Shown here one piece after another: positions 1 to 38,536 of a stretch of 38,536 nucleotides of DNA. This stretch comes from an uncultured Verrucomicrobiota bacterium (GTDB lineage Bacteria; Verrucomicrobiota; Kiritimatiellia; JAAZAB01). Position numbers and translations under genes: made by a program. How positions within the stretch are numbered: the first letter of the stretch is position 1; each line of letters opens with the position of its first letter. The stretch is taken from positions 1 to 38,536 of the forward strand of contig CAYWJE010000002.1 of the NCBI GenBank assembly GCA_964458525.1, written 5' to 3'. The notes under the pieces are model-generated. The model was not told the DNA's origin. It worked only from the letters and a program-made list of their open reading frames with translations, and ran no database searches.

Positions 1-78
1 TCCACACATAATTAGATAAATATACATTACGTATGTTTTAATTGGAAGGCATAACTTTCTTTTTGAAAGACGTACACC

Positions 79-1062
79 ATGACTGAGAATTCAAAACCCG
101 CGCGGGGCGCCGTGCGGGCAAGGCTTGTTTATTCCGAATGGGAAGTGAACCTCGCGAGGTTCGTGGCCTTGCGGGCTATAACTTTTATCGGAATGCTCGC
201 CGCGCTGCTCTTCCTGTTCATCGTGGGGGCAGAGTCGGCCGAGTTATTCTTCTACTTCGTCATTGTCCTCGCCTGGTTCGCCGGCAGTTTCCTGATAGAG
301 GCTCTCGTGGTAGCGGTCGGGAGAACGCTCAAACTGCGCTGCGCGCTCTTCGCGATGGCGGACCTGTACTTGATGCTTTCCCTCTTCTCCAATGTCGGGG
401 GCGCGATGCTTCCGGCCGTCAGCGCCTTTGCCGGCTATGTTCTGCTTGCTTCGGTATCATGCGGCCTGCTTGTCGGTGTGCTGTCGGCCGCTATCGGGAT
501 TATTGCATTTGTCCAGGGTTACATGGTTAATACCGATGTTGGCTCCGACACCCTGATTTTCACGGCCTTCATCGCCGTCGCGGCGCTCGCGTGCGCTGCT
601 CTGTGGAAGTCTGGAGTGCTTCATCCATCGTCCGGGAAGGACGACGGTTTTCTGGATGGCGCCGAAGCCACCAGGTTGTCGAAAGAAAACGAGGAGCTTG
701 GCGCGACCGTCTCGGCCATGCAGGAACAGCTTCTAAAGATCACAAAGGAGCGCGACGACGCCATGCTTCGCCTGGACAATAAAGGTACGGAGGACAATGG
801 TGAAACGGCGGGTTCCGAACCGCCCGCCGAAGAACAGCCGCCTCAACAGGAGCCGACGGACGACAGCACCGCGGATGAGAATGCGACGGCGCCGGAAGAG
901 CAGCCCGCAGCCGAAGAGGCGCCTGAACCCGCAGTGCCGGAAGAAGAAACGCCGCCCGTAGAGGCAAGAGCCGAGACCGAACCTTTGGAAACCCCTGTTA
1001 TGGAGACAGTTGAGCCGGAAGCGGCCGCGCCGGATACGCCGGCAAAGGAGACATCGCCTTGA
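79..1062 (+). CDS. Polytopic membrane protein (putative sensor/input module) with a coiled-coil segment and a Pro/Glu-rich acidic tail
   Basis: ATG at 79. The first ~190 aa are 5-6 hydrophobic helices (FVALRAITFIGMLAALLFLFIV, FFYFVIVLAWFAGSFLIEALVV, LLVGVLSAAIGIIAFV). A heptad-like stretch follows (LSKENEELGATVSAMQEQLLKITKERDDAMLRL), then ~100 aa of P/E/A/T low complexity. Stop TGA 1060-1062 overlaps the next ORF. Confidence 0.6.
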   Translation: MTENSKPARGAVRARLVYSEWEVNLARFVALRAITFIGMLAALLFLFIVGAESAELFFYFVIVLAWFAGSFLIEALVVAVGRTLKLRCALFAMADLYLMLSLFSNVGGAMLPAVSAFAGYVLLASVSCGLLVGVLSAAIGIIAFVQGYMVNTDVGSDTLIFTAFIAVAALACAALWKSGVLHPSSGKDDGFLDGAEATRLSKENEELGATVSAMQEQLLKITKERDDAMLRLDNKGTEDNGETAGSEPPAEEQPPQQEPTDDSTADENATAPEEQPAAEEAPEPAVPEEETPPVEARAETEPLETPVMETVEPEAAAPDTPAKETSP

Positions 1063-1736
1063 ACATGGACGAAAAGGACCTCGCGCGAATGAATTCCGTC
1101 CTGCGGCACACCCTTCGCAATTTCGCGTCTGGAATCAAAACGGCAATGTCAATCCTGTCTTCCGAATGCGAGAACTTTCTTCCGTCCCGCTCAATGGAAT
1201 ATTTTCCACTGATCGCGAATGAATGCAACCGCCTTGACCTGATCACAAAAAGAATGAATCTCATATTCGACCCGGTCCAGCTTGGCGGCGGTGAGGCGGC
1301 CGGAGCGATTCTTGAAAAACTCACGGCTGGCGTTCGCAAGGATTTTCCCACGGCCGCGATATCCTTGAACGTGGATGATGCGAGTCTCGGCATTATCGTG
1401 CGGGGCTCCGATGCGATTCTTGCCGCGCTGCGCGAGGCCGCAGTGAATGCAATAGAGGCGGATGTCCGCAAGGAGGCGCTTATTTCCTGCGGCCAGCGTG
1501 AAGGGTTCGTCTTGTTTCGCGTCGAGGACCGCGGCCCGGGCGTGCCAGCCGGGGATATCGGGAATATCTTCCAGGCTTTTTTCACAACCCGCAGCAGCCA
1601 TATCGGAATCGGGCTGACCATAGCGCGGCGAATGATGGAGGCAGTGGGCGGCACGGCCTCGGCATACGAAAACGCGGGCGGCGGGTTTGCAATCGAGCTG
1701 GCGGCGCCGGGAGCGGACTCCTCCGCCATACGGTGA
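1059..1736 (+). CDS. Histidine kinase catalytic core (DHp + HATPase_c) with no transmembrane or sensor domain
   Basis: H-box RHTLRNF lies close to the N-terminus. N-box AVNAIEA, G1 VEDRGPGVP, F-box IFQAFFTT and G2 GIGLTIARR are all present. There is no hydrophobic segment. TTG 1059 overlaps the upstream stop (TTGA); the first ATG is at 1065. Confidence 0.8.
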   Translation: MNMDEKDLARMNSVLRHTLRNFASGIKTAMSILSSECENFLPSRSMEYFPLIANECNRLDLITKRMNLIFDPVQLGGGEAAGAILEKLTAGVRKDFPTAAISLNVDDASLGIIVRGSDAILAALREAAVNAIEADVRKEALISCGQREGFVLFRVEDRGPGVPAGDIGNIFQAFFTTRSSHIGIGLTIARRMMEAVGGTASAYENAGGGFAIELAAPGADSSAIR

Positions 1737-1757
1737 ATGTTTTAAGGAGCAATATAT

Positions 1758-3158
1758 ATGACCGAACTGGAAATACTGCTGATAGAAGATGACGATCTTC
1801 AGAGAAAAGCCCTTTGCGACGTGTTGACGCGCAAGGGGCACGGCGTGCAATCGTCCAATTGCCTCGCCGCCGCGGACGAGATGATTGGGAAACAGGAATT
1901 CGACCTCGTGCTGCTCGATATGCACTTGCCCGACGGGAAAGGCCTGGATTTCCTGTCGAGACACAGGAAATCCGACTCGGACTGCGTATTCGTGCTGATA
2001 ACCGCCTTTGCCAACCTTGAGGATGCCGTAAACGCCATCAAACTAGGCGCCTACGATTATCTCTCCAAGCCGTACGAAGATGAGCATATAGACAAGATCG
2101 TCAGGAACGTGGCCGAAAACGTGGCGCTCGCGAAGCGTGTTCAGTCCCTCAGCCGGATGACCTCAACACTGAACCAGGAGGTATGGCAGTTCGACAACAT
2201 GATTGGAACCGATGCCCTGAAGGACATATTCGAAAAAGCCCAGCGCGTGGCGAGCTTCTCCGACAACACATCACTTCTGATACTCGGCGAGAGCGGCACC
2301 GGCAAGGGCATGCTGGCGAAGGCGATTCACCGCTTGAGCAACCGGGCCGACAAACCTTTCGTTGACATCAATTGCTCCGCCATCCCCGCCCAGTTAATAG
2401 AAAGCGAGATCTTCGGATATGAAAAGGGCGCCTTCACCGACGCGAAGAACCGGAAATCGGGTCTGCTGGAAGTCGCGGACGGCGGCACGGTGTTCCTTGA
2501 TGAAATCGGCGATATGGACGTGAACCTGCAGAGCAAGCTTCTAAAGGTCATCGAGGATAAAGAATTTCGCCGGCTTGGAAGTCCGCGCACCACGAAAGTG
2601 GACGTGCGCATAATTGCCGCGACAAATCGTGATCTTCAGAAGGCCGTCAAGGACGGAACATTCCGCGAGGACCTGTATTATCGGCTTTCCGTTGTTCCAA
2701 TAGAGCTCCCTCCGCTTCGCGAGCACAAGAGCAGCATCTCTCCGCTCTCGGAGCACTACCTGCGCGTTCTCGGCAAGGAAATGAACCGTTCGTTCAAGGG
2801 CTTTACCGCCGCGGCTATGGATGCAATGATGAACTACTCATGGCCGGGAAATGTCCGTGAACTGCGCAATGCCATAGAGCGCAGTATCATCCTGGCCGCC
2901 GGCGATCAAATTGATGCGCAGTGGCTTGGCCTGCCCGACGGAAAATCGCGGGTTTCCGAACCGGTTACGGATCATGACACTGTTACTACCAATATCACCA
3001 ATGAGATTGAGCCCATGAGCCTCGCGGAATGCGAGAAGCGGTTGATAACCTCCGTCCTGAAAGCCGCCGAAGGCAATAAGAATAAGGCTGCGGAGATTCT
3101 CAATATTCACCGCACCACTCTATATAAGAAGATAGAGGAGTACGGGATAAAGGTGTAG
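1758..3158 (+). CDS. Sigma54-dependent response regulator (REC + AAA+ + Fis-type HTH; NtrC family)
   Basis: REC domain (ILLIEDDD, DLVLLDMHLPDGKG, KLGAYDYLSKP). AAA+ domain with Walker A GESGTGKG, sigma54-contact loop GAFTDA and Walker B VFLDEIGDM. C-terminal HTH NKNKAAEILNIHRTTLYKKI. AAGGAG RBS sits upstream of ATG 1758. Confidence 0.9.
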   Translation: MTELEILLIEDDDLQRKALCDVLTRKGHGVQSSNCLAAADEMIGKQEFDLVLLDMHLPDGKGLDFLSRHRKSDSDCVFVLITAFANLEDAVNAIKLGAYDYLSKPYEDEHIDKIVRNVAENVALAKRVQSLSRMTSTLNQEVWQFDNMIGTDALKDIFEKAQRVASFSDNTSLLILGESGTGKGMLAKAIHRLSNRADKPFVDINCSAIPAQLIESEIFGYEKGAFTDAKNRKSGLLEVADGGTVFLDEIGDMDVNLQSKLLKVIEDKEFRRLGSPRTTKVDVRIIAATNRDLQKAVKDGTFREDLYYRLSVVPIELPPLREHKSSISPLSEHYLRVLGKEMNRSFKGFTAAAMDAMMNYSWPGNVRELRNAIERSIILAAGDQIDAQWLGLPDGKSRVSEPVTDHDTVTTNITNEIEPMSLAECEKRLITSVLKAAEGNKNKAAEILNIHRTTLYKKIEEYGIKV

Positions 3159-3256
3159 AGCCTGCTGGTTTTCGCTACATGTTGAAGAATGCTCGGGATT
3201 GGACTTTTCAGGTACAAGTGCTTAGTAATAAGCCTTTTACACCCTCACGCCGCGCG

Positions 3257-3273
3257 TGGCACGCGCACTGCTT
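3257..3273 (+). promoter_or_regulatory. Candidate sigma54 (-24/-12) promoter TGGCACGCGCACTGCTT
   Basis: Exact TGGCAC at 3257-3262. GG (3258-59) and GC (3270-71) have the canonical GG-N10-GC spacing. It lies in the intergenic gap directly after a sigma54 activator gene. Caveat: the predicted start site falls only ~5 nt before ATG 3288. Confidence 0.5.
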
Positions 3274-3287
3274 CCATCCGGTAAGGT

Positions 3288-4139
3288 ATGAGCTCAATAC
3301 TGAAATTACGTTTCCTCTTTTTCTTGATTGCGTGTGTTTTCGTTCTTCTTTTCCGTTGGGATTCATGTATGGCGCAGTTGATTGACGATGCGCCGCATGA
3401 ACTTCCGGCTGATGTCTATGATCCGGAGAAAGACGAAAAGACAGATACAGGCGCATATCCCGCAAAGACGAACAAACCCCCAGCCACCCCGGCCGTTTCG
3501 ATCGAGTCGGAACCTCTTGTCGCCACGGAACCGCGAAAAGATGTTGTAATATCCGTCAAGACACCTGCTGCCACTCAACTGGACACTGAAGACGGGGAAT
3601 ACAAGGCTTTCACAAATCGAGTGAACTCCATCAGGAATTCAATTCACAAAGACTTGTCAGAAGAGTCTTCTCATGGCGGCAGTTTGGCCGGAATGGGAAA
3701 ACTGCAGGAACTGGAAAGGAAGAAGTTTGAGAACAACAGCCTGCGAATCGAAATAGGCAAAAGGGATGAGAAGATAAATGAGCTGCTGGGAATGCTCGCC
3801 GAGGCGATAGGTTTTATCGAGCGGCAGAATGATCTGGTGAAAACGGTGAAGGAGAAGAAGTTGCTGCTGGCGGATCAGATCCTGAAACTGGAAGGTAAGC
3901 TCGATACGCACAAGAAGACCCTTGATCTGCTCAGGCTGGGTGATTTCGAGTACTACGAAGTCAAGGCAAACGACACGTGCGGGTCTATTGCCGCCAATCC
4001 CCTCATCTACAACGATGCATCCAAGGAACAGTATATAAGGCAGGCTAACCGGGACCATGTTGAAGACCTTGACGCGCTTGTTCCTGGGCAGATGCTGATA
4101 ATACCACGTTTCCCGGCGAGCGGCCGCTATGAGTTCTGA
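3288..4139 (+). CDS. Signal-anchored or secreted coiled-coil protein with a C-terminal LysM peptidoglycan-binding domain
   Basis: Hydrophobic N-terminus LKLRFLFFLIACVFVLLF. Long heptad region (LQELERKKFENNSLRIEIGKRDEKINELL...LLLADQILKLEGKLDTHKK). LysM-like C-terminus YYEVKANDTCGSIAANPLIY...LVPGQMLIIP. Confidence 0.7.
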   Translation: MSSILKLRFLFFLIACVFVLLFRWDSCMAQLIDDAPHELPADVYDPEKDEKTDTGAYPAKTNKPPATPAVSIESEPLVATEPRKDVVISVKTPAATQLDTEDGEYKAFTNRVNSIRNSIHKDLSEESSHGGSLAGMGKLQELERKKFENNSLRIEIGKRDEKINELLGMLAEAIGFIERQNDLVKTVKEKKLLLADQILKLEGKLDTHKKTLDLLRLGDFEYYEVKANDTCGSIAANPLIYNDASKEQYIRQANRDHVEDLDALVPGQMLIIPRFPASGRYEF

Positions 4140-4932
4140 AAAAGACACGAGTATAACTGTTCTCGTGGCGGAGGATAACCCCCTCGCGCTGCTGACCGTT
4201 CGCGTGTGCCTGGAGGATATGGGTTGTCTCGTCAGCGAAGCTTCCAGCTGCCGTGAAGCCGTTGAGCATTGGGAGTCGGGCAGGTTCGATCTCGTGATCA
4301 TGGATTACAGGCTGCCCGACGGACTTGGGACCGATGTTATTCGTGAAATGCGCGAGGGAGGACGCAATGATCCTGTGATCTGCCTGACCGCCGAGACGGA
4401 AAATATTTCGGACGAGCAGCGCGCAAAGCTCGGTATACGAGCTGCGCTGAACAAGCCGCTCGACCTGTCGGCGTTGAGGAACGAGATCGAAAAGGCGCGC
4501 GGCGAGGTCCGTCCGGGAGCCCCTGTGCCGGCCGGCGGAAGCCAGGCAGATAAAGAATGCCGGACGATCGGGAAGTTCACTGTTTTCAAGTTTCCCGGCG
4601 CACCGGAAAACGGATCGCTCGAGGATATGGAATGCGCGAGCGGCGGCGAGGACTGGGTGGCAATGGACATGAAAAACGTGAAGCATCTTAATGACATCGC
4701 GATTTCAGCGCTCACTCGAATCGCGGAGCGGTACGCGGATCGCGGCGGCAGGTTCTGTCTGGCCGGGGTTTCCGCGCCTCTACGCCGGCAGCTATCCGAC
4801 CTGCGGGTTGACCGGAAGCTTGATATTTTTAGCGATGTGCAGGCGCTCGGGTTCCTTGGAAGAAGACTTTTCTCCAACATGGAGCGCAGCGCGGTGCTGG
4901 AAAGCGTGATAAAGGGAAAGGTGAATACTTGA
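4129..4932 (+). CDS. Response-regulator receiver fused to a STAS (anti-sigma-factor-antagonist-like) domain
   Basis: REC domain: ITVLVAEDNP, acceptor context DLVIMDYRLPDGLG, LNKPLD. The C-terminal ~110 aa resemble STAS/SpoIIAA (FTVFKFPG...VAMDMKNVKHLNDIAISALTRIAERYADRGGRFCLAGVSAPLRRQL). ATG 4129 overlaps the upstream gene by 11 nt. Confidence 0.75.
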   Translation: MSSEKDTSITVLVAEDNPLALLTVRVCLEDMGCLVSEASSCREAVEHWESGRFDLVIMDYRLPDGLGTDVIREMREGGRNDPVICLTAETENISDEQRAKLGIRAALNKPLDLSALRNEIEKARGEVRPGAPVPAGGSQADKECRTIGKFTVFKFPGAPENGSLEDMECASGGEDWVAMDMKNVKHLNDIAISALTRIAERYADRGGRFCLAGVSAPLRRQLSDLRVDRKLDIFSDVQALGFLGRRLFSNMERSAVLESVIKGKVNT

Positions 4933-4950
4933 ATCGTCAGGTGAACAGAT

Positions 4951-5040
4951 CGGCGGGACAGGGCTGTCCCGCCCTACCATATCGAACCCCCGGTAGGGCC
5001 GCACAGCCTGTGCGGCCATCGAATTTCGAACAGCAGTTAC
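4951..5040. repeat. Palindromic intergenic repeat element (family A), single copy of three nested hairpins
   Basis: GGCGGGACAGGGCTGTCCCGCC hairpin, then CCCTACC-N13-GGTAGGG hairpin, then GGCCGCACAGCCTGTGCGGCC hairpin, then tail TCGAATTTCGAACAGCAGTTAC. The same architecture and near-identical modules recur at 20703-20885. Confidence 0.75.
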
Positions 5041-5053
5041 AAAGGAAGCGGTA

Positions 5054-7471
5054 ATGGCTGAAGAAGTCCAGGCTGAAAAACCCGGATCGGATCCGTCCGC
5101 GGAGACTTCCGGATCAGGCGGCTCCCTGCTGGAGAAGTGGCAGAGATGGCGGCTCGCAAAGCAGGCCGCCCTCTCGCAGGCCGGCGGCAAGGCCGGCATA
5201 ATCTATACGGTGATAACTGCGGCGACTGCGACATTTGCCGTGGCCACGATCCTCCTGGCCGTATTTTTCAGACCCGTCTACCTGGATTTGCGTCAACAAT
5301 ACGAGAACAGGCACGAGACTTTCGCGAAGAAATGCATTGAACAGGCAAAGAGCATCAATGAGGACACGACAAACGTCGCCGAACTGAACCGCGCATTCAG
5401 ATATCTGCGACTCGCGTTTGATAACGCGCGTGAGCCCGACACCCGGAACGAGGCATCTCTTGTAATGGGCGAATATGTTCTCGCCCGTGCCCGGCAGGAC
5501 CCCACTCACCACGCGATCGCGGCCAGGCAGTATCTCTGGGCCGTGCTCGACGTGGAAACCAGGCCCGAAAATTGCATACGCGCGTACAAGGCCCTGATTG
5601 CCGCCAACTACCTGATGAAGGATTTCAACGGATTACAGGATGCCTGCAAAAAAGCTTTAGAGCTGATCACGGACAACGACGAGAGAAGCCGCATCCTGTT
5701 GCTTCAGATTGACCTCTGCCTGGAGAAGGGAACCTGGACTGAATTGCAACAGCTGCTAGCCCAGGCCGGTCCCCTGCGAAACAATCCGCTCTGGCATAAC
5801 GAGTTCACGCTGCGCGAGACCATGGGCAACGAACAGGTTCTCCTGCGGAACAACTGGTTCGATGAGTGGAAGGAGGATAAATCGCGCTTGGCTTCAGAAT
5901 CCAATCCGCTCAAGGACGCGGCGGACGCGGACAAAGCGCTTCGCGCGGCGCTTCTTGAGCAGACTCTTCTGCAATTCCAGGACATGGCCGAATCCGGCCC
6001 GGCGCTTCTGGCCGCCGAAGCGTTTTTCAGGACAGGGCGTCTCTATTTCCACGAGGGTTTGTATGAGCGCGCGCGAATCGCCTTCGGCGATTTTTTGCGC
6101 CTCGAACCGGTCATTCACCAGGCCGACACTCTGCTCATGATGACGAAAACAGCGCGAAAGCTCGGCCGCATGCCGGAAGCCGAGGAGATGATCTCGACCT
6201 TTCTTCTTCAGTTCCCGTGGGGAACGGCAGCGGAGAATGAATTCATCGCGGTTGTGGACGAGGCTATTCTGCAGGGACGCCTGGAGCAGGCGCTGAAGAT
6301 GATCGAAAACTATTCCAGGCTACCGACCGCGAAGAGCACCTTGTCGGAGCTGCTTTGCAAGGCCGGGGAGCTTGCCACGTCCCTCGGACGGTATGAACAG
6401 GCCACGGATTATTTTGAGAGAGTCGTCACTCTCGACACGAGAAACGACCTGGTTGTCACGGCTATGCTCGCGCTGGTGAACATCAAGCTCGAATTGAACG
6501 ATCTTGACGATGCGCGCGAATGGCTTCTCACCTATCTCAACAGGTTTCCCTTCGAGGTGAAACAGGGTGATGCCCTTTTCGCGCTTATCGACATTGATGT
6601 CCGGTGCCACGCCGCGATGGCCGATATCCTGAATGTGGCCGTCACAGCCGTGAACGAATGCCCGGAAGACCCGCGCACGGGCGCGGCGCTTACCCTCGTT
6701 GCTCGCGAACTTGAAGATACGGGACTCTTCGCTCTTGCGGCGGAGCAGTATAACAAGGCTGTGCTGCTGCACTATGTGCAGAAGACAAATAACCCCGAGC
6801 AAGCCGACGATGCCGCGGCGTTCCGGGCCATGCTCGGAAACGCGCGCTGTCTCATGAAGCTTCCGGACCGCCGGCACGAGGCCGGGCAGATACTGCGCAA
6901 GCTCTGCTCGGACACCGCGCCGGGCCCGCTCCGCTCGGAAGCCCTGTATCTCTGGGCAAATCTCGCGCTTTCGCAGGACCAGAGGACCGAGGCCAGGCGC
7001 CGCTTCCTGCTCATCGGGGAGGATGAATCCTCGCCGGAGACCAGGGCGCGCGCCTCCGTGCAGCTCGCGCTGCTGGACCTGGAGGATTCGGGCGATACCG
7101 GCGAGGCTGTTGCCCGGATCGAGACGGCGCTCAATGACCTCGATCCGTCGGCACGCCCGGAGATAGCGCGCTCAGCCTGGCAGGAAGCCTTCGATCTGCT
7201 GGCGCGATTGCGGGACGTGGACGGAATGCAGCGCGTATTCGGCGAAGCCGTCAAAAACGGGGGGCTGGACCCCGAAGTCTTGTCAACCCTCAATTACCGG
7301 CTTGGAAGCATGATACTTGCAGAGAAAGGTGTTCCGGAGTTCGTCGCCAGGATGGAAAAGAACAACGGAGTACTGCTCGCCAACAAGTTGGAGCCAAGCG
7401 CGGATATCCTTGACCTTATCGAACGCGCGCGGAATATCGAGACGCAGAAGACGACCGTTGGAAAACTTTAG
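5054..7471 (+). CDS. Membrane-anchored TPR-repeat protein (805 aa)
   Basis: AAAGGAAG RBS upstream. One TM helix near residue 55-80 (IIYTVITAATATFAVATILLAVFF). About 720 aa of repeated helical-pair units with TPR-like A/L/Y spacing follow (RAYKALIAANYLMKDFNGLQDACKKALEL; AEAFFRTGRLYFHEGLYERARIAFGDFLRLEP; LGRYEQATDYFERVVTLD). Confidence 0.75.
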   Translation: MAEEVQAEKPGSDPSAETSGSGGSLLEKWQRWRLAKQAALSQAGGKAGIIYTVITAATATFAVATILLAVFFRPVYLDLRQQYENRHETFAKKCIEQAKSINEDTTNVAELNRAFRYLRLAFDNAREPDTRNEASLVMGEYVLARARQDPTHHAIAARQYLWAVLDVETRPENCIRAYKALIAANYLMKDFNGLQDACKKALELITDNDERSRILLLQIDLCLEKGTWTELQQLLAQAGPLRNNPLWHNEFTLRETMGNEQVLLRNNWFDEWKEDKSRLASESNPLKDAADADKALRAALLEQTLLQFQDMAESGPALLAAEAFFRTGRLYFHEGLYERARIAFGDFLRLEPVIHQADTLLMMTKTARKLGRMPEAEEMISTFLLQFPWGTAAENEFIAVVDEAILQGRLEQALKMIENYSRLPTAKSTLSELLCKAGELATSLGRYEQATDYFERVVTLDTRNDLVVTAMLALVNIKLELNDLDDAREWLLTYLNRFPFEVKQGDALFALIDIDVRCHAAMADILNVAVTAVNECPEDPRTGAALTLVARELEDTGLFALAAEQYNKAVLLHYVQKTNNPEQADDAAAFRAMLGNARCLMKLPDRRHEAGQILRKLCSDTAPGPLRSEALYLWANLALSQDQRTEARRRFLLIGEDESSPETRARASVQLALLDLEDSGDTGEAVARIETALNDLDPSARPEIARSAWQEAFDLLARLRDVDGMQRVFGEAVKNGGLDPEVLSTLNYRLGSMILAEKGVPEFVARMEKNNGVLLANKLEPSADILDLIERARNIETQKTTVGKL

Positions 7472-7488
7472 AACGCGGGAGATCCGGC

Positions 7489-7896
7489 ATGCAGATGTCT
7501 GAACAATACCAGGATGAAGAGAAGATCCTCGCCTCGATGGTCAAGAGCAGGGAATGCTGTCGGCAGGCCGGGAAGGCGCTGGCGGTGGCGCGTGCGGCGG
7601 CGGAACAGTCCGGCGAAGCTGGCGGGAATGTCGAACAGATGGCCGTGGCCGACAGAGCGATAACGCAGATGCTTTCACACCTTCAAAAGGTGCCGCTGAA
7701 AATGGCCGACGCAATGGGCTCAAACGAGTCGAAGGAATACGCCGCCCGGCTCCTTCTGGAAATCAGCGAACTGCTCGAGAAAGCCATGATCATGGAGCGG
7801 GAAACAAGGGATATCATCGGCTCCGTTCCCGCTCCGGCCGCAGCGCAGCGAACGCGGCGTGCGGCGCGGGCATATTCAAAGGCAGAAACAGTATGA
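7489..7896 (+). CDS. Hypothetical small helical protein (135 aa), translationally coupled to the downstream kinase
   Basis: GGGAGA RBS 8-13 nt upstream of ATG 7489. Its stop TGA 7894-7896 overlaps ATG 7893 of the kinase (ATGA). No motif was recognised. It is coherent with the operon and has a non-repetitive helical composition. Confidence 0.5.
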   Translation: MQMSEQYQDEEKILASMVKSRECCRQAGKALAVARAAAEQSGEAGGNVEQMAVADRAITQMLSHLQKVPLKMADAMGSNESKEYAARLLLEISELLEKAMIMERETRDIIGSVPAPAAAQRTRRAARAYSKAETV

Positions 7897-9131
7897 CGCA
7901 GCAAGCGACAGCAGAGAACATCGCCGACGTGATCTTGAAGATCAAGAGCGCGTTCGACACATTTGAATCGCAGAGCGGCGTCCTGCAAACTTCCTATGAC
8001 GCGCTTAAGCGCAATCTCGCCGAATCGAACAGGCAGCTCAGCTCGAAAAATCAGGCGCTGTCCGACAAGGTGCGGGAGCTTCAGCAGATGTCAACGCGTC
8101 TCCAGTGCATCCTGGGCAGCATGACGGACAGTGTGCTGGTGGTGGATGACAACCTCAAAGTCGAGAGATGCAATTCGTCCGCCGAGAGCCTGCTCGGTCT
8201 GCCGCAATTCGATATTGTGGGCAGAAACTACGATGAAATTGCGAACGGACTGGGAAACGCCGACCTCATAAGAATGGTCATCGAGGACGGCAGGTCCCTG
8301 CTTGACCAGGAGCGGCGCAGCATGCGCGGCGATGGCGAGGAAATCGTGGTGCTCGCCAGCGTGGCGCCCATCCGCTCGCCGCAGGGCCCCATGCTCGGGG
8401 CGATCGAGGTGCTCAGGGACGTTACGGAACTGCGCAGGCTCGAGGAGAAGGTAGCCTGCCAGAAACGCATGGCCGCGCTCGGCGAAATGGCGGCCAGTGT
8501 GGCCCATGAGATCCGCAATCCCCTGGGAACGATAGAGGGCTTTGCGAGCCTGTTGAAGCGCGACCTCGAAGCAATGCCCGAACACTCCCGCCTCGCCACG
8601 AAGATCGTGGAGGGCGTGCAGAATCTCAACTACGTCATCACGAGCCTGCTCACCTATGCCAGGCCGATGCCGCTCTCGTGCGAGGAATTCGACGCCGGCA
8701 GGTTCATTTCCGACTTGAGCGACGTGCTGGGCAGGAATTCGGCGGGTCAGGGAGTGGCCCTTGAAATTGAGGCGCTCGTCCAGCCTTTCGCGTTGCGCGG
8801 CGACAAGCGTCAGCTTCGGCAGGTGATGATCAACCTGGGCCTTAATGCCATTGAGGCATGCTCAGCCGGGGGACACGTCCGCATCTCGGCTGCAAGGAGG
8901 GGAAAGACCGCCATGTTCGAAATCGAGGACGACGGCTGCGGGATAAGCAAGGCGGACAGGCAAAGGCTGTTTGACCCCTTCTTCACCCGCAAACAGGGCG
9001 GAACGGGTCTGGGTTTGTCGCTCTGCCACAAGATCGTGCTGTCGCACGCCGGAGAAATAGAGGTGGCCAGCGAGCCTGGCAGAAAAACGGTATTTAGGGT
9101 AATTCTTCCCGGAACGGTGGTGGCATCATGA
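7893..9131 (+). CDS. Cytoplasmic PAS-domain sensor histidine kinase (FlrB/FleS/FlgS-type flagellar kinase by context)
   Basis: N-terminal coiled coil, then a PAS-like segment (LQCILGSMTDSVLVVDDNLKVERCNSSAESLLGL). HisKA H-box VAHEIRNPLGTI, N-box MINLGLNAIEA, G1 IEDDGCGI, F-box FDPFFTRK, G2 GGTGLGLSLCHKIV. No TM segment. The start is set at ATG 7893 rather than the long ORF start 7554. Confidence 0.85.
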   Translation: MTQQATAENIADVILKIKSAFDTFESQSGVLQTSYDALKRNLAESNRQLSSKNQALSDKVRELQQMSTRLQCILGSMTDSVLVVDDNLKVERCNSSAESLLGLPQFDIVGRNYDEIANGLGNADLIRMVIEDGRSLLDQERRSMRGDGEEIVVLASVAPIRSPQGPMLGAIEVLRDVTELRRLEEKVACQKRMAALGEMAASVAHEIRNPLGTIEGFASLLKRDLEAMPEHSRLATKIVEGVQNLNYVITSLLTYARPMPLSCEEFDAGRFISDLSDVLGRNSAGQGVALEIEALVQPFALRGDKRQLRQVMINLGLNAIEACSAGGHVRISAARRGKTAMFEIEDDGCGISKADRQRLFDPFFTRKQGGTGLGLSLCHKIVLSHAGEIEVASEPGRKTVFRVILPGTVVAS

Positions 9132-10522
9132 TATCGAGCATAGAAACAGCGCTGGTGGTTGACGACGACGTGCTGATGAGGGAATTCATCATTGAAACAC
9201 TGAAACGCAACGGGCTCTCGGTGTTCGAGGCCGCCAACGGGCTCGACGCCAAGAGCCTGGCCGAGGAGCGCAGCTTCGATATCGCCTTCATTGACATGAA
9301 AATGCCGGGCATGGATGGGATGCAGTTTCTGAAGTTCCTCAAGGAAAGCGGGAATGACGCGCTTCCGGTGATGATCACCGCCTTTGGGACCGTGGAGCAG
9401 GCAGTTGATGCGATGAAAATCGGGGCCTACGACTTTCTCATGAAGCCGTTCTCACCCGACCAGGTTGAGATCATAATCAAGCGGGCCAGGGAGTTCGTAG
9501 GAATCCAGGCACGCAACGCATATCTCCAGGAAGAGCTGGGGTGGCAGCTTCCCCGCGGCAGACAGTTCATCGGGCAGTCGCCGCCCGTCCGCGCCCTTAT
9601 GGAAGCCATTCAGGAAGTGGCCGCATCATCGGCCACAGTGCTTGTTTCGGGCGAAAGCGGAACAGGTAAGGAGCTTGTCGCCCTCGCCATCCACGCGCTC
9701 AGCGGCAGGAAGGATGGCCCTTTTATTCGCATGAACTGCGCCGCGGTACCGAACGAGCTGATGGATAGCGAGATGTTTGGCCACGAAAAAGGCTCCTTCA
9801 CCAGTGCCATATCAAAGCGGATCGGCCGGTTCGAGCTGGCAAACGGCGGCACATTACTTCTCGACGAAATCAGCGAGCTGCACATAGGGCTGCAGGCCAA
9901 GCTGCTGCGGGTTCTACAGGAGCAGGAATTCGAACGCGTTGGCGGCGCGCGCACAATCAGGACCGACTGCCGCGTCATAGCCACCACCAACCGCAACCTG
10001 AAGGAATACGTCGAGACCGGAAAATTCCGGCAGGATCTCTTTTACAGGCTCAACGTGCTGCCGATAAACACACCGCCTCTGAGGGAACGCATCGAAGATA
10101 TCCCGATTCTCATCAACGCCTTTCTCGCAAAATCCGGGGCGCGCAAGACGGCAAACGCTTCTGAACTGAAGTTCTCGGGAGAGGCGATGAGCCTCCTTTG
10201 CGCCTATCCCTGGCCCGGGAACGTGCGTGAACTCGAGAACATGGTCGAACGGCTCACCGTCATGGGCAAGGGCCCCGTTTTCGGGCCTGATGCCCTGCCC
10301 GCCGAAATTCGCGGCGCCACCCCCATCGCGACAGTGCCGGCCCCGCCACAAAAACCGGAGACCCTGAACCTGGCCGAAATCGAGCGTGAAGCCATAATGC
10401 AGGCCCTCGGAATCACCGGTGGAAACAGGCAGAAAACATCGGATATTCTCGGAATAAGCGTGAGAACCCTGCGCAATAAGCTTAATCAGTACAAGCAGGA
10501 CGAGAATACCGGTGGCATGTGA
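9128..10522 (+). CDS. Sigma54-dependent response regulator (FlrC/FleR/FlgR-type by context)
   Basis: REC domain (ALVVDDDVLM, DIAFIDMKMPGMDG, KIGAYDFLMKP). AAA+ domain (GESGTGKE, GSFTSA loop, LLLDEISEL). Fis-type HTH (NRQKTSDILGISVRTLRNKL). ATGA overlap with the kinase; it sits immediately upstream of flgB. Confidence 0.9.
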   Translation: MISSIETALVVDDDVLMREFIIETLKRNGLSVFEAANGLDAKSLAEERSFDIAFIDMKMPGMDGMQFLKFLKESGNDALPVMITAFGTVEQAVDAMKIGAYDFLMKPFSPDQVEIIIKRAREFVGIQARNAYLQEELGWQLPRGRQFIGQSPPVRALMEAIQEVAASSATVLVSGESGTGKELVALAIHALSGRKDGPFIRMNCAAVPNELMDSEMFGHEKGSFTSAISKRIGRFELANGGTLLLDEISELHIGLQAKLLRVLQEQEFERVGGARTIRTDCRVIATTNRNLKEYVETGKFRQDLFYRLNVLPINTPPLRERIEDIPILINAFLAKSGARKTANASELKFSGEAMSLLCAYPWPGNVRELENMVERLTVMGKGPVFGPDALPAEIRGATPIATVPAPPQKPETLNLAEIEREAIMQALGITGGNRQKTSDILGISVRTLRNKLNQYKQDENTGGM

Positions 10523-10896
10523 AGTGCTTTCCTTATCCATTAGCCATGGATACATCAATACAGATGCTGCGCACGATAATGGACGGTTGCACTGCAAGAC
10601 ATCGCGTTCTTGCCAATAACCTCGCGAATGCCGAAACCCCCATGTTCAAGAGGCAGGATCTCAATTTCAAATCGGCCCTTGATCAGGCGTTAAACTCGAA
10701 AAATGAAGGCGGATTCAATGATGTCCAGTTTCAAATCAACACGGATACCAAGTCTCCGGCCTCCGCAAACGGCAATAACGTGTCAACCCAGGCTGAACTC
10801 GGCCTGATTCTCCAGAACAGCCTGCTGTACAATACCGCGACAACAGTTATATCTGACAAATTCACAAGATTGAAAAAAGCCATCAAGGGAGCTTGA
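10519..10896 (+). CDS. flgB: Flagellar basal-body rod protein FlgB
   Basis: Rod N-terminal motif RHRVLANNLANAETPMFKRQDL, typical size, and position before flgC. GTG 10519 overlaps the regulator stop (GTGA); an alternative ATG lies at 10546. Confidence 0.85.
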   Translation: MKCFPYPLAMDTSIQMLRTIMDGCTARHRVLANNLANAETPMFKRQDLNFKSALDQALNSKNEGGFNDVQFQINTDTKSPASANGNNVSTQAELGLILQNSLLYNTATTVISDKFTRLKKAIKGA

Positions 10897-10914
10897 CGGT
10901 TTTCGATGTGTTTG

Positions 10915-10930
10915 TGGCAGGAAAAATGCT
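10915..10930 (+). promoter_or_regulatory. Candidate sigma54 (-24/-12) promoter TGGCAGGAAAAATGCT
   Basis: GG 10916-17 and GC 10928-29 have GG-N10-GC spacing. It lies in the 80-bp flgB-flgC gap. The predicted start (~10941) leaves a ~36-nt leader containing the GAGGA RBS of flgC. Confidence 0.45.
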
Positions 10931-10976
10931 TCAAGGAACCTGTGAGGTTGATTCCGGGTAATAGGCGAGGACGAAT

Positions 10977-11414
10977 ATGCCATACGAAACATCATTGATT
11001 CCCGCAATTGGAGTGAGCGCAAGTGGGCTGGACGCGCAAAACCGCCGCATGGAGGTTATTGCGAACAACGTTGCCAATGCCAACACCACCCGTGGCGTTG
11101 ATGGTAAAGTATTCCGCAGAAAAGAGGTAGTTTTTGCCGCCAAGATGCAACAGGCAATGGGGTTGCCCGAAACGGATTCGAGCCGTGGCGGAGTCAAGGT
11201 GGACAGCATAATAGAAGACGACAGCGCTCTTAAGACGATCTTTAAGCCGGGTCATCCGGATGCCGATGCCGACGGCTATGTGCTTATGCCCAACGTGGAG
11301 CCAATTGAGGAAATGATTGACATGATGAATGCCACTCGCGCGTACGAGGCCAACCTGGCGGCAATCAAGGCCGCCAAATCCATGGCGGCGCAGGCCTTGC
11401 AGATAGGGAGATAG
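10977..11414 (+). CDS. flgC: Flagellar basal-body rod protein FlgC
   Basis: SASGLDAQNRRMEVIANNVANANTTR N-terminal rod motif and C-terminal EEMIDMMNATRAYEANLAAIKAAKSMAAQALQI, both typical of FlgC. Confidence 0.9.
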   Translation: MPYETSLIPAIGVSASGLDAQNRRMEVIANNVANANTTRGVDGKVFRRKEVVFAAKMQQAMGLPETDSSRGGVKVDSIIEDDSALKTIFKPGHPDADADGYVLMPNVEPIEEMIDMMNATRAYEANLAAIKAAKSMAAQALQIGR

Positions 11415-11416
11415 CC

Positions 11417-11725
11417 ATGATTAACACTGATTTCAGAATAGACGGCGCTGGCGGTGAGATCGCCCCGTACCTAAAGAATAATGTTCCGGAGAAGAACGAC
11501 TCGGATGTCAGCTTCAAAGATGTACTCAAAGGCCTCGTCAGCCAGGTGGACACCCTTCAGAAAAGCGCCGATGCCTCCATAGAAGGGCTCGTTACCGGCG
11601 AGACCACCGATATCCACGACGTGACGATCAAGCTCGAGGAAGCGGGAGTCGCTTTTGACCTGATGATGGAAGTCCGGAACAAGCTACTTGACGCTTACCA
11701 GCAGATTATAAAGATACAGTCATAG
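11417..11725 (+). CDS. fliE: Flagellar hook-basal body complex protein FliE
   Basis: 102 aa. C-terminal FliE-like segment IHDVTIKLEEAGVAFDLMMEVRNKLLDAYQQIIKIQ. Lies between flgC and fliF. GGGAGA RBS. Confidence 0.8.
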   Translation: MINTDFRIDGAGGEIAPYLKNNVPEKNDSDVSFKDVLKGLVSQVDTLQKSADASIEGLVTGETTDIHDVTIKLEEAGVAFDLMMEVRNKLLDAYQQIIKIQS

Positions 11726-11804
11726 TGTATTTTTTATTTTTTATTTTTGATTTTCAAATATTAACAATCTGAAATCAGAAATTTCAATTGAGGGAGGTTG
11801 AGAA

Positions 11805-13361
11805 ATGGCAAGCAGCATATCAGTGTTAGGGGGGCAGCTGGCAGAGATATGGCGGCATTTCGGCGTTAACCAGAAAGTCAGCACCGTCCTGGGGCTTGCC
11901 ATAACGATCGCCATGATAAGCGGACTCCTTTACTGGAGCTCCAGGCCGAGTTACCGTCTTCTCTATTCCGGCATGACGCTTGAAGATGCGGCCATGGCCC
12001 GTGAGAAGATCGAGGACCAGAACATCAAGGTCATACTGAAGGATTCGGGCACTTCCATTTACGTACCGGCAGGCGATGTTTACAGCTGTCGCCTGCTTCT
12101 GGCTTCCGAGGGCGTCCTTAAAGGAACCGGGACCGGCTTCGAGCTGTTCGAGCAGCCCAAGTTCGGGTTGACCGATTTCGCCCAGAAGGTCAATTATCAG
12201 CGCGCCTTGCAAGGCGAACTCGAACGCACGATTTCCGCCATGCAGGGCATCAGTTCTGCCCGCGTGATCCTCGTGCTCCCGAAGGACAAGTTGTTTGCCT
12301 CCGAAGCCGAGAAGCGCGCGAGCGCCTCGATCCTGGTGAACGTCAGCGGCGGCGGGTCTCTCACGCCCTCCCAGGTGACGAGCGTAACCAGGTTCGTGGG
12401 AAGCGCGGTTTCCGGGCTTTCCCCCTCAGCCATAACCATAACCGATCAGAACGGGCGCCTGCTCTCCAAATTTCAGGATCCTTCCGACAGTCAGTTCGGG
12501 GCCGCGGACAGCCAGCTTGAAGCGCAGCATAATTTCGAAAATATTCTCGTGCACAAGGCGCAGGGGATGCTCGATAAGGCGCTCGGAATCGGTCAGTCAA
12601 TAGTTTCGGTCACCGCGGATATGGACTTCAGCAAGGTTGAAAAACGCAGTGAAAAGTACGATGCAGAAGGCCGGGTGGTCGTGAACGAGACGATTTCATC
12701 CCAGAGCTCGAGCGCGCCCGGACAGATGGCCGCGCCCGCGACGACGGTCGTGAGGGTTGGGGAAGCGGGATCCGCCCCGCCGGCGGTTACCATGAGCAAC
12801 ACGAAGCAGGAAAACATCAAGACCGAATACAAGGTGCCATCCGACGTCGAGCACTTCGTCCAGTCCGGCGCGCGGATACGCGGTGTTTCCGTCTCCGTAT
12901 GCGTGGCGAAACGCGGCGATGAGGCGCGGACTCCGGAACAAATGAAGACCATTGAAAACATGATCACAAAAGCCGTCGGCCTCACCACGGGCGGCGAGCG
13001 CGCCGATTCAATCGAGGTTGTCGAAATGGAATTCCCGACGCCCGTCGAGGAGCCGGCGCTCGGATTCCTGCAGACGCTGCCGATTTCCCTTCCGGATATG
13101 GGCAAGGGGCTCGTGGCGGTGGTCATTCTTCTCATGATCTTTATCGGCAGCCGCAGGGTCGTTACGCGCCTGTCGGTTGAAACCGAGGACGTGGGCGTTC
13201 CCGTCGGCGCCCTGGCCGGTGCGCCGGCAATCGGGGGCAGGGAGAATGGTATGCCGATCACTGAATCCATCGAGTCGGGCCTGGACTACGTCAACAGCCT
13301 GGCCGAGCAGGATCCCCGGGCAATCGCGGCATGGATAACCAATGTCACGAAGGCTTCTTGA
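11805..13361 (+). CDS. fliF: Flagellar MS-ring protein FliF
   Basis: N-terminal TM (VLGLAITIAMISGLLYW). YscJ/FliF motifs (LYSGMTLEDAAMAREKIEDQNIKV, VNYQRALQGELERTISAMQGISSARV). Second TM (LVAVVILLMIFIG) and a cytoplasmic tail. GAGGGAGG RBS. Confidence 0.9.
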   Translation: MASSISVLGGQLAEIWRHFGVNQKVSTVLGLAITIAMISGLLYWSSRPSYRLLYSGMTLEDAAMAREKIEDQNIKVILKDSGTSIYVPAGDVYSCRLLLASEGVLKGTGTGFELFEQPKFGLTDFAQKVNYQRALQGELERTISAMQGISSARVILVLPKDKLFASEAEKRASASILVNVSGGGSLTPSQVTSVTRFVGSAVSGLSPSAITITDQNGRLLSKFQDPSDSQFGAADSQLEAQHNFENILVHKAQGMLDKALGIGQSIVSVTADMDFSKVEKRSEKYDAEGRVVVNETISSQSSSAPGQMAAPATTVVRVGEAGSAPPAVTMSNTKQENIKTEYKVPSDVEHFVQSGARIRGVSVSVCVAKRGDEARTPEQMKTIENMITKAVGLTTGGERADSIEVVEMEFPTPVEEPALGFLQTLPISLPDMGKGLVAVVILLMIFIGSRRVVTRLSVETEDVGVPVGALAGAPAIGGRENGMPITESIESGLDYVNSLAEQDPRAIAAWITNVTKAS

Positions 13362-13397
13362 GACTTTTGAAGGAACAACACACGGAGAGCGGATTAT

Positions 13398-14411
13398 ATG
13401 GCAGCGGTTCCTGACACATTAATGACACCATTGCAGTCGGTCGCCGTTCTCCTGGCCAGCCTGAACGAGGAAACGGCGGCATCCATCCTGCAGCAGCTTG
13501 ATCCAGACACCATGAACGCGGTGGCCGAGGAGATCGCCTTGCTCGGCGTGGTCGCGGGGGACAAGAGGCAGAAAGCCCTTCAATTCTGCATGAGGGGAAT
13601 CGTCGAGATGGGCGGCGCCCTTCGCGGGGATTCAAAATCCGCCAACGCGCTTCTCGTTAAGGCCATAGGCGAGAAGCGCGCCGCGGCCATCCTCCAGGAA
13701 AGAACGGCTTCCGGAGAACAGGCCTTCAACAGCTTCAGGGGTGTTGATCCCAACGAAATAGCCGAGGTGCTGATGAATGAACAGCCAGGGGTCATAGCTA
13801 TTGTATTGAGATACCTGCCTGTTGAAATCTCGGGCGAAGTGCTGCAAATGCTCTCCGAGGAGACCCGCCAGCAGACGGTCCTGTTCCTGGCCACTTCCTC
13901 TGCACCGTCGCCGGAAGTGATCGGCCGTGTTGAGTCATTCATGGCATCGCGAATAAAGCGCGGCAAACAGGGGCAGAAGATCAAGGAGAAGGACAATCTC
14001 GATGTTGTTGCCGGGATCCTTCAGCATGTGGGAACTTCCATCGAAACGGAGGTCATGTCCACCATAGAGGGAAAGTCCCCGGACCTGGCTAATGCGATAA
14101 GGGATAAGCTTTTCACGTTCGAGGACGTCGTCAAGCTCAGCAACGCGGCAATGCGGAAGCTCCTTTCGGAGATAGATACCGGCATTCTGTCCGTCGCGCT
14201 TCGGGGCGTTTCCATTGATCTGCGCGAAAAATTTTTCAGCAACATGTCGAAGCGCGCTGCGGCAGCCCTCAAGGAGGAGATGGAGTTCGCGCCCAAGGTT
14301 AAACTTTCGGATGTGGATAAGAGTCAAAGAGAGATCGTGGCTGCCATCAGGAACCTGCAGGCGAGCGGCGAGATCACCGTGGGCGCGGGAGCGGAGGATG
14401 AATATGTCTAA
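13398..14411 (+). CDS. fliG: Flagellar motor switch protein FliG
   Basis: LMNEQPGVIAIVLRYL (EHPQ-type motif region) and C-terminal torque-helix region AMRKLLSEIDTGILSVALRGVSIDLREKFFSNMSKRAAAALKEEME. 337 aa. Confidence 0.9.
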   Translation: MAAVPDTLMTPLQSVAVLLASLNEETAASILQQLDPDTMNAVAEEIALLGVVAGDKRQKALQFCMRGIVEMGGALRGDSKSANALLVKAIGEKRAAAILQERTASGEQAFNSFRGVDPNEIAEVLMNEQPGVIAIVLRYLPVEISGEVLQMLSEETRQQTVLFLATSSAPSPEVIGRVESFMASRIKRGKQGQKIKEKDNLDVVAGILQHVGTSIETEVMSTIEGKSPDLANAIRDKLFTFEDVVKLSNAAMRKLLSEIDTGILSVALRGVSIDLREKFFSNMSKRAAAALKEEMEFAPKVKLSDVDKSQREIVAAIRNLQASGEITVGAGAEDEYV

Positions 14412-15012
14412 ATCCATTCTTCTTGATCACGGGTTCACCGGTTTCGTGGCTGCGGGAATGGGCGCGGCAAAGGCCGGCTCCGAGCAGCTCACGCAGGCTA
14501 AAATAGCCGAAATCCGCCGGGACGCCGTTGCCGAGTGCGACAGGCGCTTTGAGGCGGAGCGCGCCGAGTACAGAAGAAGGCTGGGCGAATCGTGGCGCTC
14601 TTTCGAGGCAAACTTCTCGAAATTCCAGGCCGGGATCGAGCAGACAATCAAGGATCAGTTTATTGAAACCTCCGTGAGGATCGCCGAGGTCATCCTTCGA
14701 AGCCGCCTGCCCGACCGCGACATGCTTATCGAGGTGATAAAAAAGACTCTCGAGCCGCTGACCGATCTACAGGGAGTGCGGATCCGCATGAGCCCCGACG
14801 ATGCCAGGGCCGTCATCGCGGCGCGCGAGGATGGGGGCCGGAAAGAAGTCGCGGATGCCGTCGAAATCGTCGAGGATGCCTCCCTCGGCGCGGGCGACGT
14901 GCTGATAGAGAGCCGCAACGGCTATTTCAACGCGCAGATTTCTGAAAGACTCGAGATTCTGAAGCAACTACTCAAGGAGCGAAGCAGAGATGCCCATTCG
15001 GACAATGCCTGA
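14398..15012 (+). CDS. fliH: Flagellar export ATPase regulator FliH
   Basis: Lies between fliG and fliI. Charged helical N-terminal half (AEIRRDAVAECDRRFEAERAEYRRRL) and FliH/YscL-like C-terminal half (VRIRMSPDDARAV...GDVLIESRNGYFNAQISERLE). The start is taken at ATG 14398/14404, not 14215. Confidence 0.7.
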   Translation: MNMSKSILLDHGFTGFVAAGMGAAKAGSEQLTQAKIAEIRRDAVAECDRRFEAERAEYRRRLGESWRSFEANFSKFQAGIEQTIKDQFIETSVRIAEVILRSRLPDRDMLIEVIKKTLEPLTDLQGVRIRMSPDDARAVIAAREDGGRKEVADAVEIVEDASLGAGDVLIESRNGYFNAQISERLEILKQLLKERSRDAHSDNA

Positions 15013-16318
15013 AATTGACATTCTCCCTCTGGTTGACGGCCTTCAGAAGGAAAGCGTGGCCGGCGCTGAGGGTCGCGTGTCGGAGGTGATCGGGTTGACG
15101 GTGAAGTCAACTGGTCCGCGCATCTCCGTGGGCGACCTGGCCTGGATCGAGGCCGGCGATGACCAGGGCGTAAAGCGGGTGCCCGCCGAGGTTGTGGGTT
15201 TTAAGGATCGTTCCGTCCTGCTGATGCCGATCGAGCATCTCGCCGGCATCCGGCCGGGCACACGGGTCATACCGGGCGGAAAGTTGAAGGTCCGCGCCGG
15301 CTACAGCCTGCTCGGCAGGATACTGGATGGACTCGGCCGGCCAATTGACAAGAACGGCGAACCGGAGAACACCGTGCAGGTTGATATTGACAACGTGGCG
15401 CCTGCGCCGCTTGACCGCGAAAGGCTTTCGCAGGTTTTCTCGACGGGCATACGGGCCCTTGACGGACTTTTAACCACGGCCAAGGGCCAGAGACTGGGCA
15501 TTTTCTCAGGCAGCGGGGTTGGGAAAAGCGTGCTCCTGGGAAGCCTGGCCCGGAACTCCTGCGCGACCGTTAACGTGATCGCCCTTGTGGGCGAGCGCGG
15601 CAGGGAAGTGCGCGATTTCATCGAGGGCTCCCTTGGCGAAGGCCTGGCGAAATCGGTGGTGGTGGCGGCCACTTCCGATCAGTCGCCGCTCATGCGGATC
15701 AAGGGCGCCGCCACAGCCATGGCAATAGCGGAGTTCTTCCGCAGCAAGGGCGAGAATGTCCTGCTGCTGATGGATTCTGTGACGCGCTATGCCATGGCCC
15801 AGCGCGAAATAGGGCTGGCCATTGGCGAGCCGCCGACGACCAAGGGGTACCCGCCGAGCGTCTTCGGGCTCCTCGCCAGGCTGCTTGAGCGTTCCGGCGC
15901 GTCGAGTGCCGGCAGCATAACGGCCTACTACACCGTGCTGGTGGAGGCGGACGATATGAACGATCCGGTGGCGGATGCCGTTCGCTCGATTCTCGACGGG
16001 CACGTGGTCCTCTCCCGCAACCTGGCGGAGATGAATCATTACCCGGCCATAGATGTTCTCATGAGTATAAGCCGCCTCATGAATGAAATTGTCTCCCCCG
16101 AGCACAGGAAAAACGCCAACAGGTTGAGGACGCTCCTGGCCGTCTATCGCAAGGCTGAGGACCTCATCAATGTCGGCGCCTATGTGGCCGGATCGAATCC
16201 AAAGATTGACGAGGCTATGAAGAAAATTGATGCCATTAACAAGTTCCTGTGCCAGCCGCCGAACGTGACGGTGAAATGGGAGGCCGCTCTTAAGGAGCTG
16301 GCGGAGGTGGTCCAATGA
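14990..16318 (+). CDS. fliI: Flagellum-specific ATP synthase FliI
   Basis: Walker A GSGVGKSVLLG, Walker B LLLMDSVTRYAMAQREI, and F1-beta/FliI-like blocks (GYPPSVF, TAYYTVLVEADDMNDPVAD, GHVVLSR). Confidence 0.95.
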   Translation: MPIRTMPEIDILPLVDGLQKESVAGAEGRVSEVIGLTVKSTGPRISVGDLAWIEAGDDQGVKRVPAEVVGFKDRSVLLMPIEHLAGIRPGTRVIPGGKLKVRAGYSLLGRILDGLGRPIDKNGEPENTVQVDIDNVAPAPLDRERLSQVFSTGIRALDGLLTTAKGQRLGIFSGSGVGKSVLLGSLARNSCATVNVIALVGERGREVRDFIEGSLGEGLAKSVVVAATSDQSPLMRIKGAATAMAIAEFFRSKGENVLLLMDSVTRYAMAQREIGLAIGEPPTTKGYPPSVFGLLARLLERSGASSAGSITAYYTVLVEADDMNDPVADAVRSILDGHVVLSRNLAEMNHYPAIDVLMSISRLMNEIVSPEHRKNANRLRTLLAVYRKAEDLINVGAYVAGSNPKIDEAMKKIDAINKFLCQPPNVTVKWEAALKELAEVVQ

Positions 16319-16767
16319 AGGCATTCGAATTCTCGCTCCAGACGCTCCTTGATTCAAAAGAGGCGCTCGAGCAGCTTGGGGAAATGCGCATGGGCGAGGC
16401 GATGCGCACGCTTCAGCAGAACAGGGAACACCTCAACCATATGCACGAAAAACTCAGGAATCAGGTTGTGTGCGCCGAGAAGTTCACGGGACACAAGACG
16501 ACCGGCGATGAGCTTGCCACCCATTCGCGGCATTTGATCTGGCTCCAGCAGCAGATAGAACAGCAGTTGCGGAGGGTGGCGACCCTTGAGCGCAATGTCG
16601 AGAAGATACGCGAACAACTTCTCTCTCTCATGCGCGAGGTTAAGAGCATGGAGCGTCTGAAACAGAAGCAGAAGACGCGCTGGGCGACCGAGAAGAATCG
16701 TAAGGAGCAGGGCGAAATGGACGAGATTGCCATCAGGAGGCACTTTGAATGCCATGTGATGGAATGA
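16315..16767 (+). CDS. fliJ: Flagellar export chaperone/stalk protein FliJ
   Basis: 150-aa all-helical coiled-coil protein. ATGA overlap with the fliI stop and the conserved position after fliI. Confidence 0.65.
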   Translation: MKAFEFSLQTLLDSKEALEQLGEMRMGEAMRTLQQNREHLNHMHEKLRNQVVCAEKFTGHKTTGDELATHSRHLIWLQQQIEQQLRRVATLERNVEKIREQLLSLMREVKSMERLKQKQKTRWATEKNRKEQGEMDEIAIRRHFECHVME

Positions 16768-16792
16768 AGTTTTTGCCTGGAACGGGGACCTT

Positions 16793-17368
16793 ATGAAATT
16801 CATGTTTCTATTGGTATGCATTGTGTGCGCGGTGAGCATATCCGCGCTGTCGGTGATTTTTGCAATGGGCAAGGTGCCTTTTTCTGCACCGGTCGAACCG
16901 GTGGTCATCACCTATATTCCGATGAAGGCGCCGCTCACCGTCTTCTCGAGCCAGAAGGAGGTTATGGATGTCCTGATCAGCGACTTGCAGGAGCTTAAGT
17001 CCTCCTACGAAAGCAGGACCGCCGACCTGGCCGTCAGGGAGGAGAAACTTAAGATGATGGAGGACCTGAAGGAGCAGATGGCTTCACTCCAGAAAGGTTT
17101 TGATTCCGTGCTCGTGGAGGTCAAGGCGGCCGAACAGACGAATTTCAAAAGGCTGGCCGATATTTTCAGCAAGATGGATTCGGAGGACGCCGCCACGCTG
17201 CTGCAGAAGATGGAAGGCGACCGCGCCGCCATCATTCTCAACATGATCGGGGAACGACAGGCCGGCGCCATCATGAACGCCGCCGTTAAAAGTCCGGAAG
17301 GTTCCAAATCTGCAGTGGAATGGGCCGACGGCATCAGGAGACTCAAGGCGCAAGCGAGAGGAGGGTAG
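16793..17368 (+). CDS. Membrane-anchored MgtE_N-like flagellar protein (FlbB/YlxF type)
   Basis: N-terminal TM (FMFLLVCIVCAVSISALSVIFA), a coiled coil, then an MgtE-N-like segment (MDSEDAATLLQKMEGDRAAIILNMIGERQAGAIMNA). It occupies the same slot (fliJ to fliK) as ylxF in Bacillus and flbB in spirochaetes. Confidence 0.6.
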   Translation: MKFMFLLVCIVCAVSISALSVIFAMGKVPFSAPVEPVVITYIPMKAPLTVFSSQKEVMDVLISDLQELKSSYESRTADLAVREEKLKMMEDLKEQMASLQKGFDSVLVEVKAAEQTNFKRLADIFSKMDSEDAATLLQKMEGDRAAIILNMIGERQAGAIMNAAVKSPEGSKSAVEWADGIRRLKAQARGG

Positions 17369-17402
17369 GAAAATTAACTTCAGTGAACTTATCAGCAATG
17401 TC

Positions 17403-19139
17403 ATGTCCTCCACCGCGCGGACGGATGGGGAGCAAACGCCCGCAAGGAAGACATCGGGGAAGAGTGAATCCTTCGACAAGATCATGGATCGCATCCTTGA
17501 TTCGAAGGACAGGAAAGCGACGGACGAGCGTCTGAACACGGGATCACAGACAGTTAAGGGCGGCAACAGCAAGGATCAGAAGGCAGCGCCCGATAACGGC
17601 GGCGCAAGGGAGCAAGCTTCTCTCGATGAAGAAACTTCCCTTGAGGTTGCCGTCGCGGGCGCCGTTGAGATGGTTGCCGAAACGGAATCAACAGGATCCG
17701 CTGCGGAGATAGAGCCTCAGGCCGGGACGGAAACCGCGTCTTCCTCGATACTGGAGCAGGTTGTCAGCAGCCCCGCCCTTCTTGTCCAGGTTTTGAACAC
17801 GGACGGCGGAGAGGATGAACAGGTTGAATCCGGCACATCTGACTCCGGCACATCCGCAACCGGCAATGCCGGACCGGAGGTTGAACAAGCCGGGTCGCAT
17901 CCGGGAGAGAGTGTTACGACCGCGGAGCCGAAAGCCGAGGCGGGCGACATCGTGCCCGCGGATACACGACCGGTTTCGGGCGAGGTTCAGATAGAGGCGC
18001 CCCGGCAGGAGGATGTGGTTGAACAGGCGCTTGCGCCTGGGTCGGTGCCTGAACTGCGTCCGGAAAACAGCGCTCAATCAAAACCAGCTGATGGCGGCAG
18101 GACATGGACGGAATCAGGGGAATTGGAGCAGGCCAGGCAGGCTATGGAGCCCGCGCAGGACATTTCTCTTCCAAAACATCTCGAATCCCTCAAGAGCCTG
18201 GAGCTTGCGGCCAGGGCACAAGCTCAAGGAGATGACACGGAAGCCACGCTGGTTTCAAGCGAAAGTGGTCAGGCGACCGCCCCTTCCGAAGAGAATCCCG
18301 TAAGGCCGGTGATGTCGCTCCTTGCGGACGACCAGGCCGCGACAACTCGCGCGGCTTCCGAAATGACGCCCTCGGCTCCGCGGATCGTCGAGGTCGAGCC
18401 GACGCAGGGCCGGGCGAGCAACAACACGCCTGTTTCGGATGTTCCTCAACAGGCGGAATTGCCTTCCGAGCTTGCTGATGCGGATGGGCGGAGACAGTCG
18501 GAAGGCCAAGCGCGGAATGATAACAGAGAGTCGTTTGCCGAGCGCTTCGCCGCCGGCATCCAGGAGAACAGGTTCGCCGCGCGCGCCGATTCCAACCCCG
18601 CCGCGACGTTGGTGAAGGGACCGGACGGTGATTTCGTTCCGACGGTCGGAACGGCGCCCGCGCCGGAGGCCGCCCAGCCGCCTTTTGAACAGATGCTAAT
18701 GAGAGCCGAACGGTTGCAGGAGGTTATACAGCGGTTCGACGAGCACGTGCTTGATCTGACATCCGGCAAGGGAACGTCAATGACCATTAGCCTTGATCCG
18801 CCGAACCTCGGAAAGCTCGTGCTGAGCTGCAAGGAGTCCGGCGAGAATATCTCGATCCAGATTGTGGCATCCAGCAGCCAGGCGCGCGAGTTCCTCGCCG
18901 CCCGCGAGGGAGTGATAAGGGAAATCCTGGCGAACAGGGGCCGCGAACTTGCGGAATTCAACGTCAGAACGGAGGATGACAATCCGGGGCAAAGACAGTT
19001 CACCCGGGAACGCACAAATGAGGATGATGAGCCCACCGGACGGCTGGCGGATATCGCGGAGCCGACAAGAACCGGAGAGCACATCGAGACAAAACAGGAA
19101 GACCGACAAGCTGCAGAGGGAATATGGTACGTTGCGTGA
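17403..19139 (+). CDS. fliK: Flagellar hook-length control protein FliK
   Basis: Long acidic, low-complexity N-terminal ruler. C-terminal Flg_hook-like domain (MTISLDPPNLGKLVLSCKESGENISIQIVASSSQAREFLAAREGVIREIL). Lies before flgD. Confidence 0.7.
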   Translation: MSSTARTDGEQTPARKTSGKSESFDKIMDRILDSKDRKATDERLNTGSQTVKGGNSKDQKAAPDNGGAREQASLDEETSLEVAVAGAVEMVAETESTGSAAEIEPQAGTETASSSILEQVVSSPALLVQVLNTDGGEDEQVESGTSDSGTSATGNAGPEVEQAGSHPGESVTTAEPKAEAGDIVPADTRPVSGEVQIEAPRQEDVVEQALAPGSVPELRPENSAQSKPADGGRTWTESGELEQARQAMEPAQDISLPKHLESLKSLELAARAQAQGDDTEATLVSSESGQATAPSEENPVRPVMSLLADDQAATTRAASEMTPSAPRIVEVEPTQGRASNNTPVSDVPQQAELPSELADADGRRQSEGQARNDNRESFAERFAAGIQENRFAARADSNPAATLVKGPDGDFVPTVGTAPAPEAAQPPFEQMLMRAERLQEVIQRFDEHVLDLTSGKGTSMTISLDPPNLGKLVLSCKESGENISIQIVASSSQAREFLAAREGVIREILANRGRELAEFNVRTEDDNPGQRQFTRERTNEDDEPTGRLADIAEPTRTGEHIETKQEDRQAAEGIWYVA

Positions 19140-19155
19140 ACGCGAGGAGGAGAAT

Positions 19156-19761
19156 ATGTCAGACTTGGAAATAACAGCAATTGACGAGACGAATGAGAGC
19201 GCTATAACGACGGAAGGTTTGACTTTCGACAACACCGTTGAAACTGAGGATACCGCGACGGGCAGTCTGTACAGCAGCAGCACGACTTCCTCTGTCATGT
19301 CGTCCGAGGGCGGGGAACTCGGCAAGGATGAATTTCTCACGCTGCTTCTGACGCAGCTGCAGAACCAGGACCCGATGGAGCCGATGGATAGCACCGAAAT
19401 GGTGGCGCAGTTGGCGCAATTCAGCGCGCTGGAGCAGATGCAGAACCTGAATACGCAGTTCGAGGACTTCAGAGAACAGAGCCTGATACAGTCCCTGTTT
19501 GTTCTGCAAGGTCAGTCGGTAACCCTGGAACTCACCGACGGCTCGACGGTCGAGGGAACGGTGGACAAGATACTCTGGAGCAGCGATTCGATGAAGCTCG
19601 AGATCAACGGCGAGTTGTATGCCCTCGATGAAATCACAGGCATAACGGTTACCAACGCTTCGGAGGAGGAGGTGGCGGAAGCAGCGGGTGAGACATCAGT
19701 AACGGATGGGGAATCAACCTATGAAACTGCGGGAGAAGCACTGAGCGTGACGGAAGAGTAG
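19156..19761 (+). CDS. flgD: Flagellar hook capping/assembly protein FlgD
   Basis: Signature LGKDEFLTLLLTQLQNQDPMEPMDSTEMVAQLAQFSALEQ. The start is taken at ATG 19156 (GGAGGAG RBS), not at ORF start 18949, which overlaps fliK. Confidence 0.85.
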   Translation: MSDLEITAIDETNESAITTEGLTFDNTVETEDTATGSLYSSSTTSSVMSSEGGELGKDEFLTLLLTQLQNQDPMEPMDSTEMVAQLAQFSALEQMQNLNTQFEDFREQSLIQSLFVLQGQSVTLELTDGSTVEGTVDKILWSSDSMKLEINGELYALDEITGITVTNASEEEVAEAAGETSVTDGESTYETAGEALSVTEE

Positions 19762-19813
19762 AGGGATAGGATGTCCCGGTGGCGGGATGTCAAACAACAG
19801 GGAGGGAACGGAT

Positions 19814-20641
19814 ATGTTACAATCATTGGTTAGTGGAATTTCCGGGTTGCGCACGCACCAGAGTCGTCTGGACGTGATAGCGAACGATGTGGCCAACGTG
19901 AACACCGTTGCTTATAAACAGAACGAAGTGACCTTCAAAGAGGCGCTTGTGGACACGATTCGCACGCCTGCTACCGGCACACCTGGCGTCCAGGTGGGCA
20001 TGGGCACTTCGTTGTCATCGATAACGAAGAACTTCGCGTACGGCATGCTCACCAACACGGGCGTGGCATCCAATGTCGCGCTCCAGGGCGAGGGTTTCTT
20101 CATAGTCGAGAACACGGATCCGACAACATTTGCGACCACTGGCGCCCAGTTCTACACCCGCGCTGGCGACTTTGTGCCGGACGTGAAAGATGCGGACACG
20201 GTGTACCTGATCAATTCGGAAGGCCAGGCGCTTATAGGAACCGATGGCAACCCGATCAACCTGGAACCCGCGGGCGCCACGACCCTCGCCTCGTATTCGA
20301 TCAGCACGGATGGAGATGTCACGGTGGTGGATTCCGAGGGAACATCATCGGTGGTGAACACGATCCGTGTCGTGACGTTCCAGAACAATAATGGCTTGAA
20401 CGCGCAGCGTAGCAGTCTCTTCACGTGGACTCCCACCGCCAGTGCCACCGAACCAGTTGCCGCAGCGGCCAACGATTCGAACGTGGGGCTGATTCAGCAG
20501 GGCTATCTGGAGAGCTCGAACACGGAGCTGGCGTCGGAGTTCACGGAGATGATCATCACCCAGCGCGGGTTCCAGGCGAATTCACGAACGATCACGACTT
20601 CCGACGAGATTCTCCAGGAACTCCTGACGCTGAAGAGGTAG
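19814..20641 (+). CDS. flgE: Flagellar hook protein FlgE (short form, about 275 aa)
   Basis: N-terminal motif MLQSLVSGISGLRTHQSRLDVIANDVANVNTVAYK. C-terminal motif QGYLESSNTELASEFTEMIITQRGFQANSRTITTSDEILQELLTLK. Lies after flgD. GGAGGG RBS before ATG 19814. Confidence 0.8.
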   Translation: MLQSLVSGISGLRTHQSRLDVIANDVANVNTVAYKQNEVTFKEALVDTIRTPATGTPGVQVGMGTSLSSITKNFAYGMLTNTGVASNVALQGEGFFIVENTDPTTFATTGAQFYTRAGDFVPDVKDADTVYLINSEGQALIGTDGNPINLEPAGATTLASYSISTDGDVTVVDSEGTSSVVNTIRVVTFQNNNGLNAQRSSLFTWTPTASATEPVAAAANDSNVGLIQQGYLESSNTELASEFTEMIITQRGFQANSRTITTSDEILQELLTLKR

Positions 20642-20702
20642 AAAGAGTAGTTTAACGGGATGAACGGAATGAGTATCTCGAAGATCAACTGCTAATGACC
20701 GG

Positions 20703-20885
20703 TGCGGCGGGACAGGCTGTCCCGCCCTACCATGAACTGCGGCGGGACAGGCTGTCCCGCCCTACCATGAACTGCGGCGGGACAGTCCCGACTCTCTTTG
20801 AGGTCGGGGCCGCCCTACCATTGGAATTCCTGGTAGGGCTACACAGCTCGTTTGTGCGGTCGTCAAATTTCAAATGAGTAGTTAC
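20703..20885. repeat. Palindromic intergenic repeat element (family A): 35-bp hairpin module in 2.4 tandem copies plus the terminal hairpins and tail
   Basis: TGCGGCGGGACAGGCTGTCCCGCCCTACCATGAAC is identical at 20703-20737 and 20738-20772, with a truncated third copy from 20773. CCCTACCATTGGAATTCCTGGTAGGG follows, then CTACACAGCTCGTTTGTGCGG and tail TCAAATTTCAAATGAGTAGTTAC. This parallels 4951-5040. Confidence 0.8.
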
Positions 20886-20996
20886 TGTTTTTTGTGATTT
20901 CCCGCCTTGCGGGACAGGTTTTGCGGCAAACTTTCTCTTTCCCGCAATGGCGGGACAATAGGGCGAAGTGAAGGTTATCCTTGAAAGGAGCACGTT

Positions 20997-21200
20997 ATGA
21001 TACCGGTAACGGATTTGCACGGCAAACAGATATACTTGAACGCCGAGCTCATCGAGCAGGTGACTGCGACACCGGATACTCAGATTCTGCTCACCACCGG
21101 GCACCGCGTCTACGTGGCGGAGCGCCCGGAAGAAATCGCAGAGCGGGTGGTCGCATACCGTCGCGACTGTTCGACGCCTCCGCAGGACAAGAATGTCTGA
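20997..21200 (+). CDS. flbD: Flagellar protein FlbD (SwrD-like)
   Basis: 67 aa. MIPVTDLHGKQIYLNAELIEQVTATPDTQILLTTGHRVYVAE matches the FlbD pattern. GAAAGGAG RBS. Immediately precedes motA, as in Firmicutes and spirochaetes. Confidence 0.8.
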   Translation: MIPVTDLHGKQIYLNAELIEQVTATPDTQILLTTGHRVYVAERPEEIAERVVAYRRDCSTPPQDKNV

Positions 21201-21213
21201 TTAGGTTAAAACT

Positions 21214-21978
21214 ATGGATCTCGGGACAGTCATTGGTCTGATATTGGCATTTGCTCTCGTTCTTGGCGCCATCATGGTCGGCGGGGGCGCGGGGTTTTTC
21301 AACATCCCCTCGATCATGATCACGATAGGCGGGTCTTTTGCAGCCACGCTCATGAACTACCCGCTGCCCAAGATAGTGGGGGTCATGGGCGTCGTGCGCA
21401 AGGCGTTCACCGGCAAAGCCGTTGACTATCTGGCTCAGTACAACAGGATCAATGATTTTGCAACGCGCGCACGGCGCGACGGCATTCTGGCGCTCGAAGA
21501 TGATATTGACAATCTCGATGATCTCTTCCTTAAAAAAGGCATGCAGATGGCGGTTGACGGCAACCCGGCCGATGTGATCAGGCAGGTGCTAAACACTGAC
21601 ATCGAGACGATGCTCCAGCGCCACGTCACCGGGCAGAGCATTTTCAAGGCGCTCGGAAACTACGCGCCGGCCTTCGGAATGATAGGAACACTCATAGGAC
21701 TCGTTCAGATGCTCAGGCAGCTCGATGATCCCAGCACGATCGGCGCCGGCATGGCCGTTGCGCTTCTCACCACCCTCTACGGCGCGCTCGTAGCGAACCT
21801 TTTTGCCCTGCCCATGGCCGGCAAGCTGGAACAGCGCACAAACGAAGAACTGGCGCTTCGCAACATGGTTCTCGAGGGAATTCTCTCGATCCAGGAAGGC
21901 AACAGCCCGCGGGTGGTCCAGGAGAAACTGAAGAGCTTCCTCGCGCCCAGCGTGAGAAAGCAAACAGAAGAGACATGA
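21214..21978 (+). CDS. motA: Flagellar stator protein MotA
   Basis: Four TM segments, a cytoplasmic loop with charged residues, and the MotA/TolQ/ExbB C-terminal signature GAGMAVALLTTLYGALVANLFALPMAGKL. Confidence 0.9.
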   Translation: MDLGTVIGLILAFALVLGAIMVGGGAGFFNIPSIMITIGGSFAATLMNYPLPKIVGVMGVVRKAFTGKAVDYLAQYNRINDFATRARRDGILALEDDIDNLDDLFLKKGMQMAVDGNPADVIRQVLNTDIETMLQRHVTGQSIFKALGNYAPAFGMIGTLIGLVQMLRQLDDPSTIGAGMAVALLTTLYGALVANLFALPMAGKLEQRTNEELALRNMVLEGILSIQEGNSPRVVQEKLKSFLAPSVRKQTEET

Positions 21979-21985
21979 GCATGCA

Positions 21986-22828
21986 ATGGCAAAATCGCTA
22001 AAGACCAAGGAGGTGCTGTGTCCCCAGTGGATGATGACCTTCGGTGATTTCATATCGCTCCTGGTCACGTTCTTCGTGATGCTTATAGCCTTCTCAACCT
22101 TCGAGGAGGCAAAGCTAGCCGCGATGATCGGAAGCCTGAAAGGCGCGCTCGGAGTAACCCAGCAGCCGGGCATTGAAATGCAAATACGGGATCCTGCTCA
22201 CTTTGAGCAGATCCGCGGAATTCTGGATGAGCCGAAATGGCTTTCCATTGATGAGCTCTCTGTTGTGGTGCCGGACTTCCAGATGGCAATGAAGAGATTC
22301 GGCGAGCCAATGTTGAGTTCCGAGAGATACGTTACTGTTGCAATGCTTGATGAGGGCATGGCCATTGTCATCTCCGTCAAGCCCCTGTTCGCGCCGGGAA
22401 CCTCATGTCTCCTGCCGGGAAATGAAAGACTCCTTTCCGAAATCGGAGCTTTTGTCGAGGCCCTTGCAAATGAGGCGCGGGTGATAGGGGTGGTTCATGC
22501 GTCCACCCCTGTGTGCTGCAAGACCGCTACCTCTGTCTGGGGGCTCGCCATCGAGAGGGCGATGGCCCTTCAGGAAGGACTGCTTCTGAAATGCGGATTG
22601 CCCAGGGAAAGGTTCGGGGTCGGGGCGAAGGTGGAGAATTCAGTGTCCGACCCGCGCTCAGACCAGGCGGGGCTGCGTCATCTGATGATGAGGGCAGGAC
22701 CACGACTGCAAATTCCAGTAGATGATCCGGTTTTAGCCTCAGAGCATATGGAGATAATCATAATGGGTCGCCAGGCATTCGACGAAATGTCGGCCGAAGA
22801 GGTCATCGTGCGCGATAAGTGGGAATGA
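21986..22828 (+). CDS. motB: Flagellar stator protein MotB (channel Asp present; divergent OmpA-like C-terminus)
   Basis: N-terminal PQWMMTFGDFISLLVTFFVMLIAFS carries the invariant Asp. Weak OmpA-like segment SVWGLAIERAMALQEGLLLKCGLPRERFGVGA. Directly follows motA. Confidence 0.8.
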   Translation: MAKSLKTKEVLCPQWMMTFGDFISLLVTFFVMLIAFSTFEEAKLAAMIGSLKGALGVTQQPGIEMQIRDPAHFEQIRGILDEPKWLSIDELSVVVPDFQMAMKRFGEPMLSSERYVTVAMLDEGMAIVISVKPLFAPGTSCLLPGNERLLSEIGAFVEALANEARVIGVVHASTPVCCKTATSVWGLAIERAMALQEGLLLKCGLPRERFGVGAKVENSVSDPRSDQAGLRHLMMRAGPRLQIPVDDPVLASEHMEIIIMGRQAFDEMSAEEVIVRDKWE

Positions 22829-22850
22829 TTGTGCGGAGAGGGGAAAGGGC

Positions 22851-23549
22851 ATGGCGAAGCTTAAGGAAAAGCCTGAAGAGGGAGCGCCCGCGTACATGGG
22901 ACAATTTGCCTCGCTCATGACAATCATGCTTGCTTTTTTTATAGCGTTGCTTAGTCTTGGTACGGAAAAGGCGGCAACTTTTCGCGACGCGCTTGGAAGC
23001 GTGCAGACAGCGTTCGGGGCGGACGCCGGGATAGGCGTTCTGAGCTTCGTTAAGATGCTTATGCCCGGGAGGCCGGCGGTCGAGATGGATTCGACGGGCG
23101 ACGAGAAGCTTTTTCTTGGTTATACGAAAGGGACTTTTCAACAGCAGAGATTCAGTCTTGATCATATAGCGGACACTGAATTGCAGTCGTTGAAGCGGAT
23201 TGTGCGGGTATCCACTCCCATTAGGTTCGCACCGGCGGATACCGCGATTGACAGCGCCGGCCAGGTGTTTCTGGATCGCTTTGCCGGCATGTTGCGCGGC
23301 ATGCCGGAACGTAATGTGACGGTGTCGTGTTACAGCTCGACCGCCAGCGGGGCCGCCGATCAGGTGATCGCCGCGCGCCGTGCAGCGGCGGTGGTTCGCT
23401 ACCTGATAGAGAATGGAGGCATAGAGCCGGAACGTCTGCTGCCCATGGGGTATTCGGAGGTCCGTTACCTTGGGGATGTCGCCGCGCATGATCCAGAACA
23501 GGCAACGCTGTTTTTCATAAGCTCAAGCCCGATGAAGACGGGGCTGTGA
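22851..23549 (+). CDS. MotB-like OmpA-domain protein lacking the conserved channel Asp (Ser substitution)
   Basis: GAPAYMGQFASLMTIMLAFFIALLSL aligns to the MotB TM segment with Ser at the Asp position. C-terminal OmpA-like motif AARRAAAVVRYLIENGGIEPERLLPMGYSE. GGAGAGGGGAAAGGG RBS region. Confidence 0.7.
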   Translation: MAKLKEKPEEGAPAYMGQFASLMTIMLAFFIALLSLGTEKAATFRDALGSVQTAFGADAGIGVLSFVKMLMPGRPAVEMDSTGDEKLFLGYTKGTFQQQRFSLDHIADTELQSLKRIVRVSTPIRFAPADTAIDSAGQVFLDRFAGMLRGMPERNVTVSCYSSTASGAADQVIAARRAAAVVRYLIENGGIEPERLLPMGYSEVRYLGDVAAHDPEQATLFFISSSPMKTGL

Positions 23550-23582
23550 TCAGTGAGATGATCAACAAACAGGAGAAATGTC

Positions 23583-24110
23583 ATGGCCGAAGAAACCGCT
23601 AAAAATGAAGCCGGCGAAGCCGCGGAAGGTGATGCGGCAGTGCCGCCCAAATCCGGGAAAAAATCCGACCTGATGATTGTCGTCATAGTGGGACTGCTGG
23701 TCATCGTTCTCACGCCGCTTGCGACCTTCTTTGTGGTGAAGAAGGCCGCGCCGCCGTCCGAGGAAGACGCGGAGAAGGAGGCGCTGGTTGTCGAGGGTGA
23801 TATTCTGGGTTTCGATCTCAAACCTGTCAATGTCAACATCGCGCAGACCAAGGGCACCCGCTTTCTGCGCCTCGACGTGACGTTGGTCGTGAGCGAGCCG
23901 GGCATGGTGGAGGAACTTAAGAAATACAACTCCCTGCTCACCGACAGGGTGATACTGGCGGCGAGCCGCAGGACGATAGACGAACTGGAGGGGCCAAAAG
24001 GCAGGGAGGCTCTGAAGAGGGACATCATCAGCGAGGTCAACGCGGCCATCAAGGGCAGGATCAATGGCGCGGTGACTGACGTGTATTTCAAGGAATTCCT
24101 TATCCAGTGA
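23583..24110 (+). CDS. fliL: Flagellar basal-body-associated protein FliL
   Basis: Single TM (LMIVVIVGLLVIVLTPLATFFVV) and a FliL-like periplasmic domain (FDLKPVNVNIAQTKGTRFLRLDVTLVV...VTDVYFKEFLIQ). Lies before fliM. Confidence 0.75.
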   Translation: MAEETAKNEAGEAAEGDAAVPPKSGKKSDLMIVVIVGLLVIVLTPLATFFVVKKAAPPSEEDAEKEALVVEGDILGFDLKPVNVNIAQTKGTRFLRLDVTLVVSEPGMVEELKKYNSLLTDRVILAASRRTIDELEGPKGREALKRDIISEVNAAIKGRINGAVTDVYFKEFLIQ

Positions 24111-24116
24111 GGTCGT

Positions 24117-25115
24117 ATGGCACAGATTCTCTCACAGGAAGAGATTGACGCCCTTCGCGAAGCTGTGAAGAGCGGGGAGGGGCTCGATGAGGGCGTCGCT
24201 GCGGAGGAGAGCAGCGGCCAGGTGAAGGTGGTGGCGTATAATTTCCGCCGCCCCCAGATCATGTCGGGCGACCAGTTTCACTCGCTGCGCCTTGTTCACG
24301 AGACTTTCGCCAACACCTTCAGGGCAAGCCTCTTCGCCGCGCTTAAAACAAATGCCGAGATCAACATGGTCGCGGTTGACCAGATGACCTACGGCGAGTT
24401 TGTGCTCTCCGCCTCAAACCCGACTTACCTCTCGGTCTTGACCACGAATCCCAATGTGGGTAACATGGAGATGGAATTCAATCTCTCCATCGTGACGTCA
24501 ATGGTTGACATCCTTCTCGGCGGAGACGGCTCGTTCTCGTTCGAGAACAGGGGGCTGACCGCGCTCGAGAGGGACATAGTCACCGGGGTGATGGACTCCC
24601 TCATGGCGGATCTCAAGATCGCCTGGACCAATATCGCCGACGTCACTTTTGCCATGTCCTCCGTCGAGTCCAATCCCGAGTACATCCAGCTGACCAGGCC
24701 GGAGACCCCCTGCGTGAGCGTTACCTTCGATGTCCACCTGGGGAAGCTGGCCGGTGTGTTGACAATATGCTATCCGTCGATTACGCTGGAGGGCGTGTTT
24801 GCAAAATCGGAAGAGCGCTCGCAGAAGAAGAAGCTGCTTGAAAGCGATAAGACCGAGACAAAGAAAATGAAGGACGCGCTTGACAGCGTGCCGCTGGATG
24901 TCCGTTCATCGATCGGACCGACGAGGATAACCGCTCAACAGGTGATGGCTCTGAAACCGGGCGATATCATTGACCTCAACAGGAGGATCAGTAAGCCGGT
25001 TGACGTGTATATCGAAAGCCAGCTCGCGTACGCCGCCGAGATCGGTCAATACGAGGGGAAGACAGCCGTGTGCCTTCTGAGGCCGCGCATGATTGAACAA
25101 GCCAAAAAGGAATAG
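24117..25115 (+). CDS. fliM: Flagellar motor switch protein FliM
   Basis: N-terminal ILSQEEIDAL motif, a central FliM domain (YNFRRPQIMSGDQFHSLRLVHETFA) and a C-terminal SpoA-like domain (LKPGDIIDLNRRISKPVDVYIESQ). Confidence 0.9.
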   Translation: MAQILSQEEIDALREAVKSGEGLDEGVAAEESSGQVKVVAYNFRRPQIMSGDQFHSLRLVHETFANTFRASLFAALKTNAEINMVAVDQMTYGEFVLSASNPTYLSVLTTNPNVGNMEMEFNLSIVTSMVDILLGGDGSFSFENRGLTALERDIVTGVMDSLMADLKIAWTNIADVTFAMSSVESNPEYIQLTRPETPCVSVTFDVHLGKLAGVLTICYPSITLEGVFAKSEERSQKKKLLESDKTETKKMKDALDSVPLDVRSSIGPTRITAQQVMALKPGDIIDLNRRISKPVDVYIESQLAYAAEIGQYEGKTAVCLLRPRMIEQAKKE

Positions 25116-25119
25116 CACC

Positions 25120-25521
25120 ATGGACAGCAATACCAGCGAAAACGAAGCTGCCACGGCGGCGGAGCCGGACGTGGACGAGGTTATGGCGGGCGAGAGCGTC
25201 GAGGCCAGCCCTGTTGAGCTTTCGCCCATTGACGGTTCTTCGAGGGCGCAGAAACCGAACGAGGCCTCGAACCTGAAACTGATTCTTGATCTGCCCGTGG
25301 ATATCCAGGCCGAACTCGGTCACAGCCAAATGTCAATCCGTGAGGTGCTCAAACTCGGGCAGGGATCAGTTATTCAGCTCGACCGTTCTGCCGGCAGCTC
25401 CGCGGACATCATTGTGAACGGCAAATTGATAGGTCAGGGCGACGTGGTTGTGGTGGATGAGAATTTCGGAATCAGGATCACGAAACTCATCAGCCCGGAA
25501 GAGCGGCTGGAATCACTTTGA
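25120..25521 (+). CDS. fliN: Flagellar motor switch protein FliN
   Basis: C-terminal SpoA domain LKLILDLPVDIQAELGHSQMSIREVLKLGQGSVIQLDRSAGSSADIIVNGKLIGQGDVVVVDENFGIRI. ATG 25120 has an AAAAGGA RBS; the TTG at 25093 is less likely. Confidence 0.9.
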   Translation: MDSNTSENEAATAAEPDVDEVMAGESVEASPVELSPIDGSSRAQKPNEASNLKLILDLPVDIQAELGHSQMSIREVLKLGQGSVIQLDRSAGSSADIIVNGKLIGQGDVVVVDENFGIRITKLISPEERLESL

Positions 25522-26214
25522 TTTGAACCGGTAGACAGTGCTCGGCCAGAAGTCCCACTTCACGCCCGCGAGAAAGGCCGCTCCATCAAGACTGCCCTTG
25601 AAAGGGCCGCTTATCGCGGCGTCCATCTGGTAGCGCGCCTCGAATGTTATCGCCAGCGAGCCCGTTCTGATCGGGTACACGTCTATTCCAGCCGCACCGT
25701 GGAAACCGAACGCAGAGCTGGTCTCGTCCCTTTCCTGGACGAGATAGCCCCCGTTCACGTACAGGTTTTCGCTTTCATTGCAGGAGATAAGCGCCGCGTT
25801 GACTCCCGCTCCAATCCACGGCACGAAATTTCCCTCATGTTTGTTATAGCGGAGCTTTCCCGTGATCCTGAGCCGCGTTACCGCCATGTTGATGTCGAGA
25901 CTGTTGTTCTCGTTGCCGGATCCGGGAGAATTGCGCTGGGTGCCGTCGGCCCTCATGTGCGATAGCGCCATGTCGAGATCGAAACAGCGGTTCATGGCTA
26001 TGACGAAGGCCGCACCGAACTCGGCGGCGCTGCCCATCTTCAATTTCATGTAGGTGTCGTGAGCATCCACATCCGCCGCGTTGTCCACGTACCCGCCATA
26101 GGCTCTCAATGAATAGTCGTGCCACGGCTCCTCGGCCAGCGCTGTCCTGGCGCACAGGAGCGCAACCGTCGCGCAAAATAACCCGACAAAAAGCAAGCTG
26201 AACGAATTTCGCAT
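25513..26214 (-). CDS. Outer-membrane beta-barrel protein (small OMP/OmpW-opacity-like)
   Basis: Signal peptide MRNSFSLLFVGLFCATVALLCARTALA. Alternating hydrophobic beta-strand pattern with aromatic girdle residues. Near-C-terminal strand VKWDFW...VYRF. AAAGGA RBS. Confidence 0.65.
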   Translation of the reverse strand: MRNSFSLLFVGLFCATVALLCARTALAEEPWHDYSLRAYGGYVDNAADVDAHDTYMKLKMGSAAEFGAAFVIAMNRCFDLDMALSHMRADGTQRNSPGSGNENNSLDINMAVTRLRITGKLRYNKHEGNFVPWIGAGVNAALISCNESENLYVNGGYLVQERDETSSAFGFHGAAGIDVYPIRTGSLAITFEARYQMDAAISGPFKGSLDGAAFLAGVKWDFWPSTVYRFKSK

Positions 26215-26232
26215 GGCATTCCTTTCTTTGTT

Positions 26233-26646
26233 CTAATCTGAAGTGACGCTGCCCGTGACATTGGTGGGAACCACTATGACATTCGTTGTGTGGGTGACCA
26301 TTGCCTCCGCAATCCAGTTGTTGGCGTCCTGGAGATGAATAATATTCGCGCCGGGCCTCACCCCGATGCGGTTATACACGACGTTGACCGCGGTGCTGGT
26401 ATCAAGTGTTCCAAGCGACTCGTCGTGCACGCTCCACGAATACGGGCCGGTTCCCCCAACGGCGGTGAACGTGACGTAAATTTCGCCGTAATCGAGCGTT
26501 GCGGACGCAGGGCTTATGGCCAGGGCTGATATGTCGCCGGCCTCGTTGTATGAGCGCCCATCCTCGTTGTCCTCGCAGCCGGCCTGGACGAGCACCAGGG
26601 CAAGAAACACGGCCATCCTTGACACCATAATAAAACTCTTCTTCAT
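26233..26646 (-). CDS. Lipoprotein with an Ig-like domain
   Basis: Start at the internal ATG (MKKSFIMVSRMAVFLALVLVQAGC) with lipobox LVQAG-C and an AAGGGAG RBS. Ig-like segment ISPASATLDYGEIYVTFTAVGGTGPYSWSV. It lies 18 nt upstream of the OMP gene. Confidence 0.6.
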   Translation of the reverse strand: MKKSFIMVSRMAVFLALVLVQAGCEDNEDGRSYNEAGDISALAISPASATLDYGEIYVTFTAVGGTGPYSWSVHDESLGTLDTSTAVNVVYNRIGVRPGANIIHLQDANNWIAEAMVTHTTNVIVVPTNVTGSVTSD

Positions 26647-26789
26647 AGCCGCTCCCTTCCGCGCAAAACAATCAGCGCTGTACACCAACCTCCAACACGG
26701 GCTTGCCCGCAACCCGATATTCGTTACCCGCTGGAGACGGCTGTCCTCAGCCGTTTATCCGAACGGCGGAGACCGCCGTCTCCATTTTC

Positions 26790-26948
26790 GTACCCGTTCA
26801 CGGTTAACGGTTCATTCTGTGTAAGAACATACACCTGTTTTGTCAGTCTCCGACCAAGTTGCCACGCTTCAATATCTTCAAAACGCTCAATTTTAATTGT
26901 AATATCCCTCTTCTCTGCAACTATGAACCGTGAACCGTGAACGGGTAC
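26790..26948. mobile_element. MITE-like element: 159 bp, 26-bp terminal inverted repeats, 8-bp direct target-site duplication
   Basis: Left arm GTACCCGTTCACGGTTAACGGTTCAT (26790-26815). Right arm ATGAACCGTGAACCGTGAACGGGTAC (26923-26948). The arms are complementary at 25/26 positions. Both ends are flanked by CCATTTTC (26782-26789 and 26949-26956). The interior is AT-rich and non-coding. Confidence 0.65.
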
Positions 26949-26971
26949 CCATTTTCCAGGTTAACAGCACA

Positions 26972-26986
26972 CCGCATGCCATGCGG
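26972..26986 (-). terminator. Weak hairpin immediately after the giant-gene stop codon
   Basis: CCGCATG-C-CATGCGG palindrome abuts stop codon TAG (complement of 26987-26989). On the - strand it is followed by UGUGCUGUU, which is only a weak U-tract. Confidence 0.25.
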
Positions 26987-29900
26987 CTAGATCCTGGTAA
27001 TACTGGCGCTTATTCCTGACGAATTTGATACTGTTCCAGTGGTGTCAGTAAACGCCTCAATGGTGAACGGGTTCTTGTAAGACCCGCCTTCCCTGTAGAT
27101 CGAGAACGTTACCGTCGTGTCCGAAGAAGAGGTCCAGTTTCCCGTGAATGACCTGCTCGATGAATCGGTGCCGCTCACGGTTCCGTCGGCATTGATATTG
27201 AATATCTCGTCCGCCGAAGTTTTCCATGAACCGACTGCTGCGTGCGTTGAGGGGTCGTCAGGATCCGGCTTGCACCTGTGCCACGTGCCGAGGCCTATCG
27301 GCAGTACCCCCGACCAGCCCCATGATTTCATGAGCGCCAGTTCACCGTCGAGCGAAATAATATACCAGTTTCCGGTGTAGATGTCGAACACCGAGATATC
27401 ACTGATGCCGTTCCCTGTGTAATCGCCCGCCACTGGCACAGCATCCTTGACGCCCCACGCAAGAGCCCATGTGATGAGGGTTCCATCCAGGGAGATGATA
27501 TACCAGGAGCTTGTGTTCTCATCGAACACCGTGATATCTGTCTTCCCGTCCCCGTTGAAGTCGCCGGATACCGGCGCGGCCCCGGGCCAGCCCCAGGGGA
27601 ATTCCCAGGCCAGCAGCCGCCCGTCAAGCGACATGATGTACCAGTAGCCGGTGTTGCTGTCGAACACGGCGAGGTCGCTCATCCCGTCGCCGTCGAAATC
27701 GCCGGGCACGGGCTCTGCGCCGGGCCAGCCCCAAGCCACGGGACCTACGATGAACGAGCCGCTCAGGGAGCTGATATACCAGTAGCCGCTGCCGCTGTCG
27801 AAGACAGCCAGATCGGCCCTGCCATCCCCGTCATAGTCGCCGGGCACGGGCTCTGCGCCGGGCCAGCCCCAGGGATACTGCCATGCAATGAGCGCGCCTT
27901 CGGCGGAGCAGATGTACCAGTACCCGTTGCTCCCGTCGAACATGGCGAGGTCGCTCTTCCCGTCGCCGAGGTAATCGCCCGGAACGGGAATGGCGCTGGA
28001 CCAGCCCCATTGCAGCTGCAAGATCTCCTCGTCCAGGTTGCTCACGAACCAGTACCCGCTGCTCCCGTCGAACACGGCGAGGTCGCTCTTCCCGTCCCCG
28101 TCATAGTCATTGATAACATAAGGCGCCCTGCTGTAGCCCGTGTCGGGAACGCTGAAAGCACCTGGGCCGACCTGGTTGGTTGATCTGATCCAGTAGTAAT
28201 AAAGCAGGCCTCGAACTGCATTCGTGTCGGTGAATGATGTTGTCCCTGTCTCTCCTATGCTGTCGGCTGCGGCGGATGAGTTCGTCGTGTTCCGCCACAC
28301 CTGATATCCTATTATGTCGGGCACGGAAGCCCATGTTATTTCAACCTTGTTGGTGTATTCCCCGTCAGTCGCCGACACCCAGGAGGGCGGGTCAGCCGGC
28401 GAGCTGCTGAAGCCGATATCGTAGAGCCCGAAGGAGCTCGCGCCTGCCGAATTGGTCGCCTTGACCCAGTAGTAATACACCATGTCCCGTTCCGTAGTGG
28501 TATCGTCGTAACTCGTGCCTGACGCGAACGCAAGCTGTTTGGCCGATGCCACCGTTTCATTTGTATGCCGCCACACCTGATACCCGTGTGCGTTGGATAC
28601 CGAACCCCAGGCCAGGACGACCTTGGAGGTGAAGGTTCCCTTGGAGGCGGACACATAGGAGGGTGGATCGGGAATAGTGTCAGCCACGCTGTAGCCGAAA
28701 ACGGAAGCGCTGAAGTCGCTTGTGTTTAATGAATTGGTTGACTTGACCCAGTAAAAATAGACAACGCGCGACGTCACGGACGAATCATCATAATAAGTCT
28801 CCGTTGTCCTCGTTATTCTCGATGCGGCGGATGATTCGTCATTCGTGCTCCGCCACAATCCATACCCCTCCGCCCCGGGCGAGGAATTCCAGCGCACCTG
28901 CACCTTGTCGCGATAGATGCCCTCAGTGGCGGACAGACCGGATGGCGGGCTCAATGCCCGGTATCCGGAGGCGGCCGCGCTGACCTCGCTCGAGCCGTAG
29001 CTGTCCTTCGCCTTTATCCAGTAGTAATACTTCAAGCCGGCGGATACGGATGAATCGCCATGGTTCGTGGTGATGACGGTGTTAATTTTACCGGCAAGCG
29101 CGGCGTTCGTGGTTGTGCCGCGCCACACTTCGTAGCTGGTGGACCCGCTGTGAGGATTGACGGACTGCCATTCCACCTGCACGTTGTTTATATAGAGTCC
29201 GTCGGTAGCGGAGACGCCGGACGGCGGCGGGACGGCGAGGCAGCCGATCGTTGAAGCGCTGAAGTCACCCGTGCCGTCGGCGTTCTTCGCCCTTATCCAG
29301 TAATAGTACAGTGGCTCACGCTCTGCGGTTGTGTCGCTGTAAGACGTTCCGGAGCTGACCGACCCCAGGAGCGCTGCTGTTGACGTGTCATTTGAAGTGC
29401 TCCTGTGCACCTCGTATCCTGTCGCACGGTGCGCGGAGCTCCAGGTTATTCCGACGATATTGGTGCTGATGCCTTTATCCGCCGATACTTCCGTGGGAGC
29501 GGCGGGAACGGCGGGCAGAGACGGATCGCGGCTTGAATTCTCGTTGTTGTTGCGCGCCTTCGGCCAGGGTGTGTTCGCGAGCGTCCCGCCGGTTCCATAA
29601 TACGCGCAGAGCATTCCCTCCGCGCCGGAGGAGATGCTCACGTAAACAATCCCGTTCGTTCCTATCGCGGGCGAAGAGTAAATTGCGCCAGGCGCCGACC
29701 ATAACCTGTTCGTTGTGCCGTTGGCGTTCAACGCGTAGAACTTGCCGCCCTCTGCTCCGGCATAGATTGTCCCGTCGGATCCGATGGCGGGCGAGGCCCT
29801 CACGGGTCCATCGAGCGCCCATACCCGGCTGGTCGTTCCGCTCTGGTTGAAGGCATAGAGGCAGGAATTCTCGCAGCCGACGTAGATAATGCCGTCGATT

Positions 29901-32548
29901 CCTACGACCGGGCTAGATGCGAGCGAATAGCCGCTCGGAACTGTCCAGACGCGGGACGTGGTGCCGTCCGGATTGAACGCATAGAGCGATCCGGCCTGCG
30001 ATGGGATGAGGATTGTGCCGTTGGCGTTGATCGCGGCGGAGGCGCTGAAAGCGCCGTCGGCGATCGTCCACACGTGCGAAGTGGCGCCGGACGGCGTGAA
30101 GGCGTAAAGAGTGGAACCGCGCGCGGAATAGATCGTGCCGTCCGCTCCTATGGTCGGGGAGCGCTCCGAGCCGCCGTTGGAAAAGATGATATTTGTTTGG
30201 CCATTGGGATTGAATGCATACAGCTTGCCGTCGTAAGATCCGGCATAGAGCACCCCATTGGAGCCGATGGCGGGAGGCGCGAAAATCGCTCCGGTAGCAG
30301 ACCACACTTTGCTCGTGGTTCCATTCGGGTTCAGGGCGAAAAGCCTGTTGCTCCAGGCGCCGGGCACGTATATGGTTCCATTGCTCCCAACCGCCGCCGC
30401 GCTTCCAACGGCGCCGCCCATGCTCCACGCACGATTCGTGGTTCCCCCGGGATCGAATTCGTAAAAGGACGATCCCGATTCGCCCGCGCCCATGTACAAA
30501 ACGCCGTTGGTCCCTATAGCGGGAGCGCCAACCCCGTAGACCACCTTCCACACGTGTGACGTGGTCCCGCCAAACGATCCCGCGCTGCACGCGCTGAACA
30601 GCATGCCCGTGTAGGTGCCAAGCACTGACTTAACCCAGTAATAGTAGATATTCCCGCTCTCCCCGCTCAGATCGTCGAGAATGAGACTACTGGTATATCC
30701 TATCTGGGCTGAGCCGGCGGAGTTGCTGACCGTGCTCCTGAAAACCGCGTATGCACCGGCATCCGTTACTTTGAGCCATGTTATGCGCACCTTGTCGGCA
30801 TAGTCGCCCCAACTTGCATTCATCCCCGATGGTGGAGCAAGATCGCGATAGCCGGACGCTGAGGGCTTACTGAAGCCACTGCTTCCCGAGGCGTTCGTCG
30901 CGCTAATCCAGTAATAGCAAGTCTCCCCCAGTCCGGGGTCGGTATCGGAATACATATTGGTGGCCACAAGCTCCATATTGATCTTCTCAGAGCCTGAGAA
31001 ATCATCAATAGTGTTTCGCCACACATTGTATCCTGAGGCATTGGTGGATTCCGACCAGGATACGAGTATCCTGTTGAAATAGTCGCCATCGCTCGCGACT
31101 GCATTGGCAGGGGCGAGCGGCGCGGCTATGACTGCCTTGTAGCCGTAGTCCGGCGCCCCGAACCGGCTTTTCCATGCCTCGTTGGTGCCTCGGATCCAGT
31201 AATAATAGGTCGTCCCAGCCTCGGCTGTGGCGTCCTCAAAGGAGGTATCCGCGGTATCGTCGATATTTTCCGCAGAAGAAGTGTCGTTGCTGAGGTTTCG
31301 CCACACCTCATAGCCGGTGGTCCCTCCAAGGTCGATCGGGGCATTCCAGGTGATCAGCACCTTGTCCGTATGCGTGCCTTCCGAACAGGCGGTGTTCGTG
31401 GGACCCGAGAACATGAAACCAGTGTTCTCTATGTTCTGCCGGAATTTGGGCCATGGCGATTCAGCCAGCTTGCCGCCCGTTCCGTCGAACGCATATACAT
31501 TGCCGTCGGACGAGCCGACGTATATCGCGCCGTTCGATGATATTGCGGGGGATGAGAGAATGAGGCCCTCCGTATGCCAGACTAAATCAGTGGTTCCGTC
31601 CGGATTGAATGCGAAGAAATAACCCTCTCTCGTGCCGGCATAGATAGTGCCGTCTGCGCCCAGCACGGGCGCCGACTCCACCGGTCCGGTCGTGCTCCAG
31701 AACCTGGAATTGGTGCTGTCCGCGCTGAATTCATAAAGCTTGTTATCAAAGGAGCCCACATAGATCGAGCCGTTCGTGCTGATGACTGGAGACGAATGAA
31801 TCGCGCCAGCCGTTGTCCACACCCGCGAAGTCGAGCCGTTGGGGTCGAATGCGTAAAGATTGCCGTCGCTGGAGCCTATGAAGATCAGTCCGTTCGTGCC
31901 GATCGCCGGTGACGACCGGATCGCGCCGCCCGTGGTCCATACCCGGCTGGTCGCCCCGTTCTGGTTGAAAGCATAAAATTTACCGTCCCCGGATCCGACG
32001 TAGATGGTGCCATCGGGTGAGAGAGCCGGCGATGACTGGATCTCTCCAAATGTGCTCCAGACCCGCGCTGTGGTTCCGTCGGGATTGAAACAGTAGAGCT
32101 TGCGGTCCTCGGATCCCACGTAGATCCTGCCTGCAGAACCCTCGACGGCAGGGGAAGACATGAATATTCTGTCCTCCGCAGTCCACACGTGGCCAGTTGA
32201 GCCGTCGGGATTGAAAGCGTAAAGCTGATTGTCGCTGGATCCGACATAAATCGTGCCGTCCCGCCCTATCGCCGGCGAGGAATAGATCAGCCCGCCTGCG
32301 TTCCACACCGTGTTTGTGGTGCCATCAAGGTTGAGCGAAAGCAGTTCGCCATTGTCATTTCCAACAATAATCGAACCGTCAGCCGCTATGGCTGGAGAGG
32401 AACGCACCTCGGCCGACGTCTCCCATACGAGCGACGTCACTCCGTCATCCCAGCCAAAAGCCCTAACGCTGACCGCCATTAGTGCTATACAGACAAGTTT
32501 CTGCAATGTTCCTGCAAGCGGAACCAGCGCTAAAACGGCTGACGACAT
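26987..32548 (-). CDS. Giant secreted multi-domain protein: 2 x 8-bladed PQQ-like beta-propeller, ~8 FN3-like modules, 6 FG-GAP/VCBS Ca-binding repeats, ~100-aa unknown C-terminal domain
   Basis: Signal peptide (MSSAVLALVPLAGTLQKLVCIALMAVSVRAFG). Two sets of eight ~40-aa blades (SSPAIG.DGTIYVGS.D..LYAFNPDG.T..VW), each ending PWPK.R.N.EN. Repeats of ~93 aa with GY.VWR...YYYW(I/V)(K/R). Six GD(Y/F)DGDG(K/R)(S/A)DLAVFD..(S/T)GYWYI units. The ORF opens at TTG 32569; the first ATG is at 32548. Confidence 0.85.
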   Translation of the reverse strand: MSSAVLALVPLAGTLQKLVCIALMAVSVRAFGWDDGVTSLVWETSAEVRSSPAIAADGSIIVGNDNGELLSLNLDGTTNTVWNAGGLIYSSPAIGRDGTIYVGSSDNQLYAFNPDGSTGHVWTAEDRIFMSSPAVEGSAGRIYVGSEDRKLYCFNPDGTTARVWSTFGEIQSSPALSPDGTIYVGSGDGKFYAFNQNGATSRVWTTGGAIRSSPAIGTNGLIFIGSSDGNLYAFDPNGSTSRVWTTAGAIHSSPVISTNGSIYVGSFDNKLYEFSADSTNSRFWSTTGPVESAPVLGADGTIYAGTREGYFFAFNPDGTTDLVWHTEGLILSSPAISSNGAIYVGSSDGNVYAFDGTGGKLAESPWPKFRQNIENTGFMFSGPTNTACSEGTHTDKVLITWNAPIDLGGTTGYEVWRNLSNDTSSAENIDDTADTSFEDATAEAGTTYYYWIRGTNEAWKSRFGAPDYGYKAVIAAPLAPANAVASDGDYFNRILVSWSESTNASGYNVWRNTIDDFSGSEKINMELVATNMYSDTDPGLGETCYYWISATNASGSSGFSKPSASGYRDLAPPSGMNASWGDYADKVRITWLKVTDAGAYAVFRSTVSNSAGSAQIGYTSSLILDDLSGESGNIYYYWVKSVLGTYTGMLFSACSAGSFGGTTSHVWKVVYGVGAPAIGTNGVLYMGAGESGSSFYEFDPGGTTNRAWSMGGAVGSAAAVGSNGTIYVPGAWSNRLFALNPNGTTSKVWSATGAIFAPPAIGSNGVLYAGSYDGKLYAFNPNGQTNIIFSNGGSERSPTIGADGTIYSARGSTLYAFTPSGATSHVWTIADGAFSASAAINANGTILIPSQAGSLYAFNPDGTTSRVWTVPSGYSLASSPVVGIDGIIYVGCENSCLYAFNQSGTTSRVWALDGPVRASPAIGSDGTIYAGAEGGKFYALNANGTTNRLWSAPGAIYSSPAIGTNGIVYVSISSGAEGMLCAYYGTGGTLANTPWPKARNNNENSSRDPSLPAVPAAPTEVSADKGISTNIVGITWSSAHRATGYEVHRSTSNDTSTAALLGSVSSGTSYSDTTAEREPLYYYWIRAKNADGTGDFSASTIGCLAVPPPSGVSATDGLYINNVQVEWQSVNPHSGSTSYEVWRGTTTNAALAGKINTVITTNHGDSSVSAGLKYYYWIKAKDSYGSSEVSAAASGYRALSPPSGLSATEGIYRDKVQVRWNSSPGAEGYGLWRSTNDESSAASRITRTTETYYDDSSVTSRVVYFYWVKSTNSLNTSDFSASVFGYSVADTIPDPPSYVSASKGTFTSKVVLAWGSVSNAHGYQVWRHTNETVASAKQLAFASGTSYDDTTTERDMVYYYWVKATNSAGASSFGLYDIGFSSSPADPPSWVSATDGEYTNKVEITWASVPDIIGYQVWRNTTNSSAAADSIGETGTTSFTDTNAVRGLLYYYWIRSTNQVGPGAFSVPDTGYSRAPYVINDYDGDGKSDLAVFDGSSGYWFVSNLDEEILQLQWGWSSAIPVPGDYLGDGKSDLAMFDGSNGYWYICSAEGALIAWQYPWGWPGAEPVPGDYDGDGRADLAVFDSGSGYWYISSLSGSFIVGPVAWGWPGAEPVPGDFDGDGMSDLAVFDSNTGYWYIMSLDGRLLAWEFPWGWPGAAPVSGDFNGDGKTDITVFDENTSSWYIISLDGTLITWALAWGVKDAVPVAGDYTGNGISDISVFDIYTGNWYIISLDGELALMKSWGWSGVLPIGLGTWHRCKPDPDDPSTHAAVGSWKTSADEIFNINADGTVSGTDSSSRSFTGNWTSSSDTTVTFSIYREGGSYKNPFTIEAFTDTTGTVSNSSGISASITRI

Positions 32549-32774
32549 CCTTTGATACGCTTTACTCAAATTTATGCCCGCCTGCTTGTTTTAGCCGTAA
32601 TCTGGAACCTGAATCCTGCACGAGTCCGTGCAATATCCAGATCATAGAATAATACACCATTTTTCCGTTTCTGTCGCCTTTTTTTTCGTCCGAATGGGTG
32701 TGAAGCAAATTTGTTGATTCCTTTATAAAGCTCTAATAAAACCTGCGCGGACGACGTGGAAGTCGGCCCTCCAG

Positions 32775-32975
32775 TGCGTGTTGCCCAAATCGAGATTCCT
32801 CGACTTTGCTCGGAATGACACACTTGACACCCTCGCTTTTCCTAAGAAATTGTCATGCTGAGACTGCGAAGCATCTCGCCGAAGGCGCGTTTTCGATTTG
32901 GGCAACAGCCCCTCCAGTTCTGAACACAGAGGCTTTGCGTTAAACCTGGAGGGTCGGGTACACCCCGACCGGATT
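32775..32975. repeat. Cluster of nested inverted repeats (family B palindromes) in a non-coding gap
   Basis: GTTGCCCAAATCGA (about 32780) and TCGATTTGGGCAAC (about 32893) are a 14-bp inverted pair. Inside are two inverted copies of a ~28-bp module (GAGATTCCTCGACTTTGCTCGGAATGACA and TGTCATGCTGAGACTGCGAAGCATCTC). CCCTCCAG/CCTGGAGGG and GGGTACACCCCGACC hairpins lie further on. Confidence 0.5.
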
Positions 32976-33026
32976 GACGCAGGGTTTTGCAAGAGCCTCC
33001 TATGTTTGTTTAAAGTTGTTTTCCTG

Positions 33027-33047
33027 AACCCGTGACGGGTTTTTATT
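33027..33047 (+). terminator. Rho-independent-terminator-like hairpin, + strand orientation, with no upstream + strand CDS
   Basis: AACCCG-TGA-CGGGTT followed by TTTTATT. The T-run is only on the + strand. Confidence 0.4.
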
Positions 33048-33085
33048 AAAACAGTGTCATCATCAACTATATCACATCATCTGTA

Positions 33086-33249
33086 ACTGCTCAGGTATGC
33101 CCCGAACAGGCTGCAAATACGCGCTCTTTGCGCCAGGATAAAATCCTGGCCTACATTTTCCCATGCTGTAGGCCACCATTGTCCGCCACCCGCCTGCGCT
33201 TGCGACGCAGGCTGTCGGATCTTTGATATGGTGGCGATACCTGAGCAGT
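33086..33249. other. Multi-hairpin structured element (candidate ncRNA or second MITE), unclassified
   Basis: 13-bp closing pair ACTGCTCAGGTAT / ATACCTGAGCAGT encloses hairpins GCCAGGAT-ATCCTGGC, GCCTACA-N11-TGTAGGC and GCCACCAT...ATGGTGGC. The last itself contains GCCTGCG-N7-CGCAGGC. No known riboswitch or RNA family was recognised by eye. Confidence 0.35.
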
Positions 33250-33387
33250 AAGCATTTATTGTTGTTAAGAGCGCCCTGTGGGCAGGTTATGCTGTCCGTA
33301 ATATGGCATTCAAGCAATCCAGAGAAGAACCTGAGTTGTCACCTATTAAGTTAGCATTCCTTATGCCACGCAGAGGGGCAATAACTA

Positions 33388-34353
33388 ATGACGCCAGGCT
33401 TTACTTCCATGCGGAATTTGATATATCTATCGAAACATCGGAGACGATCGCCCTTGGCAAAACGAATCATCATAGCCAACCCGCATGGTTTCTGCTCAGG
33501 CGTGCGCAGGGCCGTTGAGACCATCGAGGAAGCGCTAAGCTTGCACAAGCCCCCCCTCTATTGCCTCCACGAAATAGTCCATAACCGTCAGGTCGTGGCT
33601 GATCTTTCGTCAAGAGGCGTGATTTTCGTCAGTAGTCTGGATGATGTCCCGGAAAGTGCCGCCCTGCTTTTCTCCGCACACGGTGTTTCCCCGGCGGTGC
33701 GGCTTGCCGCAACGGCGAAGAAATCAAAGATAATTGACGCCACCTGCCCCTTCGTATTGAAAGTGCATGAGGAGGTCAGGCGTTTTGCCGAATCCGGCTG
33801 CACCGTGTTTGTCGTGGGACAGGCAAGGCATGATGAGGTTGTGGGCGTTGCCGGAGAAGCGCCGGATCGCGTGACGGTTATCGAGAACGAAGCGGATGCA
33901 AAGCGCGTTACAGCTCGGGATCCCGACCGTGTCGCTGTTGTGTGCCAGACCACTCTCAGCGCTGTGTTCTCCGACAGGATTACATCAATCCTGCAATCGC
34001 GCTTCCCTGAATTGAGAATGCCGGCCAAAAGCGATGTGTGCTATGCAACGCAGGACAGGCAGCGTGCTGCCCAGGCTCTTGCAAAGGTAGCGGAATTAAT
34101 CCTCGTGCTCGGCTCGCGAAACAGCGCTAATACGCGCAGGCTCGCCGAGGTGGCAGGGGCTGCCGGTTGTCGGGCCGTGCAGGTCAGCGATATCATCGAA
34201 ATTGATAACATTCCGCTCGGCCCTGTGTGCGACCTCGGAATAACCAGTGGCGCATCAACCCCCGAATTCTTCCTCCAGTCAGTGATAAAGGAACTTGTTT
34301 CCATGGGATTTGAAACCATAGAAAACATGAAAAAGGAGAGCGCGTATGAATGA
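33388..34353 (+). CDS. ispH: 4-hydroxy-3-methylbut-2-enyl diphosphate reductase IspH (LytB)
   Basis: NPHGFCSGVRRAV (first Cys ligand), HEIVHN, DATCPFVLKVH (second Cys), VCYATQDRQ (third Cys region) and GSRNSANTRRL. An alternative start is at ATG 33409. Confidence 0.9.
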   Translation: MTPGFTSMRNLIYLSKHRRRSPLAKRIIIANPHGFCSGVRRAVETIEEALSLHKPPLYCLHEIVHNRQVVADLSSRGVIFVSSLDDVPESAALLFSAHGVSPAVRLAATAKKSKIIDATCPFVLKVHEEVRRFAESGCTVFVVGQARHDEVVGVAGEAPDRVTVIENEADAKRVTARDPDRVAVVCQTTLSAVFSDRITSILQSRFPELRMPAKSDVCYATQDRQRAAQALAKVAELILVLGSRNSANTRRLAEVAGAAGCRAVQVSDIIEIDNIPLGPVCDLGITSGASTPEFFLQSVIKELVSMGFETIENMKKESAYE

Positions 34354-35806
34354 AAATATGAAGGACCTGCGCAATGACAGCGAGCAGTATGTCGCCGGAC
34401 AGACAACAGCTTTCAGCGGACACAAGCCGCTCGTTTTTGTCGTGGCGTTCATTGCGGCCCTTGCCGGCCTGTTGTTCGGCCTGGATATAGGCGTCATCTC
34501 AGGAGCGCTGCCCTTTATCAGCAAGGAGCTGCTCGCGGATACCCTGACGCAGGAGAAGATAGTCAGCTCGCTGCTCTGGGGCGCAACGCTCGGCGCCGTC
34601 CTCAGCGGCTGGTGCTCCAAGCGGTTCGGACGTAAGATCACGCTTTTGGCCGCATCGGTGATCTTTGCTGCGGGCGCGTTTCTGAGCTCGATTGCGACTA
34701 CTTCCGGCATCCTCATCGGGACCCGTTTCTTCCTGGGTATCGCGGTCGGGATAGCCTCCTTCACCGCCCCTCTGTATCTTTCCGAAATCGCCCCGTTCAG
34801 CGTCCGCGGCGCTTTGATTTCCATGTATCAGCTCATGATAACCATCGGCATTCTGATTGCCTTTGTGTCCGACACCTACTTCGCGAGCTACGCGAGGTTT
34901 CACGATATAGTGGGCGGCCACTGGCGGATAATGATGGGCGTTCTAACCGTGCCGGCGCTGCTCATGTTCATCGGCATCATGTTCCTGCCGGAGAGCCCGC
35001 GCTGGCTTTCGATGAAGAACCTCGGCGCCTCCGCGCGCGGGGTTCTCCGCTCGTTGCGCGTTTCGGAGGAGGAGGTCGAATTGGAACTGCGCGATATCGA
35101 GGAGAGCCTGAAGACGAAGCAGGCCGGCATCAGCCTCTTTATGGAGAGCGCTCCCTTCCGCCGCACGATCATGCTCGGCATCCTGCTGCAGATGATCCAG
35201 CAGCTCACCGGGATAAACGTGGTGATGTATTACATGCCGAAGATCATGGAGTGTGCCGGCTTCGAGACCGTGGTCGAACAGATGTGGGGCACGGTGTCGG
35301 TCGGCACGGTGAACGTGCTGTCGACCTTCATCGCGATCGCCTTTGTTGACAAGCTGGGCCGCAAGCCGATCATGTACGCGGGCTTCGCCGTGATGGGCTT
35401 CTCAATGTGCATGGCAGGACTGCTTTTCGGGCTCGGATTCAAGGACAACCCGGCGCTCGCCTTCGCGACCATAGCCTTCCTCTTCCTCTTCATCGTGGGC
35501 TTTGCCTTCAGCGCCGGGCCGATCATCTGGGTGCTCTGCGCCGAGATTCAGCCCCTGCGCGGCCGCGACCTCGGCATAACGGTGAGCACGGCCACGAACT
35601 GGATAGTCAACGGGATTGTGGGGATGACGTTTCTCACTATGCTGGATAAGCTGGGACCAAGCACCACTTTTCTGATCTACGGTCTGCTCGAGATAGCGTT
35701 CATCTTCTGCTTCCTCCTGTTCGTGCCCGAAACAAAGGGCACTTCCCTCGAGAAGATCGAGGAGAACCTGTTCTCCGGTAAACGCCTGCGCGATATAGGG
35801 AATTAG
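34346..35806 (+). CDS. MFS sugar porter family transporter (sugar/inositol:H+ symporter-like)
   Basis: 12 predicted TM segments. Sugar-porter signatures GRKITLL, LPESPRWL, QQLTGINVVMYY and PETKGTSLEKIE. Its start overlaps the ispH stop. Confidence 0.9.
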   Translation: MNENMKDLRNDSEQYVAGQTTAFSGHKPLVFVVAFIAALAGLLFGLDIGVISGALPFISKELLADTLTQEKIVSSLLWGATLGAVLSGWCSKRFGRKITLLAASVIFAAGAFLSSIATTSGILIGTRFFLGIAVGIASFTAPLYLSEIAPFSVRGALISMYQLMITIGILIAFVSDTYFASYARFHDIVGGHWRIMMGVLTVPALLMFIGIMFLPESPRWLSMKNLGASARGVLRSLRVSEEEVELELRDIEESLKTKQAGISLFMESAPFRRTIMLGILLQMIQQLTGINVVMYYMPKIMECAGFETVVEQMWGTVSVGTVNVLSTFIAIAFVDKLGRKPIMYAGFAVMGFSMCMAGLLFGLGFKDNPALAFATIAFLFLFIVGFAFSAGPIIWVLCAEIQPLRGRDLGITVSTATNWIVNGIVGMTFLTMLDKLGPSTTFLIYGLLEIAFIFCFLLFVPETKGTSLEKIEENLFSGKRLRDIGN

Positions 35807-35814
35807 TAACAACT

Positions 35815-35831
35815 CAGAATTCGGAATTCTG
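35815..35831. promoter_or_regulatory. Perfect 8-1-8 palindrome CAGAATTC-G-GAATTCTG upstream of the porin gene (possible operator)
   Basis: Seen directly. The 16-mer TCAGAATTCGGAATTC (35814-35829) recurs exactly at 38325-38340, upstream of the formate/nitrite-channel gene. Confidence 0.3.
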
Positions 35832-35860
35832 AATATTTGAGGAGTTACGGGAGTTGAAAT

Positions 35861-37366
35861 ATGAGATTTGAAAAAGCTGTAACGGTCTGCGCTGCGGTCA
35901 TCTTCACCATGTCCGCCCTGCGCGCGCCGGCTCAAACCGGTTCATCAACGGACTCCGCTACGGAGAGCCAACAGGCAAACGACTCCGCTGCCGCAGTTAG
36001 GGACGAGCTCGAATCGCTGAAGAACCGGCACGCTGTGGAAATGCGCCAGCTGGAGGCCAGGTTGAAGGCGCTGGAAGCTACCTCCGCCCCGGCCTCCGGC
36101 GGGGCGCCCATGCCTCGCCAGGCAGTGACCCGCGATCTTGCTCTACCCTTCACAACTCCGCCGTTTGGAGGCTTTGAGTTCAACGGCTATCTTCGCTCCG
36201 GGTTCGGCGTGAACGGACACGGCGGCCACCAGGTCGCGTTCCAGGCCCCGGGCGCGGACGCGAAATACAGGCTGGGCAACGAGGCGGAGACCTATCTCGA
36301 AACCGCGCTGTCGAAGCATTTCATCATGCAGCCCGACAGGCCGTTCTTCAAGATGCAGGTCCGGCTTTCCTACAAGACCGATCAGGATACGGCGGCCGGG
36401 ATTCATGAGGACGGTCTCGCGCTGCGCGAGGCTTTCGTGGAGGCCGGTGACTTCGATTGGGGATCCGGCGTGAAATTCTGGGCCGGCCAGCGCTTTTATC
36501 GCAGGCTTGATATACACATCAACGATTACTATATCCTCGATATGAGCGGCTACGGCGGAGGCATCGAGGATCTGTCGCTGGCCCTGGGAGACGTCAAACT
36601 CGCCGCCGCCTATCTGGGCGGGTCGAGCGATGATTACGAATTTCCGAAGACCGGCCGCGTGGCTAAGAACTGTCTCGACCTGCGAATCTACGATATCCCG
36701 GCCCCGCTTGGCTCCGGCACGCTCTGGATCGCGCCGTCGTCCGTCAAGGGCGGCGAGTACACCGAGAAGGATTCAGAAGGCCAGTCTCTTACGCACACTT
36801 ACGAATCAAGCCTTGGCGGCGCCATCGGCGCGATACACGAGGTCCCGCTTCCAAACGACGGGATGAACCGGTTCAGCATCCAGTACGGGCGCGGCGCGGG
36901 CTCTGATTTCTCGCCCGTTGTCGAGAAGCCTTCGCCTGGACTTGATGACGCATGGCGCTTCCGCGTGGCGGACAGCACGCTGCTGCAAACTGCGGGACCC
37001 TTCACCATGATGAGCGCCCTGATCTACCAGGTGTTCGATAACGGCGAGAACGATTCATCCAGGATCACCTGGATTTCCGGGGGCCTGCGCCCAATCTACA
37101 GCTTCACCAGGCACGTCGCGCTGGCTGCCGAATTCGGGGCCGACTGGGTGGACAACGAGCCGGACGATTGCAGGGGAATTCTCTACAAGTTCACCGTCGC
37201 CCCCGAGTTGAGGATAGGCCCTGCCTTCCTCGACCGTCCCGTGCTACGCGCTTATTTCACCTATGCGACCTGGGGCAACGGCCTCGAAGGCAAGGTGGGT
37301 GAGTCGGCGTACATGGACGCAACCGCCGGCATCGCCGCAGGTCTGCAATGCGAGGCTTGGTGGTGA
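35861..37366 (+). CDS. Carbohydrate-selective porin (LamB/ScrY family) with an N-terminal coiled-coil extension
   Basis: Signal peptide (VCAAVIFTMSALRAPAQT). Coiled coil VRDELESLKNRHAVEMRQLEARLKALEA. Beta-barrel body with FEFNGYLRSGFG and the LamB-like C-terminus YFTYATWG...GLQCEAWW. Confidence 0.8.
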   Translation: MRFEKAVTVCAAVIFTMSALRAPAQTGSSTDSATESQQANDSAAAVRDELESLKNRHAVEMRQLEARLKALEATSAPASGGAPMPRQAVTRDLALPFTTPPFGGFEFNGYLRSGFGVNGHGGHQVAFQAPGADAKYRLGNEAETYLETALSKHFIMQPDRPFFKMQVRLSYKTDQDTAAGIHEDGLALREAFVEAGDFDWGSGVKFWAGQRFYRRLDIHINDYYILDMSGYGGGIEDLSLALGDVKLAAAYLGGSSDDYEFPKTGRVAKNCLDLRIYDIPAPLGSGTLWIAPSSVKGGEYTEKDSEGQSLTHTYESSLGGAIGAIHEVPLPNDGMNRFSIQYGRGAGSDFSPVVEKPSPGLDDAWRFRVADSTLLQTAGPFTMMSALIYQVFDNGENDSSRITWISGGLRPIYSFTRHVALAAEFGADWVDNEPDDCRGILYKFTVAPELRIGPAFLDRPVLRAYFTYATWGNGLEGKVGESAYMDATAGIAAGLQCEAWW

Positions 37367-37377
37367 GTCAGGTGGCA

Positions 37378-38172
37378 TCATTTATCAAAAAGATGTCTTA
37401 TCTGCCGGATCCTGTTGGGATGTATCACAAGGATGAAAATGCCGCCGATGATATTGCCCAGAGTCACCGGGACAAGGTTGCGAAACATCGCCGACATTTC
37501 ATAAAGGGCTCGCCCTTCGGCGAAGAGTCCAACGGGAATGAGATACATGTTGGCAACGCTGTGCTCGAAGCCGCAGGCTACGAAACAGGCGATTGGAAAT
37601 ATGATGCAGAGAACTTTTGACGCGAGATCCTTCGCCATTATGGCCATGATGATGGCAAGTATGACGAGGATGTTGCATAGAATTCCCCTGATAAGCGCCT
37701 CCATGAAGGGTATGGCTATCTTGTTTTCCGCGACCTCCGCGGCGAGAATGCCAAGTTCGTTCAAGGCTCCAGCATGCTCCAACAATCCTGCCCTGTAGAT
37801 GAGCCACGCGAGAAGAATGGAGCCCGCAAAATTTCCCGCATAGACAACACTCCAGTTCTTCAGCATTCTGCGCTTCGTGATTACGCGGGAAAGTACGCCC
37901 ACCATGATTGTCACATTGCCCGTGAACAGCTCGGCTCCGGCGATGACCACAAGAATGAGTCCGAAGCTGAACACCACTCCCGCCGCGATTCTGCCCATTC
38001 CGGAAGCCAGGGCAACAAGCGAGAAATGTCCTCCCATCCCTATATACAATCCGGCGAGAATGCCAAGGAGGAAGAGTTGCCAGATTTTCGTGTTCGCCTT
38101 CTTGATGCCGAGTTTCGCTATCGCCATGTTGGTTTCGCCTCCGTCAAGGCTCGGCACATATATGGAGTCCAT
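37378..38172 (-). CDS. Formate/nitrite transporter family channel (FocA/NirC-like)
   Basis: Six TM segments. FNT-type motifs (GAELFTGNV, ILCNILVILA, FVACGFEHSVANMY). GGAGGAGG RBS. Confidence 0.85.
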   Translation of the reverse strand: MDSIYVPSLDGGETNMAIAKLGIKKANTKIWQLFLLGILAGLYIGMGGHFSLVALASGMGRIAAGVVFSFGLILVVIAGAELFTGNVTIMVGVLSRVITKRRMLKNWSVVYAGNFAGSILLAWLIYRAGLLEHAGALNELGILAAEVAENKIAIPFMEALIRGILCNILVILAIIMAIMAKDLASKVLCIIFPIACFVACGFEHSVANMYLIPVGLFAEGRALYEMSAMFRNLVPVTLGNIIGGIFILVIHPNRIRQIRHLFDK

Positions 38173-38320
38173 TGTTATTTCCTCCTCCGGGTTCCTGTGT
38201 CAGAATGATTTCGAGCAGGGTATTTAACCGGATCGGAAATTGCAATACAGAAGACATCGAATGTTCTTGTCTTTCCCGTGCAATTCGGTAGCTTCAATAT
38301 GGTAACAGCTCCGGTAGCCA

Positions 38321-38447
38321 GGAGTCAGAATTCGGAATTCAGAATAAAACGGTCATAGAAACCCGCAAAGGCGGTCTTCGAAGCCGGATGGCTTCTCAAC
38401 CGTTTTTGCGTGTCTGCTTTGGTTTTCTATTCTGATTCCTGACTCCT
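38321..38447. repeat. Imperfect inverted-repeat element (about 127 bp) upstream of the FNT gene
   Basis: Left arm GGAGTCAGAATTCGGAATTCAGAATAAAAC and right arm GTTTTCTATTCTGATTCCTGACTCC are imperfectly complementary (the left arm carries an extra AATTCG). Internal hairpin GAAGCCGGATGGCTTC. No target duplication was seen. Confidence 0.45.
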
Positions 38448-38536
38448 GAATTGCCGCTTCGTTCCCATGACTTCGTATGGGCTCTGCCGAATACGGCGGT
38501 TTGAATACTTGAGTAGTTACCAATATTGATGCTATT

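Follow-up and report, generated by a model that had tools for sequence, protein, structure and literature searches.

A LysM coiled-coil protein and a membrane-anchored TPR protein in a conserved flagellar locus: a candidate periplasmic motor scaffold

Here we describe an operon immediately 5' of the flagellar rod genes that is specific to uncultured, flagellated Lentisphaerota/Kiritimatiellota-type bacteria. In the 38,536-nucleotide stretch of DNA analysed (the window), it encodes a coiled-coil protein with a C-terminal LysM domain (LysM-cc) and a large TPR protein (Table 1). We favour, with about even confidence, the idea that these two proteins form a lineage-specific periplasmic accessory scaffold of the flagellar motor, together with an E-ring protein of the FlgY/FlbB type. 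In function, such a scaffold would have its analogues in PflA/PflB, in MotK with MotC and MotE, and in the spirochaete collar. A periplasmic motor scaffold had already been proposed in a sequence-only reading of this DNA; the dedication to flagellar loci, the predicted periplasmic location and the E-ring gene agree with it, the suggested homology to named scaffolds is not supported, and we infer the role itself.

Genes and promoters of the operon

Table 1. Features of the operon and its surroundings in the window
Feature	Position	Strand	Basis or remark
Mini histidine kinase and sigma-54 response regulator	1059..3158	+	Pfam
Sigma-54-type promoter, TGGCAC-N6-TGCT	3257..3272	+	31 nt upstream of the LysM-cc ATG
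LysM-cc, predicted exported coiled-coil protein with C-terminal LysM, 283 aa	3288..4139	+	Pfam, AF2, Foldseek
REC-STAS response regulator, cytoplasmic, 267 aa	4129..4932	+	Pfam Response_reg E 3.3e-21; STAS 31.1 bits vs cutoff 22.6
Structured intergenic insert, window-specific, two perfect GC hairpins, no T-run	4933..5053	+	MFE -47.5 kcal/mol, z -2.8
TM-anchored TPR solenoid, predicted periplasmic, 805 aa	5054..7471	+	Pfam TPR, AF2
p135, small conserved helical protein	7489..7896	+	Kept in 11 loci
Soluble PAS histidine kinase, FlgS/FlrB-like	7893..9131	+	Pfam PAS, HisKA, HATPase_c
Sigma-54-dependent response regulator, FlgR/FlrC-like, last gene of the operon	9128..10522	+	Pfam REC, Sigma54_activat, HTH_8
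Second sigma-54-type promoter, ahead of flgB	10513..10528	+	Pattern search
FlgY/FlbB/MotE-type (E-ring) candidate, 191 aa	16793..17368	+	Between fliJ and fliK; N-terminal TM, long helix

The interval 3288-7471 comprises three genes and not two, as the sequence-only reading had it: the LysM-cc and TPR genes are both present as stated there, and the REC-STAS gene had been overlooked. The two genes are indeed flanked by two regulators of the REC/sigma-54-AAA+/HTH_8 type (1758-3158 and 9128-10522, by Pfam). The co-transcription that had been proposed with both regulators is likely only for the downstream kinase and regulator, because the promoter at 3257-3272 stands between the upstream regulator and LysM-cc. 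The six genes from 3288 to 10522 (LysM-cc, REC-STAS, TPR, p135, PAS kinase and sigma-54 response regulator) are likely one sigma-54 operon, with three overlapping junctions: REC-STAS overlaps LysM-cc by 11 nt, the stop of p135 overlaps the start of the kinase (ATGA), and the ORF coordinates place another ATGA overlap between the kinase and the last regulator. Between REC-STAS and TPR lies the structured insert, which is missing in L001, where the flanking genes overlap.

The pattern TGGCAYN6TGCT occurs four times in the window against 0.24 expected, a number that none of 100 shuffles reached. It stands 28-31 nt before the corrected LysM-cc start in 10 of 11 homologous loci (54 nt in L009), and a sigma-54-type motif precedes flgB by 30-63 nt in 11 of 11 loci. 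The kinase and regulator encoded at 1059-3158 are the putative top-tier activator of the first promoter. A pair of this type adjoins the module in 11 of the 13 loci that reach upstream of LysM-cc; six opposite-strand genes lie between pair and module in L017, and the pair is absent in L003, L008 and L016.

The sigma-54 operon intersperses cytoplasmic signalling genes (REC-STAS, p135 and PAS kinase) among the two envelope genes, an arrangement that the sequence-only reading does not mention and that keeps a regulatory reading alive. It holds that LysM-cc and TPR form a trans-envelope assembly checkpoint. As periplasmic sensors or anchors, they could detect their engagement with a nascent MS-ring/E-ring or with local peptidoglycan and pass this on to REC-STAS, p135 and the PAS kinase. 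Phosphorylation of the sigma-54 regulator and, through it, the flgB operon would be gated in this way, as a licensing step resembling a partner switch and not as a torque scaffold. The constant interleaved order of the six genes in 17 loci, their one common sigma-54 promoter and the three overlapping junctions fit this idea, as does the intact phospho-acceptor site of REC-STAS (D16, D59 and K109-P110 are invariant in nine orthologues). Directly 5' of the kinase, p135 is a conserved orphan: its motifs VKxRExCRQ and LLExAxIxERExR recur in 11 loci, it has no match in Pfam, NCBIfam or PDB, and we found no known counterpart in the early flagellar operons compared. In each homologous locus that reaches far enough, the kinase itself has an orthologue of 46-87% identity. 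An apparent p135-kinase fusion in L007 was rejected as a frameshift artefact.

STAS proteins control flagellar expression elsewhere, for example in the HsbA-FlgM partner switch of Pseudomonas. Unlike HsbA-FlgM, the STAS domain described here is fused to a receiver domain and, in our by-eye reading of the alignment, has no conserved phospho-serine; neither an RsbW-type kinase nor FlgM or sigma-28 genes are found in the operon. On STAS control of flagellar gene expression, see also PMC8256260 and PMC6482189. However, a relay of this kind is hard to reconcile with the proteins themselves: LysM-cc lacks a cytoplasmic part, that of TPR is an unconserved tail of 3-50 aa, the kinase is soluble and has no TM signalling domain such as HAMP, and an 800-aa solenoid is too big for a sensor. 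We therefore consider the checkpoint unlikely.

Conservation and flagellar linkage

The order LysM-cc, REC-STAS, TPR, p135, PAS kinase, sigma-54 regulator and flgB-flgC-fliE-fliF-fliG is found in the window and in 16 further independent contigs, which come from Lentisphaerae, Victivallales, Kiritimatiellae and "Verrucomicrobiota" MAGs and from unassigned metagenome contigs. It is kept even in the most divergent TPR subfamily. One LysM-cc homologue lacks the usual order, following a sigma-54 response regulator and adjoining flhG-like and sigma-28-like genes. All 17 TPR-bearing loci, as well as one further LysM-only locus, are flagellar, and no homologue of either protein was found outside a flagellar context among the loci examined. 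This co-occurrence check had been called for by the sequence-only reading, and it bears out the dedication of both proteins to the flagellar locus. The cultured Kiritimatiella, Lentisphaera and Victivallis, which are non-flagellated, are recorded as without flagellar genes, and none of them is among the seven matches of a species-representative genome scan; the surveys consulted contain no flagellated member of this lineage in culture.

As both TPR and LysM are generic modules, it could be argued that general envelope proteins without any flagellar function simply share the locus with flagellar genes. This is very improbable, as the synteny is strict in 17/17 TPR loci behind a flgB-type sigma-54 promoter, despite FliF being only about 46-53% identical across the genomes that share it, and no instance lies away from flagellar genes. 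Relative to L001, the four non-core genes are 55-67% identical, versus 75-94% for the regulators and the core flagellar parts; judged from these identities, their faster evolution would be typical of peripheral scaffold proteins.

Architecture of the two envelope proteins

The description of the first protein as an exported coiled coil ending in LysM is supported by Pfam, AF2 and Foldseek. Residues 223-273 match Pfam LysM with 22.9 bits (cutoff 20.9), and in the AF2 model a hydrophobic helix at the N-terminus (2-29) is followed by a disordered linker (31-92), by two helices (93-126 and 138-217), and by a C-terminal beta-alpha-alpha-beta LysM fold that superposes on the LysM of Kbp/YgaU at 1.2-1.5 A (Foldseek). 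The 30 homologues conserve the N-terminal hydrophobic segment with an AXA-like site, the 'RLxELERKA' coiled coil, and the LysM domain with its tail, which ends in an invariant ...IIPRFPxSGRYEF. LysM-cc is predicted to be periplasmic from its signal-like N-terminus and its extracytoplasmic domain type.

For the second protein, one N-terminal TM segment followed by TPR repeats had been claimed, and three lines of evidence agree: a single hydrophobic segment at residues of about 49-72, matches to Pfam TPR_8 (35.7 bits, cutoff 25.7) and several further TPR models, and an AF2 model (pLDDT 72, from a two-sequence alignment) in which about 36 helices make up an all-helical solenoid. The family is small, with about 75 clusters of 724-805 aa among 1.84 billion representatives. 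The N-terminal hydrophobic segment is present in 47 of 52 members, with a net flank charge of +2.9 on the N side versus +0.5 on the C side, and the positive-inside rule counts 30 members for and 10 against this orientation. A solenoid of roughly 700-730 residues is thus predicted to lie in the periplasm behind one N-terminal inner-membrane helix, leaving only the short, unconserved N-tails in the cytoplasm. Eight residues of a polar patch (E554, R598, R615, W634, Q643, E646, R649 and R650) are 100% conserved in 52 members that are otherwise ~25% identical, and this invariant Arg/Glu/Trp patch is a probable docking site. Cys599 is near-invariant and Cys618 is conserved in 75% of members, a pair that, by sequence, would be compatible with a disulfide and would fit an oxidising compartment.

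The nearest family-level similarities of the TPR protein are to the periplasmic TPR proteins YbgF/CpoB, PilW, BamD and PorW, all sub-cutoff, the top match being YbgF/CpoB (residues 401-500, E 4.5e-14). One could speculate that the TPR protein, in the manner of CpoB, and the LysM coiled coil, in that of EnvC/DipM, act as a peptidoglycan-remodelling adaptor, recruiting or activating a hydrolase so that the rod crosses the sacculus, and replacing or assisting enzymes of the FlgJ or SltF type. The YbgF/CpoB match, a weak match to BB0259, a model of a flagellar lytic transglycosylase from Borrelia, weak matches of the LysM-cc coiled coil to EnvC, and an early expression just before the rod genes would fit. 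However, the YbgF/CpoB, BB0259 and EnvC scores all lie below cutoff and reflect generic TPR or coiled-coil similarity, neither protein contains a catalytic or LytM domain, and none of the loci has a hydrolase gene linked to the module, making this adaptor distinctly unlikely.

Comparison with known flagellar systems

The sequence-only reading had named PflA/PflB, FlcA, MotX and FimV/HubP for comparison; profile searches (PDB, Pfam and NCBIfam) and Foldseek returned only generic TPR and LysM matches, and membership in these families or in MotX/Y is not supported. The PDB profile search with the TPR protein gives no PflA/PflB chain at E<=1, the C. jejuni scaffold chain 9hmf_K ranks 34th in Foldseek (TM 0.22) amid eukaryotic TPR solenoids, and the AF2 TPR model has no beta strand, hence neither the beta-pair of PflB nor the AMIN beta-sandwich of PflA. 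The absence of detectable homology or a specific fold match to proven motor scaffolds counts against the scaffold, as does the lack of these beta elements in the two-sequence AF2 model.

The FimV/HubP analogy fails on architecture. FimV/HubP also carries a LysM peptidoglycan-binding domain, and FimV has TPR-like repeats, but FimV/HubP is a single chain that crosses the membrane by a TM segment, with LysM on the periplasmic side and a large part in the cytoplasm. In our locus, two polypeptides carry LysM and TPR separately, both predicted to be periplasmic, with no conserved cytoplasmic region for ParA/MinD-type partners and, by Pfam, no FimV-type C-terminal motif. A polar landmark or positioning module, in which LysM would mark the pole and recruit flagellar placement factors, is very unlikely in our view, despite the shared domain pair and a divergent LysM-cc gene that adjoins an flhG-like gene in L015.

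Like PflA/PflB, which form the rim and spokes of the Campylobacter/Helicobacter proximal disk with the FlgY E-ring, the TPR protein is a large solenoid predicted in the periplasm (~800 aa; PflB 820, PflA 788) with the N-terminal TM motif of PflB, encoded with flagellar genes in a genome that holds an E-ring (MgtE_N) candidate. PflA/PflB have been speculated to derive from Tol-Pal YbgF-like TPR proteins (PMC12222027, PMC11870540), and YbgF is also the top match here. In contrast to PflA/PflB, there is a single TPR gene and not a pair, it sits inside a sigma-54 regulatory operon, and peptidoglycan binding would come from a second protein, the LysM coiled coil. In Cereibacter sphaeroides and Sinorhizobium meliloti, MotK (AMIN + TPR)/MotC/MotE likewise bring together a TPR protein in the periplasm, a module that binds peptidoglycan and a member of the MotE/FlgY family, a set needed for stator function (PMC13023049, PMC10954123). 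By description, our module differs from MotK in having LysM instead of AMIN, on a separate coiled-coil protein, and from MotK/MotC in a membrane-anchored TPR protein of about twice the length. With the spirochaete collar (FlbB with FlcA/FlcB/FlcC/FlcD), some of whose proteins are TPR-rich (PMC13023049), it shares the flgB-operon order and a TM-anchored FlbB-like gene after fliJ; no NCBIfam collar model matches the TPR protein and, unlike spirochaetes, these bacteria show no sign of periplasmic flagella.

The 'FlbB-like' label of the gene at 16793-17368 stands in part. Its position, N-terminal TM and sub-threshold MgtE_N match (23.6 bits, cutoff 25.9, E 7.6e-5) agree with the E-ring family, for which we took the criteria from PMC13023049, whereas the NCBIfam collar_FlbB model fails (12.5 bits, cutoff 110). 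The known partners of the FlgY/FlbB/MotE family are TPR proteins (PMC13023049); in all studied systems the E-ring protein is paired with one, which in the case of MotK also has a peptidoglycan-binding domain (PMC13023049, PMC11870540). By analogy, the product is a likely partner of the periplasmic module.

We propose that, in the scaffold, the TPR protein would project a solenoid of roughly 730 residues from its one N-terminal inner-membrane helix into the periplasm, forming spokes or a rim around the basal body that may dock onto the E-ring of the FlgY/FlbB type, onto the MotB + FliL stator assembly or onto both, and so act on the stators. LysM-cc would be soluble in the periplasm, a coiled coil whose helix lengths suggest an extent of roughly 12-17 nm. 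It would bind peptidoglycan via its C-terminal LysM and tie the accessory structure to the cell wall; its invariant ...GRYEF-COOH tail is one candidate ligand of the TPR patch. Genes 3288-10522 would constitute a sigma-54-dependent 'early flagellar' operon, with REC-STAS, p135 and the PAS kinase/sigma-54 regulator acting in the cytoplasm as the next cascade tier, which would activate the second sigma-54 promoter and with it the flgB operon.

Two features of this operon weigh against a scaffold: the envelope genes are mixed with signalling genes and the other products are regulators, which fits a sensory or checkpoint role equally, and a protein that decorates a finished basal body would not be expected as early as in the tier above the rod and hook genes. 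Early expression has precedents in PflA/PflB-type proteins and in Caulobacter class II. Caulobacter fliF-flbD and Vibrio class II flrBC are early sigma-54-cascade operons that join motor parts with the next-tier activator, and the operon described here resembles them as a mixed structural-regulatory early operon, and HsbA-FlgM in its STAS protein placed in flagellar regulation.

A conserved module within flagellar loci

ORF listing and domain scans confirmed the two genes that a sequence-only reading had placed in 3288-7471, which encode a LysM coiled-coil protein (LysM-cc) and a TPR protein, and revealed that the interval holds three co-directional genes, the overlooked one encoding a receiver domain fused to a STAS domain (REC-STAS). 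Together with the genes for a small protein (p135), a FlgS/FlrB-like PAS kinase and a FlgR/FlrC-like sigma-54 regulator, they form a module upstream of the flgB operon, where the flagellar gene order is of the Bacillus/spirochaete type.

Genes and other features of the window
Feature	Position	Strand	Description
Polytopic membrane protein	79-1062		Pro/Glu-rich tail; upstream of the module
Histidine kinase	1059-1736		Minimal, sensor-less; upstream of the module
REC/sigma-54-AAA+/HTH regulator	1758-3158		Upstream of the module
LysM-cc	3288-4139	+	283 aa; hydrophobic N-terminus; C-terminal LysM
REC-STAS	4129-4932	+	267 aa; receiver fused to STAS; 11-nt overlap with LysM-cc gene
Insert	4933-5053		121 nt, between REC-STAS and TPR genes
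TPR protein	5054-7471	+	805 aa
p135	7489-7896	+	135 aa; no known family; downstream of TPR gene
PAS histidine kinase	7893-9131		Soluble; ATGA overlap with p135 gene
Second sigma-54 regulator	9128-10522		Downstream of PAS kinase
Flagellar block	after 10522		flgB, flgC, fliE, fliF, fliG, fliH, fliI, fliJ, 191-aa gene, fliK, flgD
191-aa gene	16793-17368		E-ring candidate, between fliJ and fliK
Flagellar block, continued	after flgD		flgE/G, motA, two motB paralogues, fliL, fliM, fliN
motA and two motB paralogues	21214-23549		In this order
First motB paralogue	21986-22828		Pfam: MotB_plug alone, weak OmpA-like similarity
Second motB paralogue	22851-23549		MotB_plug and OmpA
Sigma-54-type motif	26966-26981	-	Just 3' of the 1860-aa gene
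1860-aa protein	26987-32569	-	Secreted-looking; after the flagellar block
Non-coding stretch	32570-33387		About 780 nt, 5' of the 1860-aa gene
Sigma-54-type motif	33353-33368	-	Inside the non-coding stretch

LysM-cc has 30 detectable homologues. We inspected the context of eight, and seven share the same gene order: LysM-cc and REC(-STAS), then a TPR protein (about 750 aa) and a small protein (about 130 aa), followed by PAS kinase, sigma-54 regulator and flgB-fliG. The sole deviating context is that of the most divergent homologue, on a short contig (L015, 1-5728) with no REC-STAS and no TPR gene. There, the LysM-cc gene lies directly 3' of a sigma-54 regulator gene, with stop and start codons overlapping, and is convergent with HDOD, sigma-28-like and FlhG/MinD-like genes; this homologue is still in a flagellar context.

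Word-indexed searches for the TPR protein, with a single sequence or a profile, were swamped by generic TPR proteins and returned one true relative; the family was recovered through the neighbours of LysM-cc, a genome scan and an exhaustive HMM search. The genome scan, which took the TPR alignment to species-representative genomes by means of two peptide patterns and is thus of limited sensitivity, gave seven loci, titled Lentisphaerae GWF2_57_35, Victivallales (two), Kiritimatiellae (two) and 'Verrucomicrobiota' (two), one of which (L013) is on the same contig as another homologous locus, L003. Tblastn and hhalign confirmed the same neighbours at all seven as far as the contigs reach. None of these seven hits of the two-pattern scan comes from cultured Kiritimatiella, Lentisphaera or Victivallis, for which a survey (PMC11870540) records no flagellar genes. 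The HMM search of 1.84 billion representatives produced 161 hits, with E below 1e-30 for 51; we count about 75 of the 161 as full-length relatives (724-805 aa), the remainder being generic TPR proteins. For the most divergent subfamily, whose E values with the window profile are around 1e-10 to 1e-16, we examined three metagenome loci. All three carry a mini kinase, a sigma-54 response regulator, REC-STAS, TPR, PAS kinase and a further sigma-54 response regulator, and the two that reach further contain flgB through fliG, with LysM-cc detected in the same two.

In total, the full module was found at 17 independent loci. The sequence-only reading had held that homologues outside flagellar loci would speak against it, and we saw none outside a flagellar neighbourhood; a non-flagellar function is very unlikely. 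The four non-core genes are 55-67% identical to those of the closest relative, the neighbouring regulators and core parts 75-94%. Flagellated Lentisphaerota/Kiritimatiellota are represented here solely by metagenome-assembled genomes, and the cultured species listed for them in the phylum-wide survey of E-rings and TPR spokes all lack flagella, so the motor of this lineage is not covered there.

The LysM and TPR proteins

The anatomy originally proposed for the two proteins, a LysM coiled coil and a membrane-anchored TPR protein, is borne out by Pfam, AlphaFold2 and Foldseek. In LysM-cc, the Pfam LysM domain (PF01476) scores 22.9 bits against a cutoff of 20.9. The AlphaFold2 model, from a 22-sequence alignment, has a helix at 2-29, a disordered linker at 31-92, helices at 93-126 and 138-217, and a beta-alpha-alpha-beta domain, and Foldseek aligns this terminal domain with numerous LysM structures, Kbp/YgaU among them, at an rmsd of 1.2-2.5 A. 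Judging from the model, the LysM fold is genuine and LysM-cc is a predicted peptidoglycan binder. Its homologues have signal-peptide-like N-termini, frequently with AXA-like cleavage sites. A recurrent Cys near the signal peptide led us to consider a lipoprotein; we rejected this because AXA-like signal peptidase I sites are commoner and no consistent lipobox is present in the 22 homologues. The extreme C-terminus, ...IIPRFPxSGRYEF-COOH, is almost invariant in the family and lies outside the LysM fold; low model confidence suggests that this tail is flexible. It is distinctly unlikely that the LysM and TPR proteins act as an adaptor for peptidoglycan remodelling, one of the weaker readings.

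The TPR protein is modelled (two-sequence alignment, pLDDT 72) as an unbroken all-alpha solenoid of about 36 helices that follows one N-terminal hydrophobic helix. The hydrophobic segment lies at about residues 49-72, and an N-terminal segment of this kind is present in 47 of the 52 full-length family members. The 15 residues before it contain on average 3.3 K+R and 0.4 D+E and the 15 after it 2.5 K+R and 2.0 D+E; in 30 members the N-side flank is the more positively charged one, in 7 the two flanks are equal and in 10 the C-side flank is more positive. Because these flank charges favour an N-in topology, the TPR region is most probably periplasmic and signal-anchored. The N-terminal tails on the other side are unconserved and only 3-60 residues long.

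Although the 52 members share only about 25-35% identity, E554, R598, R615, W634, Q643, E646, R649 and R650 are invariant among them, Y566, A562 and G595 are conserved in at least 96%, C599 in 94% and C618 in 75%. These residues form a specific polar surface and are not the TPR packing consensus. Since TPR domains classically clamp C-terminal peptides, we propose that the ...GRYEF tail of LysM-cc or another acidic partner may dock onto the Arg-rich patch.

Relation to known flagellar scaffolds

Profile, NCBIfam and fold searches do not support homology of these proteins to PflA/PflB, FlcA, MotX, FimV or HubP, nor membership in any other named family. A six-sequence TPR profile run against all PDB sequences (E<=1) retrieved designed or generic TPR proteins and CpoB, and no flagellar scaffold. 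Foldseek placed eukaryotic solenoids on top for the TPR model (SKI3, Ctr9, IFT-A, OGT), with the Campylobacter jejuni scaffold chain 9hmf_K at rank 34 (TM 0.22/0.23, 11% identity); we set such low-TM solenoid matches aside as generic and uninformative about membership. PflB is defined by a TM motif and an antiparallel beta-pair between a mid-protein strand and C-terminal residues, and PflA by an N-terminal AMIN-like beta-sandwich and a linker before 16-17 TPRs (PMC11870540). The TPR protein is predicted to share with PflB the N-terminal TM motif followed by a periplasmic TPR array. However, in the two-sequence model (pLDDT 72) DSSP assigns no strand and the C-terminus is a helix (783-804), so that the PflB beta-pair is missing. 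The PflA beta-sandwich is likewise missing, with no beta structure in the model and no Pfam AMIN hit.

Searches with Pfam and NCBIfam (E<=0.1) gave neither Sel1 (MotX) nor OmpA (MotY) hits in either protein, which would have pointed to the T-ring, and no NCBIfam or Pfam model of the spirochaete collar (FlcA and others) matched them; the 18 bits of the TPR protein against the BB0259 model (cutoff 234) reflect generic TPR similarity. Other sub-threshold NCBIfam TPR matches are to the periplasmic proteins YbgF/CpoB, PilW, PorW and BamD, the YbgF/CpoB model TIGR02795 scoring 53.1 bits over residues 401-500 only (cutoff 90.1). The LysM-TPR combination could also mark a polar landmark, as FimV/HubP join in one chain a periplasmic LysM, a TM segment and an extensive cytoplasmic part with the FimV C-terminal TPR motif. 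Here, in contrast, LysM and TPR are on separate products and the TPR region is predicted to lie in the periplasm, with a short and unconserved tail on the cytoplasmic side, and we regard a landmark role as highly improbable.

The known systems do offer a functional parallel. The product of the 191-aa gene has an N-terminal TM segment and, by prediction, a long helix and a head resembling MgtE_N (23.6 bits, E 7.6e-5, just below the 25.9 cutoff). FlgY/FlbB/MotE proteins are recognized by a C-terminal MgtE_N (ARM-like) head, a long helix, a TM segment or signal peptide and a fliJ/fliK neighbourhood (PMC13023049); the 191-aa gene is in the position typical of this family, with both the synteny and the N-terminal TM segment in place. 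In each characterised system reviewed, the E-ring family protein works with a TPR protein (PflA, MotC, MotK or FlcB), MotK additionally has a peptidoglycan-binding AMIN domain, and the Caulobacter E-ring protein has a predicted TPR partner, CC_2058 (PMC13023049). By analogy, the combination found here fits this pattern, with its E-ring candidate, its TPR solenoid and a predicted peptidoglycan binder encoded separately, and the locus can be seen as a lineage-restricted variant of a recurring pairing of flagellar periplasmic TPR scaffold and peptidoglycan anchor, with no demonstrable homology.

We put forward, at about even chances, that LysM-cc and the TPR protein form a periplasmic accessory structure of the flagellar motor. 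This reading draws on the flagellar linkage, the predicted export of LysM-cc and the TPR protein, the length and character of the solenoid, its invariant patch, the predicted peptidoglycan anchor and the E-ring candidate gene, and further on the faster evolution of the non-core genes relative to core genes. The sequence-only interpretation as a whole is partly supported. In about half of flagellated species, TPR genes lie near flagellar clusters, and their products have been proposed as potential PflA/PflB counterparts (PMC11870540), so the general idea of a flagellar TPR scaffold is not new; what is new here is the TPR family, the lineage, the LysM partner and the placement within an operon of regulatory genes. 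There is recent precedent for the central idea, and the structural role is a proposal. The locus provides a parts list for a PVC-type motor, with an E-ring candidate, one anchored TPR solenoid, a LysM tether and two MotB paralogues. If the scaffold were real, it would represent an independent pairing of TPR and peptidoglycan-binding proteins around an E-ring, and would bear on the proposed antiquity of spokes.

Predicted sigma-54 control and a possible checkpoint

The sole match in the window to the sigma-54 core consensus TGGCAC-N5-TTGC (at most one mismatch) is TGGCAC-N6-TGCT at 3257-3272. The window has four copies of the derived pattern TGGCAY-N6-TGCT where 0.24 would be expected, a count of four that none of 100 shuffles reached; one copy is 31 nt 5' of the LysM-cc ATG and one precedes flgB (10513-10546 region). 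Across homologous loci, the motif stands 5' of LysM-cc in all 11, at 28-31 nt from the start codon in ten and 54 nt in L009 once two over-extended gene calls are corrected, and 5' of flgB in 11 of 11. The called starts in question, P0029 (L005) and P0016 (L017), are too far upstream, since the promoter falls inside the called ORF. A relaxed motif has 36 matches in 515 kb, both strands counted, about 22 of them at the LysM-cc and flgB positions. With GG at -24, GC at -12, fixed spacing, conserved position and two sigma-54 regulator genes in the locus, the motifs at 3257-3272 and before flgB are predicted sigma-54-dependent promoters. Given a motif that begins 28-31 nt 5' of the LysM-cc ATG and has GC at -12, transcription would begin 1-5 nt before the start codon, giving a near-leaderless sigma-54 mRNA. 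Scans of the window for intrinsic terminators and sigma-70 promoters stayed at background level.

The upstream mini kinase-regulator pair adjoins the module in most loci. It is absent from L003, L008 and L016, and in L017 six opposite-strand genes keep the upstream regulator and the LysM-cc gene apart. Together with the motif positions, these arrangements indicate that the predicted transcription unit starts at LysM-cc and continues through REC-STAS, TPR, p135 and the PAS kinase to the second sigma-54 regulator. The suggested co-transcription with both regulators is thus likely for the downstream one only, the upstream one being set apart by the predicted promoter at 3257-3272. The upstream pair is likely the top tier of a three-tier sigma-54 cascade, in which its regulator probably switches on the module operon, which in turn probably activates the flgB operon. 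The polytopic membrane protein at the start of the window, which forms an upstream unit with this pair, was detected only in L014 and in L001, the closest relative of the window locus.

REC-STAS and p135 make up an unusual regulatory pair. REC-STAS scores 31.1 bits with Pfam STAS (cutoff 22.6), and its phospho-acceptor residues D16, D59 and K109 are invariant. Anti-sigma-factor antagonists of the SpoIIAA/RsbV type combine a STAS fold with a conserved phosphorylatable Ser/Thr and an RsbW-type partner kinase. By eye, the SpoIIAA-type phospho-serine position is D, E or A here and unconserved, and the operon has no RsbW-like gene; because no Ser/Thr is conserved at that site, it is presumably the receiver domain that governs STAS output. 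p135 matched nothing in Pfam, NCBIfam or the PDB. Its motifs are VKxRExCRQ and LLExAxIxERExR, the p135 stop and PAS kinase start codons overlap, and it was identified in most homologous loci (11 aligned, with a tblastn match in most others). An apparent p135-kinase fusion in L007 (13784-15457), of the Rosetta-stone kind, was discarded: the C-terminal part of p135 is in another reading frame and frameshifts likewise split REC-STAS into two ORFs (10710-11517), pointing to an indel-prone assembly and no true fusion. No hydrophobic segments were found in REC-STAS, p135 or the PAS kinase, which places these proteins in the cytoplasm.

The invariable interleaving of the LysM and TPR genes with those for REC-STAS, p135 and the kinase raises the main alternative, that the module is a checkpoint or sensor, which would be a new coupling of envelope assembly to the sigma-54 cascade. 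However, neither envelope protein has a conserved cytoplasmic segment, and we consider this role rather unlikely. Scaffold and checkpoint are mutually compatible. We could speculate, giving it little probability, that LysM-cc, REC-STAS, the TM-anchored TPR protein and p135 combine both in a trans-envelope licensing device of a kind not described before. At the nascent basal body, LysM and TPR proteins anchored to peptidoglycan would assemble into a periplasmic complex, the TPR membrane anchor would couple assembly to the receiver-controlled STAS switch and p135, and these two would jointly gate the FlgS/FlgR-like pair.

Some further features of these loci deserve mention. The insert between the REC-STAS and TPR genes contains two perfect GC-rich hairpins, lacks a T-run and folds with an MFE of -47.5 kcal/mol (z -2.8). 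It has no second copy within the window, Rfam recognized no known RNA family in the whole window, insert included, and it is missing from L001, where the two genes overlap. In L008 (Lentisphaerae GWF2_57_35), about 800 nt of extra sequence separate the LysM-cc and REC-STAS genes, and the identical sigma-54 16-mer recurs before REC-STAS (7479-7532 and 8991-9044), accompanied by a near-identical version of the first eight LysM-cc codons (MRITITSF / MRITTTSF). Finally, the opposite-strand gene that follows the flagellar block of the window encodes beta-propeller/PQQ-like, fn3 and FG-GAP repeats and has a sigma-54-type motif on either side.

What the first reader, a model, noticed from the sequence alone, without database searches (positions are those of the whole stretch)
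21986..23549. Tandem MotB paralogues with complementary defects: one keeps the channel Asp, the other replaces it with Ser
Two MotB-type genes follow motA. MotB-1 (21986-22828) has WMMTFGDFISLLVTFFVML with the invariant proton-accepting Asp (E. coli MotB Asp32 equivalent). Its peptidoglycan-binding region is poorly conserved (SVWGLAIERAMALQEGLL). MotB-2 (22851-23549) aligns position-for-position over the TM segment (AYMGQFASLMTIMLAFFIALL versus E. coli AYADFMTAMMAFFLVMW). It has Ser in place of the Asp and no other acidic residue in the helix. It does retain the clearer OmpA-type motif (AARRAAAVVRYLIENGGIEPERLLPMGYSE). That Asp is regarded as indispensable in MotB, PomB, TolR and ExbD proteins. 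The stator contains a MotB dimer inside a MotA pentamer, so a MotB-1/MotB-2 heterodimer would be possible. In such a heterodimer one chain would conduct ions and the other would anchor to the wall. Alternatively MotB-2 is a non-conducting stator-like anchor or regulator. Either case would be an uncharacterised stator arrangement.
Basis: partly seen in the sequence, partly recalled or inferred. Interest (0 to 1): 0.7.

Follow-up and report, generated by a model that had tools for sequence, protein, structure and literature searches.

The report
Aspartate-less MotB paralogue in flagellar stator operon
Next to the normal flagellar stator genes, this bacterium and dozens of related PVC-group species keep a second MotB-like gene that has lost the ion-binding aspartate thought essential in this protein family, which points to an undescribed kind of stator, possibly with two different axle proteins.

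Summary
flbD-motA is followed by two MotB paralogues, then fliL-fliM-fliN. B1 (21986-22828) keeps the channel Asp (D21). B2 (22851-23549) has Ser21 at exactly that position, shown by a gapless alignment to Vibrio PomB and by profile-profile alignment.

This is a conserved family, not an accident. In 41 species-level genomes (Lentisphaerota, Kiritimatiellae, "Verrucomicrobia", anammox Planctomycetota), B2 carries S, A, G or I and never D or E. Its transmembrane helix is the best-conserved part of the protein. B1 lies directly upstream in 39 of the 41.

The "complementary defects" idea is only partly right. B1 keeps a PomB/MotS-type periplasmic fold and an invariant Arg. In anammox genomes B1 has the full GHTD…R motif, while B2 has lost both residues. 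The window's B2 also lacks the motif Asp.

In marine Lentisphaeraceae-type contigs motA is followed by B2 alone. An Asp-bearing B1 gene sits in a separate signalling operon in MAGs of the same family.

My best reading is that B2 enters the MotA pentamer as a non-ion-binding axle subunit, most likely paired with B1 (confidence about 0.4). The main rival is an inert MotA5(B2)2 unit. I found no description in the literature. I rate it a new variant of a known kind.

The parts
20997..21200 (+). flbD
   Evidence: Pfam FlbD 5.9e-23. It precedes motA in most related loci.
21214..21978 (+). motA (PomA/MotP-like stator A subunit)
   Evidence: Pfam MotA_ExbB 9e-32. The best NCBIfam match is PomA, 1e-81, below the equivalog cut-off. 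TM3/TM4 read as canonical (PAFGMIGT…LLTTLYG) with no acidic residue.
21986..22828 (+). MotB-1 (B1): canonical Asp-bearing stator B subunit with a divergent periplasmic motif
   Evidence: MotB_plug 5e-13. Asp21 aligns to PomB Asp24 and is invariant in 27 homologues. The AF2 C-terminal domain has pLDDT 88-97 and matches MotS and PomB periplasmic domains.
22046..22048 (+). B1 Asp21 codon (GAT), the ion-binding residue
22851..23549 (+). MotB-2 (B2): Asp-less MotB paralogue
   Evidence: MotB_plug 1.6e-9 and OmpA 1.1e-10. The family alignment is A1. There are 63 representative clusters at E<=1e-30.
22881..22958 (+). B2 transmembrane helix (residues 11-36, GAPAYMGQFASLMTIMLAFFIALLSL), the most conserved part of the protein
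   Evidence: Mean pairwise identity is 0.81 here, against 0.35 in the OmpA-like domain. Gapless match to the PomB TM helix.
22911..22913 (+). B2 Ser21 codon (TCG) at the position of the universally conserved Asp
   Evidence: The family shows S22, A15, G2 and I2 in 41 species.
22959..23048 (+). B2 plug-like segment (residues 37-66), with invariant Gly residues G49, G60 and G62
   Evidence: Aligned to the PomB plug region. Invariant columns. Identity 0.48.
23196..23522 (+). B2 OmpA-like domain (residues 116-224); Arg177 is kept but the Asp of GHTD is missing
   Evidence: AF2 pLDDT about 80-90. Foldseek top hit is the OprF C-terminal domain 5u1h at 8e-9. Alignment to OprF.
23583..24110 (+). fliL
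   Evidence: Pfam FliL 1.7e-19. It follows B2 in most related loci.

Best explanation
B2 is a conserved paralogue of the stator B subunit (MotB/PomB). It has lost the ion-binding aspartate but keeps the MotB transmembrane helix, a plug-like segment and an OmpA-like fold. It belongs to a three-gene stator module, motA-B1-B2, that arose by an ancient tandem duplication of motB and has been inherited vertically across PVC lineages.

The most likely mechanism is inferred, not shown. The B2 helix occupies one of the two axle positions inside the MotA pentamer, next to B1, giving a MotA5:B1:B2 unit with a single carboxylate. Only B1 would bind and release the coupling ion. The permanently neutral Ser/Ala/Gly of B2 would let the hydrophobic MotA interior slide past it. 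The unit would then work with one ion-carrying chain, which is the 72-degree-step alternative discussed for MotAB. Both plug segments would still lock the ring before assembly.

Shown here: homology, the position of the substitution, family-wide conservation, synteny, co-diversification and the predicted folds. Inferred: that B2 sits in MotA, that it pairs with B1, and the consequence for stepping.
For: (1) The Ser is at exactly the Asp position.
(2) All 41 species-level loci have S, A, G or I there and none has D or E. The top ~80 representative clusters likewise carry S, A, T, G, I, V or M, apart from three B2-like clusters (P0124, P0131, P0138) that keep Asp. Canonical MotB/PomB hits further down the same list all have D.
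(3) The TM helix is the most conserved part of B2 (0.81, against 0.35 for the OmpA-like domain). It keeps the MotB signature LMTxLLAFF, the polar S/T at +3 and the aromatic residue at -2. These correspond to the only polar MotB residues facing MotA in the CjMotAB structure.
(4) The plug-like segment is conserved, with invariant Gly residues. This is hard to explain if B2 never takes part in a conducting unit.
(5) B1 is directly upstream in 39 of 41 loci. Stop and start codons overlap in 17 of 34 pairs.
(6) The B1 and B2 subtrees are congruent.
(7) Lineages exist in which both tandem copies still have Asp (L051, L052), so the duplication preceded the loss.
(8) The trio persists without fliL after it in the Lentisphaera araneosa-like loci, which suggests a three-part module.
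(9) There is precedent: AglR5-AglQ-AglS is predicted to have a heterodimeric axle, and Aquifex has a motA-motB1-motB2 operon.
(10) The structural paper on MotAB explicitly considers a 72-degree model in which only one chain transports ions.
Against: In four marine Lentisphaerales/Lentisphaeraceae-type contigs, motA is followed by B2 alone (L018, L025, L049, L050). B1-like genes of that family lie in another operon. Co-translation of the pair is therefore not obligatory, and MotA+B2 may be a unit of its own.

From my own knowledge, not checked here: E. coli MotB Asp32 substitutions are dominant-negative. That argues that mixed dimers do not work in that system.

Linker lengths of B1 and B2 do not covary.
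Confidence: 0.4

Rival explanations
1. B2 forms homodimers inside MotA pentamers. This gives non-conducting, torque-less MotA5(B2)2 units that compete or exchange with active MotA5(B1)2 units at the rotor. They could act as a placeholder that stabilises MotA, or as a brake or speed governor.
For: motA-B2-fliL operons without B1 show that MotA+B2 is expressed as a unit. In Lentisphaeraceae MAGs the Asp-bearing B1 lies in a signalling operon (CheX, histidine kinases, HDOD, sigma-54 activator), which suggests it is supplied separately. MotB proteins are normally homodimers.
Against: In 39 of 41 species B2 is co-transcribed, often translationally coupled, with B1. A constitutive dominant-negative subunit would be costly. 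A conserved plug-like segment is not needed on a channel that cannot conduct. The orphan B1 and the B2-only operon were not shown to be in the same genome.
Confidence: 0.28
2. B2 does not enter the MotA pentamer. It is a membrane-anchored periplasmic scaffold derived from MotB that helps position or retain stators near the basal body. In that role it would resemble MotY/T-ring or spoke proteins, or act as a FliL partner.
For: It has an OmpA-like fold with a conserved Arg in most non-anammox members. The gene lies between B1 and fliL.
Against: The periplasmic domain is the less conserved part (0.35), and in anammox genomes it has lost both peptidoglycan-binding residues. The strongest constraint is on a TM helix that keeps the MotA-facing MotB signature. 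Known scaffolds such as MotY lack such a helix (my own knowledge).
Confidence: 0.12
3. B2 is itself a working ion-coupling subunit that uses hydroxyl or backbone ligands in place of a carboxylate. The B2-only operons would then encode complete stators.
For: B2-only operons lie next to chemotaxis genes and have an intact MotA. The MotA is PomA-like with the Thr pair.
Against: The position varies among S, A, G, T, I, V and M, including residues that cannot ligate an ion. The Asp is the one absolutely required residue in every tested stator. Asp-bearing B1 genes exist elsewhere in the same family.
Confidence: 0.03
4. B2 is a decaying duplicate with no function.
For: It has lost the key Asp and, in some lineages, the peptidoglycan-binding residues.
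Against: The reading frame is intact in every locus examined. The TM helix is 81 % identical across proteins that share only about 30-35 % identity overall. The family spans several phylum-level lineages.
Confidence: 0.02

Closest known systems
MotB/PomB/MotS flagellar stator B subunits (MotA5B2 units; e.g. V. alginolyticus PomB, PDB 8brd/8bri)
   Same: Both have a single N-terminal TM helix with the same signature, a plug-like segment and an OmpA-like periplasmic domain, and the gene lies next to motA in a flagellar operon. B1 is an ordinary, if divergent, member.
   Different: B2 lacks the universally conserved Asp (Ser21 in the window; S, A, G or I across the 41 species). It has Tyr in place of Trp at -6 and Gln/Leu in place of Thr at -3. 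Both proteins score far below every NCBIfam MotB equivalog cut-off.
Aquifex aeolicus motA-motB1-motB2 operon (PMC4525482)
   Same: One motA is followed by two tandem motB genes whose periplasmic regions differ.
   Different: The Aquifex TM regions are 97 % identical, and chimeric forms of each (Aquifex TM region fused to the E. coli MotB periplasmic region) worked with Aquifex MotA in E. coli. They are alternative complete B subunits. Here the second copy has lost the ion-binding residue.
Myxococcus AglR-AglQ-AglS gliding motor (predicted AglR5QS, PMC11761067)
   Same: It is a 5:2-type motor in which two different TolR/MotB-like proteins are proposed to form a heterodimeric axle inside one pentamer.
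   Different: It belongs to the Tol/Exb branch, is not flagellar and has no OmpA-like domains. I did not check the state of the Asp in AglQ or AglS.
GldLM/PorLM type IX secretion motors (5:2)
   Same: It is a 5:2 motor whose axle protein does not carry the protonatable carboxylate (my own knowledge, not tested here).
   Different: In GldLM the acidic residue sits on the pentamer. Here MotA has no acidic residue in TM3/TM4, so that solution does not apply.
MotY and generic OmpA-family peptidoglycan anchors
   Same: They share the OmpA-like fold.
   Different: B2 has a MotB-type TM helix and plug, was never found away from motA or B1, and its peptidoglycan-binding dyad is incomplete.

Membership tests
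MotB/PomB stator B subunit | N-terminal single TM helix plus plug matching PF13677 (MotB_plug) | tested here: met
   B1 scores 48.9 bits and B2 37.6 bits against a cut-off of 24. Both align without gaps to PomB.
MotB/PomB stator B subunit | Invariant Asp near the cytoplasmic end of the TM helix (E. coli D32, PomB D24) | tested here: not met
   Met for B1 (D21). Not met for B2, which has Ser21 in the window and S, A, G or I in 41 of 41 species.
MotB/PomB stator B subunit | OmpA-like periplasmic domain | tested here: met
   B2 passes Pfam OmpA at 42 bits (cut-off 27.2) and matches OprF and MotB folds by Foldseek. B1 fails Pfam (12.8 bits), but its AF2 model matches MotS and PomBc5 with TM-score 0.78-0.80.
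MotB/PomB stator B subunit | Peptidoglycan-binding Asp/Arg dyad (GHTD … RA) | tested here: not met
   In the window, B1 has GVVH…ERA and B2 has CYS-…RRA. The Arg is kept and the Asp is lost in both. Anammox B1 has the full motif, while anammox B2 has lost both residues.
MotB/PomB stator B subunit | Encoded beside motA in a flagellar gene cluster | tested here: met
   The order is flbD-motA-B1-B2-fliL-fliM-fliN in the window and in related loci.
MotB/PomB stator B subunit | Forms the dimeric axle in a MotA pentamer and couples ion flow to rotation | not testable with these tools
   No multimer prediction or experiment was available.
NCBIfam MotB/MotS/MotD equivalogs | Whole-protein score above the curated cut-off | tested here: not met
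   The best match is NF006508 at 68 bits (B1) and 56 bits (B2), against a cut-off of 259.
Aquifex-type alternative MotB1/MotB2 pair | Two tandem motB genes after one motA, both with an intact and near-identical TM helix | tested here: not met
   The tandem arrangement is met. The TM helices differ and B2 lacks Asp.
Heterodimeric-axle 5:2 motor (AglR5QS type) | Two different B-type subunits in one pentamer | not testable with these tools
   This is only inferred from synteny, translational coupling and co-diversification.
Generic OmpA-family envelope protein | Occurs independently of stator genes | tested here: not met
   Every B2 homologue whose context was read lies directly after B1 or motA.

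The most novel reading that the evidence does not exclude
PVC bacteria drive their flagella with a naturally asymmetric stator, MotA5:B1:B2, that has only one ion-binding aspartate. It would use half the ions per MotA revolution and step by 72 degrees per ion. In Lentisphaeraceae the conducting subunit B1 would have been moved under separate signalling control, so the motor could be switched on by supplying B1.
Probability: 0.3. Interest if true: 0.85.

Novelty: new variant of a known kind. Interest (0 to 1): 0.68.

Why it matters
The Asp of MotB is treated as universally conserved and indispensable in the whole 5:2 motor superfamily. Current stepping models assume that two identical Asp residues alternate. 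Here is a natural, widely conserved stator-operon protein that keeps the MotA-facing helix but not the Asp.

If it pairs with B1, it would give a direct experimental handle on the 36-degree versus 72-degree stepping question and on how many ion sites a stator unit needs. If it forms inert units, it would be a new built-in way of regulating motor output.

Either way, automatic annotation as 'MotB' or 'OmpA family protein' hides the difference. The family (about 60-80 clusters at 50 % identity) deserves its own name.

Tried and rejected
- I looked for covariation of the TM-to-OmpA linker length between paired B1 and B2. There was none (r = 0.09).
- I tried to link the B2-only operons to the orphan B1 genes at genome or sample level, through cluster member names and sample accessions. 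No names were returned and no samples were shared. The link therefore rests on family-level MAG labels and on matching positions in the two subtrees.
- Six literature searches, plus a term search within the 2025 MotAB evolution paper, found no description of an Asp-less MotB.
- I considered an acidic residue on MotA, as in GldL, and rejected it after reading TM3/TM4.
- I considered the conserved Asp six residues upstream in anammox B2 as a substitute site. I rejected it as a general answer because it is absent from the other lineages.
- I rejected a Zorya-like or other non-flagellar 5:2 system because of the gene context.
- The neighbour-joining tree has no bootstrap support and should be read only for its broad pattern.

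Full report
**What is in the window**

The window carries a flagellar gene cluster on the + strand. Its order is two-component and sigma-54 regulators, FliF, FliG, FliI, FliK, FlgD, a short FlgE, FlbD, MotA, two MotB-like genes, FliL, FliM and FliN. A LamB porin further downstream suggests an outer membrane, so the organism is probably diderm.

B1 is at 21986-22828 (280 aa) and B2 at 22851-23549 (232 aa). They are separated by 22 bases that include a purine-rich ribosome-binding stretch.

**Is the observation right?**

Both proteins pass Pfam MotB_plug. Only B2 passes Pfam OmpA.

phmmer against PDB sequences aligns residues 8-57 of B2 without a gap to V. alginolyticus PomB. This puts Ser21 on PomB Asp24. 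B1 aligns the same way, with Asp21 on Asp24. A profile-profile comparison of the two families is homologous over 215 columns (98.6 %) and again matches the Ser column to the Asp column.

The Ser codon is TCG, at least two changes away from an Asp codon. No acidic residue lies in the B2 helix.

Its conclusion is still correct.

**B2 is a conserved family**

The first homology search found 15 relatives. They share an almost invariant N-terminus, GAPAYMGQFASLMTILLAFFI.

An exhaustive profile search of 1.84 billion representatives gave 63 clusters at E<=1e-30. Roughly the top 80 hits carry S, A, T, G, I, V or M at the Asp position, with three exceptions that keep Asp (P0124, P0131, P0138). Ordinary MotB/PomB proteins begin at about E 1e-22 in the same list, and all of them have Asp.

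A scan of one genome per species returned 41 loci. By record title they come from Victivallales and Lentisphaerae, Kiritimatiellae, 'Verrucomicrobia', and Scalindua and other anammox Planctomycetota. Two odd bin labels also appear. At the Asp position these 41 loci have Ser in 22, Ala in 15, Gly in 2 and Ile in 2. None has Asp or Glu.

Pairwise identity within the family is 0.81 in the TM helix, 0.48 in the plug-like segment, 0.35 in the OmpA-like domain and about 0.25 elsewhere. Selection therefore acts most strongly on the membrane helix, while the one residue thought essential is free to vary among small or neutral side chains.

**Gene context**

In 39 of the 41 loci an Asp-bearing B1 (CPxWMMTFGDxxSLLVTFFV, PomB-like) lies directly between motA and B2, and fliL usually follows. 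The B1 stop and B2 start codons overlap in 17 of 34 pairs measured.

In a neighbour-joining tree, B2 forms its own clade and B1 groups with canonical MotB/PomB. The two subtrees show the same lineage groups, as expected for an old duplication inherited together. This tree has no support values.

Some lineages with the same tandem layout still have Asp in both copies (L051, L052/L053). This shows that the duplication came first and the loss later. It resembles the Aquifex motA-motB1-motB2 operon, whose two MotBs have 97 % identical TM regions and whose chimeric forms both function.

**Are the defects complementary?**

Only superficially.

The B1 periplasmic domain is predicted with pLDDT 88-97. 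Its best structural matches are stator domains: B. subtilis MotS and Vibrio PomBc5, with TM-score 0.78-0.80. Its motif Arg is nearly invariant in the B1 homologue alignment and present in all 34 paired loci checked. What it has lost in the window's lineage is the Asp of GHTD (GVVH).

The B2 domain is also an OmpA-like fold. In the window it likewise lacks that Asp.

In anammox genomes B1 has the complete GHTDD…LSxARA motif, while B2 has lost both the Asp and the Arg.

B1 is therefore the canonical subunit, and B2 is the derived one in both respects. The idea that 'one conducts, the other anchors' does not hold across the family.

**An unexpected variant**

In four contigs from marine Lentisphaerales/Lentisphaeraceae-type organisms the operon reads flgD-flgE-motA-B2-fliL-fliM-fliN. 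There is no B1 and no flbD. One of these contigs has chemotaxis genes next door.

A search with the nearest B1 found a group of 259-aa B1-like proteins with the Asp intact, several of them from Lentisphaeraceae MAGs. They are encoded in a conserved signalling operon: CheX-CheX-binding protein-kinase-receiver-hybrid kinase-B1-HDOD-PAS kinase-sigma-54 activator. No motA lies within 10 kb.

In the tree these orphan B1s sit where the B2-only proteins sit in the B2 subtree. I could not show that both loci are in one genome, so the link is an inference. If it is true, MotA and B2 are made with the flagellum, and the ion-binding subunit is supplied under separate control.

**How it most likely works**

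The structural paper on MotAB states three relevant things:
- The MotB helix and the MotA interior are hydrophobic except for MotB Tyr, Asp and Ser/Thr.
- MotA can rotate only around a charge-neutralised Asp.
- Steps could be 36 degrees, with both chains alternating, or 72 degrees, with one chain transporting.

B2 keeps the aromatic residue and the Ser/Thr and replaces the Asp with a permanently neutral residue. Its plug-like segment is conserved.

The reading that fits most of the evidence is that B2 occupies one axle position in the MotA pentamer next to B1, giving a single-carboxylate stator. I put this at about 0.4. A heterodimeric axle has been predicted for the Myxococcus AglR5QS motor.

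The main rival, at about 0.28, is that B2 homodimers make inert MotA5(B2)2 units that act as placeholders or brakes and exchange with B1 units. The B2-only operons and the separately encoded B1 favour this. The near-universal co-transcription with B1 and the conserved plug count against it.

A scaffold role outside MotA (0.12), ion coupling without a carboxylate (0.03) and a dead gene (0.02) are less likely, for the reasons given under the rival explanations.

**Novelty**

I found no paper describing an Asp-less MotB paralogue in six full-text searches. A search of the 2025 phylogenetic survey of MotAB for 'aspartate', 'Asp32' and 'D32' found no occurrence. No curated NCBIfam model reaches its cut-off.

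I rate it a new variant of a known kind. It is of clear interest to people working on flagellar and other 5:2 motors, and it can be tested directly with multimer modelling, co-purification and chimeric complementation.

Noticed in passing
L054:5001-5780, L056:5001-5780, L057:10001-10780, L058:9227-10006: In Lentisphaeraceae-type contigs an Asp-bearing B1-like motB gene stands alone, with no motA within 10 kb. It sits inside a conserved operon of CheX-CheX-periplasmic binding protein-histidine kinase-receiver-hybrid kinase-B1-HDOD, followed by a PAS kinase and a sigma-54 activator.
   Followed up: partly
L018:4219-5699, L025:4197-5696, L049:9221-10702, L050:4164-5648: In these flagellar operons motA is followed directly by the Asp-less B2 and then fliL. 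B1 and flbD are both absent.
   Followed up: partly
L027-L046 (anammox loci), B2 N-termini: Anammox B2 proteins have a conserved Asp six residues before the canonical position (xDMxAFAS/ALMTILLAFF), replacing the Trp/Tyr found in all other MotB and B2 proteins. Many also carry a 20-25-residue N-terminal extension.
   Followed up: no
L038:3495-5729, L044:3376-5702: In Lentisphaera araneosa-like genomes the motA-B1-B2 trio has no fliL after it. Instead, in L038, a roughly 440-aa ORF that reads as a hydrophobic membrane protein follows. B2 is very diverged there, with Ile at the Asp position (FTILYLLLMVFF). L044 has a second MotA-like ORF at 9904-10587.
   Followed up: no
window 19787-20641: The hook gene after flgD encodes only 284 aa (rod N- and C-terminal domains plus D1). 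Related loci have similarly short products of 270-282 aa, so the hook protein apparently lacks the outer domains.
   Followed up: no
window 26987-32569 (- strand): This is a 1860-aa protein with three beta-propeller (PQQ/BamB-like) regions, many fibronectin-III/Ig-like repeats and C-terminal FG-GAP repeats. It lies immediately downstream of the flagellar cluster on the opposite strand.
   Followed up: no
window 22646-22750 (B1 residues ~221-255): B1 of the window and its two closest relatives carries an insertion of about 25 residues (DPRSDQAGLRHLMMRAGPRLQIPVDDPV) after the OmpA-like core. Other B1 proteins lack it. The C-terminal motif E-I-x-I…V-x-D-x-W is conserved family-wide.
   Followed up: no
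L052:1817-2149: A nucleotidyltransferase-fold gene (NTP_transf_2/Polbeta) is inserted between motA and B1 in a lineage whose B2 still has Asp. Two flbD copies precede motA there.
   Followed up: no
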